A stretch of DNA of 64,000 nucleotides from Rhodosorus marinus CCMP1338. Taxonomy: Eukaryota; Plantae; Rhodophyta. The position numbers were made by a program, and so were the translations under genes. How positions within the stretch are numbered: position 1 is the first letter of the stretch; every line of letters begins with the position of its first letter. Shown one piece after another: positions 1 through 64,000 of this stretch. Below the pieces are notes generated by a model, which was not told the origin of the DNA, made no database searches, and saw only the letters and a program-made list of their open reading frames with translations. The stretch spans positions 930,001 through 994,000 of the forward strand of contig JAMWBK010000009.1 in assembly GCA_029953675.1 (NCBI GenBank). Direction: 5' to 3'.

Positions 1-1732
1 TTACTGTTTGTTCATCCTAGACAATCCAAAAAACATATTAAGTGTCATAATTATATATTGAATTATTTTATAAAATAGATACCCGCGGGAAACTTTTTCC
101 TTTTTCATTGCATAAAGTTGATAAATTATTGTGGATTCATTATTATTATATTGTGCAATAGTAATAATATAATGTATATAAATTTTTTTAACAATAATTC
201 AATAGTACTTTGCCCGTTAACTTGTAGTCTAGGGGGTAGATTTGGGGGTTGGGAATATTAAAATATCGAACTATTATAATTTTTATAAGGTAAAATGGTG
301 TAATGAGTGGTTTAAGAACACCAGAACTTAAGGTGACGCTTTAGACTGTGTTGTGATTGATTTCGTTTGGCCGATGACGAGGGGTGAGAAATTTCTATTT
401 ATTTATTAGATTTTAGTGGTGGAGATGTAATCTTGCTGGGGGTCTTGCAGAAGGCTTTTGATTGTTGCTACGAATGGATTGGAATGGGGAGGGTGGGCAG
501 CCGCTTCGGTGAAAGTTCCTTTTCGTCACTGGTTTGTGAGAGGATCAGCAGGCGGAGTGGTTTCTCAAGACAGATCTTGATTCAGAGGCGTACTAGAGTT
601 GGAAAGGGACCCACTCCCGATGCGAATATTTAGCCTTTAACGCAAATGCACTAGGAACCACATACATTCATCTTTTGTCTCCAAGAACAGCCAATATCTG
701 CTGTCATCTGTGACAAGCGGATGGGCATCGTCTTCAACGAAGAACTGCAGAGAGAATTTTTCGGGTTGGTGAAAACTTCTTCTCGTCAGCGATCCGGATG
801 TCACAACTCAGGTTCGTTGTCTTGTTCACACGACGCTGGGGGCTGATGCAACGCTTTCCACCGGAAATCAGCGAAAAAAACACCGTGTTGGCTTGTTGAC
901 AGACGTACTCCTACAGAAGAGTCCTCCGCCGTTTCTGTGCGGGCTGCATCTATGGACATCGTCTTCAAGCAAGAGACTGGAGAGAACGATGGGGTTCGAA
1001 AATACTTCCTCGTCTTGTACTCACGGGTGGCAGTCTTTGCATGTTCAATCCGATCGTCACTGTGGAAGTGTTACCTCCATCCCCACTCGCTCCCCGGACC
1101 ACGGCCGCCCCTGCCCTTCTGGAGCGTAAAAGATTGATTATGCAATCATTGTCTTCTATTTCGGCCACGGTTTCTGCCAAAAAAATTCAACCCACGAAAT
1201 ATTTTTATGAAAATCTGACCGAAAACGTCAACGAATATCCTTTTCAGTCATTTTCTGGTTGAAATCGGATTAAATATAATCTAAAATAATGGCAGAAATC
1301 AATATCCGTTGTCCATAAAACCTACCTCGAGAAAGCAGATCGGTTTCCACGCTCACTATTGAACTCAGGATTGAAGTATATGATCAGAGGCTAGAGCTTC
1401 CGATTGAAGGACCAAGACCAAGTTCAAGGTTATTTATTTGCGTGTCATTATACCGTGAGAAAGACCTTTTTCCAGCATCGCACCAGTAAAAACATCCCGA
1501 GCCGGGTTCGGTCGCACCGGAGGATCTAGTAGCGTCAGTTCTCTGCATTGGGATTGGGGCGGTGAAGGAGTTCTGGATAGGAACACGTCTCCGTTGGCTT
1601 GAAATTGGATAAGGGTATTCGTGTCTGTCTCATTGCATGAGTTGAAGAAACTATTGAGGAGCTGCTGTAGACTAAACACAAACGAACAAGGGAAAAAAAA
1701 TCAAAAGGCAGCAGGATTCAATGTGATGTCGG

Positions 1733-3136
1733 ATGGGTGATCGGGATACAGCCGAACCGCGGTCTCAGTACGAGATCGGTGAGCTTCTCGGGCGGGGGTA
1801 AGTGCGCTTCAATCCTATTGTTTTAGCTGTTCGGACGTGGTCTAGATTGTGCTCTGTGTTCTGATGGACAGACAATTTTGGTGTGCGTCATGTAGTTCAT
1901 CTGGACTAGTGTACAGGGCCGTCACCCCGGATGGGTTGGAAGTTGCTATCAAGAAGATTCCCTTGTGCAAGGACTCCATGGTTACGATCCAAAATGAGAT
2001 TGACATGATGAAATCTGCGGAATGTCCTTACTTTGTTGGGCTAATTGATGAGTTCTACGTTGAGGAAGAGGATGAAATGTGGGTAAGCTTCCCGTGATCG
2101 TTGTTTCATTCGTCACGGGTGCATCTCAGAGGTAGCGCCGTACCCGTCGACTTAAGAGGACAATCTGTACTCTTTGGGATCGTTTAGATTGTTCAGGAAT
2201 TCTGCCCAGGGGGCTCCCTAGCGGATGTTATGGAGTTTTGTTCTGTGAGCTTCACGGAAGCGCAAGTTAGGTGGGCGATAAACTGTATTGTTCACGCGGT
2301 CGATTATCTGCACAGTAAAAGCCGCATTCATCGGGACGTAAAAGCGGCTAACACCCTGTTGACCAAGGACGGTGGAGTTCGGTTGACTGATTTGGGCGTA
2401 GCTGCTTTATTGGATGAAAAGACTCAGAGCAGACAGACAGCGATAGGATCCCCGTACTGGATGGCGCCTGAGGTTATTCAGAAATCCATGTACGGTAAAA
2501 AGGTATGCCGGGACTTGAAAACTGGGAGATCAACTCAACCTTCTGTACTTTTTTGCTGATGACCGATTTCCCCTCGTTTTCAAGGCGGATATCTGGTCAA
2601 TTGGAATCACTGCAATAGAGCTGGCTGAAGGCGCACCTCCTATGAAGGATGTTCACCCTTTTCGGGCTTTGTTTGTTATACCTTCACAGCCACCTCCGAC
2701 GCTTTCTATCAACCCGGCGAACTGGTCTAACGCGTTTCACGATTTCGTGAAGTGCTGCCTTCAAAAAGACCCTGCCCTGCGACCATCCGCGGAGGATCTC
2801 CTAAAGCACGAGTTCCTACAAAACCCTCAGAAAGACTGCCTTGCCCTTCTCGTTGACCAAGTGATTGCGAAAATGGAGGAAATCAGGCAGAGCTTGGAGG
2901 CAGAGGCGGCAAAGCCAAGTTCCGAGGGAAACCCGCCTCCTGACAGCAGCCCTGAACCATCGGACGACGATGAAGAGGATACCAACAGTATCGTAGACAA
3001 TGAAGCTGGATGTTCCGACTCCGAGGGCTCTCTTGTGGTTCGCACTTTTAATGCTGATACTCCGCGGACCACGTCGAGCAGAGAAGATGCATATAAGAGA
3101 TTTGTTGAGAAGTTGAAACAGAATCCTAATTCATGA
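1733..3136 (+). CDS. STE20/MST-like (GCK family) Ser/Thr protein kinase, 4 exons
   Basis: Spliced model MGDRDTAEPRSQYEIGELLGRG|SSGLVYRA...VAIKKI...MW|IVQEFCPGGSLADVM...HRDVKAAN...TDLGVAA...RQTAIGSPYWMAPEVI...K|ADIWSIGITAIELAEGAPP...HPFRALFVIP. GTPYWMAPEV-type signature of the STE20 group. GT-AG introns at ~1798-1895, ~2083-2187 and ~2503-2584. Acidic tail ends at stop 3136. Confidence 0.93.
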
Positions 3137-3445
3137 CAATAGCAAGCATCGGAACTTATCAAAGAAAGTTAACTAGAAGGACAAGAACATTCCCACTTTT
3201 AGAAGATAAGAAAAGCGCCTCGAAAACTGAAGCTTAGAAGAAGGAAAGGCTAGTCGGAGCGGAGAAAATGCCGAGTTTCTTCAGGTTCGAACTTGGTGCA
3301 GATTGCCCGACATGGACGGACTTGCTTCTGAAGGCTCCATCCTAATCTGGCTTCTTTGTCGATTTCGCCAGCCAAGACACAGCCATCGCAAAAGCTAATG
3401 GAGGTGACCAAGCGCGTTAGCGCGGGCTTCCTCAACTGCCCTTTC

Positions 3446-3948
3446 TCAGGAAGCTTCATCATCGTCCTCTTTAACTTCCTCCAGGTCCACTTTCGGAGAT
3501 CGAGTAGACGATAGAGCAAATAATTTAGCCAGATTCTGTTCATCGGTTACATGTTTCCCAGAGTCAGCGGGAGCGTACCATCTGCCTCATTGCTTGCTGG
3601 CTTGTTGCCAAGCTCTTTGATGTACTTGGTGAGTACTTCCGACGATTTCGATTGCATATCTCTGAGCGCCGCAGTGAGGCTCTCTAAACAGTCCATGGTT
3701 TCCATGGAACAAAAAAAATCAGGTAAACTTTGTCTTTCAGTCAGTGAGAAACATGACAGGATGCAACGCGCGACCTACGACGAGAGTGACTCCTGTAACC
3801 GTCTACAGGAGAGGGAAAAGAAGCAGAACTTTGAAACTCATTTACCTTTCCCGCGACCTAAGTCGCTGGCATTCACGTCAGTGGTTGCTTCGAACGTGCC
3901 GTTCGGCAAGGAAACGACCTGCCTGATCCGGAGCTTCTGATCCGTCAT
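3446..3948 (-). CDS. Small (~91 aa) 4-exon protein, possibly Gon7/KEOPS-subunit-like
   Basis: Three GT-AG introns join in consistent phase to give MTDQKLRIRQVVSLPNGTFEATTDVNASDLGRGKDGYRSHSRQSLTAALRDMQSKSSEVLTKYIKELGNKPASNEADVDLEEVKEDDDEAS*. The gene model is reasonably supported; the Gon7 identity is tentative. Confidence 0.55.
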
Positions 3949-4991
3949 TGAGATCGAATCCTTCAAAGAAAACTCCGATCACATCTACCCCCCTTCACCA
4001 TCCCAAGCACAGCATCGACTTGAGTCAGACCTCCCCTGACTAGATAGGCAGATGAACTTCCTGTTCAGCTAGCAGGAAGGAAAGGTGCTCAAAACCGTCA
4101 GAGGCCTTTCAACACTTCAGATAGACTTTTTCCCGATTCAGCGTGAAGTTTATACTTGTCAGAGACGATCAACTCAGAGAAAACGTTTATCAAAGCCAGC
4201 GTAATGAGAACGGGCCTCCGCCTCTTCCTGAATGCAACAAACCGTTAGCGCGGAGGAGAAATTCTGAACCTGCGCTCGACTCAGGTTTAGAATACAAGTG
4301 TTGGTGGCGCGAGAATGGGAGCCGCAACCTCTGTGGTCAACCGGATGACGTTACAGTGAAAGATATTCATCGATCTCCGTGACCGTTGGCGAAACGCTTG
4401 CCAAACGCTCAAGCGCTCGGATCCAAGGAGGGGGGACTCTACCGTCCGCTATTTTCTGTGTTTTCCTTTGCAGAGGACCTCCCCACTGCCGTCCTCTCTC
4501 TCGGAGGCGGTCTGTTGTTCAAGGCAGTACCCACTAGCCATCTGTAGTTTGCTGCGGAAGCAACGGAGTCCATCCGAGGCGCTTTCAGCCTAGGAAGAGA
4601 CGGACACTTTGGGGAAGGGCGAGATCTGTTGCTATTGAGAACGTGGGGGCTTAGCAGGCTCTGACTGACCCTGGTGGACCATTGTCGTCCAGCACACGGA
4701 GCTTTTCGATCTCAAAACAGTTCAGCGCTTGGGTATGCCCAGAGGGACCCGGTCGGTGGTGCATATGTCATCAGCGGGTATTCGCTTTCGTTTACGAAGA
4801 GAACACCACGCCTATGCTGTGATCTATGTGATACAGTTGCGTTCATATATGATTTTCTTTCTTGCATGAATCAATTTCCCCTGTGGTTTCCATAGCGCAA
4901 ACGATGCAGTCCATCCTCCACAAAAGAATGTACAGACCCGTCCACCAAGCTTTGCAGTACCTAATCCTTCAAACCGAGTTTTCTCCTCTCC

Positions 4992-6089
4992 TCATTGTAA
5001 TCCGACGGATCTCGCATACCACACCCAACTTGCACCTCCTACAATGTTATTCATAGTCCTAAAAAGTCCACTGGAAGTCTTGGCGACGGCATCCGGTGCC
5101 CACCTGAACATTCCTCTCTCCAGACCTGCAACCAGCTGGTACCTAGGGCTCGAACTCACAAACATGAAGCCTGCCCATCCGAAAGCGTTGGGTATCAAGC
5201 CCGGCAACTTCTTGGTCCTCATGGCACTGGCTTCGGGAGACTTTGCATTACGAAGTGCCAACAGGACGTACGAGATACAGGTCCCAGCGAGCCCAGCAAC
5301 GAGTCCAACACAAGAAAACTTCATTCCTGTTACTAGAAATCCAAGACATCGTGATACGAGGGAGTGCTTTGCACTTGGCGGAGAGGCCTATGCACAAAAC
5401 AAGCAGCAGAGCCCGGATCAAGTGAGACAGTGACAACGCTAAGAGCGACGATGGAAATAACAACAACTGAGTGATTATCGGATCGATGTAGGGACCGGGC
5501 TTACTGCAAAGACATTTGGAGGAAGGCTCGAAATCCATCGCTTCAGTGCCAAGGAACTCTGTACATCGTTGGCTATCGACGGCGCCGCCATCCACAGCGC
5601 AGTAAAATTGAGAACTGCTCCTACAACAATATCGCAGAAGGCAAAATCCAGCTCGTTCAACACCTCCTTGCCGCGAGCGGCTACCATACCAATTACAGCC
5701 AATCCGAGACCCACTGTCTCCTCCATCAACAGCTTAAACCCAAATTTCGGGTCAGCAGCTAGTTTTGCTCTCCAAGCCGGCCAAATTTCCGCCAAGTAGC
5801 CAGACAAACCGGATTTGGTAGCTTCCAAGTACGCCCTCAGCTGCTCTGCAGACAATCCCCTCAACTCGGGGGTGAGAGCGCTTTCCTTCTTGCCATAGAT
5901 AGCCAAGACGGTGGACAAACCGCTTGCTGTATCCCCACCACCACCACCACCACCTCCTCCTCCACTATCTCCATCTCCACCCTTGATCCCTCCGTTCCCG
6001 ACACCTCCGTCCCCAACCACACACACGCTCACCCCCCGGCTCCGTCGACTGCTGCCAACTCGAACCCCGCTAACGAAACCAGTACTCAT
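4992..6089 (-). CDS. RETICULATA-related (DUF3411) plastid envelope membrane protein, 2 exons
   Basis: Transit-like N-terminus and poly-Gly stretch, then WRAKLAADPKFGFKLLMEETVG...ELDFAFCDIVVGAVLNFTALWMAAP; exon 2 has GWAGFMFVSSSPRYQLVAGLE...FRTMNNIVGGASWVWYARSVGLQ*, typical of the family. Intron ~5500-5382. Confidence 0.9.
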
Positions 6090-8165
6090 CGCTTTTTCAG
6101 TAGACTAACTATTCAGAACCCTTCTACTACACATCCAAAACCTAATAATAAAACCCTAACAACACTCCAACAGCTCAACCCACCCTCCTCCCCATGCCAA
6201 ACCTACACACACCCCCTACAAATCCATCTTCCCCCACCCCACCCTACCCAAAACAAAAAAAATGGCGGCAACAACTCTTAACTGTCACTCTACAAAATAT
6301 CCAGAAACCGTCCACAAAAAAATCTCATACAATTAATAAGAACCCGCATATCCAAATTCTTAACTGACGCTTATGGAACATCATCGACGGCTGGGTCCCC
6401 CCCCCCCCACCCCACTCTCAGAGGAAGTTAACCCATTAAAAATTCCACTCTTCTCCGATCTCGATTGTTAAAATGGGGGTCATTCGTTTTAGACAGGGGC
6501 AACGTTTGTGGCGTCCCCTTTAAAACGATCTCTTCTCTTGTTTCTTTCATAACTGGTCGCTATAGTGAATTCTACATGAGCCCATCGTCTTGTTCATCAT
6601 GGCCGTTGCTCGATATGAAATCCTCTACTACTCCAGTCCACTCTTGCTGCGGGAAGCTGCTCTTCATGGATTAGACTCCTTAACTACCCTTACCCCCCTC
6701 CCACCCCCCTTCCTCTCTGAAGCTGCTTAAAAAGCTCAGATTAGGGCATTTTCTTTGCACGACTGATCTATGGGCGTTCTTGGTGCTTTTCTTGATCGGA
6801 AATGCAATATGAATCTTTTCTTCTAAAATTCAGAATAGTTATGAAATAGACTTTTGGAATAAAATTCGCTCAAATTGTTGGGAGGGGATTTTTAGGGGTT
6901 GATGGGAAGATGAAATTTGGAAGGAATGACTAATTTAGTTTAGCTAAATGAATAAGTGGTACCTCGGCAGGTGCGGAGGTGGGGAGCTCGTTGTAGAATT
7001 TTTAAAGTTGGATTCGTGAGTGAGATGGAGGGGTAGTTTTGCAGGGTGAGTGGGTGGGGGGTTTGGGGTAGTTAGGATGGTCGGAGGTCGATGAGGTGAC
7101 TTTCTGGTTTTTGCAAGGACATTTATCGATCGTTTTATCGAGTTCTTGTTTAAAGAAGGCGGTGTGTGCAATGAAAATCCACAGAGCGGAATCACTTGAG
7201 AATCCCTTTCCTCACCCTCATCATGACCACTCCTTGGTGATCACATTCCTGTTTGTCCCATGAGGAAGCGTAACAACGTGTGGCGTATCCTTCTTGAGAC
7301 TCGAAAACAATTTCATTGGTACCAAATGTGGGCGTAGAATCAGTGGAAACCCCGGACGATGCTGTTGAGCTGGCTAACCTCACCCCTTGCACGTTGATTC
7401 TGTCGATGTCCCAATCCAGCTGGCCAGACTACCAGTGAAAAATACACAGGCTCCTGCGACAAGCGCTCTTTGAGCACAAAAACCTGTGCTACAAGAGGAA
7501 TGATCCATTGCATGTGGCGAAAAATCAATCAGAGAGTCGTCAGTGCTAGGCCGCCTTTTTTTTTTTTTTTTGCATCTGCTTCCATGCGTTCACTTGTACA
7601 GCCCTGCTGACTCCCAAAATGCATCTTCAAAAAGCTTGACATCAGGAAATCACCAAAAATTGAAAATCAGTATACTTTCGACCGATTCAATGAACTGATT
7701 GAACTCAACTTGCTGAACTCTAGTAGCGTTTTAGTATTAACGTGTACATTCGAAAACGAAAGTTTTTTGGAAATTAGTACACTAATCCCACGGGCGGTGG
7801 GTGAGATCAATTTTGAGCTCGAAGGAAAGCCTCCGAACCAATGCGAGGGTTAGACGAGCTTGATTGATTGAATCAGTTACGCAGCCGTCGGCTTAGTGAT
7901 TTGCTCTCCTTCAGTTTCACTGTTTGCAGACGGTTTGCTGACCGTTTGCTGTGCGTGGAAGCCAGCGGGAACGCTCCAGAACCTGAGTAGGCAAGACTTC
8001 TTGACCCGAGTGTGGCTGGGTCACCCACGGGTCACTTCTGTTGGTGGTTTGGTCCAGGAGAATCGATCTATAAACCAAGCAGATTGCCATTTTAATAAAT
8101 CTGCATACAACTCATGCTTACCAGTTTCTCGCCACGTGTTCACCGTTTTCTGAGCGCATTTTGAC

Positions 8166-10079
8166 CTATACGAAGGTTGAATTGAAGTCCACCGCTAGGG
8201 ACGCGGGCCTCTTGCTCGTCACAAAGTGTTCGTAGTACCCATTTTCGCGAATTATATGCACCTCAACATGAGTCAGAGAAGGGTGTTCTGATGGAGTTCG
8301 AGTCACGGAAAAACCGACAATGGTCTTGTCCCGCCGCGGGCTCCAGAGGGCCCTACCGAAGACGGACCTGGACAGGACTGCTTCAGTGACAAAAGCGAAC
8401 CTCTCTGTTCCATTCTCGACCATCCTCACTATCCTGACAAGCACGATGATGCCAGATCCTTGAATGCACGCGACTACAAGCGACAGCTCTGGCACATATT
8501 CCGCCATGGAGATTCGATTCGCTTCGTGCTCGCATTGGATTGCCCCAGACTGCTCCATATCCTTCGGAACCAGTGGACTCAGTTCTGCCAACCAGGCGGT
8601 TCGATCAGAAGCTCTGACTAACACGAGAGACTCTCTTCGTCCGAGAACTACCATATCTTTCGACGGTATGTCCAGGGTATCCGTTTCCATACCCATTTCC
8701 ATATCCACTTCCTGGGGACCAAGTCTTTGAAGATTAGGACTCCACTGCATAAGCAGCGGTGAAGACTTCTCTTCAGATAAGCTCGACCTCTCCCATGTTG
8801 AGAAGTGCTCACACTCCTCGACTTCAAGCAGCGACCCCTCAGTAACTGGTTCCTGTACAACTTCTAAATCATCGCAACTATCCACATCGTCGACTTCTTC
8901 GATGACCTGGTCGGAATCCTCACCAACTGGCCTTCTGGAGTCCGCAAGCGCTTGCGATATGCTCATACTCGAGTTCATGGGTTGAACGAGTGGCTCTTGC
9001 GGCGGTGGGTCCGCGTTCATCGAGGTGGTTCGCTGTGGCTGTCGGTGCTCCTGCATATCGACAATTGAGGGGTATGATGGAGCCGATACTGCCTGATAAG
9101 CGTCAGTCAAGTCATCTAAAACGAACGATTCCCGAGTTACGCCAACACGACACACTGGGGCACATGTTATGGATTCCCCAAACTTTGTCCAGAACAGCCG
9201 CAACGCATTGGAATACGAGTTTTTCTCGTCACTGCCAGTTTCTTCGACTAGAGCAAAAAACTTGTCGCAGTTGCCAACCCTCTTTACACTCTCGTACGGA
9301 ACGTACTGCACAAACCAGCCCCACGTACGCATAGAATTGAAGTGACTTAAGTCACAAAATGAGACTATCCCGGCGTGTTCCCAGTCCCATAGGAAGATTG
9401 ATCCATCGAGGCTGCAGGAAAGCAGGTGCCTCCCATTCGGAGTGAACGAAACGCAAGGTATATTCCCGAGGTGTCCAACCAATTCTTCATGGGGCATGGA
9501 AGGTGCGAGCAGGGGCTCTTGCGATGAAGCAGGAGACAAAATCCTGAACAATCGCACAGAGGGAGCGTTACAACTGACCGCGAGGACCCTTCTTCCAGGA
9601 TGAGCGCTGATTCCCCACGCAGAGTCCGGCATGGTTGCCATCCACCCTCGTGGGTCCCGAGGACGCTCATCAGCGCGTCCCAGTTGAATAGCCATGACGC
9701 TCCCTGGTCCATGGCCAGCTTCCCCGCAAGCGGCGAAAAGGACGTCCCCCAGATCATCAAAGCTGTAACACTTGAGCTGATTAACCGTGTTCCCAATTCC
9801 ATACCGCAAACTCCTACGAAATTTAAGAGTTCTTGACAAGGGATTTCTCAAAGCGGTATCATCCCTCTCAAGAAGGAACTCCCTGATGCATCCGTCGCTT
9901 CCCGCGACGTACATGTACTTTCCGCTCGAGTCCATGGCCAATAGACTCATTCTCCAGGTGCTTAGATCATGCTCGGACATACTAGGCAGTTGGACATCCT
10001 CGAAGCTATACTCGACCATGACGGGCAAGTATCTCGACTCGAGGGCCATCGCATCCCGCTCACCAGTGACCAACCCCAC
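8166..10079 (-). CDS. WD40 beta-propeller protein, CRT10-like (single exon, 637 aa; start may be Met at ~10052)
   Basis: Long uninterrupted ORF with WD-like segments (SAWGISAH..VLAVSCN; GHLGNIPCVSFTPNGRHLLSCSLDGSIFLWD) and a C-terminal NRISMAEYVPELSLVVACIQG segment resembling fungal Crt10. Confidence 0.75.
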   Translation of the reverse strand: MGLVTGERDAMALESRYLPVMVEYSFEDVQLPSMSEHDLSTWRMSLLAMDSSGKYMYVAGSDGCIREFLLERDDTALRNPLSRTLKFRRSLRYGIGNTVNQLKCYSFDDLGDVLFAACGEAGHGPGSVMAIQLGRADERPRDPRGWMATMPDSAWGISAHPGRRVLAVSCNAPSVRLFRILSPASSQEPLLAPSMPHEELVGHLGNIPCVSFTPNGRHLLSCSLDGSIFLWDWEHAGIVSFCDLSHFNSMRTWGWFVQYVPYESVKRVGNCDKFFALVEETGSDEKNSYSNALRLFWTKFGESITCAPVCRVGVTRESFVLDDLTDAYQAVSAPSYPSIVDMQEHRQPQRTTSMNADPPPQEPLVQPMNSSMSISQALADSRRPVGEDSDQVIEEVDDVDSCDDLEVVQEPVTEGSLLEVEECEHFSTWERSSLSEEKSSPLLMQWSPNLQRLGPQEVDMEMGMETDTLDIPSKDMVVLGRRESLVLVRASDRTAWLAELSPLVPKDMEQSGAIQCEHEANRISMAEYVPELSLVVACIQGSGIIVLVRIVRMVENGTERFAFVTEAVLSRSVFGRALWSPRRDKTIVGFSVTRTPSEHPSLTHVEVHIIRENGYYEHFVTSKRPASLAVDFNSTFV

Positions 10080-11463
10080 CAGTCGTAATTTCAGCTCTCT
10101 AAAGCAGTCCTATATTCAACCACTGGACGAACAACAGACCATGAGATAGCAAAGTTGCCTCTTGAGGACCGACATGGAGCTCTGGCTCAACGCAAGCATG
10201 CGCATCTCAGACGTCAGTCTGACTCCATCTTCGACACAACCCCGTCAATGCGCAAACTTAGCGACCATGACAACAGCTCAAACCGGGCAGATGGTCTCCA
10301 AAAGATCCTGCGTACCCTTGAAGAAGCACATATATCAGCTCAAGTGGTAGAATAACAAGATACCCAGCAAGGCTTCTAGCCAACCTTGATAGCCAAGCTC
10401 CGCCATCCGGTCCTCGCTCCTTCCTCAACCCGCAGTAAGCAAATGAGATATTTTGGTGAAGCGAATCCTAGGAAGCTCTGATGAACAGCTCGGGCTTCGA
10501 TTAGGTTGGACAGTTCATCTTTTCGAGGCGCAAGCTGGTCTGAGGAGAGTGTAAAACTAACAAGTTGAGCGCTGGCAGCCACAAAAGGCTCCTCATGAGT
10601 AGTGTGAGTGTTTTCCGAGCAAAACTACGTGGAACATGACTAGCTCGTCCGGAGGACTCATCTGTCGTGGGAGTGCTTCCCTAAATGAAAAGTCGTCTCC
10701 CTCTAGCGGACTTTTTGAAGTGTGCCTGCTCGGGGTGTTGCCCAAGTAAAAATATTCCAAGGGTTCGTGCAGCTACAAAGTTTTAACTGCGCGCAGAGAG
10801 AAACGTCCTTTGTTTTTCGCGGGGATTGACTCATCACAGCCACGATTGCAACCATGTCGACACTCTTGTTTTCGCTTCCCCGAGCCTTTAGAAGAGATGA
10901 CAGAGAGTGATGTTCAGCGGGAATTTCTGGAGATCGGGGCTAGACAGGTTCAGATTGCGCAAAAGGCATCTGTCTGTCCGCGCTACTTCTTTCTTTGTTA
11001 AGGAGCAGCACTCACCCGAGCCTATCTCCTGTCTAAAGCTCTACGCGAGTGAGGTCCCCCCTCTGTGCGGATTGGCTTGAGAGATGCAATGTAAGGGTGA
11101 AGTACAGTTACTTCTATCAAAAGTCTCATCAAGGTCAGCAACAATCCCAGTTCCGGTCTAGGTACGTGTAATACACATTCATCAGTTTTCGCATGCACCG
11201 GCAGCGCTCGTGGATTAAATTTTGGATATCGAAAGTCAAGGTTTGCAAGTTGAACGAAGCTCGGATTCCCTCCGAACTCATTTTGCTGTTGGAGTCAAAA
11301 GCTGTTACGCCCACCCTCATCTCTGGTGGTTTAAGTGGGAGATCCAAGGGCGATTGAAAGTGGGAATGGATTGCTAAAAAGGAGAGGATCCTGTTGTTGA
11401 AAATGGAGAGTCAGTGGTGGGTTTAATACTGAGATATCGGATTTGGTCATACAGCGACCTCGA

Positions 11464-12497
11464 ATGGCCACTACCTCGTTCGCTGGGAGTCCATTTGGTT
11501 TGACGTTGGGGGGTGTTGGTTCTCGTTCACCGCGATCGAAGTGCAGGATGTCCGTTGATGGAGATGCGACGAGGGTCTCGCTGCCTGATCTGGCGGGGAA
11601 GCGAGTTCTTGTAACTGGTGCTAGTGGTGGTCTTGGAAAGAGGATGGCAATCGAGTTTGCCAGGCAGAAGTGCAAGGTTCTTGTGCACTATTTCACACGG
11701 CGCGAAGGAGCTAGACACACCGTCCAAGTGTGTGAGGAAGCTGGGAGCCCTTTTGCGATGTCGTTTGGAGCAGATCTGCGATCTGAGGCCGCAATTCAGA
11801 CCCTAGTAGACTGTGTTGAGAAAGACTTTGGAGGAGTCGATGTTCTCGTCAACAACGCTGGTATAGTGGTGAAATCGGCTGTGGAGGACTGTGACTCGAA
11901 ATGCTTTGACGACGTGAGTCGGTTTTCACGGAATTGAGTTTCACAAAGACAAAGCTCACAGCATCTATTTTCTCTCTGCATGTTCGATGTCATCAGGTCT
12001 ATGCGGTTAATGTACGCGCTCCATACTTGCTAAGCAGGCAGCTTGCTGGCGCTATGAAGCAATCCGGAAGTGGTGTGGTCATCAACATCTCATCCGTACA
12101 TGGTACAGATGCGGCTGTAGAGTTTATGTCCGCGTATGCAATGTCCAAGGCCGCGCTAAACGCACTCACCCAGAGCATGGCAGCGGAATGGGCCCCGACG
12201 ATCAGAGTTCTCGCTCTCGCACCAGGAGTTGTCCCAGTGGAGCGAAGCCAAAAAGCTCTAGAAGAGACCAAGGACATGTGGTTTCAATACATGCCTATGA
12301 AGAGGTACGGTACAGGGGACGAGATCGCTAAGATGGCCATATTCCTCGCATCCGAGTCCTCGGCGTGGACGACAGGATCTGTTGTGACCGTCGACGGCGG
12401 TATGACAGCAAGAATGTTCATGCCAATTCGACCTAAACCAGTTTCGCCGCCGGAACCGTCACCTGTTCAGCATCCGCACACTGCCGCTGGGCCTTAA
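11464..12497 (+). CDS. Short-chain dehydrogenase/reductase (FabG-like) with predicted plastid transit peptide, 2 exons
   Basis: MATTSFAGSP... transit-like leader; TGASGGLG (TGxxxGxG), NNAG, NISS and YAMSK (YxxxK) motifs; intron ~11915-11996. Confidence 0.92.
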
Positions 12498-14991
12498 CGC
12501 TCAACTCTCAACTTATCCTCCTTTTGGAAACCCGCGAATGGCAACTCTACTGAACAATGTAGGCGCTAGCCCCTTTCGGAAGATGATCACGATGTTGATT
12601 ATCCCAGGATAACGAGGAGGCGTGCGCTAACAACTGAAACTGAAGCGAGGAGTGTTTCCGTGACTAAAAACAAAGCATTGACTCATCCCTGGCTCTTCCG
12701 CAAGTCTATCAAAGCACCCGATTGCCAGGGAAACGAACCTGCGTCGCGGCCTTGGTTGTATTTATCAGCAGCGGGGCGAACACAGCTTGAATGTCGCTGT
12801 TCTTCCTAAAACAGAAAGACGCACGGAGAGCAGGTTGACCAAGGTGTAAAAACAAGTAATCCCCTTCCGTGTGGCTGAGGTTGCAAAGCGATGCGCTCGC
12901 AAAATAGGAAACACAATCTTCCACCTCCTACTACCCCGCGCTTTCACCCGTGTTGACGCTCATATGAACAGCACTAACGCTGGTCCAGGTCAACCCCCAG
13001 CTATCCAAAACTTCCCGCAAGAACCTGAAAAAACAGAACTTTTCCAACCCGTGCAACGGTACAGGCCAAATAAACAAACAGACCCTAAAACCCCAAACCA
13101 CAGAAATTCAACCCTTCCTTCCTCAAAAACGTAAAATCCCTACAGATCAAAAACATACCTAACCAGAAAAAAAAAAAAACACCTGGGAAACTAACCCGCG
13201 CGACCCTCTCCAGCCGCAGGAGCTCAGCAAAACGCAGTACCCGCAGTTGCAGTTATTTGCAACTGCGTTTTTTGCCCATGTCCCCTTTCAGAGCCTACCA
13301 GCGACTCCAAACCACCCAAAACATGCTCGTTTTTCGATCGATCCTACCCAAGTCCTACCCTCTCCGCTCCACCCGAAAAACCTCATCAATAATGCAATCC
13401 TCAGGAAACAAAAAAAAAACCGCAAACTCCTATTTCCCAGTCCACTATCCCCTTCCAACGACAACCCCAATCCACCACCGAACACCCTCATTGATCGATC
13501 CAACCACACACACACACCCTCTTCCCGGGCGAACCATTGCTCTCCTCGAGAAGCGGCCGTCAAAATGCACTCCTCAGAATACAAAACCTCAACTCCTAAT
13601 AACCAGTCCAATGTCCCTTTCCCCTTCACCACCCATATCAAGGCCAAACAAAGTAAACCTGAATCCACCCAAGCCTGCTGGACAATCGATCCTCGCCAAC
13701 AAGAATTTGACACATGAAAACCCTAATCCATAAACTAAAACTAAACAGGACACATAATAAAAGGATCAATCAATATTATACACACTGCGTTTATTTGTAT
13801 ATAATTCAAATCTTAAAGGATATTTTCAATCAATATATATAATGATAATGATTATTTTATGTCCTGTCGTGGAGACTTTGGGTCTCCGTGGTGATTTATC
13901 ATCAAAAACGGAGAATAATATTGGATTATTTGGTATAGGATATTATGGATTTATTTTATATTTTTATAATGAGAAGATATCTTGTCTCCAACTTGATAGA
14001 TCTTTTGTTTTTCTTCTGGTAAATTCGGTTTAGGTTTTTATTTTATTTATTTACTGATTTTTTTGTCTTTCGCCTGGGGAAAAAGGAAAAAGAAAAGGAC
14101 GAGAAATGTTGAGAGGCAAAAAAAGAGGGGGTCGGGGGAAGGATGAGGAGGGGTTCGTTGGAGCTGGAGAAATTATGTTTTAGATATAAAATCGTGGATT
14201 TGGATCTTCCACTGGTTGATTTCCGTTCCACCCCCTGGTATCATGCTTACACCTTGACTTTTTTGGTTTTAAATAGATCAGAAAATGTGTACATATAGAA
14301 CAATATGACAATTTATTTTCTAATAATGACAATATTGCTTCTTTTTTAAAGATTTATGTTCTAGATGTACACCTTCCAAATACCCAAACAAAAAAAGCTT
14401 GTTCCACCCCGGTTGTACGATACTTTTCCCCTCAGATGTAAAATTAATAACAATTCATGAAAACAAGGTCCGCAGCTCCCGAGGACAAACAACTCTGGTC
14501 CTGATCTTTAATATATTACACAATACACACATATAGAGCAATCCACTAATTTTATTTCCTAAAATCATCAACTCTCGTCGATTAAATTCTAAAAATTCCA
14601 GATGTAGAACTTTCCCCCACCAAAAAAAGTAATTTTGTAGTCTACAACCGCACACGAGGGAAGGGGTTTGGGGGGGATGCTTTTTTTTTCTATGTGTGGA
14701 CGACCAATAGGGCTACTGACGTTTTTCGGTATATTCATATTAATTCCTTTTGTGTCAATAGCGAGGAACTGCTTTGCCCCTCTGCTCTGCTTTTTAGGGG
14801 GAGGGGGAGTTTTTTTTTCTTGACTACCAAAATTTTGGCGTTGTTTGGCAGTAGTTCCTGTTTTTCTTGAGGGTAGAGTGGGATAGGCGGTGTGGGGTAA
14901 GAGTCCGGGAGAGGGTTAGGGTTAAGTTGTGGGTATGTCGGGAAGAGCTTAGGGTAGGTTGTGAGTAAGTGCCTATGCAGGGAGAATGTGC

Positions 14992-14995
<4 letters not shown>

Positions 14996-15033
<38 letters not shown>
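14996..15033. repeat. (AT)n microsatellite, ~19 units
   Basis: Perfect AT dinucleotide run visible directly. Confidence 0.95.
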
Positions 15034-15037
<4 letters not shown>

Positions 15038-15288
15038 TGGGGGAGAGGGAAGCTGTACTCTTGATAATGTGAATGTACGAAATCGTTTCGTGTTGCGAAG
15101 ATCAGCTTGCTGGCAGACAGAGATCTAGAAGGGGATTGTGACGGAGTTGGGGAGCGGATGGGTTGGTGAGAGGGTTTTGGTGTTTTGTTTTTTTCTTGTG
15201 GATTCTTCGTCGGGAGTTTTGGGGTGCTTTCGGTCGGGGTTGGCTCTTTTTGGGGAGGTGTGGGGAGGGAGGAGAAGAGTTTTGAAAA

Positions 15289-16684
15289 ATGTTTGGGCTT
15301 CTCGTAGATTTTAGATCGTACGCGCTTAGCCTTGTGGCTCTGTTCTGTCACGGGTTGTTCGCGGCGCTTGCGCTAGGGGTTGATTTGTACAGGTGGAGGA
15401 GAAAGAAAAGGCATGAGCTCGAGCTGAAAGATAGCAAGGCTGGAATTTGGGAGGTGGATCGGGTGGACGATCATCCTAGGGGAGTTATCATCAGAACTCC
15501 GAGGACACCGAAGAGGATGCGACTGTTGAGCATTGACTCAACAAGCAACTTGGAGGAGAACCTGCTCGATGAGCTGGATACTACAGACGAAGGCGCTGTG
15601 CTGCTGCTGAAGTCGTTTTTGAAGGAGCGCGAGATAGAAGATAACGAAGATTCGGTTACGAATTCGGAAGGCCTTGATTCGAATGGCAAAGCACGTGATA
15701 TCGGCGTAGATCAGGAGGAAGAGCGGCTAGCTGAAATAAGACGGAGCGCAGAGCTCGAGGCTGCTGAGTTGATTGAAGGAGACGTAATTGTCGCCAACGA
15801 GAGGGAAATACTTAGCAGCATTATCTCCTCCCTGCGAAATGGGGACGACAACAAGGAAGAGCAAAGCCTCCCCAGCCATGGGTTTGATGAAGTGACCGGC
15901 AAGTTTGAGGTGGTCGAAATCCGAGGGCCGCAGCGCTTCATAGAACTGCACACTTTTTCCAACGCTGTCCTAAGCTTCACTCTAGCGTTAAACGCTCTCG
16001 GTGGTTGGTTGCCGATAAACAGTTTTGTGCAGAATGATATCATCAACAATGTTCGAGTAAGGTCACAATTCTCGTAGATGCGCGTGCTGTAGGAAAAAGA
16101 TGCTTCGTTGCGAGGCTCTTACGTTGTCGTCTATTATGGCTATTCGCAGAAAACAAATCTTGCCTGTAAGCGAGTGAACGCAGCAACCCTGCAGGAGATG
16201 GTTGCCGAGGAAATGGCGAAGGGGGTTGAATGGAGTGGCTCAGGAAGGGAAGCGCTCTTATGGCTCAAAAGGTATAAATGCGAAAAAATGACCATCATAT
16301 CTTCCCCTCCCTCCACAATGCGTTGAAATTCTGTGTTTCTCCTTGGTGATCTTCACTGTCGCCGAATGCAGGACGTTACAGTTCTCTCGACGCGTGCTGG
16401 TATACTGTGTAAAGTTCCCCGATGTTTCATTGCAAGACGACATTCAGCGGTCCTACCGCGAAGCGCTAGCCCCATGTCACAATTGGGCAGTGCGCCCAAT
16501 CTTCGGACTTTGCTTGAGAGCTATGCCGAGTCGTGAGACCTTTTTGGAGCGCTTGGGTCCGAGCAAGGGAGAAACATTGGGCGAAATTGACGCGTTCCTT
16601 GCATGCTTCAATCCCATTGTGGCCTCAATTGTAACTTATTTTAATGAGGCTGGTTTGGAGGACAGGACACATTTGGAGATCTAA
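15289..16684 (+). CDS. GLTP: Glycolipid transfer protein (GLTP-fold) with long N-terminal extension including a hydrophobic anchor, 3 exons
   Basis: C-terminal domain reads VQNDIINNVR|KTNL...SGREALLWLKR|TLQF...YREALAPCHNWAVRPIFGLCLRAMPSRETFL, matching the GLTP D-x3-N-x2-K, LxWLKR and HxW motifs. Introns ~16059-16147 and ~16273-16371. Confidence 0.88.
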
Positions 16685-17071
16685 GGCATGGGCTCTATTG
16701 CTGCTCATTCAACTGACTGCGCGGGTAATAATGTCTTGGAATTGATAGTCTATGGGACCCTGACGAGGGGCGTGCAAGTTTTGAGAGTTGTTTCTTCGGA
16801 GCACTTGGGTCGCACCGGGATGAGCTCATCTACGCGAGCAGGACATTTTGTGGAAGAGCGTTGCATGTGACGGCAGCGAAACCTTTTTTGCAACTCAAAG
16901 GGAGGAAGACCAATATTAGTTCATGAGGGAGAAAAAAATTTTAACTAACGTAATAAACACAGAGTTTTGGACATGACAATACGGCATTGGTCTGGGCGAG
17001 TTCTGTACAGGGGCGATTCACTGCCGTCAGGAGTCGTCCAAGCAGTGCGCAGGCGGAAGGTGCGTGCGAAG

Positions 17072-20000
17072 TCATTCACCCTGAAGCGGAGGGAGAAGCA
17101 TTGGGACAAAAGTTTTGGACGCGTCTGGGATTGTGTCCACGAGTTCCTCTAGCCGACGGAGCCGCGACTCTGCAAGAAGGACCCATAGTTCCTCATCCTT
17201 GTCTTCAATCTCGTCGAGAAGCGATCTAATTGTTCGGTGCAGATCTGCGACTCTCTTAGCGTTGATCGCCTGGCAGCTACGAGCGAACATCGAGGACGAG
17301 CGCATTAGCACATCTGTTAAAAGAAGAGCTCTAGATGCTTTGGAAAATTCCAAGCTGGCGGCCTGAACAGCCTTGTCTAGACATTCTTGAACCAATTGAT
17401 AGTCAGGGCACGGTCCGGAGATGAACATCTCTGCAGCGCTGCAGAGCGCCATAGACTGGTCCGCAAAAGTCAGAAGCCTGAGTAACAGAAACATGTCGAA
17501 TAGGACAGACAGGATTAGGCCACGGCGTTATAGCTCTATCGAGGGCTTCTGCATTGGGTTCCTACCGGCCACAGTGCTTCATCAGAGTGGAGGAGATAGA
17601 CGCATAGTTCTCACGTTCAAGATTCTTCCCACAGCCTATGCAAGCTCCCATCAACCCCAGAAGCAGAGCCAAACGATCCCTTGAGCTCACTAGCCCGTTC
17701 TCGTACAGAGCCAGCGCTCGTCGAAGGGTGATGGATGTTATGCTGTCTCCAGCCAGCTCACAAGCTGCAGACGCTTCAGCGATCATCGAGTACAACTGAA
17801 GCGCCAGACGCGGATCAACGTCTCCCAGAGGTTCAACCACAGCAGAGGCTAGCATCATGCAGCCCTCCGCAAAGCCGGAGCCAATGACACTTGTTCGCAC
17901 TAGCGCAAGACGTGTTAAACAGAAAACTAAGGGGGGGAGAGTGACCGTGGCCCGGCTGCTTCCGCCTTTATCGAGCTCTGCCTTAAGAAGCTCGATCAGA
18001 TGCAGTTGCTCAATCGCACTCTCGGCATCTAGAAGGAAAACTAGTCGAGCAATTTGTGGCTGCACTTTCTCGATCACGTCGATTTCATGAGTTGATTCCC
18101 TTGACGAAGTTGCAACCGCATCCTCGCTAGACGTCCCACCGTCAACGTTTTCGCTGTGGCTAAATTGTTCCTCGCTCAGAGCGCCTGCGTCGTAGTCTTC
18201 TGGTTCCTTCAGAAGTGGAGAGAAAAACAAGTGTCGAAATGGAAGCTCCAGTCCACCTCCGCTGCTCATCCCGGTTAGCTCCGGCAGCTCGATCAAGCAG
18301 CTCATAACGGAAATCAAGCTGTCAAACTCTTCATCAGTTCTTACACAGGGGGCGAACGACCTGGTGACTTCGAGCAACTGAACTCCCAATTCAATCTGAG
18401 AAGTCCGGGAGAGGAAAGACGGGAGCTCACTAAAGCTCTCCACAGTTGTAACAATAGATATGTTCCCCCAGTGATCGACAACCTCCGCTAGCAGCCCCTT
18501 CAGAACCCGCTCAGCTTCGAGATCGCACCTTACGCGTCCCTCTGTGCTTTTGCCGCTGGAGGAATCAGTGCTCTCATAGCCAAAGTCGGTTCCGTAGCTC
18601 TCCTCATCTTCGCTCTCCTTCCACATGTTGAGGATGCCTGTTCTACAGAGTGAAAGAACCTCACCAAATCGTGCCGAATCGCGTGGATGGACCTGCGAAT
18701 CGACGTAGTATTCGTTTTTCAGTTTTCACTCTTCCGCAAGCGGGACAGAAACTTGTACGGATACTTTTGCCAGGTTCTTGGGTGTATTTTCGCACACGCC
18801 TACCAGAATTGTAAAACGAACAAAACGCTCAAAGACGGATAAAATCTCCGGAAGATGATAGTCGTAGGACCGTGGCGAGGTCAGCTTGTCTAAGTGCTTC
18901 TTTAGCACGTCAAAAGCTTGGGCATAAACGCCCATCACCAGTTCGCCAGAGCTGACATGTTTGGGAAGTTCAACAACGCGATCCATGAATACTCTGAGCA
19001 GGGCCATTGTATCGGTTTCCGTATGGAGTGCAAAAAGGAACTGGAACGTTTCATCAAGCACTTGTACATGGCACTTGCTGCTAATCGATTCAAGAACCAT
19101 CATCGTCAGACTCTGCTGCCTTCGTGGAGAGTCGTACGCGAGTATTCCAGAAACTAGCGAGGGAAAGACTTGCGCTGTATAGATGCCATCCTCAAGCTCT
19201 GGAAGAAGGGCAAGTACGTCTACAACCAGACGGAACATTGGAAGGAGGACACCGTCTGACTCATCGTCGCGTGGAATTCTCTTCTCCAAGATCAACATCT
19301 CGTTGAAACAGGTCAGGACAAGCCGCGTGAGTTCCTTATGGCGATCACCTCCGCGGTTTGTTTTCGGAGATGCCGGGGGGCCTGCGGACGAAAATTCCTG
19401 GGAAGTCGCATTGACCAATTGTGCTCTGGTTTGCAAACAATTTTGAAACAATTTGGCCATCCACCATCTCAGAAAGAACCCGCGTATAGGATGCTGAACA
19501 CCCGCGGCGTATTTCAAGTACTCTGTGAACACTGCGATTCGGCCCCTCTCTTGCACGTGGGAGCAGAGCACTAAGTACAGGCAATAAAGACGAGATTGAA
19601 GACACTCCAAACACAGTACCTTCCTCGTCAAGCCTTCCAACGAAGCTTCGTGTTTCAAAAGCGAGCGCATCGCAGGCTCCGCATAGAGCTCAAGACCTGC
19701 AGAGACGAATTCATGAAGTGTAAAGTACGACTTGACGGAAAATCCACTCGTTTCTTCCGCGGCAAGCTGCCCTGCGATGTCACTGAGCTTCCTGATAAAC
19801 AGGTCCAGCTTATCCTCATCATCATGGTCCCTTGAAAGGCTCTCAGCGGCAGGTTTGAGATCATCCAGCATACGCTCAGCCGAACGTAGTCTCTTACACA
19901 GCGCCTTTTCCTCTTCATATGGGCTCAGACTAACGCCGGCGGCGGCACTCGACATGCCATGAGATATTTCTAGTCCAACTTCCCCCCTGGGATTGTCGTT

Positions 20001-20084
20001 CACGAAAGAATCAGCTCCCCTGTCATCACCGTGGGAATCAAACATTCCAGAAAGAGTCGTTCCGATCGCATCGAAGATAGCCAT
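17072..20084 (-). CDS. VPS35: Vacuolar protein sorting 35 (retromer VPS35-family), divergent, 3 exons
   Basis: SRLYCL in place of PRLYL, then QHPIRGFFLRWW, LVLTCFNEMLILEKRI, TLPPLVF, and C-terminal CGR|LLTFADQSMALC...VQECLDKA, in the order found in Vps35. Introns ~18774-18692 and ~17570-17483. Probable ATG at 20084. Confidence 0.82.
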
Positions 20085-23000
20085 TTGCAAGAAAAAAAAG
20101 TCGAGTTGCTTAACCAGAAGCTCAGGCCAACCGCCGCAAGCAACAAACGTGATGTTCACGGCATAATGGCAGGGCTCTGCATGTCCGCTGAGCCGTTCCG
20201 TCGGAGAACCCCAACACGACCGTGCGTAGTCTCCTAGGAAGAAGCAAATCAGAGATGGTCTAGGTCATCAAGTCCGATCCTCTCCAAAGCACACTAAGTG
20301 TGCTCCCCCTCCGGAATCCACTTGAACCCGTAGAAAACTTGCGCCCCAAAAAGTGCCTTTACGTTGATTTCACTAGTACACTCGGTGGAGTTAGTACACG
20401 GATTCGTAATGAGAGGTATGAAGGTTTCTAGGTGGTGCGATTGGAAGCGGCGATGGTTTCAACTTTTGAGACTTTACGTCAAGTATGCCAGAAACAACGC
20501 CTGCCGAGTGTTCTTGTTAAGTCTGAATCTGAATCTGGATGAAATGAAGTCCGGCAGTAAAGGACGAGCAGCATGGGCAACTTTGATCCTTCTTGGCAGT
20601 GCACGCGCGTCTGAGTGTTCGTACGACCGTCGAACATTTGATGCTTCGATCAGTTTGGAACCTAGAGAGTGTTACAAGTCTATTTTTTGCCCGACGTGAG
20701 AGAGTATTGCCTTCTGGAACACTGGGAATTATCCAGAGCTTTTCCTTCCAACCTGCCGAAGTCGAAAATAGATATACGAAAGAAAAAGAGTGTTGTTCTT
20801 AAGTACGTCGAACGGAGGAGTCGAACACGGGTTGACTATGAGAGGGAGGGCTTGATCCTCCAGTGGTGAACAGTTTCTGAAAATACAATTCTTTAGAGTG
20901 TAAAATTTATGAAATGGAGTTAAGTACACTTTCCGAGAACCAAGCTGATGTTTTTCACTCGCGCCCGGGCCCACCAACTTTTGACCAAACATCTGGAGCT
21001 GAGCTTCGCCTATTTTTGTTCTGAATAGAATCAATATATATTAGAATATGTTTAAGAAAGAGCTTAATGGCACTTTCAACTACGCCTCTCGCGGAGACAC
21101 AATGCTGAGCAATTGCCGTTTCTCTTCCTGCACCTCCGAATTCCGTGTGTGTATGAATTTGTCTTCTGCAGGCAAATGTACTCTAACGACGCGGGCATCT
21201 GAACTCCGACAAACGGAGGAACCAAGAAGATACTGGAAACTGGACCGACGACCAACTTGATCCCCAATGCACTCCCGCAACCAGAGGACGCCAGACCTGT
21301 TCACAAACCCAAAGACTTGACAAAAAAAAATGAGCGAGACAAAAGCGACGCACGGAGGCCGATTGTTTAGTACCCTAGCGTTGGCAAGAGCTTCACGCAT
21401 AGCAATTCTACTTATGGAGGAGCATGTTTATGACAGCGTCACCGCGGCGTCACGGCGAGTCTGGCAGGTAACGATTCGCTCAGTAGACGGGGCAGCCGTG
21501 GGGCGGACATCCCAAAACGTGTTACGAACAGCCCATGCAATACAGATAATGCAAATATAATTAAAGATTATCTAGAAATAAATTGTCAATTTCACAAAAA
21601 ACTTGTTTGAGCCTCCAAAATATTTACTTCTTTCAATCTATTTTAAAGTGAATGATGAAAAATTATGTAGTTGAGCAGGCAGTGTGAGCCTCGCCTGGTT
21701 GTGGTTCAGCCTTCTGAGGGTCGCTAGCCATCGACAAAAGTGCAGTCCCGGACCAGCTAAGGGCTATGTACATACACGCCACCGTGCGGTTCCTTTACCG
21801 GGAATGGCCCCTGATGAGGGCAACTTTTCCGGCCCTTTTCTGGATAGCCCTACAGAAACTTGGCCGGCGCCCTGGGGGGGGGGTTCCAACTTTTTCGTCC
21901 GACCATTGATTTTGCAATGGCTCGAACTGATCTAACAGCTTCGTTGAGTTAGCTCGACTGAAGCGAGGATTGAAGCATAGAAGAACTCGTTCTCACCGCT
22001 CTTTTGCAATCCAAACCAAGTGTGACGATCGCATGGCAGCTTGGAGCGAAGAGAGCCCTTTTTCTCCGGAGTCGTTCGAAGCATGACAGGAATACGCCTG
22101 CGAGGAAACTATTGTAGCAAAGATCCATGGAGTACTCGGGCAAGTATCAGGGCCGTGCGTGGCTTTGAAGATAGTTGTTTCCCCTATTCTAACCAGGCTC
22201 CTCTCCACAGTCTGTTGGTTCAAGAATTTTTGTGACCAGTGCTTGCGGTGTTCGGTTGGTAAATACTGGGCGGCCCTCGAAAACAGGACCCTGTTGGGGA
22301 GTTTACGAGTGCATGAGGAGTGCTTTTCCCGCATTACGACCTCTTTGAGTGTATTTCATAGATAGTTGCAAACAGTCTATGGAACTCTGGCTAGCAGGCT
22401 CAGCTATTTGGGCTAATTCGCAGTAAACGGGGGAATCTTACTAACCCCCCGGCCACAAAACAGATAGGGTAGGGCAGGTATATTCCAAAATCCCTCAAAT
22501 TGTCGTTAAATCGGCTGGGGTTCCACTAATAAGTGTAAAGTGTACACCGCCTACGTCGGGACAAATAAACACGAATCTACTAGGAGACCACCTCAAGTTG
22601 CCTGTCTTGACTGAAGAACTGGTAGACTCCAACTTAAACACAATTGAGGTGATCGCTCATCTTCCTACCCCTCCGCAAAGGTGTTTCCCCTGTTTGCTTC
22701 CATGCGGCAGGCATGTAAGCGTCACGCAGCATCCAGCTTCTTGAAATTGAAGACGGGTATTTTTGCGGGAACCCACTGCGTGAACTCAGACTTCCCCCGG
22801 CTCACAAAAGCAAAGGTTGCTCGGACGCCCAACTTCTCCCATCAAAACTTTTCAATGCGCCAGAACCGGGACGGGGTTGGTCGCTCCCTTCCACTGCATC
22901 CGTGGAAACCATTCATAGACAGAGCTCCATGCCTACATCTCCCCCGTCCTGCTCGCCGAGGTAGTCCCAAGTCTAAACCCGGCAGCTTTCCCCCCCCCCC

Positions 23001-26000
23001 CCAACTGGACTCCCGCCCATAGATTTGCTGCCAGAAAGCCCCACTAAGCGGCATCCATCAATAACTCGCCCGCAGCGTTGGCACAAGGCACGCTTGTTTA
23101 CTTGGGGATCGACTTACTGCACCTTTCACCCCCTGGCAGAACCTCGGCAATTGTGGTGCCCATCTGCTCGCGAGCTGCCCCGCGGTAGAAGGTGCCAGAA
23201 TGCGCCGTCATACTCGGGTCAATCGTCTTCTATATCGCACCTGGCGGCCGACTCGAGGGGCTCAGATAGCCTCTCCCAGTGGTTCAACTGATTGACACCC
23301 GAACTAATGATTCGGAAGCCTCTGTCGGTCCCCGAAGAGTGCTGATCTTCTCGTGGAGGACGGCGACTTTATCCGTAACGCGTACGTAGACTGACTCTTC
23401 CCTGCCCTCTTGGCTCGCGTTATTTCTGTTCTTCGAATCGAGAGCGTGGCGCGGCTGCTCGAATCATGCATCACCACTAGCACGTTGTGTACCAGGAGGC
23501 CCTTTTGAACGCCACCATCCTGCAATAGGCTGTGTCACACCGGTTCGTTCAGCTTGTTATTGAGGTCTTTGGATTCATCGAGAGGCCAGCTGCGAACCTG
23601 GCTTCGGGACTGTTTCTGCAATCGCGATGAGACACACTAGCGTTTGCTCTCTTCGTGGAGCTTCGTGCTGTGGCGTTCTAAAGTGGCCTTGGCCTTAGAG
23701 GTCTGGAATCGTGGTCTATCCTAGCTTTCGCCCTTTCAGGATAGTTGTCCCTGAATAAACGATGATGATGATGGATCCAACTGCCTCCGTCGTCATATTT
23801 TATTGTTGCTGATCCTCTGAGATTGTGGTCTAACGACCGAAGGAAACACTGAAGTCTCCAATACGTAACACTCTCTTACATGACTACAAAACTCTCTCTT
23901 CCCCCTCCCGCCGCCGCCCGCCTAACCCCCTTCTACAATCTCCCGAAAAATTTCGCTTTTGCTTTCAGTCTTCTCGAAAAACCCAAAACGTTTGGCTTCA
24001 ATCCGAATGGCTCCAGCAAAAAAAATACCCTTTTCCTTTTTAGCCGCACTCACTCTCCCTCTCAGTCTGTCTTACTTTCTCAACCAGAAACAAACTCACG
24101 CAAAAGCAGAACACAAAAAAAAAAGTTCATGCATCAGAAAAAAAAACAAACAAAACAACACAACGACAGAAGACTTCGGATCCCCGCGCAAAAATATATG
24201 TATGAATATTGTAAACAAAACCCTTACCCAATTTTGACCAAAACAAAAAAATCAAAAAGTGTTTATTTTTTGAACGAGATCTCTATCAGTGCCTCTCTGG
24301 GAAGTGTACTTTATAGATCGGAGAACAGTTAAAACATAGAATCGACGACCGGATGGCCATTTCTGTGGTGGGAGAGGAGTATTTGTGATGGATGGGGGGG
24401 GGTTGTGTGTGGATCGTGGGTTTCTGCTCAGTCAAGACCAATATCGCAAGTAGTTAGTAGATAACCAATATACAATAGCGTAGACGATTTTATCAATATT
24501 GATTGATATTCGTTTCCGGCGTTGTACGGTGGTGGGCACTACTGGAAGAATTGTGTGGATACTCAGTCAACGGTAGAGCGAGAAACAACAAAAAGAAGAG
24601 GGGGGCGGAGTATGTATATGTGTCAATACCGGGTCGCTGATAAGTTTGAAGGAGAGACGAATTCGGCGAACATCCTTCTGCACTGTTAGCAAATATTTCT
24701 TACTTTTGTAGGAAGTTATCTAAAATTTGACAATTGAGTGAATATTTGAATAATAATTAGCGTACATGTTTCTAGATTTAGAAGAACCGGGTGACTACCG
24801 AGGAGGCACCTTCTTGTTGATAAAGCAAATATTATAGAAAAACAGAAAACTACAGCCGAGGGGAGGGGAAGGAGAACAGAATCGGAAATTATTATTTTCA
24901 TATTAAGATGTTTTTTGATTAACATATTTTAGGATGGCCTCATATAGAATTTATTAGAACGTTTCTTCTTCTTCTTTTTTGGCCCAGCAGATAGATAGAT
25001 TCCATAAACCCTCTGGGTTGAGAATTAGATAGGAAAATAGCAACACAGAAAGTCACAGTGCCGACCCCTCCCATATCATATATGTGATCAGGATTCGCTG
25101 TGAATTTCACTCAATAACCCCTTAGAGAGCGTTACCGAACAACTGGGGACAAAAAGCCGGAGGCGAGGGGGGTGCTGGGGGGTCTCGAGATGCAAAGTCA
25201 GTGCGAATTGGGCCGCCTTTTGAATTGAGCTAGTACGACTCTTTTAGGGTATGCATGTTGCTGATATAGGACAACCTGAGGAGCTTATGCTCCAGGATGG
25301 ACTTGGGATGAGTAGTGTAGTTTGGAACTGTATCCGATATTGTAGATTCTACTTTTGGATAAGTTCAAGACGAGATACGGAAACCCCAGCGGACTTAATG
25401 CTTGGATTTAGGTTTGAAAAGCGGACGGCGCAGCGCCAGCCAGAGTTGTACCGCGAAGTAGAGTGAAGCCTCATTTCAGGGGGGGGAAAGTGCTAGCACC
25501 AAGGATTGGAGCTGGAGAAACGAACCCTCGGAAGGAGTGTTGATACCCTGGGACGGCGAGTGAACCCCGAAGGGCATACAAGCTAGCGAGACCAAGGGTG
25601 ACGCAGTTCCCCCAAGCCTGGCACCCTCGATGAGGACTTTGCCAAAAAGGGGAGCTCGAGGATTTATAGTGCGAGTTGTTGAACCCTTGCATCCGGGCGA
25701 TATTTTCGGCCAAGGCGGAAAATGTGCTGGTGTCAGAGCCCCGGTCAGCGATGTTGGGGTTTGGGTAGTTATATTGGGGGCACTTCGTTGCTCTGCCGAT
25801 TTCGAATATCCTCGACACCAAGTCCAAAATTGGGAAAAGTGCTGGGTCGGATATGAGCCGATTTGAAGTTTGGCTGTGCTGTGCCGAGCACAAGGACTCT
25901 GAATGGTTTGGCGGTCTTTTTGGGGGTGCGAACTTAGAATGCATAGTGTATAGTAAAGGAGCTGTATCCGATATCGTAGATTCTATTTTTGTATACGTTC

Positions 26001-27985
26001 TAGGAAGAAGATACATGGTTCCCTCATACCGAACGATCATCCTTAGATTTAGGCTTAGGAATCAAGGCCTAGCCTGAGTTACACTATTGTTCTTTTCAAT
26101 CCACACGCCAACAAAACGGAACCCTCAATACAACCCAAAAGGAGCGATGAAAAATTAAGAGAAGAGCTTTTTTTGGTCGTACAATGCCTACAGGTTTATT
26201 AATATATTTCATAATCAGCAAAATAGTAGAGCAGTCCTCGGTGTTGTGGACTCAAAAAAAAAGTTTTTTTCTTCACGTCTGCAGAGATGTAGATTGAGGT
26301 ACAACAAAAGGGGCGGATGTGGGGAAGGGGTTACTGTTTGGAGGAGAATAGAATCACCGGATGTCTCTAATATCAAATCCATTCTATGATTTTGAAGTTT
26401 TTTTGGATGAAGCATGTTTTTTGGTGTTAACGAGAACGGTAAGTATGTGGAGTGGCAACATTAGAGGGGTGAAAAGGTTGTGGTGCCTTATGGTGGAAAC
26501 TAAATACGTTTATTTTGTTTATTTTAAGAAAGACACAAAAGTAGCTTCTGCAACCTAACCCTCCCCCTCTACGGTTTCCTGAGAAAGAGGCTTAGAAATT
26601 AGAAATCCACGAGGGAAGACATCCGTTTTCATCGGCAAGCAACCGTGACGCAAATTGGACACACACAAACATATCAAAGTATTTATAGTTGGCAAAAAAA
26701 CGATCCTAAGGAGAAACGGAGGGGCGTGTGTGGTTGTTTGTCAAAAAATACATAAATCAATCATTTTCATTCCTGTAAAAAATGTTTTGTAAGAAAAAAA
26801 GGACAGGATAGGGATTTAGAGCAACCCTGGCAAACCCAAAATGGACACTAAAGGAGAAATACCGTTTTTAAATGGCCATAGGGGCGAGAAGGGCGGGGGG
26901 ATCGGGTTTGGGCGAGTTTCTAAAGAAGGAGGGGGGCGGGGGCAGACAGGGCGAATTGGGGGGGGAGAGGGGCGGAGCACAACAAAAAGATCTCCGAAGT
27001 AAGAAAAGATTGAAAATAGGGGTAAGTAATTTGGTGTTAGAATTTTTTTTTATGTCGATTGCATTTATGGTTTTTTGTTTGTTTTAGAAGGAAATAGTTT
27101 TTGAGCGAGGATGAAGAGGCTGGGGCCAAAAAAACAACCAAAATCGATAGCGCCAGAAGAGCCTTTCCGGTTGGGGGGAGGGCGGGTTATTTTGGGCGGA
27201 CAGATGATTACCGAAGGAGAGAATTAGTCTAGGGGAATCAAAATTGGAGAGAGCACGAAAGAGCGTAGAGCGTGCGCGTTGGGAGTTTTTTTCAAGGATG
27301 TGAACACCTTCAGGTTTATTCAGGGCGCCTTCCTCTATGATTCGTAATTTGGTGTTTTCGTGAGGATGGGATTTTTGGTGGGGGTGGTGGGGAGAGGGAT
27401 GAGTCCTTTGGAAAGGGTTCTAGGGATGGAATATACATTTTTATTTGTTTTGGGGGGTGTTGGGGAAGCGGGTTGTTGTTTGTCTGAAGCGTAAAAGGTG
27501 AGGGGGATTAGTAAAAGAAAATTTTACGGGAGAAGTGTCTCAGGAGGTAAACGTTTGGGGGTTTTAAAAGGATTGGACGGGAGGGCGTTGACGTGGGGTT
27601 TGGAGAGAGAAGGCTGCGTGCTTGGGTTGCCTGTCTTCTTGTAAGTTCTTGAGAAAAGTAGTGGGAGTGCTCCCGTGTCTTGGAGAGTGTTGCGTTCTGT
27701 TTTTTCGCCATTGGTTGTGGTGTACATGGTGTAAGTGGGGACGTCCGGTGTTGAAGAGAGTTTTATTGTATTTGTGCTGTGGATCGGGTCGGACAATGTT
27801 GTCCTGAGGAGTAGTGCAATTTGTTTTGGTTTGCCCGCAGAAAGCTGTGGAGTGATGTATGAGAATGCGAGGGGATAAGATTGAAGGGGTAGGGCATGTT
27901 CGCATCTCTGCTTGTGTGCTTTTTTTTGGTTTTGCTTCTGGCATCGTGATAGTTCTTCCCCGCTGAGATCTCGAACTTAAATTTT

Positions 27986-29044
27986 TTGCAGGAGATTTAT
28001 ACGTGCTTTACGAGTACGCCGACTAATCCGACCACGGCCAGAAGGAGGGCAAGAGTTGTTGCGGGTAGGAAAACTTCAACTGGTTCAGTGTCAACAGAAT
28101 CTACTAGTTCAAACCCGCTGTCACCTTCCGCGAACCAGCACCCGATACTGAGTACTGCGGCGGTTGAAGGAATGACGACGATGCAGAGATTCCCCCAGGG
28201 CACAGAGTCCACCGCGCAGACGTCTGCCCTTCATAGTCTGTACCCGCAGAACTCAAACCTTCTGGGTCGGGAGATGCCGGAGATGTGGAAAGCTGGAAGC
28301 GGATTTCATGCGCAGGACCTCGTGGATTTGGCGGTTGACCCTACTGCCGAAGGAGAGCTCGCGACGGTATTGTACCCTGACGTTCAAAGGCGCTCAGGAG
28401 CACCCAACGAATTTAGGAAACTCTCTCTGCCGACGACGAAACTATCCCAACCCTGGGTTGAGGTTTCCTCTTCTGATCACGAGGACGTCGATAATGATCG
28501 TAACGCGCACCGTTCGAGCCTTCAAAGCGCTCGTCAGGCTGGGCGCTCCAGCGGACTGAAAGCGTCGAAATCAGGGGAGCGAAGGGAAGCCTTGTACAAG
28601 ACTGTTCCATCTGCAAGGGACGCCGCTTCGTCCCGCCTCGCGCGCAGGCTCAAGCTTAAGCAGAAGCGCTCCACTCAGAATTTGCCAGTGGGGCTGACGA
28701 AGCGAATAACGAAACGACCCTCTTCCGAGCGGGAACGGGAAGCGGATATGGAAAAGAAAAAGGACCGGCTTCTTCGGAATCGCGAAGCTGCCATAAGGTC
28801 TCGACTGGCTGCCAAGAAACATCATCAAATACTGGAGACGGAAGTGAAAGAGCTGCAGGAAAGAGTTGAAAAATTGAAGAATGTAAATACGTCTCTGAAA
28901 GGAAGACTGGACACGCTGCTGAGCGTTCTGGTTGATGGCAATCGACCGAACTTGACGGAAGCTGAGAGGCGGAGTATCCTCGAAATTTTCAAGAATGTCG
29001 ACCCCGACAACAGCCAGACACACAGATCAAATGTCAACTTTTAA
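27986..29044 (+). CDS. bZIP transcription factor (5' end uncertain; first in-frame ATG 28172, or an upstream exon spliced to the acceptor at ~27990)
   Basis: Basic region KKKDRLLRNREAAIRSR (N-x7-R) followed by leucine heptads ILETEVKELQERVEKLKNVNTSLKGRLDTLL; low-complexity N-terminus. Confidence 0.88.
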   Translation: MQEIYTCFTSTPTNPTTARRRARVVAGRKTSTGSVSTESTSSNPLSPSANQHPILSTAAVEGMTTMQRFPQGTESTAQTSALHSLYPQNSNLLGREMPEMWKAGSGFHAQDLVDLAVDPTAEGELATVLYPDVQRRSGAPNEFRKLSLPTTKLSQPWVEVSSSDHEDVDNDRNAHRSSLQSARQAGRSSGLKASKSGERREALYKTVPSARDAASSRLARRLKLKQKRSTQNLPVGLTKRITKRPSSEREREADMEKKKDRLLRNREAAIRSRLAAKKHHQILETEVKELQERVEKLKNVNTSLKGRLDTLLSVLVDGNRPNLTEAERRSILEIFKNVDPDNSQTHRSNVNF

Positions 29045-29266
29045 ACTAACTGCAGTCGAAACCGCGTTTGGTCTTCCAAAATATTGCCCTGGTGGTTTGC
29101 CGTAACTGGCCGATATCGGCGTGGAAGAGTGTGAGAGATTTCCGAAACGGCTGCAAACTTGGTATGGTTGGCCTGCTTTCGTTGACCACCGATCCGCAGG
29201 AGCACGTTTTCACACAAGCATGAGAGCATCACAACTCTCGTGCACAGCTGAGAGCAAGGGGCCCAA

Positions 29267-29522
29267 GGTGGAATGGTGTTTATCGCCTTCCGCCTTTTCC
29301 GGCGGGCGTGACGCCCTGACGCTCTGAACACTTGGGCGCGGAGACTTTGGACGATCTGCTGAGGTGCTGCCAACACATTGCGCAAGTGTACGGACTGGTG
29401 GAATGGTGTTTATCCCTTTCCGCCTTTTCCGGCGGGCGTGACGCCGTGACGCTCTTAATACTTGGGCGCGTAGACTCTGGACGATCTGCTGAGGTACTGC
29501 GAGCTCATTGCGCAGGTGTACG
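29267..29522. repeat. Tandem direct duplication, 130-bp period (29267-29392 / 29397-29522)
   Basis: Both copies begin GGTGGAATGGTGTTTATC and share TTCCGCCTTTTCCGGCGGGCGTGACGCC and GGACGATCTGCTGAGGT; scattered substitutions. Confidence 0.93.
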
Positions 29523-29668
29523 TTTTGTTTTTTTTATCACGTGAGTTGTTTTCCAATAATAAATGATCAGTAGAAGACAGCTAATAGATTAGTCAACCGG
29601 CGATGGTCCTTCCCCATCGGTCGCATTGCGTTGGTGAAGAGTTAGAACTGCACCAGGATTGCGTTTCC

Positions 29669-32600
29669 TCAGGTTGAGGAGGATGCTTTATCCGAGGACT
29701 GTCCATTATTCCACGAAGCAATAGCATTCCGAGATACGACCAAGCAATCAGCGGTCTGCGTATGTTCGATTTGCATTTCATTCAGAGCCCTACAACATTG
29801 ACAGGAGCAAAGGCGTTCAGATGCTGTGTAGAACAACATGCTGGCAATTCTTCCAATGGCGGCCACCTACCGAACAAGCTCCACCGCGTTCCCAAGACCC
29901 ATTAAAATGAAAACGTCACCGGCTCCTGCACTAATAGGATATGTGCGCGATATGTACATGAGGGAAAGGCCAACCAGATGGGTAGATACGCTGCCTTGGC
30001 AATTCACGTATACGTTTCCTCCATGCTGAAGAATGAGAGACGTGAACGGCGAAGGTTTCTTCTCAACCAGCTCGCGAAACACGGAATAAGCCAGGTCCGA
30101 ATCCAATCCCTGCACATTAACCGACCTACGAGTTCAAGAAAAAAATAGACCAAAATCAGAAACCTCAAGCGCTCCAACCTATCAATTTGAAAACTCACCT
30201 TCGTAAGAATAAATTAAGCACATCCAACGCTAAGTACACTCTGTTGCTCATCGCATCCAGCACCAACTCTCGTGCCTTCTCCAGCGACTGCAACTTGTCC
30301 GAGCGGCAGAGAGCGCGCACGAGACCAGACCTACCTTCAAGGCCCACAGGTTTCTTTAAGGCGCCGTAGATCTCCTCGGCCTCATCCGGCATAACGTCCA
30401 TGAGATAAGCGGCGTCTCTCTCTGACGCATGCTCGAGCCTTTCCATAACCCAGGCATACGTCTTTACGATTTCCTGTTGACATCGCTCTCTATCCTCTGT
30501 GGCCGTGGCTCGACCGGCGAGGATTGAATACGCTTGCATCCTGCAGACTCCCACGACAAACTTTCCGACTTGCGCATCTGCATTGTCCAGTATGGTGGTC
30601 AGCAGCTCCTCGTCCAAGTTCGCCGCTGCGAACTCAGAACTCGATTTCACAGCGCGGATGGACAGTGGAACCTTTGCGCTGACGGCCATTTGCACGTGGT
30701 CCGTGACGAGCTTGCGATCATTGAGTTGAACGCTTGCCGGAATAAGCTGTTCGAAGACGATAGCATCAGGTCTCAACCCTTCTGCCAACAACTCGGAGAA
30801 AAGATTCACGGCCCACAGGTCCTGGCCGTTTCTTCTCAGAGCGTGGAGCATCTTGGTGACTACAAGATTACTAGTATGTAGGCCCCTTTCCCGCAAATAA
30901 TCAAACGTCCTCTTCAACGTGGCAAGGTCTCCGGTCTGCCAAAACAAAGAAATGTTCTAAGGTTAAGGGGGGCCCTCTAACTTGGATGACGTGCGCTTGA
31001 GGGCAAGCTTACAGTCCCGCAGCTGGAAAGAATGGCTAGATGCGTTCCTAGAACCGGCTCCAAACCCATCTCCGTCATTTCATGCAGAAGATCCCTAACA
31101 GTCTCTTGATATCCTCTGATCGCGGCTGATTCAATGACTGACGAGTACAATTCCGCGGTAGGTTTTTCGTTAGCCTGTAAGAATTGAAGTGAAACGTCCA
31201 AGCGTCAGGGTATGAGAAAAACACGGTTATCACGATTTCGAGGTAATCCAGACAATCTTACTCTTCGCATTTCCAGTATCAGCTGTCTTGCCTCATCCAA
31301 AAGTCCCTCTTTCGCTGCCGCTTGGACAAGGGCAGGATACATGGACAGTGGCCCACCAACCTTGACGATAACAAGAGGATTAGGAGAAACCGTTATTAAT
31401 TGCTCTACGTAATACAGGGCGTGGCGATAGTCATCGCACCTTCCTTCGCTTCATTTCGAGCGCAATATCGCAAGCCCTTTGATGCTTCTTCTGCTTAATG
31501 TAATGCCGAAGTATCGTGTTGTAGCTTGACTCATCCTTTTCAAACCTCGGATCGTTCCATAATTTCTCGGCTTCGTCGTTGTCGCCCATGGTAAAATAAG
31601 CAGACAAAACTCCGTTGTAGAATGATGTGCTAAATCCAAACCCTGTTCGTCCAGGTGAAAGACACGAACTCTTTCAGATCGAACTAGAGCTTCTGAGTTC
31701 ATAATCTGTCAGCAAGTTATACCGCGAGCTTGCATTCTTGCGATGACGTTTCGAACTCCTTCTCGATTTCGGACATATGTGTATCCATTCAAAAGCTTCA
31801 GGTAGAGTCTCGGTCGGAGGTTTGATCCCTCCTCCTCAACCACTTTCATGATCTTTTCTGCCTCGTTCACCAAGCCAAGCTGACATAATGCCCTAGCTCA
31901 AGAAACAAAAAGAGCTGTTGAGACTGTGACCGTTCCGAGAAATTTCTGCCGCCCACAAAAGTTTTTGTGCATACCTCAAAACGCTATGGTATTCCGGCTC
32001 CTTGCAGTCGTCTTGCGCAATAATCTTTGAGGATAGTTCCCTCACTTTGTCCGCGTTCCTCGCGCTACTATACAACGTTAGCATAGCACTCATGCAGCCG
32101 GCATGAGGTGCAGGAAGATCTCCAGATTCCATTCTGGTCATCAATTTCATCGCTGAGGCAACGTCGCGTTTGCGGACGTACATCCACAGGAGCGCGTTGC
32201 AGTTTCCCTGAGTCGAGTGTAGAGTTGAATTGTTAAGCCCGGGCGTAGTTCATCTTATTCCATGCCAAGGTGGACGACTCATTACCACAGACGGACCAGG
32301 ACCAGTCATCAGTATACTCTGAAACAGTTTCTCGCAGTTTTCAAAGCACCCGCTTTTGGCCCACATGTTCATCATTGTCGTGTATGTGGGCGAAGTCGCT
32401 CGACCCGAATTTTGCATCATGGTGAAGAGCTTGACCGCTTTTTCGTGCTGCAAGCAAAGGGATGAAACAGTCAGGCATGGAGTAGAAAATGGACAACCAA
32501 ATTGACTAAATTTCAGCTCACCTCGCCAGACTCAGCGTAAACATCCAAAAGATGCTTGTAGCAAGCAAAAGGAGTTTCCTCCTTGCTCTTAAGCAAAACA

Positions 32601-32953
32601 TCCATGAAGTTTTCACATCCCTTCACATCCCTTGCTATTGAAAGCTTGGCCATAACAGCTGTCTTTGTGGAACTACGCGGGGAAATGTTGATCGCGGTCA
32701 AGCATTGATACCAACTAACTGCCTCAGCGGGCGAAATGCGCATAGCAGACTCCAAGTGGTCTCTGCTAATTGAACCCTCCTCCGTACGTCTCCTCAGCTC
32801 TGTAACGGCCCGCTGCTCGTCCGTGCTAAGTAGAGCCCTCAGGGCCTGAAGTTCGTTTGGCACGGTTTTCCGCGGCGCGCTCCGGGTATAAAGAGAGCGA
32901 CCACCCGCAAGAAACGAGCCGTACCGCCCGCTGCTCAAGAGCACAGGTTTCAT
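29669..32953 (-). CDS. Multi-exon pentatricopeptide-repeat protein with C-terminal SMR-like domain, probable organellar (mitochondrial-like) presequence
   Basis: PPR-like segments such as YTTMMNMWAKSGCFENCEKLFQSI, LYSSVIESAAIRGYQETVRDLLHEMTEMGLEP and VVTKMLHALRRNGQDLWAVNLFSELLAEGLRPD. Terminal exons give VYVNCQGSVSTHLVGLSLMYI...DVFILMGLGNAVELVR|RALNEMQIE...CLVVSRNAIASW. N-terminus MKPVLLSSGRYGSFLAGGRSLY. Confidence 0.85.
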
Positions 32954-33535
32954 TGGGAAAAGAAAGAGTGCTCGTTCCCAGGATCCTAAACTCTTGTAAT
33001 TCTACTCTCCATCTCAAACCGTCCCGGTTCGAGAAAGGTACAAGCGAAACGCACGGTTGTCGCAGTCCCAGCTAGCTGACAACTTGTCCGAATGCAGTCT
33101 TCAGGCTCTGCCCAAAAACATCATTACAATGCCGTCATCGATGAGCTTCCCCTCTCCAAACAGCTTCATCCCTTCCCTCACACCTCCAAAAAGTCCGCCT
33201 GTCCCTCAAAAGGCGACAAGCCAAAGACGGTCCCACCCAAACCATCAAATTTTCGTTCAAAAAATTGGGCCATGGGTAATTGTCTTTTGTCCCCGAACTT
33301 GGAGGTTCTACCAGGATCGTTTCTGCGGCAAGGGGAAAGATCAGGGCCTCCTTTGATCGTTCTCACGGAAGAAAGTGATGCCGCTGGGGTTAAAACTAAA
33401 CAAAAAGCAGATCTTCATCTTTTCTATAAGGGCTGCGGATAACGGAGAAGCTCATCGGCTTCTCTATCAGACTGGGGCTCCCAAGCCTACTCCAAAAAAC
33501 GCACACTTTTGTCATTCAGAATACTGCTCTGATAG

Positions 33536-33851
33536 GGGTAGTCATTCATCGATCCTTACCCCCCTTTTCAACTTCGGCCAATGCCCCAGGGATGAGTTGG
33601 GTAAGGTTGCACAATTTATTTAATAGAATAAACATTTCCTATAGTTAATCACGGTCGTTTTCATTGTATATCAGGAATATTATTATGTATTAAGAAACAA
33701 ATTTGGAATAATATCCATTTAATGTGTTTAAATACACTATAAACGATATATTTATAGAGCGAGAACAGATTGCTGACAAGGCCGGAGGGGGGGGGGGGCA
33801 TGGGTAGTCATTGATCGATCCTTACCCCCCTTTTCAACTTCGGCTAATGCC
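33536..33851. repeat. 50-bp direct repeat pair (33536-33585 / 33802-33851) flanking an AT-rich spacer
   Basis: GGGTAGTCATT(C/G)ATCGATCCTTACCCCCCTTTTCAACTTCGGC(C/T)AATGCC, 48/50 identical. Confidence 0.92.
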
Positions 33852-34549
33852 TCCCTGGGGTGGGGGGGGGGGTGTTTGGAGAATAAAAGTGGACGGATCT
33901 CACCTATGATACAGAGATGATCTTTCTGGGGGGGGGCAGGGATACCCTTTACGTCATCGGGCATAACTCGTCATACCGTACGCAAAGATAGTAGGCATCT
34001 AGTCTGTGATTTGAAGAAACAGAATGCATATGATCCATCCGTAAACAAAAACGAAGCAGAGCTTGGTAAAGCAAGTCATCCGAAGTCGTTTGCTCGACAT
34101 CCCCCTGGGAGCGGGACTAGAAAATTTTTCCTGGCGTGCAATTTCCGTAAGGTGGTCGATGGTTTTCCCGCTTGCGACAGGTTTTGACGTTGGTGAGATT
34201 GTGGCTGTTTGGAAAGTTTATTATACAGGGAACTTATAATTTTCAGTCTTTCTAGAGACTGGACTCTGGGTTGTCGAACTGTGAGATCGCCGTAGAATAC
34301 CTGGACAACGGTCGCTGCCTTCTTCGTTTGACTTGACGACGTTTGGTATTCTTTCTGCTCGGGAGACCGAGGAAGTTTCTGCGTTTTCTTGAAGGCGGAA
34401 GGGGACGAGAGTAGGGTAGAAAGGAATTGTTGGTTCTGGTTTATGCTGATCTGCCGCTTCTGGTGGTGTCCTCGGGTTCTGGTAGAAGAGAAAGCTGATG
34501 CTTGAAGGGTGACTGGATGCAGAGTTACAGTGAGTTGCACAAGGAGCGA

Positions 34550-35115
34550 ATGGCGGCTATCTGCGCGTTTTGCTGCGAAACCGGAACTACCCGACCTGCA
34601 CACAACGGCAAGGCAAGGGTCAGATCTAGAAGAGTAGCTGTTTACTCGTCGGCACCAACAATCGAGAAGAAGGGTGTCAAACTTCGCGAGAAAACTGTTG
34701 TGAAAGAGCCAGTGAAGCCAAAGGATTATAACGTATTCATTATTAACGATCCATTCAACAAAAGGTTAGGTTTGAAGCCAGATATGCACAAAGTCGCGAA
34801 AACGTCGCTCTTAACTCTTTTCTATTCCGATCGCCTAGGGAGTACGTTGTGAAGATACTCCTTCAAACAATTCCAAATATGTCGTTCAGTCGAGCTTACG
34901 CAGTTATGGATATGGCGCATAATACTGGAAAGGGACTCGTTATTACGACCAACATGGTAATTGTCCAAAACCATCGCGGTTCGTTGCTCATGAAATGAAA
35001 ACCTTGTTTGCTTAATCCGAATTCTGTCTTTTTCTCATTGAAGGAAATGGCCGAAGCTTATTGTGAAGTCATTACAAAGGCTGGAATACTTAGCACAGTG
35101 GAGCCCGCTGACTAG
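34550..35115 (+). CDS. clpS: ATP-dependent Clp protease adaptor ClpS (plastid ClpS1-like), 3 exons
   Basis: Transit-like N-terminus, then KDYNVFIINDPFNKR|EYVVKILLQTIPNMSFSRAYAVMDMAHNTGKGLVITTNM|EMAEAYCEVITKAGILSTVEPAD*, matching the ClpS core (ND...H, STVEP). Introns ~34766-34838 and ~34957-35043. Confidence 0.93.
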
Positions 35116-35341
35116 CTTAACTTGAATATCTCCTCTCTCCGGGTCCTGAAAAAACTCCGAAAAGGAGACCAGGCCTTCCCCGTCGTCATCCCGATAGAAT
35201 GTTGTAAATCTGTAGTGTAGCAAGAACGGATTTCCGACATCGACCTCAGTAGCTATGATTCAACAGCTCTTCTCCACGTTACTCGAACCCCGTGGCTTGG
35301 AGCAATATGGTAGGATGATAGATGTGCAGTCTGTCGTCTCT

Positions 35342-36471
35342 TCATGTCTTGGTCGTCACACCGTTCGCTAGACAAGAGTGTTTCGGACGAAATCCGCTGT
35401 TTTCAGGCTCACTGAGGTATGAGGTGTCCCCGTTCGCCTCCACACGATAGGAACCCTCTGAATCAGGACATAATTCTACGAGCGCACAATCTATCAAACA
35501 ACAAAAGGTTCAATACGTAAGCAAGCTTCTCGCAGAAAACAAAATAGGCTTTAGGGGCAAAGGGGAGACTTACAAGTTACCCAGTTGATGCGAACAGTCG
35601 GTACTAGACTGTTGGCGAGCTTCTCAATCACGTGCCCATGGGAGACGATCAGTATGCTCCCGGTATCCAAGAAGTTGCCTACAAGGTGCTTTATCACAGA
35701 TCCTGTTCTCGCACCAAGTTGCTCAAGAGATTCAGGATACTGCCGCTTCCAGAAGCTCTCGTAGGATGTATCAATCATGCGGAATTCATTCGCAAGGTCA
35801 TTCGTACTGCGAAGCCTGGGGTTTTCCTCTGCACGGGAAACAATTGCGAACGTAGGATTTCCTGAGTTTAGCGTCAAGGTCGAGGATGCAGTCCGCTACA
35901 CTGCCTGCCAAAGTCTGTACTTACTGAACCATCGACTCGAAAGGAATTCACCAGCTCCGTGCTCAAGCTTGATAGGTACGTTGATAAGCTTAGCCGTCTC
36001 ATTCGCCTAGCGAAAATAACAAAAGCGCGACGGTCATTCGGAAAAGCTCAACCAACAAGTTGCATGAGGAGGACTTACTGTCTGTACACATCGGTAGAAT
36101 GGTGAACAGAAGATTTGCGTTATATTCGCATCCTTAAGCCTTACTATTGTATTTTGAGCCCAAATTAGCACGGAATGAGTAAAGCCTTCTCCATGAATCC
36201 GTTTTTGAAGCAAAAGCACTTACCCGCCAGGTCATTAGCCTGTTTCAAACCTCTCACTGTGAGAAACGGGTCCTATGGTTCAAAAACTAGTTTCAGCTGG
36301 AGAAAATGATACCAAACGTTGTTTCTAGTCAAAGGTAAAGGGCAGCAGGATAAGTACAATCCACGGACTTTGCAAGCACAATCTTACGTCTGGCAGATCC
36401 GAACCAGTTTTCCATGATCTATCCACATGATCAATCCTCTCCCCATGCCTCACTATGTAAACCCGGTGCAT
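35342..36471 (-). CDS. Histidine phosphatase / phosphoglycerate-mutase-family protein, multi-exon
   Basis: MHRVYIVRHGERID (RHG motif), DPFLTVRGLKQA, IFCSPFYRCVQT, ILIVSHG and C-terminal NGDTSYL, in the canonical order across GT-AG introns. Confidence 0.9.
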
Positions 36472-37518
36472 ATCAACCAACCGCAACGCCCTAACGCCGC
36501 CACCGTCCAGCCCCTACCCCAGACTAACGCAACCCCAGGCAACTCTCCGAGAACTCGGTAGCAACCTTCGTTCCCTCCCCCTACCGTTCCTCCTATGCAG
36601 CCTTCATCTTAACCCCGAGTACCGTTCAAAAAAAAAAAGAAAAAGCCAGACCTCTCAATACCAATCTAGACAACGCTACTTCTTTCCCAAGCTAAACCCA
36701 TGAATGTCAACCCCATCCACGGCCGAGATCCCGTTTTGGCATCGCCATTAAGAAACCCTAAAATGTCAAGTCGGATCGATCGGAACCACACGAAACTGTC
36801 CCATTTCTGTAAGGCGTTTATTAGGACCATAATTTCTGGCGACAGAAAATTGATGTGATGTATTTGATTTTCTGAAGAAAATTATTCGCTTTGGTCTTCG
36901 ATGACGAGCTTGGACGATGGGACACTGAACGGGGACTTCAGAACTACAATTTTTTGCTACAGTTTGAGACTCTAGCAGAGCAAGCTGGTTCTCATAAGTT
37001 GTTTTAGAACTGCCCGGTATGTTTGGAGCAGTTTAGTGGAGTGAGGGGGTGTGCCCGACCTTCAGTCAATGTCCAACTAGCTTCGTGTCATGGGTAGTAC
37101 CTCGCGATCGGCACGGCTTGCTGAGCCGACGACATCTAGTTTTGATGCTAACCATTCGTTTGAGTCTTGGATTTTAGCCCTGGGCAAGCTCGGTGAGCTA
37201 CTCTTATCTCTCGCGAGTGCTGGTCTGACTCTGACCTGTCTGCCTGGTAGTCAGCTGAGAATACTGAGAAAGCGGTGAGAGTTTTACCATATTTCGCTCT
37301 GGAAATCAACATACAAAACTGCTGCATGGCCCAGGTCGAACCACGAAACCTCGACGTTCACCTAAGGAAGTGCATATATCCTTATGGCGGAGAGTTTCAA
37401 TATCGGCCAAAAATAAAACGAAACATACAGAAATCCGCTGTTCGGCGAACATACAATGCTGCCCTAGCGTGACTGGCGGGCCCCGTATCAGCAGTTCTGT
37501 TCTAGGGGAGCACCTGAG

Positions 37519-38961
<1,443 letters not shown>

Positions 38962-39992
38962 TCTGTATCCTTTCTAATCTAACAACCGAGAAAAACTAGT
39001 TCTTCCCTGCTCGATTAGAGATATCAAATACCCTCTCAATCAATCGATGCGTGAACAGCGAAAAAACACGCAAACTCTACGCCGCGCGCTCAACAAAACG
39101 CGCACCAAAAAGAAAACAAACAGATCACAATCTCCCAACGATCAAAACAAACAGACCCACATTCATCTACTCAGCTTCCATAGAACACGGGATAACCAAA
39201 AAAAAAAGAGTGTTCGACCTACCTCGATTCAAATCCTCCCTATCCATCCACATGCCACTATCCAACCTCCCCCCTCCTCATATCCCGAACTTCGCAACGA
39301 TCTCCTTCAGTAAGCACCTGACACGCCAAATCCCCTCTTGCCGGAGAAAAATGGAGTGGCTGACCACCACTCCATTTTTCTCACCTATTTCGTCAATAAC
39401 CACTCCCTATCCCCTCAGCGGTAAAAAAAAACAACCAAACTTGTGTCTCCATTTATTGATGCTACATCTTACCCCTCACAGTCATTGCGTCCCATCGTCT
39501 AAAATAGCCATTTCGATATCAATTAAGTTACTCTTTATATCTTAAACTTTTATTACCCCAGATAAATATTGATCCGGGGAATCTTCGTCAACTGGAGAAT
39601 AGGGGGTGGCACAACGTGCCTACAATTTTTTAGCTGAGTTTTTTTGCAGCCGTCGATGGACCTCAAAAGTTTTTGATTGTATTCAGTCATTATTTTACTA
39701 ACTTTTTCCGTTGGGAGGCTCTCATCGGGTTTTTGGAGTAGTTTTATCGTTAAGTTTTCTTGAACTTCTGTATTCAAGTATAAATAGTGTGGATGGAGAC
39801 ATGTTTCTGTTTTGTAAACGATGTGGAGGCAAAATTGCTCGCAAAGCTCTTATATTTAACACAGAAGCGATGGGAAAGTCAGTACCCATGGCTCCCTGGG
39901 GCTATCGATGCTAGTCAGCAGTGGTAGTTAGAGCCGAACTTGGTGGGGGGGGGAGGGGGTGGGGGGTTCAGTGCTCGTTCGTTGGGTCCATC

Positions 39993-41877
39993 CTAGTCCG
40001 CCTTTCCTAGCTGTAGTTTCTTTCTAATCACCCTCCCGCCATGATACACTGAAGCGTCTATCATCCCCATTACAGTAAAGATACCCCCAATAATAGCGCA
40101 TAGTTGTACGATGAATCCGAGAAACGGCTTCCTCTGAGCATTGAGATACAATCATGCTTACAAGATCAGTACTGGGTTTGGAGATGGAGAGAGCAGTTGC
40201 TTACCGTTTCAGTAACCTCCACCTTGATTGGGGACATCTCATAGAAAAAGTAGACTCCCGGAACCGTTCCGCTCTCAGTAGCTTCTCCAGGCCTAGTGGT
40301 CCGCTTAGACGCTATTAGATTTCCAGAATTCGAGCTTGCAATGATCCGCGTTCCCAATCTTCCTACCTGAAATACTCCGTGACGCTGTACTGATTTGAAG
40401 ATATGGCTTCACCAGAAGCTTTCTTATAGGTTGTTGGAACTATTTTCACAAAGTATTCATGCATCCCGAGGGGGTGGCTAGATCAGAAATAGAGTAGAAA
40501 TATCGCGGTGGTTATCAGCAGCAGATCTGAAGGAATCCTTCTCGCGGTGCTAACATACTCGTCCCTGAGGGTCTTATCCGTTTCATCAAGAGGGTTCTTC
40601 TGACCTGGGAAGCTCTGTGAAAAGTGTGACCGATGTCTTTCTATTAGAGCTGGCAGACTTTGCGCAAGCTCCTTCCATTTCCAGGAATACTCACATCTCC
40701 ATAAGACAAGCGGTTAATCCTGTGGCTCAAGTTCAATGAATTGCCCTCAAAAGCAGAGTTATCATGGAGCTGTGCCCCGTTGAAATCAAAAGTGTGGCCA
40801 GGAGAAATGTGCAAATTCCCGGCAACCTTCGCAACGTCTACTTTTCCCTTGACTAGACATCCCTGCAATGCGGAACAAAATCATCAAACCATTCTGACTA
40901 AGTAAGCCTCGTGTCTTCCACATCCAGTGGGAAAGTGGAGAGTCTCACCTCGCCGTCGACTAACTTGTTGTCCGCCACCATGCCCTCCTTCACGCACTGT
41001 TCGATTTCTGTCAAGTCTATTACCATCCACCCCCGCGCCTCATATGCTTCCTTGACCTCATCGCACGAGTTACAGCAACCAAGCTTCACAGGGTAATATC
41101 ATTCTCAGCTTGAGAGGAACACCTAACGAAGAGCGAAGGAGTCGCACGCCAACCTTACCGAAGCGCCATAGCAGCTGCCACAATAGTCCTCGTCTTCTTC
41201 CAATTTTTTCTCTTTCGACTCCCGTATGCTCTTTTTTGGCTCGACCCTGTCCTTCTTTTGGTTCACGATAGGCTCTCCACTCTGATCAGTTCTGATTTTG
41301 TACAGATCGTGACTTATTTCCAACTGAGCGTCTCCGGTCACTAGGTATGAATCACAGCGACACAGGAATCAGAGTTTGCTCTTATCAATTCAAAGCTCCA
41401 GTGCCGCTTCCATAGCCACCGGGCGAATTATCCCAGCCAGTACTTCTGTGTTGCAGAAGCTGCTAGGGTAGCTGACTGGTTACACTCCCGTACACGTCAA
41501 CCAATAGATCGGCAGGGGCAACGCCCCGAAAGCTTTATGATTCTCGTCTGTCCCTAACATTCCGACGAGCACTTATTGGAAGGGGACAACTTACTATCCA
41601 GCGCATCTATTCCTAGCAAGTTGCAGCTAATCTTTGGGAAGTGAATATCCAAATAAATGCTCATCCCTTCCTCTCGACTGTTGTCTACGACGAGCTTCGT
41701 TTCGACTCTATTGCTCAGATACATCTGGAGCTCAGACATGAACAAGCCAATCATAATTACATACCCAACAATTGACACAACTCCTCCCGATTTCGTTCGG
41801 ACCTTGAAATCATCCATCGTCTTCGCGAACGCGTCGAAGTTTCGAACCCTCTTACCAAGACTGTCAAAGAGGCCCAT
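39993..41877 (-). CDS. ERGIC3: ERGIC3/Erv46-family ER-Golgi intermediate compartment protein, multi-exon
   Basis: FDAFAKTMDDFKVRTKSGGVVSI + TM; FPKISCNLLGID; YCGSCYGA; CCNSCDEVKEAY...GW; GCLVKGKVDVAKVAGNLHISPG; PGVYFFYEMSPIKV; C-terminal TM LCAIIGGIFTV...KLQLGKAD*. Confidence 0.95.
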
Positions 41878-42752
41878 CCTGAATCCTTCTTGTAATCAGG
41901 ACTGGAATAAAAACGAAGCAAAGGAGGAAAAATAACCCTCTCCGACAGACCTTCAGCGGATCGCCAGTCAGACAGCCACGCACACCTCTCTTACCAAAGA
42001 AAGCTCGAGGGAACTAACTTGACCGGTATTTTTCGTTCAAAAAGACAAGCCAGACACAAGACCGCCAGCTCAAAACCAACCCGCTCTCTATTTCAAGCTC
42101 GTCCCGAACTCGCACAAAGAGGCTTTTGTCACGATTCGCGCAACATCCTCACTTTCTCCCCCCCATACCTTTTATGTGTCACCCTTCAAAACAGACCCAA
42201 CTCAATGGCCATATGAAAATCTGCCAAATTGCCGTAGCAGCAAAACAATAACATTGGCCATTTTCACATTTTGGCCAAGTTAATTTTAGTCCTTTTCAGG
42301 GTTTCAAAGGTCAACTTCAAGCAGTCCTAGCTTCCATGCGATTTTGGGAGGAGACCGTTTTGATAATTCCTGGGGGGTATAGGGGCCGGGCCTATTTTGA
42401 ATACTTGTTAATTCCATGATTTTTAGAATATTTGTTGTTTGGTCGTGGTCTATGGAGGGGCCTAGAAAATCTTCACTTTCATTGCTGAATGCTTTCGCAG
42501 GCAGGGGGTTAGGTTGGTGACTAAGGGGATCGTATTAGGGAACGGGATTGTGCAGAAGAGTTCGCTGTCAAGAGGAACATCAGATCGTCGCATTGTGTTC
42601 GATGGCTTGAGAGGCTCTTGTCTCATGTGATTCAGAGGTTTTCAGTACTAGTCCGCACATCCGAAGTGAGAACGGATTGGCAGACGACAACAAAAGAAAA
42701 AAAAAATTGATTTCATTTTATATAGACGTCTACCCTCTTAAGATCTACCCTC

Positions 42753-44122
42753 TTAACGGCTACTGAATAACTTCCTTCTGATGATGTTCCCAGAAAGCCC
42801 AACGAGAACGCCAATAAATATCTTGCCATGTTCTTCAAGCAACTGGGAGATTTGGTTTGGTTTTTCCTGATTTGGCGTCCGTTCGTTGATGGTCCTGTCC
42901 TCTGTTTTCAAAAGCGCCCGTCGATAGTCATCCGCGCCTGTCGGATCTGCAGACATGCACGAGAGCCCTGCCTCGCTCGGAGGTGCCTGAGAAAAGCGAG
43001 GTTTCAGAATCATGAATAGATAAGTCGGCGTGGTGGTGATGTAGCAGGTTTTCGATTGCTTACGCGCTTGAGTCGATAAAGTTCCGGAATGACACTTGAA
43101 GCTGTTGACTGCATGTCAAGCTCATCTCCTAGGTTCCCTGCGGCCTCCGTGCAGACATCGGACAGGTGCCGCACTGCTGTGGAATACATGCCAATCTGAA
43201 GATCTTTCAGAGCATCCGCAATTTGTGGAACGGTCGAGATGATGGTTTTCCGAATCTCCACTAGCTCCGCCTCATACATTGCCTGAGCATTGCAAAAGTC
43301 AGTGACCGGCCTTCAAATTTCCGTCTGATCAGTCCTCTGCGATGAGCCATGTGTGTTCAACGAACCTTTTGCTTTCTTTCAAGCTCGTTGTCAGAATTGT
43401 CGGTGTCGTTTTGATCCGCGTGATTTGACGAGTTCACACCGAGAAGAGCGGAGAAGGCAAACCTGTTTTCCAAGGGACCCGACTTGACCTTGTTGAAAGA
43501 GGCGTTCCCTTCTAGCAAGATTTGAATTCTGCGGTGCAGCAGTTTCATGGCTTCCCAAATGCGCTCATCGAACCGACTTTCAAACATGCTGCGAACAGCA
43601 TATGTGAGCTCCCTTTGAGAATTTCGAAATGCTGGGGGCACCTCATCTGAGAGATGAACGTTGGCCGTGCTGTACAATCTGTGGAAATGGTTCTGAGCCT
43701 GAGCAGAGAGCTTCAGGGACGCCTCTGTAGACGATCGATAAGCCTATGTGGAGTAGCCAGAAGTCAGCCGGGGAGTAAGACTCCGGTTCTGTCCAGCCAA
43801 AAAGATATCTCCACTAACTCATGGAAGAAGATGCTTACTTTCAAATCATCCAGCACCTTCACAATCAATCTCTCCAGCTGTTTTCCGGTAAGCTGGACTG
43901 ACTCTACTCTCCGCTCCCCATGCAACTTCACCGGTGCCAAAGACGTGCTCACAGCGTTGTTGTGCGAACCTGAAAATCTTAAAAGCCTCAGGGCATGACA
44001 CGCGTATTCGATTCAATATGCTGTTGTGGCTCACCTTCGTTTTCCTTCTTTGCCCCCACATTCAAGCTCGTCTGCTCGAAGGAATGGAGAACCTCAGACT
44101 CCCAATCCAAGCTTTCCCCCAT
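42753..44122 (-). CDS. Uncharacterised helical protein with a C-terminal hydrophobic (tail-anchor-like) segment, ~5 exons
   Basis: In-phase exon joins (MGESLDWESEV...ENEG|SHNN...DDLK|AYRSST...|...LYRLKR|APPSE...) ending KIFIGVLVGLSGNIIRRKLFSSR*. No family recognised. Confidence 0.6.
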
Positions 44123-45057
44123 CCCGAGTTCCTGACTCCCGAGAACTACTAGAACTCCTTGTTCTCAGCTGGTCACTAAGTACAGATCAAACACAATCGA
44201 TAGTTTCACCTACTCCCATCCACCAACAGACCTCAAACGTAGTCATAGAACAGACCGATCGTGCCACTCAGAAATAACTTTCAACAAACACCCCCCTCCG
44301 CCAAAAAAAAAAAATAAATCAGATCAGCTCCATTCAATACTTGAGCGCAGTCATCAAGAACTAGTACCAGGGCAACTTCTTAGCATATTCAACAGGGTAA
44401 AGCACCTACCCACCATCGAACCTACACGCCATGCAAGTCACCCATCCCATTTCTGAAATGACATCCATTTTAAAAAACAACGGCGTATTTTTTAAAAAAG
44501 GGTAACCATTTAACCAATAAACAATAAAACGCTTTTCAAGCTCGAAAAATCCGGTGAGTTCCTCCTGAATTGAATAGCGGAAGAAAGTACAGCTAGCTCG
44601 GTTTTTGATCAGTTAAGACAATGATATATACATACACGTGTCTCTATAATCGAATTATTATCTAACAAGCGTCCTTTCCCTCCAACAGAGACCTTTTGGG
44701 GTTCAAGGAAGACACAGTCTGTTGCTCCTTTGAGGAGTGTTTTGCTATTCACCAGCGCAGAGGTAGTCGGGTTTCGCCGTATGACACTTGATCTCGAGTT
44801 GACTCTCTTGCGTTTGAGCACGATCCAACATGTCTTCTGACCGTCTGTTTTATATATATATAGGTTAAGTTAGTTCACACCATGACGCCACCGATCGGTG
44901 GTACAGCGACGGTCAAGAAGCAGGCAGCTGGCGGCCAGATAAGCAGATGAGCGGATGAGCGGTCCGGCTAGAAATGTACACTGTTAATCAAAACCCTTCA
45001 AATGATTAGGATGTGCTTGGCACAAAACTGAGCAGGCCCTCGAGAATCACCTCGCAA

Positions 45058-48000
45058 CTATGCTTTGAACGACTCCGTGCTCTCTCGTGTCCCTGCGCTA
45101 CGATCTTCCGGCGAATCCGCAACATCCCCCAAAGCCGCCTCTTCAGGCGACGCCAAGCTTTCCCCAACGCGCCCAACGAGTTTTTTTCGAGCTTCCAAGG
45201 AGGACAAAATTACGTCAATGTCAAGGGTGTCAACTACGAATACTGAGCGCCCCGTTGCTCCATACACCCTGATCATGAGAACAGAAACGAGCCGTCAATA
45301 CACCACAAGTGACCACCTAACGAAGTTCCTTGTTCACCACGTACCCGACATTCAAATGGAGCAAGCACTTCCACACAGCATCTCTCATTTTCGTTGCTTG
45401 ACTGTACCTTGGCTGGTAAGTCCCATTCCCAACGTGGAATCTTATCTGCCCTTTCGGTCTCAGCTTCGTAAAAACGCACCTGCACAACAGTAATCGCGCT
45501 TCAATCAGTCTCCTGGGACCCTGGCGAAGTTCACATTGGAGTAGTTCTGCCGGAGTAGGGAGCCATACCACACGGCAGTCAAAGCGGAACAAACAGAGTA
45601 AGGAACCAGGTTGACGAATACGGTGCCATCGTCCCAAGTCTCCGCAAACTGCTTTCCTTTCCACTCCATAAACAGGTCCACAGCTTTCTCGCAATTATAA
45701 CCGTGCCTTCTCACCACACCGTCGATCAGACCAGTGTACGTCCACGGGTCAGAAACAACCCCTGCACACAATCCAGAATCGGGAACAGCGGTCAGCGATT
45801 GTTCTGCAAACTAGACGCGCTAGTCAATCAGGTATACCTCTTTTTTTCATGCTTGCGAATACGTTGAGGGCTTTCTCCAGATCGTTCAACAAAGTGTATG
45901 CCATGATAAGGTCGTTACATAGACGCGTCGTCATCGAATGACCTTTTTCCAGTAATTCACGCACAGTATTTTCGACTTTGGAACGCTGACCGAGTCTCGC
46001 ATATGAGATGATCAGCTTCCCATAGTCACGGTCTTGCAGCTCCATTCCTGCGCACACACAATCGGGAACAGCGGTCAGCAATTGTTCTACAAACCAGAAG
46101 CGCTAGGCAATCACCTACACAGACCCACAACAGAGACTATGTGGCAGAATCTTAGGTGATTTCAAACCTTTGCCTCTGACAGCCCTGGTGAGCATGTCCG
46201 CTCGATCGTATAAGCCCAAAAGTACGTAGCCCCTCACAAGCCCGCTAAGTGTGTTTTCTCTTGGTTTCAAGCCGCTCCTAAGCATCTCGAACACTACGTC
46301 CTCGGCTCTTGACATCTGCTTGCTCTTGCAATATCCCTCAATCATTATGTTAAACACGCTACCATCAGGTTTGATGTTGTCATCCAACATCATTTTGAAC
46401 ATCTGTGCCAGATATCAGATTCGGCAGCAAATTCAACAGAGAAGAAGGTCAGCCAGCAATTCTTTCCAATACCAGTCGCAGTCAGAGAGAAGAAGCATAG
46501 CGTGTAGCATATTCTAACCTCTTCCGCTTTCACCATGTCGAAGTTTTGACAGTACATCTTTATCATTGTCGAATACACAACCAAGTTGGGCAGGATTCCA
46601 ACACTCATCATATCCAGGAACAGCTTGTTCGCCTGTTGCACTCTCCCAGCCTCGCCTATGTAGACGACAAGATAGTTATTCGCAATGTTTTAGATCCGGG
46701 TAGGTTCAAAAACTGTATCGCTGACTTGTCCTGACGCGGCAATAGCCAGAAAGACATACCCTGAATCTTGATTATCATGGCGTAAGTGTAGAAATCAGGC
46801 TCGGGTCCAAATTCACGAAGTAGATCAAAGAGCTCCTGAGCTTCTGACGTGAAGCTCGCATCGCCGTAACAGAGTAGCAGTTCGTTGTACGCTCTCAGCT
46901 TAGGTTCGAATCCGAATGAACGCATTGTTTTCAGAGCTTTCCTAGCTCCATCTACATCTTGCATTCTTGAATAAGATCTCAAAACAATGTTGAATGTGTT
47001 CGCAACAACAGGCCGCCCTTCGCCAATCGTCCTCTCGTAGAGTGATATAGCCGCTCGATAGTTTCTGTGATAATGATAGGACTCGATCATAGCAGTGACC
47101 AGCCGACCCTGCCCTCTATCGTCTAAGGTGGAGAGGGAAGCATGAAACAACTCTTCCGCCTTCCGTAACTGCATACATGGAAATCATAGCGTGAAGGGCT
47201 TGTTAGAGTCGTCAGGATTCTGTGGACAGGACTCCCATATAGGAGACCCCAATATGATGCTAGCTCATCAAAGAGTGGTTGTCATAGTGCAGTTCTTACG
47301 TCTCCGCTCCGCGAAACTGCATTCAAAAGCGTCGGAGCTGTGGTACTGCTTGCCTCAAATCCTGCCGCTAGCATCATGTCGTGGATTTTGCTTACTTGAT
47401 CCATGTCTCCCATGTTCGCGTACGAATTCATTATTAGTTGGAAGGAATAGCGACTGGCAGTTCCTAGGAAATTAGCACGTGTATCATACCAGCAGGACAA
47501 CAAGAAGATTCAGCTCATGAGTCGTGGGCAACACATTAGACGCACACTACGCACCGGAGGCGCATAACTGTTCAAAAAGGACTTTCGCTTTGTCAAAATG
47601 GTGAAAAGTCAAGTAGAAGAACAACAGAGTTTCTGACATGTGATCGTCCTCATCCCGGTTCGCCGCAATACAGTAAAGTTCGAACATGTCGAGTATCCGC
47701 TTGCTAAATTCCGATCCTTGAAACTTTTTGTGCAAAGTGAGCAACCATCCGTCCCCAACCGGCACATTCCTCTCAAGCATGAGCTTAACTATGTCAAGTG
47801 TTCGCTCCGGAGTTGCATAGCTGTGAAACCGTGCGAAACGTAACCCAAAGTTCAGAAAAGAGTACGGAACGAGAGAAGCCGAAAACAGCGTCTCAATGAG
47901 CAGCTTACCGAAGCAAGAAATGGTAGTCGGTTATATCACATTTCCCGGAAACTACCAGCTGCCAGGTTTCAGCAGTCTTCCGAGCATTGCTAGCAGATCC

Positions 48001-48295
48001 TTCCGATCGTCTTCTTGTAGAAAGACGGTCTGAGTCCTGCTTATTTGTGCTCCAGTCACTACATCCCCGCCTGAAGTAGGCACGAACGATTCGCTCCTCA
48101 TGAAATAATCCTCTCACTAGCGAGCCTGTTCCCACATAGTAAAACCTGTCATCAAATCTGCATTGAGCTTTCAAACCACTTTTGCTCCAAAGACAACGCA
48201 CCAGCAGACTTCAGAAGCATCAGCTTTTGTCATAGAAAGAACTTCCTCCGATTTTATACCTACCGCCGAAGCGGTCACTACCACGAGCTAAGCAT
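45058..48295 (-). CDS. Multi-exon pentatricopeptide-repeat protein with C-terminal SMR-like domain
   Basis: Many PPR motifs (FNIVLRSYSRMQDVDGARKALKTMRSFGFEP; VYSTMIKMYCQNFDMVKAEE; VFNIMIEGYCKSKQMSRAEDVVFEMLRSGLKP). C-terminus VFVNLVPYSVCSALTAVW|RLIE...QIRFHVGNGTYQ...KMRDAVWKCLLHLNVG|VYG..GRSVFVV. 5' start inferred (MLSSC|LLVRCLWSK). Confidence 0.87.
45762..46119 (-). repeat. Two near-identical intron sequences within the PPR-SMR gene (intron A 45762-45837; 3' part of intron B 46048-46167)
   Basis: Plus-strand cores AATCGGGAACAGCGGTCAGCGATTGTTCTGCAAACTAGACGCGCTAGTCAATCA and AATCGGGAACAGCGGTCAGCAATTGTTCTACAAACCAGAAGCGCTAGGCAATCA, 49/54 identical. Confidence 0.93.
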
Positions 48296-49518
48296 CCGTT
48301 CAGTCAAGCCAACGAGAGTACCCAACAAACAATTCGCCAACTGAAAAAGACAACTACACTGCACGTCCAAAAGAAAGCAAAATAGGGAGAAAAAAGTACC
48401 AGCAACACCTAGTCTAGTGTGGATCTGATAAGCGAATCCAAGTCATAACAAATCTACACATAACCTCTCCATTCCCGTCCCTCTCCTCCCCCTCCCCCTC
48501 CCCCTCCCACCCCCGTAAATTCAAGTTATCCCCAATACTCACATCCACCATTGTAACCTCGTCCACCAACCCCAAACTCATCGATTATTCATGAATCCGA
48601 ACAACCAGCTGTGTTTACCCACCCCCACGATAACATGCAAAATTTTCTAGTTTCGCTATTTCTAGAAACTAAACGCCCAAAATATAACTATTTTGCAACT
48701 CTTTCCACATTTTCTCCCAAATTAAACCCGGATTGTATCGTATATAGATCTGAGTTCCTAACATCGCTCAAGTTCGGTTTAGTACTTTACCCCCCTTCTG
48801 CTTCCGCTCTATTGCGTTTTAGGTAAGTGAAAACGCCACTCCTAAAAGAAGACCATTTTTCGTAGAAAAAGTCTTCTCCATTGAACATATTTCTTGTTAT
48901 TATAACTTATTTTTATAGCTGTCTATTTTTGTCTTTCTTGACCATAATTAGCCCATACTCACACTGCTGGCGGTGGCTAGCGGTGACGTTCAAATTGACT
49001 GATATAGTCAATTTGTGCCCAAGGTTCGTTGGAGTACTGCAGAAGCTCCGGATGGGGGGTTGACCGCTTTGGTTTCGCCATGCCAAGTCATGCTGTTGTA
49101 GCTCCCATAGGCTTCCTATTTTATTGGGGAGGACTCCAGGTTTCTCAACCCCACCCTCGCCAAATGTGAAGAGGCGATGCCAGGCTTTTTGCTCGCGGCG
49201 CTACCTACCCGGGTCGGGAGGAGAAAGCCAGGTTTGAGCTCGGCCAAGCCACGATCTCTGCTTTTTGGAATTCGTTGAAGTTAAATCCCTCGAATAGATA
49301 AAGCTGCCCCTGGCTCGCGTTCTTGACAATCGCTGCCGCGAATGTCTTCTCACTCTCCCCGAAGCGGTTTCCGTCCGAGCTCGGCAGTGCGTTTGGAGGT
49401 TATTGCTGTCACCAGATTGTCGGGAGCTCAAAGTGCGAAGCGCATAGAAGAATTCTGTCAGAGAGGTCTAGGTCTCTAACTTTGGAGTGGGACGTGCTTG
49501 TGGGCTTGTGATATCCGG

Positions 49519-50011
49519 ATGAGGTTCTTCGGGAGGGCTATTAACCCCGGCATCTTCAACGGACTTGGCCCGGTGACTCGGAGGGCACGAAAACCAGCTG
49601 GCCTAGAATCGTCAGCCCGGAATGCTCCTGAGCAAGTGGATCAGCCGTTGCCGGGCTCAATGATTATGCTGGCTGTGCCTAAGAAAAAAAGATCTAAGAA
49701 TGTTGTGAAATGGCGCCGGTACTTGATGAGTAAGCGCCGACCTCCCTCGCGGTATTCCATCGTCTTCTCGTCCTTTCCGTTTCAGAATAGCTAGGAGAAA
49801 ACGTTCTGCATGCGGGTGTAGCCCGAGCTACTCTGTCTTCTAATACAAAAATAGAGATTCTGAGAGAGTTCCTGCTTTAAACTACCGACTTTCTTTCGCA
49901 GGGCCAGATCCGCACACGGCGCTCATGAAATGTGAGATCTGTGGGAAGTGGAAGGAATGGAGGACTCTGTGTCCTCACAAATGTCCAGGGAGAAGACGAG
50001 GAATTCCATAA
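49519..50011 (+). CDS. MRPL32: Mitochondrial ribosomal protein bL32m with cleavable presequence
   Basis: Long Arg-rich leader, then AVPKKKRSKNVVKWRRYLM|RPDPHTALMKCEICGKWKEWRTLCPHKC: the AVPK start of mature bL32 plus the CxxC...CxxxC zinc motif. Intron ~49730-49901. Confidence 0.85.
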
Positions 50012-50361
50012 TTTCTGACTAGGTGTGAAACTGTAGTGTCCATAGAAGAGAACTGGCTGTTTTCAATATAAAAAAAAAAGAAGGAACAAAGCAAGAAACG
50101 TCTATGAAAGTCAACGCACACTTGCTTTTAAGCTCAGCCGGATGAGCCTCAACCGGAGAGAACAGAATCTACTTTTCGCTAGAATTCGGCTCGGAAAGAA
50201 TAAATCCTGAAATGGCAGTCCCCCAAAGACCCACATTGCAATTCCCACGTCAGGGTGTGTGCAATGCCGCTATGCTCCACCGGAGATTGGATCACCACAC
50301 GGCAGCCGCTTTGCAAGGTCGATGCTGTCCAAGAAGTCTGTGTTCATCTTGTTTCGAAGAA

Positions 50362-51700
50362 ATGGGATTTCTGCTTCCTTTTTCGTTACCTGAGAGTCGT
50401 GGTCCATCGAAAACTCTGAAGAAGCGAAGACGACGCTGTTCTATAACCAGTTCTCAATGGAGTCCCGGAAGCGAGAACCCGGAATCTACTTCCCGCAGGG
50501 CGTTGCTAGCGGGCTTGGCGAGCCTTCCGTTTGTTACACCAGCTGGAGCTGAAGCTTTTTGCGGAGATGCAGAACCGTTTTGGGCTCATTACATCGACTG
50601 GCAGGAGGGATTAGCCCCGATCGGAGGACGTGACGTCTACCTGCGCGTGCTTGGGAATCAGAAGCAGGAGAAGCGAGTAGGCGTCTCACCGCTAATTGTT
50701 CTTGCCGACGCAGGCTTGCCATGGAACTACCTCGAGACAGTCTCGGCTCTAGCTGTGCGCAGTTCAACAACAGTTCGTCCTGCGAATAAATCCAGTGATG
50801 CAGAACCTAACCAACAGTTCTCTTGTCCATAGGAGGACAACCGCAGAGTCGTGTTCTTCGACGCCCTTGGATGCGGAAAGTCTGCCCCACTTCGGCTGGA
50901 CTCGATCGATGTAAGTGACGTCTGGGAAACGCTAGTTTTCAGGTACTTCGAAACACCTTTACGAACACCGCCACCTGACCAAAGCAAGCGTTTCGGATAA
51001 CAGGAAATCTTTTCCGCTGCGTCTGAAGAAGTACTGGCTGTTGCACAATTTTTGGAGCTGAAGACGATGCACATCTTTGGTCATGGCTTCGGAGCGGCAG
51101 TTGCTCTAGATGTGGCGAGCAAGCAGCAGTCAATACCGGTGAGGTCAGTAGTCCTTGAATCTCCGACACTGCAGGGCGGAACTGAGAAGGAGATTAGGTG
51201 AGTTCTCCGGTTCCCCAAAACCAGAGAAAAATCTAAAAGCTTGAGCTAATAGCGTACAAACTCGCGGTGGTTTCTTTTCTTGGTCTGTGCCCAGTCCTTC
51301 TCAGCTCATCGGTGAAACTAACTCGAACGTTTGCATCGGTCCCAGCATACAAGGCGCAAGGACCGACACAATGCGCAAAGTCTACACCTCCCAGGTAAGC
51401 GGTTACATGCATAGAGCTTCTAGAGCTGGTTTTTGTTATCTACTTTAGCTAATCAGTGAAAGGGGAACCACCGTTTGCTCGGTTCAGTGGAACAAGCTGT
51501 CAGAGGTGAACGAAACAGCGCAGCCAGTGCTGGTTGTATCCAAAAACTCAGGTACAAGTCCGTACCAGTTGAAAGAGTCCATTCAAGATGTACGTATCGG
51601 TACCTCACGCAGCCCACATCTGGAGCGAACTACGGAATTCAACGAAACTGTTCGAGGATTCCTGACGAAAGGAGATCCCGGAACGAAGAAGAAGAAGTAG
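50362..51700 (+). CDS. Alpha/beta hydrolase (proline iminopeptidase S33-like) with bipartite plastid/Tat lumen signal; nucleophile Ser absent
   Basis: SRRALLAGLASLPFVTPAGAEA (twin-Arg, hydrophobic core, AxA); PLIVLADAG..NYLETVSALAV|EDNRRVVFFDALGCGKS; HIFGHGFGAAVAL; C-terminal SRSPHLERTTEFNETVRGFL. Confidence 0.8.
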
Positions 51701-51973
51701 GATGGACTTTGGCAAAACGTAACTAAAGAGTGGCAAGTCTTTTTTTTATTTTTTTTTTTTCATTCTGTGCTCCGGCTGATTGAAAAGACCGTCAGATTTG
51801 GATTGATACGCTAGAGGGATTGGAACCATGGAAAAGCGATGACAAAACCGCAAATAGGGAGAGTGCGCAATCCGGGCTTTGGCTGCTTGTGCCTTCTTTT
51901 TTTTTAACGGGTCGACCGCCAACTTGGTTGAACCTTTTTTTCTATGACTTGCCGGTGAATTTTTTTGCGCAAA

Positions 51974-53965
51974 TCACGCAGTTTGTGGTGTGGCCGGAGC
52001 TTCAGGGGCCGCTGCCTTGGCTGCTTCTCCTTCTCTCTTCGCCTCAACGAGGCTAGCCAATGTTGCCGCTGTCACGGCGTCATATAAACCCAGACTCTCA
52101 ACAGAGTCAGCCAGACCGCATTCCTCCTGAAGCTTCTTGACTCCAGCTTCAGTGTACTTCCCGTAGAATCCAACACGATGCCGCATATTCGCGGGAACCA
52201 TTTTGCCCACCTCCACGAGCATGGCCTGCAAATGCATGACTTTGTTCCCACTTGAGCCCTTCTCAAGCGGTGCTTTCGGAGTGGTCTCACCCTCAAAGTT
52301 CTCGTCCTTCTCCCACGGCTTCTGCTTGAGCATACCCATGGGACCCATTCGCCTGGCCATCTTCCGCTTGTTCATCTCTTGAAGATGTTTTCTAACTGAA
52401 ACCTCACCCAACGCTTTCTTCACAGCAGCCAAAATCTTCTGTACACTGTCCTCAGATAGCCCAGCTTGGTCCAGCTCAACCTTCAGGTCTTGTTCGAAGC
52501 TATCGATCTTTTCCGCTGCGATGCCCTCCTCAGCGTTGGCTTCTGCACCAAGAGTGTCTCGGACAAACTTTTTCATCAGAGGAAATACCTGAGGCCCTGA
52601 AGTAAAAGCGGCCTGCATCTGGCCATTCACCCATACTGACTTAGCGGCCTCCTCAATCGCTTGACGAGTATCATCAGAAACAGACTCCATTGCCTTCTGG
52701 AAACGGTGCATCATGTGGGGGCCAAACGGCATTCCTCCCGCCATCCAGGGACCGGGACGCCCTTGCTGAACACCGTACCCTGGCCGCCTAAAGCCTCCTA
52801 AGAACGGAGAAAAGCTGCTCATTAACCAGAAAATGTTGGACAGGTCAAACTCCGCAGTGGATTCCTCAGTTTCCTTGGACTGTTCAGCTTCAGTCGGCAT
52901 ATTCTCAACAAGAGTTTTCAATGCAGCTGCAGTAATCTCATCATAGGAGCCAGCCACCTCGAGCTGTAGGTTTTGCTCTTCCTGCAGGGTCTTGATGGCA
53001 GCCATCGTCCGCGGTCCGAAGAATCCAGCTCGCCAACGGATGTTTTCGTATTTCAATTTTCCAAGCTTAATCAGGCAAGACTGGAGGTGCAAGACTTTCG
53101 GCCCCTCATCACCGCGCTTCAGCGGTGCCTTCGGAACAATTTCTCCTTCGAAACCCTCCTCGTTCTCCCATTCCTTTTCGCGCATTCGAAAAGCCTCACC
53201 TTCGGTTGCCCACTGGAAGCGCCGATGGGCAACAAAGAGTAGGCGTCGAGCAGGTTTCTCCTTGAGGCCTGCTCTGACCGCATCGAGAATCTCGTTGACA
53301 TTCGGTTCTGCGATGCTATCTTGCATTACCGCGCGGAGATTCTCTATGAGAGTATCTACCTTGGCAGAATCTAGATCCTGTTCAATTTGAGATTCCAAAG
53401 ATAAGTTCTCCTCAGTGAAGCCTCTCATGTTCTCCAGGATCTTGGGAGCGATCGCCATGAAATTCTCCATCTGTCCAGAGTCGAAGATGTGCATGGCTGC
53501 ATCCTTGAACCGATTCTTCACTGGCTCAGGAACTGCTTGAATGCTCTTCACAATCGGATTAATGAATCTGCCCCCGGGGAAGAAGTGCATGAAAGAACCC
53601 TGGGGCATACCAGAGAAGAATTCGGTGAACGAAGGCATGCCACCCGGCATGGGTCCGCGAGAAGATCGCTTCTTTCCCTCGTCGACTGCTAGAGCCTCCA
53701 TTGTGAGCAGCCCTCCATCCTGTCCTCGCTGCAACTCTGCTTTCGAGACAATCACGGCCTCTACAAACTCATCCTCGGATGTGACACGAACCATATCACC
53801 CTCATCATCCTTGTACTGGATGATGAACTCCTTGAAACTCGGTTTATACAGCTCAACTAGTCTTTTCTGCAACTCTTCATAACTACACTGCCCAGCATTC
53901 AGCCGAAAACGACGAACATCTCCGCCGTACCTAACCTTCACCGGTACAGGACCGCGCACTCCCAT
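51974..53965 (-). CDS. PB1-domain protein with two peptidoglycan-binding-like (PG_binding_1-type) domains, intronless, 663 aa
   Basis: aa ~7-78 PB1 (VKVRYGGDVRRF...IQYKDDEGDMVRVTSEDEF); aa ~281-352 LKRGDEGPKVLHLQSCLIKLG...GFFGPRTMAAIKTLQEEQNL...GSYDEITAAAL; aa ~566-639 LEKGSSGNKVMHLQAMLVEVG...GFYGKYTEAGVKKLQEECGL...GLYDAVTAATL. Confidence 0.88.
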   Translation of the reverse strand: MGVRGPVPVKVRYGGDVRRFRLNAGQCSYEELQKRLVELYKPSFKEFIIQYKDDEGDMVRVTSEDEFVEAVIVSKAELQRGQDGGLLTMEALAVDEGKKRSSRGPMPGGMPSFTEFFSGMPQGSFMHFFPGGRFINPIVKSIQAVPEPVKNRFKDAAMHIFDSGQMENFMAIAPKILENMRGFTEENLSLESQIEQDLDSAKVDTLIENLRAVMQDSIAEPNVNEILDAVRAGLKEKPARRLLFVAHRRFQWATEGEAFRMREKEWENEEGFEGEIVPKAPLKRGDEGPKVLHLQSCLIKLGKLKYENIRWRAGFFGPRTMAAIKTLQEEQNLQLEVAGSYDEITAAALKTLVENMPTEAEQSKETEESTAEFDLSNIFWLMSSFSPFLGGFRRPGYGVQQGRPGPWMAGGMPFGPHMMHRFQKAMESVSDDTRQAIEEAAKSVWVNGQMQAAFTSGPQVFPLMKKFVRDTLGAEANAEEGIAAEKIDSFEQDLKVELDQAGLSEDSVQKILAAVKKALGEVSVRKHLQEMNKRKMARRMGPMGMLKQKPWEKDENFEGETTPKAPLEKGSSGNKVMHLQAMLVEVGKMVPANMRHRVGFYGKYTEAGVKKLQEECGLADSVESLGLYDAVTAATLASLVEAKREGEAAKAAAPEAPATPQTA

Positions 53966-54487
53966 CCTTCAAAGCACCGAAACACAAACTCAAAATCACT
54001 TCGCTGTCTTCAGATCGCCAACAAACAACACAGATGTTCCAAAAACAAAACAAACTATAACAACTCTTAACATCCAACCCACCCAGTTCCCAACCCACCT
54101 CTGTCCCAACTCCTTTCATGGAATCTACCTTTTTATACTCTCACTCACACCAACATCTGACACTGGACAGCACTTGACTCGACTCTACTTTTTTGAAAAA
54201 TAATTTCGAGTGTTCTTAGAGAGAATTGAACTTGCGACCTAGAGAATCTTCCAACTGAGAACACGCGCGCCGTATCTAACTCTCCGCAGTATTGGAACAG
54301 GGGTATAAGTTTGTTTCCTGTGCAATATAAATTTGAATAATAATAATGAATATGAAGATGTTCTATTTTTTTTATGGTTTCTATGACCCGTTGGAAGAGA
54401 GAATTTAAATTCCACCCGTGTGGCGCAGGTTCGAAACTCGGTGGTGGAGCTTTCGCCGTTGTTTGGACACTGGTCGTTTTCTTTGGA

Positions 54488-54573
54488 AGCCTGGTTAACT
54501 AAGGGTCGAGTTTTGGGAGTGACCGGAAGCGAGCCGAAGCACTCCCAAAACTCGATCCTTAGTTAACCAGGCT
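54488..54573. repeat. 34-bp inverted repeat with 18-nt loop (long hairpin)
   Basis: Arm 1 AGCCTGGTTAACTAAGGGTCGAGTTTTGGGAGTG (54488-54521); arm 2 CACTCCCAAAACTCGATCCTTAGTTAACCAGGCT (54540-54573). One mismatch, which is a G:U pair in the plus-strand RNA. Confidence 0.95.
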
Positions 54574-55457
54574 GAGGCTTTAGGTCCGATAGAGGACGTG
54601 AGATCTGCAATCAGGCGCTAGTTTGAAGCCTGTACAGAGGACCCGCAAATGAAGAAGACTCAGGCGCCAGAAAGAAAAATCTTTGGTCTGGCCCTGTAGA
54701 TGAAGAAAGCGCTGAGCAGTAGAAAGAACGTCTGTCTGGAAACGCTAGACCCTGGCACTCCACGGTAAACCCTGTCCCATGGTGAAGAAAAGCGCTCATG
54801 ACATATGTACTTGTAAAATATTAAATTAACGGATAAATGTTTACCAATCAAATTAATATTTAGGAAATATTAACAATCTTATTGTATAATAATTTTTATA
54901 TTAAATATCATGAATCTCGAATGCAAAACAAAAAATGAATGACGCTTTTATTATTCGATATTAAATACGAGATACTACTCAAAATGAAGCATACTCTACA
55001 TATGTATTATATTTCAAAAATATTTTACCGCTAGTATGTCACATATCTGCAAAGAGTGTGGTTTTCGAAATCGTACATTTTTCTTTTGATATTCAGATGG
55101 TGGCGTGGTCCGGATTTGCGGGGATTTCGTGGACGATCTCGGATGATACTCTCTCTTCCGGCTACCAGTGCAGTACATAGCCGATGACCCTCAAACGGAT
55201 CCGGTACGGACAGGCCATTCCATCCTAGTGGAGCTGCTGGAGATAGGGTTGGGGATGTGGGAGGTAACAGCGTCCTTGGAGGGGTAGGAGGATGTCGAGA
55301 AGCCTAAGTTGAGCTTTTTGCACAACTCAGGTTCTTGGTGGTGACAGATCTTATCTGTTTTGTTTGGTTTCTGTTTTTGGGAAGGCGTGGGGTTTTTGTG
55401 ATTCTGTTGTCGGGTCCAGGGACGACGGATACTTTAGGTATCGATAGTTCTAATTAG

Positions 55458-58400
55458 ATGATAAGTTTCATCCCGTCGACATTAAGAGTGTGTCTGAAAT
55501 CCACATCGACATCGGTTTGTATTCGATCCAAGGTGAGCGAGATTGGTACAGGATGTTGTGGTCAGTTTTGGTTATTTTCCGGGTTGTCTACTGAACAGTG
55601 TGGACCTGTTTTCAGAATTTTAAGGTTAGATCGGAGAGAAAAAGGCTCGTGCGCGTGAGATCAATGGCGTCCTCATCGATTGAAACTCCGAAACCGGGAA
55701 GCGAGGGGAGTACTGATAAGAAAAAGAATCGCTTGGCAAGTGAAAAATCGCCGTACTTGCTCCAGCACCAGTACAACCCCGTCGATTGGTATCCGTGGGG
55801 AGAAGAGGCATTCAAGAAGGCCAAAGATGAGAACAAGCCGATTTTCCTGTCAGTTGGGTACAGCACGTGTCACTGGTGAGATTATTCTGCAATGTCCTGC
55901 TGCAATATTTTACTGTGTAGTCACAGCTGACGAAACATATGGCAACTGAAAGGTGCCATGTCATGGAACGAGAATCGTTTGAAAACGAAGACGTAGCAAA
56001 GCTTCTGAACGATAGCTTCGTTGCTATAAAGCTTGACAGAGAAGAGCGTCCAGACGTAGACTCCGTGTACATGACCTACATTCAAGCGACGAGTGGCCAG
56101 GGCGGTTGGCCGATGTCTGTCTTTATGACACCTGATTTGGTAGGTAGAAGTGAAGCAGTGTATGGTTGTCCATGAAGCTCAATATCGCTGACTGATGCAC
56201 GCCGAATCGGAAGAAACCGTTTGTTGGAGCGACATATCTACCCATCGACAGATTCTCGTTCGCGCTGAAAGACATATCTGAGAAGTGGAATTCCATGAGA
56301 GACAAGCTCGAGGAAGAAGGAGAAAGGATCGTCACGGCGCTTCGTCAGCTCGTTGCACAACCCAGAGGCGGACTAGCAGAGACCCTGGACAAAGATTTTT
56401 TGACCCTTGGTAGCCATTCGCTCTACGCATGGACACGTGGGCTTTTTTTATAGCGGCTCCAGAGAGCGACTGAACGTAGAACACATCGTTTTGGGGGTTT
56501 CTCGCTCGTAGGGTGCAAAACGGCATCAGACATTTTTGACGACGAGTACGGAGGCTTCGGAAACGCTCCAAAGTTCCCACGTCCATGTGTTTTCGAGATG
56601 CTCTTCGCCATGTGGAAGATGGGGGAAGATGAGTCCGTTGCTTCAGATGCCAGGGACATGGCGTTGTTCACGCTGGAGAAGATGGCAAAGGGTGGCGTGA
56701 ACGATCAGCTCAGGGGAGGCTTTCATAGGTATGAGGAACGGTGACCAAATGGTCGCCGCGAGTATTTTCAGACCTTAATCATCGGAGCACCTTCACTCTT
56801 TGCACGCTCTATCACCACCCCAGATACTCTGTTGACCGATACTGGCATGTGCCACACTTTGAGAAGATGCTGTACGATCAGTCGCAGGTTGCCATGGCTT
56901 TTCTGCAAGCCTTCCAGGTCACAAAGGACACCCTTTTCGAGAGTAGCGCGCGAGGAATCTTGGACTACGTATCGGCCGATATGAAAGATGAAGAGACTGG
57001 TGGATTCTACTCAGCGGAAGATGCTGACTCAGAAGTGCCGTTTGGTGCAGAAGAGGGTCCTACGAAAGCTGAAGGTGATGAGCAACATCGCTCCCATGAA
57101 CCTACTGAAGCCGTATCCTAACTGACTCTCGTGATTCCGGACAATGGAACAGGAGCTTACTATGTCTGGACGTCGTTTGAACTTAAGCTTGTTCTCGGAG
57201 AACAAAACGCCGGAATGTTCTGCGACTACTACGGAGTCTCCCAAGAAGGAAACGCGCCAGCTACGTCAGATCCGCAAGGGGAGTTTGAGGGCAAGAACAT
57301 CTTGAAGATCGAAAAATCACTCAACGAAGTTGCTGAAAGTCAAGGAAAGACTGTTGAAGAGGTGAGACGGGTTCCCAACCACAAAGCTAGTCGTACGAAA
57401 TAGTTCCAAACGATCTTCTGTATGCTTTGAAGGTCGACGCGTACCTGACCGCCGCGAAGAAAAAGCTTCTCGAGCAAAGGGGCAAACGACCAAAGCCCCA
57501 TCTGGACGACAAGATTGTTACCTCCTGGAATGGACTAATGACTTCAGCGTTCGCAAGAGCTGCAAATATTCTTGAAGACGAAGCGTACAATGTAGTAGCA
57601 TCGAAAACGGCAAAGTTTCTGAGCGAGACCATGTGGAATGGTACGTCTAGCAAGGTTGACGTGTTGACCAGAGTGCTGGCTCAACGACAGGACCGTGTTC
57701 TTAATAGCGTCCACTCACTACGAAATTGTCCTTCGATAGGTGAGGTATTGTTCAGAAACTATAGAGAGGGCGTCTCTGGGATAGAGGGCTTTGCTGAAGA
57801 CTACGCGGCAACGATATGCGCCTTTCTTGACGTGTACGAGATGGACGGAGATTGCGAGTGGATTCGAAAAGCCTTGAAGTGAGAAAGCCAAGAACACTCA
57901 TCTCGATTAAGATCGATTCCTGTGTCAGTGCTGAAAGCTTTTTTCTAATGCACAAACTAGGCTGCAAGATGTCATGGATTCTAAGTTTTGGGACAAGGAG
58001 GGTGGCGGATATTTCTCAACCAAGGAGGGAGATGAATCCATCGTTTTCCGGAAGAAGGAGGACTACGACGGTTCTGAACCGAGCCCAACTGGGGTTGCTT
58101 GCGCCAATCTGCTACGCCTTGCAAGCCTAACTGGAAGAGATGATCTTTTGGAGAAATCTAAGCAATGCGCATCTGCGTTCGCCACGATACTCAAGAAGAC
58201 CCCGTTTGCCATGCCCAAGCTAGCAACCAGTGCTTTCTGTGCCCAATCCGGGCTCCGACGAGTCGTAATCGCCAGCGATCCCAGCGCCTCGGCCAGCAAG
58301 GAGTTTGTAAGTACAGACCCCATCCAGCGACTTCAATGTTCACTACTTTAGATCAGATACTCAAGGTTCTTCGGATTGTCCTTCCTAGGCCCACGCATTC

Positions 58401-58601
58401 TTCGCGCTTGGAGTACCGAATGTTGCCTTTGTAAGAGTTGGGCCGGCCGGACCAGGAGCCGATAGCGAGCTGCTGGGAGTTGAAACGAAAGATATGGTAG
58501 CCCGCGATGGAAAGGCCACTGCCTACGTCTGCAAAGGGACTACATGCATGGACCCTGTGACTGACGTTGATGCTTTTGCCGAGCAGCTGAAGAAGTTGTA
58601 G
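55458..58601 (+). CDS. SPATA20: SSP411/SPATA20/YyaL-family protein (thioredoxin-like domain + alpha/alpha toroid) with transit-like N-terminus, multi-exon
   Basis: [27 protein letters not shown]...[12 protein letters not shown]|[11 protein letters not shown]...[11 protein letters not shown]...GGWPMSVF; [10 protein letters not shown]; [13 protein letters not shown]; [11 protein letters not shown]; [15 protein letters not shown]; DYDGSEPS; C-terminal [13 protein letters not shown]. Confidence 0.95.
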
Positions 58602-58692
58602 TGGCGATCTTCCCGAGCTCTTTACAATTCCTACATTACAGTCTCTCTTTCTTGGTCCCCGAATCAGAAGTATGCACAAAAACTCAAGCCTT

Positions 58693-60355
58693 TCATTGAT
58701 ACTCTCCGGTCTTCCGGAATCTCGCGCAGAAGAATCCTGGAGTGTCGTGACGACCCCAGGGCTCAAACCTCTGAACCATTTCACGCTCCTCATCGGAAAG
58801 CCCCATTCCTTCCACACCAACCTCGCCTAGCCTAACCTTGGGCTTTTCTAGCTTAAGAGGAAACTCATCCAACGCGTACCTAATCCAGCGGGAATCAGCT
58901 GTGTTAGAACTTCGTCTTGCCCGTGCGAACCAGACTGAGCTGTGGGAATCGCAACTTACCGAACATTGCTCTCATTCTCTCCTGGGTTTATTGTGCATGT
59001 CGAGTAAACGAGGACACCGCCTGGCTTCAAGAGCATGACCGCCGCACGTAAAAAGTTTCTTTGGAACAACGCCTTCTGCTGCAGGTCTGTACTTAGACGA
59101 TCGCTGAATTCTAGCCTGGGTCTGATGCCCAATGCGCTGCATGGCGGATCAACAAGGATTCGGTCGAACGATTCCCTTGCAAACATGGGTGGATTAGCTC
59201 CATTCGTGACCTATTGCGGCGCGGAGACGAAGGCACCGGCTGATCAGATTGCGGGGCTTGTAGGATCCTACAGGCACTGGCGGCTTTGCTTCACCTCCCC
59301 GCTTTCGGAAATGTATTTTCTGTACTTCGTTGCGTCGTTTCTATGGGCTTGGATTATGGTCAGCCCCAGGCGCTTCGCATTGCGCTCGATGTCTTTGACT
59401 TTCTCGTAACCCTTGTCAAACGCCACCAATCTTCCCTTGTCGCCCATGAGGATTGCCATGTGAGTTGTCTTCCCGCCAGGGCTTGCGCACATGTCGAGGA
59501 CATATTCGCCTAGGTGCGAGCAGAACGGACGAAAAATTAGCTGAATGCTGGGAGTATTCTTATTGCATCTTCAAGAGCAGAGGCCGCGGTCAGATTTCTA
59601 CCTGGTTGAGGATCAAGAACATGCGACACGACCGCTGAGGGCAAATTTTGAAGGTAGATCTTATCCTCCATGATCCCGTTTAGGGATGGTGCAACAAACA
59701 CGGCCTCGTCAAGCACGATCGCGATTCCATGAGCTCTTTCTGTGTGGAAGAGCATCTTTCGATCCATTTTCGCAATTCCGTTGCCGAGGTAGTGTCCCGG
59801 GTGATTGTCCTCATTCTTGAACTACAGGAGTAGGGCACGTAGTCGAGGAAACCAGGATCAGATTCCTCTCCTAACAGCAAAACACAAGATCAGGCGAGCT
59901 AAGGTACGTTTATGGGGACTGCTTACTGATCCTTTGGTTAAAGAATCCGTGATATCGGCGTACACGGCAACTCGAATCCCCACAGCAAGGGACGTCTCCG
60001 CCGCCATGACGCCCGGAGCGAAAATGTTTGCACCTCTGAGAACTGCCTCTCCACATTTTCTTGAAACCCAGACCTTTGAGAGGTTGCTCGAGGATCGGTC
60101 GATCGGTCCCAGAGTCTGTACAACGACAACATCGGGCAAGCTTTCCAAAATTGCGACCGAACCTTTCAGCGCCTCCGGGACAAGAGCTCGCAGCTCCTCC
60201 GCAACTTGCTCAGGAGTCGTAACCAGGGTGTTCACCCGTGCAGTAGTCGGAGGAGGTCTCGCCAGATGTTCAAAGTACTTGAGCGCTACTTCCTCCCCGA
60301 AGAGTCTCTTCATCGTTTCATGGGCATCCCCACCTACACGTTGCACGGAATCCAT
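58693..60355 (-). CDS. NSUN6: NOL1/NOP2/Sun-family RNA m5C methyltransferase with PUA domain (NSUN6-like), multi-exon; N-terminus may extend further upstream
   Basis: PUA-like VSRKCGEAVLRGANIFAPGV; QNLPSAVVSHVLDPQPG; DMCASPGGKTTH; FDRILVDPPCSALG; LVYSTCT; C-terminal DTPGFFCARFRK. Confidence 0.93.
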
Positions 60356-61264
60356 TCTATCCGGTCTTAACGGGACTATGCCTTTGCTCAGGCTGAGTTG
60401 TCCATCCCGATCCTTGAGATCGAAGCGCTTATACTACGCTTCAGAGGCGACGTTAGAGAAAGTTTCGATCGTCAATCCTCTCCGTCCGAGCGCTCTTGGT
60501 TCATTCCAGCCTGCAAACCAAACCTCGCGAAGAACTGTCCGGCTTCAATAAAGACAGAGTTCGTCTTGCTCCAGGTAGTTGAGTTCAAGCAGCGGCCCGA
60601 GACGAGTCTGACGACCTTAGCTGATTATCTACGGTTGAAATACTTGTGCTTCGGTACTAGTAGACGAGATCTAAAGAATCGGTGAGCTCTTGAGTCTCAA
60701 GTTGCTTCCACGCTACCATGATCAGCGGATTTGTCGCGGTGGGAAACGTACGTGCACTCTGTGCTTCGAAACTCTACGCCTATGATCGGTTTGATGTTTC
60801 TTTAACTCTATGATCAACTTCCGCTTCAAGAGAACCAAACCGGCGCTTATTCATATGAGAGCGGCTTCGAAGGTTGCCAAAGGCTTTCAAATTCTCCCAC
60901 CGCACCGATGCAGAAGTGGGACTCAAGACTGGTACCTTGTTCCGCTCTGAAGCAGGAAGGACTCAATTCCTTTCTCCGAGATCGACATCGTGCCAAGGTC
61001 AAGAGCCACTGGTAATCTCATCGAGTCTGAGTCTAGCTCGTTGCCTATACGACAATGAAATGGAATCCTGGAGTTTTTCGCGTCCCTGACAGAGGCTCGA
61101 AGTTATAATTCCCCAACCAATGCTAGTACGTTTGTCTGCCGGACATTGCTCGTAGTTCCGAACTTGCTTCTTGTCGACTCAACGAGAACGGAAATTATCA
61201 CGTGCTTTGTTTCTAGGCCAACCGTTCTCCACGGTGCCGCCTCTTCGGTTGCCAGCATCGATGG

Positions 61265-61665
61265 ACTACCCATTCTAGATTGAATCAGAGACTCGTCCAG
61301 AAGAGCCGTCGCGATTCTAATATCAACAGTCCGCTCATGGGAACGGACGGAGCACTAAAACCAACACATTCCTAGGGTTCTTTCTGGACAACCCTATCCT
61401 GGCTGAAACAGCCGGGATCCGAGCTCGAGAGAGCGATATGGACACAGAGTTCGACACCTCGAGACAGATTGCAGCTCGCGCGCCCCGATATTCGCTGATC
61501 CAGCCTTGATGAACTACCTAGTCTAGATTGAATCAAAGACTCGTCCAGAAGAGCCCTCGCCATTCTAACATCAACAGTCTGCTCATGGGAACGGACGGAT
61601 CACTAAAACGTACACATTCCCATGACTCTTTCCGGACAACCCTAGCTCGAATCCTGGCTGAAACA
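61265..61665. repeat. ~145-bp degenerate direct repeat, period 248 bp (61265-61410 / 61513-61665)
   Basis: Shared TCTAGATTGAATCA(G/A)AGACTCGTCCAGAAGAGCC...CTCATGGGAACGGACGGA...GGACAACCCTA...ATCCTGGCTGAAACA. Confidence 0.92.
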
Positions 61666-64000
61666 ATGTGATTTCTTGAGCCTGTCCTGTGGAGTGTTGT
61701 GTTTTTTTGGACAGCGCTTTTTTCTGGCCGATCTGTGACCGCCTTGAGGACAAACGTTGGGGCCTAAAATTTTTGGTACTTTTGACTTCTGGCAAAATGT
61801 AGGCAAGGACAGATTGTCTCGAACACAAGCCCTCAGAGTCTTCCGCACGTAGCTGCTAGAGAAGGAAAAATGAATTGCCCAAGCATTTCATTCAGGAAGA
61901 ACGTGGCGCTCAAATGTGAAACGGTCAACCCGAAACTTGAGATGTACTCGGGACCAGGAATAGCAACTGTTGTTGTTGCTGTTGTTGGAATAACACAATC
62001 ACAGCAACCATCAAGGCGCTCCAGCATTATTCGAAGCAGACTTGGAAAACCAACCACTTGCTCACAATGATACTGGGTGGAAGAGGTGGGTGAGCGGAGG
62101 GAGGACTTGTGGTTCCCCAGCCAACTTTGTGTAAAGGATGCATCCCCTTCCAAGGCCTTCACCCCTTCCATTCCAGCTTTCGTAGCTGTTCCTCATGCAA
62201 GTAGATTCATCCATTCCCACAAGGCAAACACAGCCCTCCTTTTCAGAAACAGGTGGGCAAAGTTCGAAGGAATGTATGAGATACTACAACTGCCAAAATA
62301 CCTTTCGTTTTCCGACCTGGATTCCTCCCCAACAGCTGCCGTGTCTCAATCAATAGTTAGTGTGCCGTTACCTCAGTTATCCCCCCCCCCAAAAGACCAT
62401 TCCGACTCTTAACGCAGAAGTGGGACATTGCAGAAAAGCCTCTTTGATATCGAATTTTTGTCTTCCAAAACGAGTTTAGAACAAATTAAATTTCATTTTT
62501 TTCCAATTATTTCCCAGTCGATCCTAAAAAAGGCACTTTAAATTACCACGTGTCCTACAATCCTGGAAATTCTTATATGTTCTTTCCAAGAAATACGCGT
62601 CTGGGACATAGTCTGAATTCCATATTCCTAGAATAGTTCTGGGCGAGTTAATTCAAAACGGTGTGCTTGGCTCTACCAATTATCGTGACCTGCAACCGGT
62701 GATCAGCGAATGATTATTAGCAAGTTGTCTCAATGTCAGTCTTACAGTTTTAACTTACCAATCATATATGAAGAAAGTTAAGAATCTGCGTCCGGATTCT
62801 TCAGAAAAAGTCAATGATTGGTCAGAAGATTGAAGAGTTGTGATTCCTTCGAAATATGAAATCTCGTGGATTATCTGCGGGATGTGTAATTGGCGGGGAA
62901 ATGGAATTGCAAAAATAATTTGCACAATAAATCCGTTCGGCAAAGTACACTCACAGATTCAATGGGTAGACACTCGGCCCCCTTAGACAAGGTGCGTACA
63001 AAACCCTCAATCGCTCCCACCCCCCCCCACCTCTCTTGAATTTTTATGCGACAATAATAAATATGTTTAAATATGAGAAGAAAAATGAATTTGCTCCCGA
63101 AAAGCAACAACGTGCTGGAAGATATTCCTCCAACCCTCTAACCCATACACTTGCACAATCTCCATTTACATTTGCTTTGCGAGATGAGGGGTGTGCGAAG
63201 TGGACTGTTTAGCAATCTTGTAGAAACATCGTCGACACGCTCAAAAGGATAAAAATATAGGAAAATCCCTCGGTCCGCAAAAGAAAAATGGTGGGGCTTC
63301 TAGAGGCCTCCTCCGGGCCATTCATGTTGTCCATCGGATACACTCCTCCATCTCCCCCTTTTACAATTTAACAACATACTTATGATTACCAAATTACTCC
63401 AATCTCTCCTCAGGAGGCCCCCCCGTGCCAAGCCGATCCTACCAAATTATGCTTTTCTTTAAAAACATACAACGAATAGCCGAAAAATAGATATTTTGAT
63501 TAGAAAAAAATGACATCAGTATCTCCATAGGTCAACTCAGTAGAAAAGCGATCTAATGGTTCCCATTGATTGGTCAGAGCATTCCATTCCTGACGGCTTG
63601 TCATCTCGAACTTTCTCCCATCAAAATCCCCTTCTTTGTTTTCAATACTTTTTAAAGGACTGTCCATTGCACCCCTCCCAAAAATAAACTTTATTCAATA
63701 TTCATCACCGCCTCCCCCCCCCCCTTTCCGAAAACAAGAAAGTCCTGTCGCATATCTGACGTCCTGGCTCCTCTGTTACACATCCCTCTCCCTCCCCCCC
63801 TCTCAGAGTGTGTAGCCCACAAGACGGGTGACGCCCACACGAAAAACCTTGGAAAATATTTATATAATTTATATATTTTCATGTCGCGGATAGGTTTCCA
63901 GAAAAGACCTATACAAGTCACCACAGCTGTCATCAAATTTTCTAATTTTGTATTGTCGTCAAGAAGTTTGATTGGTTTGTTGAATTTCTTTAAAACATTA

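What the first reader, a model, noticed from the sequence alone, without database searches (positions are those of the whole stretch)
51974..53965. PB1 polymerisation domain fused to two peptidoglycan-binding-like domains: candidate p62/NBR1-style bacterial cell-wall sensor or cargo receptor
Seen: an intronless 663-aa ORF in an intron-rich neighbourhood. PB1 starts at residue ~7, leaving no room for a signal or transit peptide. It has both the basic Lys (VKVRY) and the acidic OPCA motif (YKDDEGD...E). Two PG_binding_1-like segments sit at aa ~281-352 and ~566-639. Established: PB1 domains with both faces self-polymerise in the selective-autophagy receptors p62/SQSTM1 and NBR1, whose C-terminal UBA domains choose the cargo; PG_binding_1 is typical of bacterial and phage cell-wall hydrolases. 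Inference: here the cargo-binding position is taken by tandem PG-binding-like domains with no catalytic domain, suggesting a cytosolic polymer that binds peptidoglycan or another glycan (innate sensing, xenophagy, or a relic link to the plastid wall). Caution: PG-binding-like folds also occur in eukaryotic proteins not shown to bind peptidoglycan (plant pTAC5, MMP prodomains). I do not know of this architecture being described, but I could not search.
Basis: partly seen in the sequence, partly recalled or inferred. Interest (0 to 1): 0.8.

Follow-up and report, generated by a model that had tools for sequence, protein, structure and literature searches.

The report
Red-algal PB1 scaffold with peptidoglycan-binding-like domains
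This is a real, expressed gene of the red alga Rhodosorus marinus encoding a probably self-polymerising cytosolic scaffold with two copies of a new helical domain plus a peptidoglycan-binding-type domain; its family looks related to NBR1-type cargo receptors, in a lineage reported to lack autophagy genes, and is uncharacterised.

Summary
Window 51974..53965 (-) is an intronless 663-aa ORF of Rhodosorus marinus, also found in transcript-derived protein sets. Pfam confirms PB1 (45.5 bits) and two PG_binding_1 segments (42.6 bits). An AlphaFold model of the first segment matches solved peptidoglycan-binding domains.

First, the protein is PB1 plus a tandem duplication (33% identity, E 1e-45) of a ~250-aa cassette: a ~116-aa all-helical domain ('X') plus the PGB. 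X models at pLDDT 94 and has no Pfam, PDB or viral-structure match. Second, it belongs to a PB1-X-ZZ-PGB family whose named members are all red algae; this copy has lost the ZZ finger. Third, other protists have PB1-ZZ-PGB-UBA proteins, and one has PB1-ZZ-PGB-FW-UBA, a true NBR1 carrying a PGB.

So the NBR1/p62 resemblance probably reflects ancestry. The PB1 keeps the basic Lys, the OPCA motif and the tandem arginines tied to filament formation. But no family member has an FW or UBA domain, this protein has no clear LIR, and red algae are reported to lack core ATG genes. A classical autophagy or xenophagy receptor is therefore unlikely.

Best reading: a polymerising, multivalent adaptor with an unknown ligand. 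It is a new variant of a known kind, and no paper in the searched library combines these domain terms.

The parts
51974..53965 (-). Whole intronless CDS: 663 aa plus stop. Architecture is PB1 - linker - X1 - PGB1 - linker - X2 - PGB2.
53690..53947 (-). PB1 domain (aa 7-92), type AB. It has K10, the tandem Arg R18-R19 and the OPCA motif Y51/D53/D57/E66.
   Evidence: Pfam 45.5 bits. The best PDB sequence hit of the protein is the Arabidopsis NBR1 PB1, 6tgn. The family profile against PDB hits aPKC, Par6, AtNBR1, p62 and TFG.
53573..53680 (-). Linker 1 (aa 96-131), a Phe/Met/Gly/Pro-rich low-complexity stretch ('MPGGMPSFTEFFSGMPQGSFMHFFPGGRF').
   Evidence: Composition. Residues from about aa 110 on are almost all identical in three Rhodosorus-type sequences. 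Relatives carry RGG- or M/G/P-rich linkers at the same place.
53219..53572 (-). X1 (aa 132-249), the first copy of a new all-alpha domain of ~116 aa.
   Evidence: Local iterated HMM. AF2 pLDDT 93.8, pTM 0.85, six long helices plus a short one. No Pfam, PDB or BFVD match.
52898..53173 (-). Conserved Trp motif ('KEWE', W266) plus PGB1 (aa 265-356; Pfam 288-349).
   Evidence: 29.8 bits alone. The W is nearly invariant in the family. The model matches SleB, CtpB, SleC, Ldt and EpsAB peptidoglycan-binding domains with Foldseek probability 1.00 and rmsd about 2 A.
52721..52897 (-). Linker 2 (aa 357-415), an acidic then Phe/Met/Gly/Pro-rich low-complexity stretch.
52364..52720 (-). X2 (aa 416-534), the second copy of the X domain.
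52031..52321 (-). 'KPWE' motif (W551) plus PGB2 (aa 549-645).
   Evidence: 21.8 bits alone, E 2.2e-4. Homologous to PGB1 through the cassette duplication, E 1e-45. It pairs with PGB2 of the orthologues P0006 and P0007.

Best explanation
The gene encodes a cytosolic member of a PB1-X-(ZZ)-PGB scaffold family whose named members are all red algae.

Inferred mechanism:
1. The type-AB PB1, with its tandem arginine, links molecules head to tail into oligomers or filaments, as in p62, plant NBR1 and TFG.
2. Each subunit displays two X-PGB cassettes, so the polymer becomes a high-avidity binder for a repetitive or polymeric ligand. The ligand could be a glycan, a muropeptide-like molecule or a peptide.
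3. The Phe/Met/Gly/Pro-rich linkers probably add weak multivalent contacts that favour condensates.

The family most likely descends from an NBR1-like PB1-ZZ-PGB ancestor. It lost, or never had, the FW and UBA domains. In the Rhodosorus lineage it also lost the ZZ finger and duplicated the cassette.

Red algae reportedly lack the ATG8 system. The downstream step therefore cannot be canonical selective autophagy. It is either pure scaffolding and sequestration, or ATG-independent delivery to the vacuole, as in the ESCRT-dependent Nbr1 pathway of fission yeast.

Shown here: the domains, the duplication, the family, its conservation and the existence of matching transcripts. Inferred: polymerisation, ligand binding, the NBR1 origin and the cellular outcome.
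For: - Domains and fold.
- Cassette duplication: E 1e-45. It predates the split from the 40%-identical orthologues P0006 and P0007.
- Family: 38 sequences carry X (35 distinct cluster representatives). Of those 35, 30 have PGB, 25 PB1, 21 ZZ, none UBA or FW.
- Named members are only Rhodophyta: Rhodosorus, Compsopogon, Porphyridium, Erythrolobus and Agarophyton.
- PB1 polymerisation determinants are conserved and match those defined experimentally in PMC6978347.
- Link to NBR1: P0100 is PB1-ZZ-PGB-FW(91 bits)-UBA. P0041, P0051, P0052, P0055 and P0070 are PB1-ZZ-PGB-UBA. The PGBs of that group fall in the numerically adjacent average-linkage cluster to the X-family PGBs.
- Expression and constraint: two ~90%-identical full-length Rhodosorus-type proteins, one an MMETSP transcript.
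- Cytosolic location: an in-frame stop just upstream and no hydrophobic segment.
- ATG-independent precedent: the S. pombe Nbr1 NVT pathway needs ESCRT, not the macroautophagy machinery (PMC8997447).
Against: - No experiment exists on any family member.
- The PB1 and ZZ profiles are not specifically closest to NBR1. PB1 hits aPKC and Par6 first, and ZZ hits HERC2 first. Common descent of the whole architecture is therefore plausible but unproven.
- Type-AB PB1s can also form heterodimers only. PKCzeta, for example, does not polymerise.
- The ligand of X and of PGB is unknown, and PG_binding_1 folds in MMP prodomains do not bind glycans.
- The absence of ATG genes was taken from the literature for red algae in general. 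It was not checked in the Rhodosorus genome.
- Most X-family members are unnamed metatranscriptome proteins, so restriction to red algae is not proven.
Confidence: 0.5

Rival explanations
1. The protein is a cytosolic receptor that binds bacterial peptidoglycan or muropeptides through its PGBs, polymerises through PB1, and triggers innate sensing or xenophagy-like disposal of bacteria.
For: - The PGB fold and motif are genuine and strongly conserved.
- PB1-ZZ-PGB-UBA proteins occur in a bacterivorous choanoflagellate (Acanthoeca). One true NBR1 carries a PGB. A PG-directed NBR1 function is therefore conceivable in some protists.
Against: - Red algae are reported to lack core ATG genes.
- There is no UBA, FW or LIR here or in any X-family member.
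- Rhodosorus is, to my knowledge, a walled phototroph with no known phagocytosis.
- PG binding is untested, and the family's PGBs form a cluster of their own with 'R-x-G-F/Y-G-P-x-T' in place of the 'DGxFG' pattern seen in 60 other hit domains.
Confidence: 0.12
2. A signalling or assembly adaptor that works through heterotypic PB1 pairing with other PB1 proteins. X and PGB would be protein-protein interaction modules, as with PG_binding_1-like folds in MMP prodomains or plant pTAC5. No polymer and no glycan would be involved.
For: - The family PB1 profile is closest to the aPKC and Par6 PB1s, which form heterodimers.
- Rhodosorus has at least one paralogue, P0012, that could be a partner.
- ZZ domains in relatives resemble HERC2, PRT1 and p62 ZZs, which to my knowledge bind peptide N-termini.
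- X looks like a helical bundle, a typical protein-binding surface.
Against: The tandem arginine plus the full OPCA motif is the signature of self-polymerising PB1s, and it is conserved. Duplicating the whole cassette fits avidity for a repetitive ligand better than a 1:1 adaptor.
Confidence: 0.25
3. A scaffold for a red-alga-specific cytosolic polysaccharide structure, for example floridean starch granules or cell-wall precursor traffic. The PGBs would act as generic glycan binders.
For: All named X-family members are red algae. To my knowledge, red algae uniquely store starch in the cytosol. The arrangement is cytosolic, multivalent and polymer-forming.
Against: No evidence links PG_binding_1 to alpha-glucans or galactans. 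PGB-bearing PB1-ZZ proteins also occur in a choanoflagellate, which to my knowledge has no cytosolic starch. This is pure inference.
Confidence: 0.08
4. An annotation artefact, a pseudogene or a recent bacterial transfer of the PGB region.
For: The gene is intronless in an intron-rich region.
Against: - Full-length ~90%-identical proteins occur in two other Rhodosorus-type sequence sets, one an MMETSP transcript.
- 40%-identical full-length orthologues exist.
- The family spans several red-algal lineages.
- The PGBs cluster with those of other proteins that carry eukaryote-type domains (PB1, ZZ, UBA), not with the one named bacterial hit.
- GC3 of 0.56 sits in a local GC of about 0.5.
Confidence: 0.02

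Closest known systems
NBR1 (PB1-ZZ-FW-LIR-UBA), the ancestral soluble selective-autophagy receptor; plant AtNBR1 in particular
   Same: - N-terminal type-AB PB1 with the basic Lys, tandem Arg and OPCA motif. AtNBR1 is the best PDB sequence hit of the protein: 'VKVSYGGVLRRFRV' against 'VKVRYGGDVRRFRL'.
- Family relatives keep a ZZ finger after the PB1.
- At least one true NBR1 (P0100) carries the same kind of PGB between ZZ and FW.
- The logic is the same: a polymerising head with ligand-binding modules behind it.
   Different: - No FW domain, which is the defining feature. No UBA, no ZZ in this copy and no LIR.
- It has two X domains that NBR1 lacks.
- The organism's lineage reportedly lacks ATG8.
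p62/SQSTM1 (PB1-ZZ-LIR-KIR-UBA)
   Same: A filament-forming type-AB PB1 with a double arginine finger. Low-complexity regions and multivalency could drive condensates.
   Different: p62 is confined to metazoans (PMC9582228). This protein has no ZZ, LIR or UBA, and its cargo modules are X-PGB cassettes.
S. pombe Nbr1 in the NVT pathway
   Same: An NBR1 relative that works without the macroautophagy machinery, using ESCRT instead (PMC8997447). This shows that an ATG-less organism could still use such a receptor.
   Different: To my knowledge, the fission-yeast protein has three ZZ domains and an FW domain, binds hydrolase cargos through the ZZs, and has no PGB or X.
TFG (PB1 - coiled coil - P/Q-rich region)
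   Same: A type-AB PB1 with tandem Arg that forms polymers (PMC6978347), followed by low-complexity sequence. To my knowledge it is a non-autophagic scaffold.
   Different: No PGB and no X. The PB1 similarity is weak (E 0.058).
Bacterial and phage PG_binding_1 proteins (SleB, SleC, CtpB, L,D-transpeptidases, EpsAB, endolysins)
   Same: The same three-helix fold (Foldseek probability 1.00, rmsd about 2 A) and the same core motif (Pfam).
   Different: The bacterial proteins are extracytoplasmic and usually attached to a catalytic domain. Here the domain is cytosolic and eukaryotic, with no enzyme, and forms its own sequence cluster with 'R-x-G-F/Y-G-P-x-T' in place of 'D-G-x-F-G'.

Membership tests
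NBR1 (definition of Rasmussen et al. 2022, PMC9582228: FW domain plus PB1 or ZZ) | FW / N_BRCA1_IG domain (PF16158) | tested here: not met
   The Pfam scan at E<=10 shows no FW. None of 35 X-family representatives has it. The distant relative P0100 has it at 91 bits.
NBR1 | N-terminal PB1 | tested here: met
   PF00564, 45.5 bits, aa 7-71.
NBR1 | ZZ zinc finger | tested here: not met
   Absent in this protein. Present in 21 of 35 family representatives, between X and PGB.
NBR1 / p62 | C-terminal UBA domain | tested here: not met
   No UBA hit, and none in the X family. The C-terminus is a short Ala/Pro/Glu tail.
NBR1 / p62 | ATG8-interacting LIR/AIM motif and an ATG8 partner in the organism | tested here: inconclusive
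   A regex scan found only 'GSYDEI', which lies within the PGB1 region, and no acidic LIR. The literature says red algae lack core ATG genes. The Rhodosorus proteome itself could not be searched with these tools.
Self-polymerising type-AB PB1 (p62, AtNBR1, TFG1 class) | Basic-face Lys on beta1 plus the OPCA acidic motif | tested here: met
   K10, and Y51-x-D53-D-E-G-D57...E66. K10, Y51, D53 and D57 are invariant and E66 at least 90% conserved in 22 family PB1s.
Self-polymerising type-AB PB1 | Tandem arginine ('double arginine finger') | tested here: met
   R18-R19 align with the RR of AtNBR1. R19 is invariant and R18 at least 90% conserved in the family. The criterion comes from PMC6978347.
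Self-polymerising type-AB PB1 | Actual filament or oligomer formation | not testable with these tools
   Needs sedimentation or EM of recombinant PB1.
PG_binding_1 (PF01471) | Profile match above the curated cut-off | tested here: met
   Whole protein 42.6 bits against 23. PGB1 alone scores 29.8. PGB2 alone scores 21.8, marginally below, and is rescued by its homology to PGB1.
PG_binding_1 | Three-helix-bundle fold as in solved peptidoglycan-binding domains | tested here: met
   The AF2 model (pLDDT 92) matches CtpB, SleC, SleB (6tci: rmsd 2.0, TM 0.83 on the target), Ldt and EpsAB at probability 1.00. Foldseek E-values are only 0.05-1 because the domain is short.
PG_binding_1 | Binding to peptidoglycan | not testable with these tools
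   Needs a pull-down on sacculi or muropeptide binding assays.
Red-algal PB1-X-(ZZ)-PGB family (defined here) | X helical domain followed by the conserved Trp motif and a PGB, behind an N-terminal PB1 | tested here: met
   Two X domains at E 7e-35 and 2e-37 with the family HMM. W266 and W551 sit in the nearly invariant Trp column.
STI1/DP domain (Hip, Hop, ubiquilin), considered for the Met/Gly/Pro-rich plus helical segment | Match to STI1 profiles or fold | tested here: not met
   No Pfam hit even at E<=10. No such structure appears among the Foldseek hits.
TIPE2/TNFAIP8 fold, considered for X | Significant structural superposition | tested here: inconclusive
   This is the best PDB hit, but it is weak: E 0.6, TM 0.42, rmsd 7.5 A.

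The most novel reading that the evidence does not exclude
PGB-bearing PB1-ZZ proteins, including true NBR1s such as P0100 and the choanoflagellate PB1-ZZ-PGB-UBA proteins, would be an ancient and undescribed eukaryotic system. In it, an NBR1-type polymerising receptor recognises bacterial cell-wall material in the cytosol. Red algae would keep a rewired, ATG8-independent descendant (PB1-X-ZZ-PGB) that sequesters such ligands or sends them to the vacuole by another route. The X domain would be a new ligand- or effector-binding fold.
Probability: 0.1. Interest if true: 0.85.

Novelty: new variant of a known kind. Interest (0 to 1): 0.55.

Why it matters
If the polymerising-adaptor reading is right, red algae kept and elaborated an NBR1-like scaffold after reportedly losing the core autophagy machinery. 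The elaboration includes a new X domain and a cassette duplication. That makes one question testable: what do selective-autophagy receptors do without ATG8?

The wider observation is independent of the red-algal gene. PG_binding_1 domains sit inside PB1-ZZ-(FW)-UBA proteins of heterotrophic protists. This points to a possible cell-autonomous, peptidoglycan-directed receptor outside animals and plants.

The X domain models with confidence and has no detectable relative among solved or viral structures. It is a candidate new domain family for Pfam or InterPro.

The Porphyridium member is currently named 'E3 ubiquitin-protein ligase HERC2'. That is probably an annotation error caused by the ZZ finger: Pfam finds only PB1 and ZZ in it.

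Tried and rejected
- STI1/DP idea for the Met/Gly/Pro-rich plus helical segments: no Pfam or fold support.
- X domain against PDB sequences, by profile: only designed helical proteins matched, which is compositional noise.
- X domain against PDB and BFVD structures: nothing significant. The best hit is TIPE2 at TM 0.42.
- hhalign of X against the short helical motif found between PB1 and ZZ in the PB1-ZZ-PGB-UBA group: probability 12%, so not supported.
- Word-indexed profile searches meant to obtain taxon names: the X+PGB profile returned only 4 hits, of which only P0156 (Rhodosorus) and a Streptomyces protein were new, and the X-only profile returned none. Taxonomy therefore rests on six named members found by cluster look-ups.
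- NBR1 orthology through nearest PDB relatives of PB1 and ZZ: not specific. aPKC and Par6 rank first for PB1, and HERC2 for ZZ.
- A Biopython neighbour-joining tree timed out. It was replaced by BLOSUM-score distances and average-linkage clustering.
- A second family member in the window: none found.
- tRNA and Rfam scans of the window: empty.
- Literature: no paper combines 'PB1 domain' with 'peptidoglycan-binding domain', or NBR1 with 'peptidoglycan binding'. The PB1 evolution paper PMC7051960 mentions neither red algae nor peptidoglycan.
- Pseudogene, artefact or recent bacterial transfer: rejected.
Full report
**1. The observation**

Window 51974..53965 on the minus strand is a single ATG-to-stop ORF of 663 aa. 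The exact protein is the called gene on contig JAMWBK010000009.1 of assembly GCA_029953675.1. A member of its 90%-identity cluster is named 'PB1 domain-containing protein, Rhodosorus marinus'. Rhodosorus is a unicellular red alga of the Stylonematophyceae, and the assembly is cited in PMC10250338.

The gene span equals the CDS length, so there is no intron. The four flanking genes with Pfam hits span 1.3-1.5 times their coding length, so they do have introns. An in-frame TGA lies 6 nt upstream of the ATG.

Two other Rhodosorus-type proteins, 91% and 90% identical, fall in the same cluster. P0004 comes from an MMETSP transcript and P0005 from JGI. They are colinear with the query over the whole length, and P0004 starts at the same Met. 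The gene is therefore real, has matching transcript-derived sequences, is under constraint along its whole length including the linkers, and has no room for a signal or transit peptide. The highest 19-residue hydropathy is 1.23, so there is no membrane segment.

**2. The domains**

Pfam gives PB1 at aa 7-71 (45.5 bits, cut-off 23.6) and PG_binding_1 in two stretches (42.6 bits, cut-off 23). Scanned separately, PGB1 scores 29.8 bits and PGB2 21.8 bits. NCBIfam sees only the peptidoglycan-binding part of the SleB model.

The best PDB sequence match of the protein is the PB1 of Arabidopsis NBR1, entries 6tgn/6tgp. The alignment pairs 'VKVRYGGDVRRFRL' with 'VKVSYGGVLRRFRV'.

**3.

Residues ~105-356 and ~386-645 are 33% identical over 260 columns, E 1e-45. 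Each cassette has four parts:
- a Phe/Met/Gly/Pro-rich stretch;
- a helical region;
- a short motif around an almost invariant Trp ('KEWE' and 'KPWE');
- the PGB.

An iterated local HMM delimits a core helical domain of ~116 aa, which I call X, at aa 132-249 and 416-534.

With a 26-sequence family alignment, AlphaFold2 models cassette 1 at mean pLDDT 92.3 and pTM 0.71. It models X alone at pLDDT 93.8 and pTM 0.85, as six long helices plus a short one. The combined pTM of 0.71, below the 0.85 for X alone, leaves the relative orientation of the two domains open. I had no access to coordinates.

Foldseek matches the PGB part to solved peptidoglycan-binding domains: CtpB, SleC, the SleB N-domain, L,D-transpeptidases and EpsAB. 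Probability is 1.00 and rmsd about 2 A, with TM 0.83 on the SleB domain.

X has no significant match:
- Pfam finds nothing even at E<=10.
- The PDB sequence profile hits only designed helical proteins.
- The best PDB structure is TIPE2, at E 0.6 and TM 0.42.
- The viral structure library gives nothing.

I treat X as a new, or at least unrecognisable, domain.

**4. The family**

An exhaustive phmmer search of 1.84 billion cluster representatives found 484 proteins at E<=1e-3. Two are full-length orthologues with the same architecture of PB1 plus two X-PGB cassettes: P0006 (40% identity, E 5e-138) and P0007 (E 4e-126).

PGB1 of the query groups with PGB1 of these orthologues, and PGB2 with PGB2. 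The duplication is therefore older than their divergence.

The typical layout is PB1, then a long Pro/Gly/Arg/Met-rich linker, then X, a ZZ zinc finger, [Y/P]-W-E, and a PGB (alignment). Among those 35 representatives, Pfam finds PG_binding_1 in 30, PB1 in 25 and ZZ in 21. Proteins lacking PB1 include fragments. Pfam finds UBA and FW in none.

The query, its orthologues, the Rhodosorus paralogue P0012 and the Compsopogon protein lack the ZZ but keep the Trp motif that follows it in the others.

All members that carry a name are red algae:
- Rhodosorus marinus (P0001, plus P0012 = KAJ8900963.1, and P0156);
- Compsopogon caeruleus;
- Porphyridium purpureum (KAA8498197.1, named 'E3 ubiquitin-protein ligase HERC2');
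- Erythrolobus madagascarensis;
- Agarophyton chilense.

Most members are unnamed metatranscriptome proteins, so the red-algal restriction is provisional. P0012 lies on another contig and has introns.

**5. The link to NBR1**

About 27 further representatives have an N-terminal PB1 but no X. Of these, 19 have PG_binding_1, 12 have ZZ, 6 have UBA and one has the FW domain.

Individually, P0041, P0051, P0052, P0055 and P0070 are PB1-ZZ-PGB-UBA. P0100 is PB1-ZZ-PGB-N_BRCA1_IG(FW, 91 bits)-UBA. P0100 thus meets the published definition of an NBR1 homologue, which is FW plus PB1 or ZZ (PMC9582228), and carries a PGB between ZZ and FW.

P0002/P0003 is PB1-ZZ-ZZ-PGB with a UBA-like C-terminus that I judged by eye; Pfam does not call it. 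Its source record gives a taxon id in the choanoflagellate genus Acanthoeca.

In average-linkage clustering of 278 PGB domains, the X-family PGBs form one cluster. The numerically adjacent cluster holds the PB1-ZZ-PGB-UBA domains together with multi-PGB proteins of unknown origin. None of the PB1-associated PGBs has the 'DGxFG' pattern, which 60 other hit domains show. Most have 'R-x-G-F/Y-G-P-x-T' instead. This argues against a recent bacterial transfer.

The shared PB1 + ZZ + PGB combination makes descent of the red-algal family from an NBR1-like ancestor plausible. It is not proven. The family PB1 profile hits aPKC (7.6e-15) and Par6 before AtNBR1 (9.5e-11) and p62. The ZZ profile hits HERC2 (1.3e-16), MIB1 and PRT1 before p62.

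**6. Mechanism**

Across 22 family PB1s, K10, R19, Y51, D53 and D57 are invariant, and R18 and E66 are at least 90% conserved. This is the type-AB pattern plus the tandem arginine.

Jakobi et al. 2020 showed that p62, AtNBR1 and TFG1 PB1s pellet and form filaments or tubes. PKCzeta, which lacks the tandem arginine, stays soluble, and mutating the double arginine finger abolishes self-interaction (PMC6978347). I therefore infer head-to-tail self-assembly.

Each subunit would expose two X-PGB cassettes, so a polymer would bind a repetitive ligand with high avidity. The aromatic/Met/Gly/Pro-rich linkers are almost fully identical among the three Rhodosorus-type sequences from about aa 110 on. Relatives have RGG-rich linkers in the same place. 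These could add condensate-type interactions.

The ligand is unknown, and nothing here tests peptidoglycan binding.

**7. Why not a classical autophagy receptor**

The protein has no FW, UBA or ZZ domain. A motif scan finds no acidic LIR. The only xLIR-like match, 'GSYDEI', lies within the PGB1 region.

Reviews state that no orthologues of the core ATG genes were found in unicellular or multicellular red algae (PMC11449223). They list red algae among the few eukaryotes without ATG genes (PMC9582228). The same review found NBR1 in Chloroplastida but does not list Rhodophyta. I could not search the Rhodosorus proteome, so this point rests on the literature.

There is a precedent for an NBR1 relative acting without the macroautophagy machinery. 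The ESCRT-dependent NVT pathway of fission yeast is one (PMC8997447). An ATG-independent route to the vacuole is therefore possible, as is plain scaffolding or sequestration.

A link to a plastid wall is unlikely. There is no transit peptide, and to my knowledge red-algal plastids have no peptidoglycan.

**8. Novelty and score**

No paper in the searchable library combines 'PB1 domain' with 'peptidoglycan-binding domain', or NBR1 with 'peptidoglycan binding'. The PB1 evolution survey does not mention red algae or peptidoglycan.

I classify the finding as a new variant of a known kind: an NBR1/p62-like PB1 scaffold with a new cargo-side cassette.

Interest is moderate to high for people working on autophagy-receptor evolution and on red algae. 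It is limited by the complete lack of functional data.

Noticed in passing
L003:6001-7719 (GCA_029953675.1 contig JAMWBK010000013.1): Rhodosorus has a single-cassette paralogue, P0012 (414 aa, PB1-X-PGB). Its gene spans 1719 nt for 1245 coding nt, so it has introns. The double-cassette gene in the window has none, which may hint at a retrocopy origin or at intron loss.
   Followed up: partly
P0009 = KAA8498197.1 (Porphyridium purpureum), not in the window: This family member is PB1-X-ZZ plus two family-type PGB segments. Pfam does not call the PGBs at E<=0.01; they are seen in the phmmer match and the A2 alignment. The public name 'E3 ubiquitin-protein ligase HERC2' comes presumably from the ZZ finger alone. 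Pfam finds only PB1 and ZZ, with no HECT or RCC1 domain, so the name looks wrong.
   Followed up: partly
P0100, P0041, P0051, P0052, P0055, P0070, P0002 (database proteins, not in the window): PG_binding_1 domains sit between ZZ and UBA (and FW) in NBR1-like proteins of unnamed marine protists and of an Acanthoeca choanoflagellate. I found no paper combining NBR1 with 'peptidoglycan binding'.
   Followed up: partly
window 53573-53680 and 52721-52897 (-): The conserved aromatic/Met-rich stretches just before each X ('SFTEFFSGMPQGSFMHFFPGGRF' and 'FWLMSSFSPFLGGF...GGMPFGPHMMHRF') are nearly identical in three Rhodosorus-type sequences and recognisable in the 40%-identical orthologues. They may be a short linear motif or part of the X fold. 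Their role is unexplained.
   Followed up: no
window 29267-29522: Two tandem copies of a 130-bp unit at 90% identity.
   Followed up: no
window 26001-28000 and 14001-16000: Strong local GC skew (+0.36 and +0.25) with lower GC (about 0.44) than the rest of the window. The cause was not examined.
   Followed up: no
window 42753-60355: Neighbouring called genes, converted by me (L001) coordinates:
- 349-aa unknown (42753-44122, -)
- PPR protein (45058-48233, -)
- 106-aa unknown (49519-50011, +)
- alpha/beta hydrolase (50362-51700, +)
- DsbH-type thioredoxin / GlcNAc-2-epimerase-like protein (55458-58601, +)
- RsmB-F/PUA methyltransferase (58693-60355, -)
No functional link to the PB1 gene is apparent.
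   Followed up: no
L002:1761-2855 (JGI 3300016877 contig with family member P0014): A gene with an LpxK (lipid A 4'-kinase) Pfam hit lies tail to tail, 20 nt from the PB1-X-PGB gene, on a 2994-nt contig of unknown organism.
   Followed up: no
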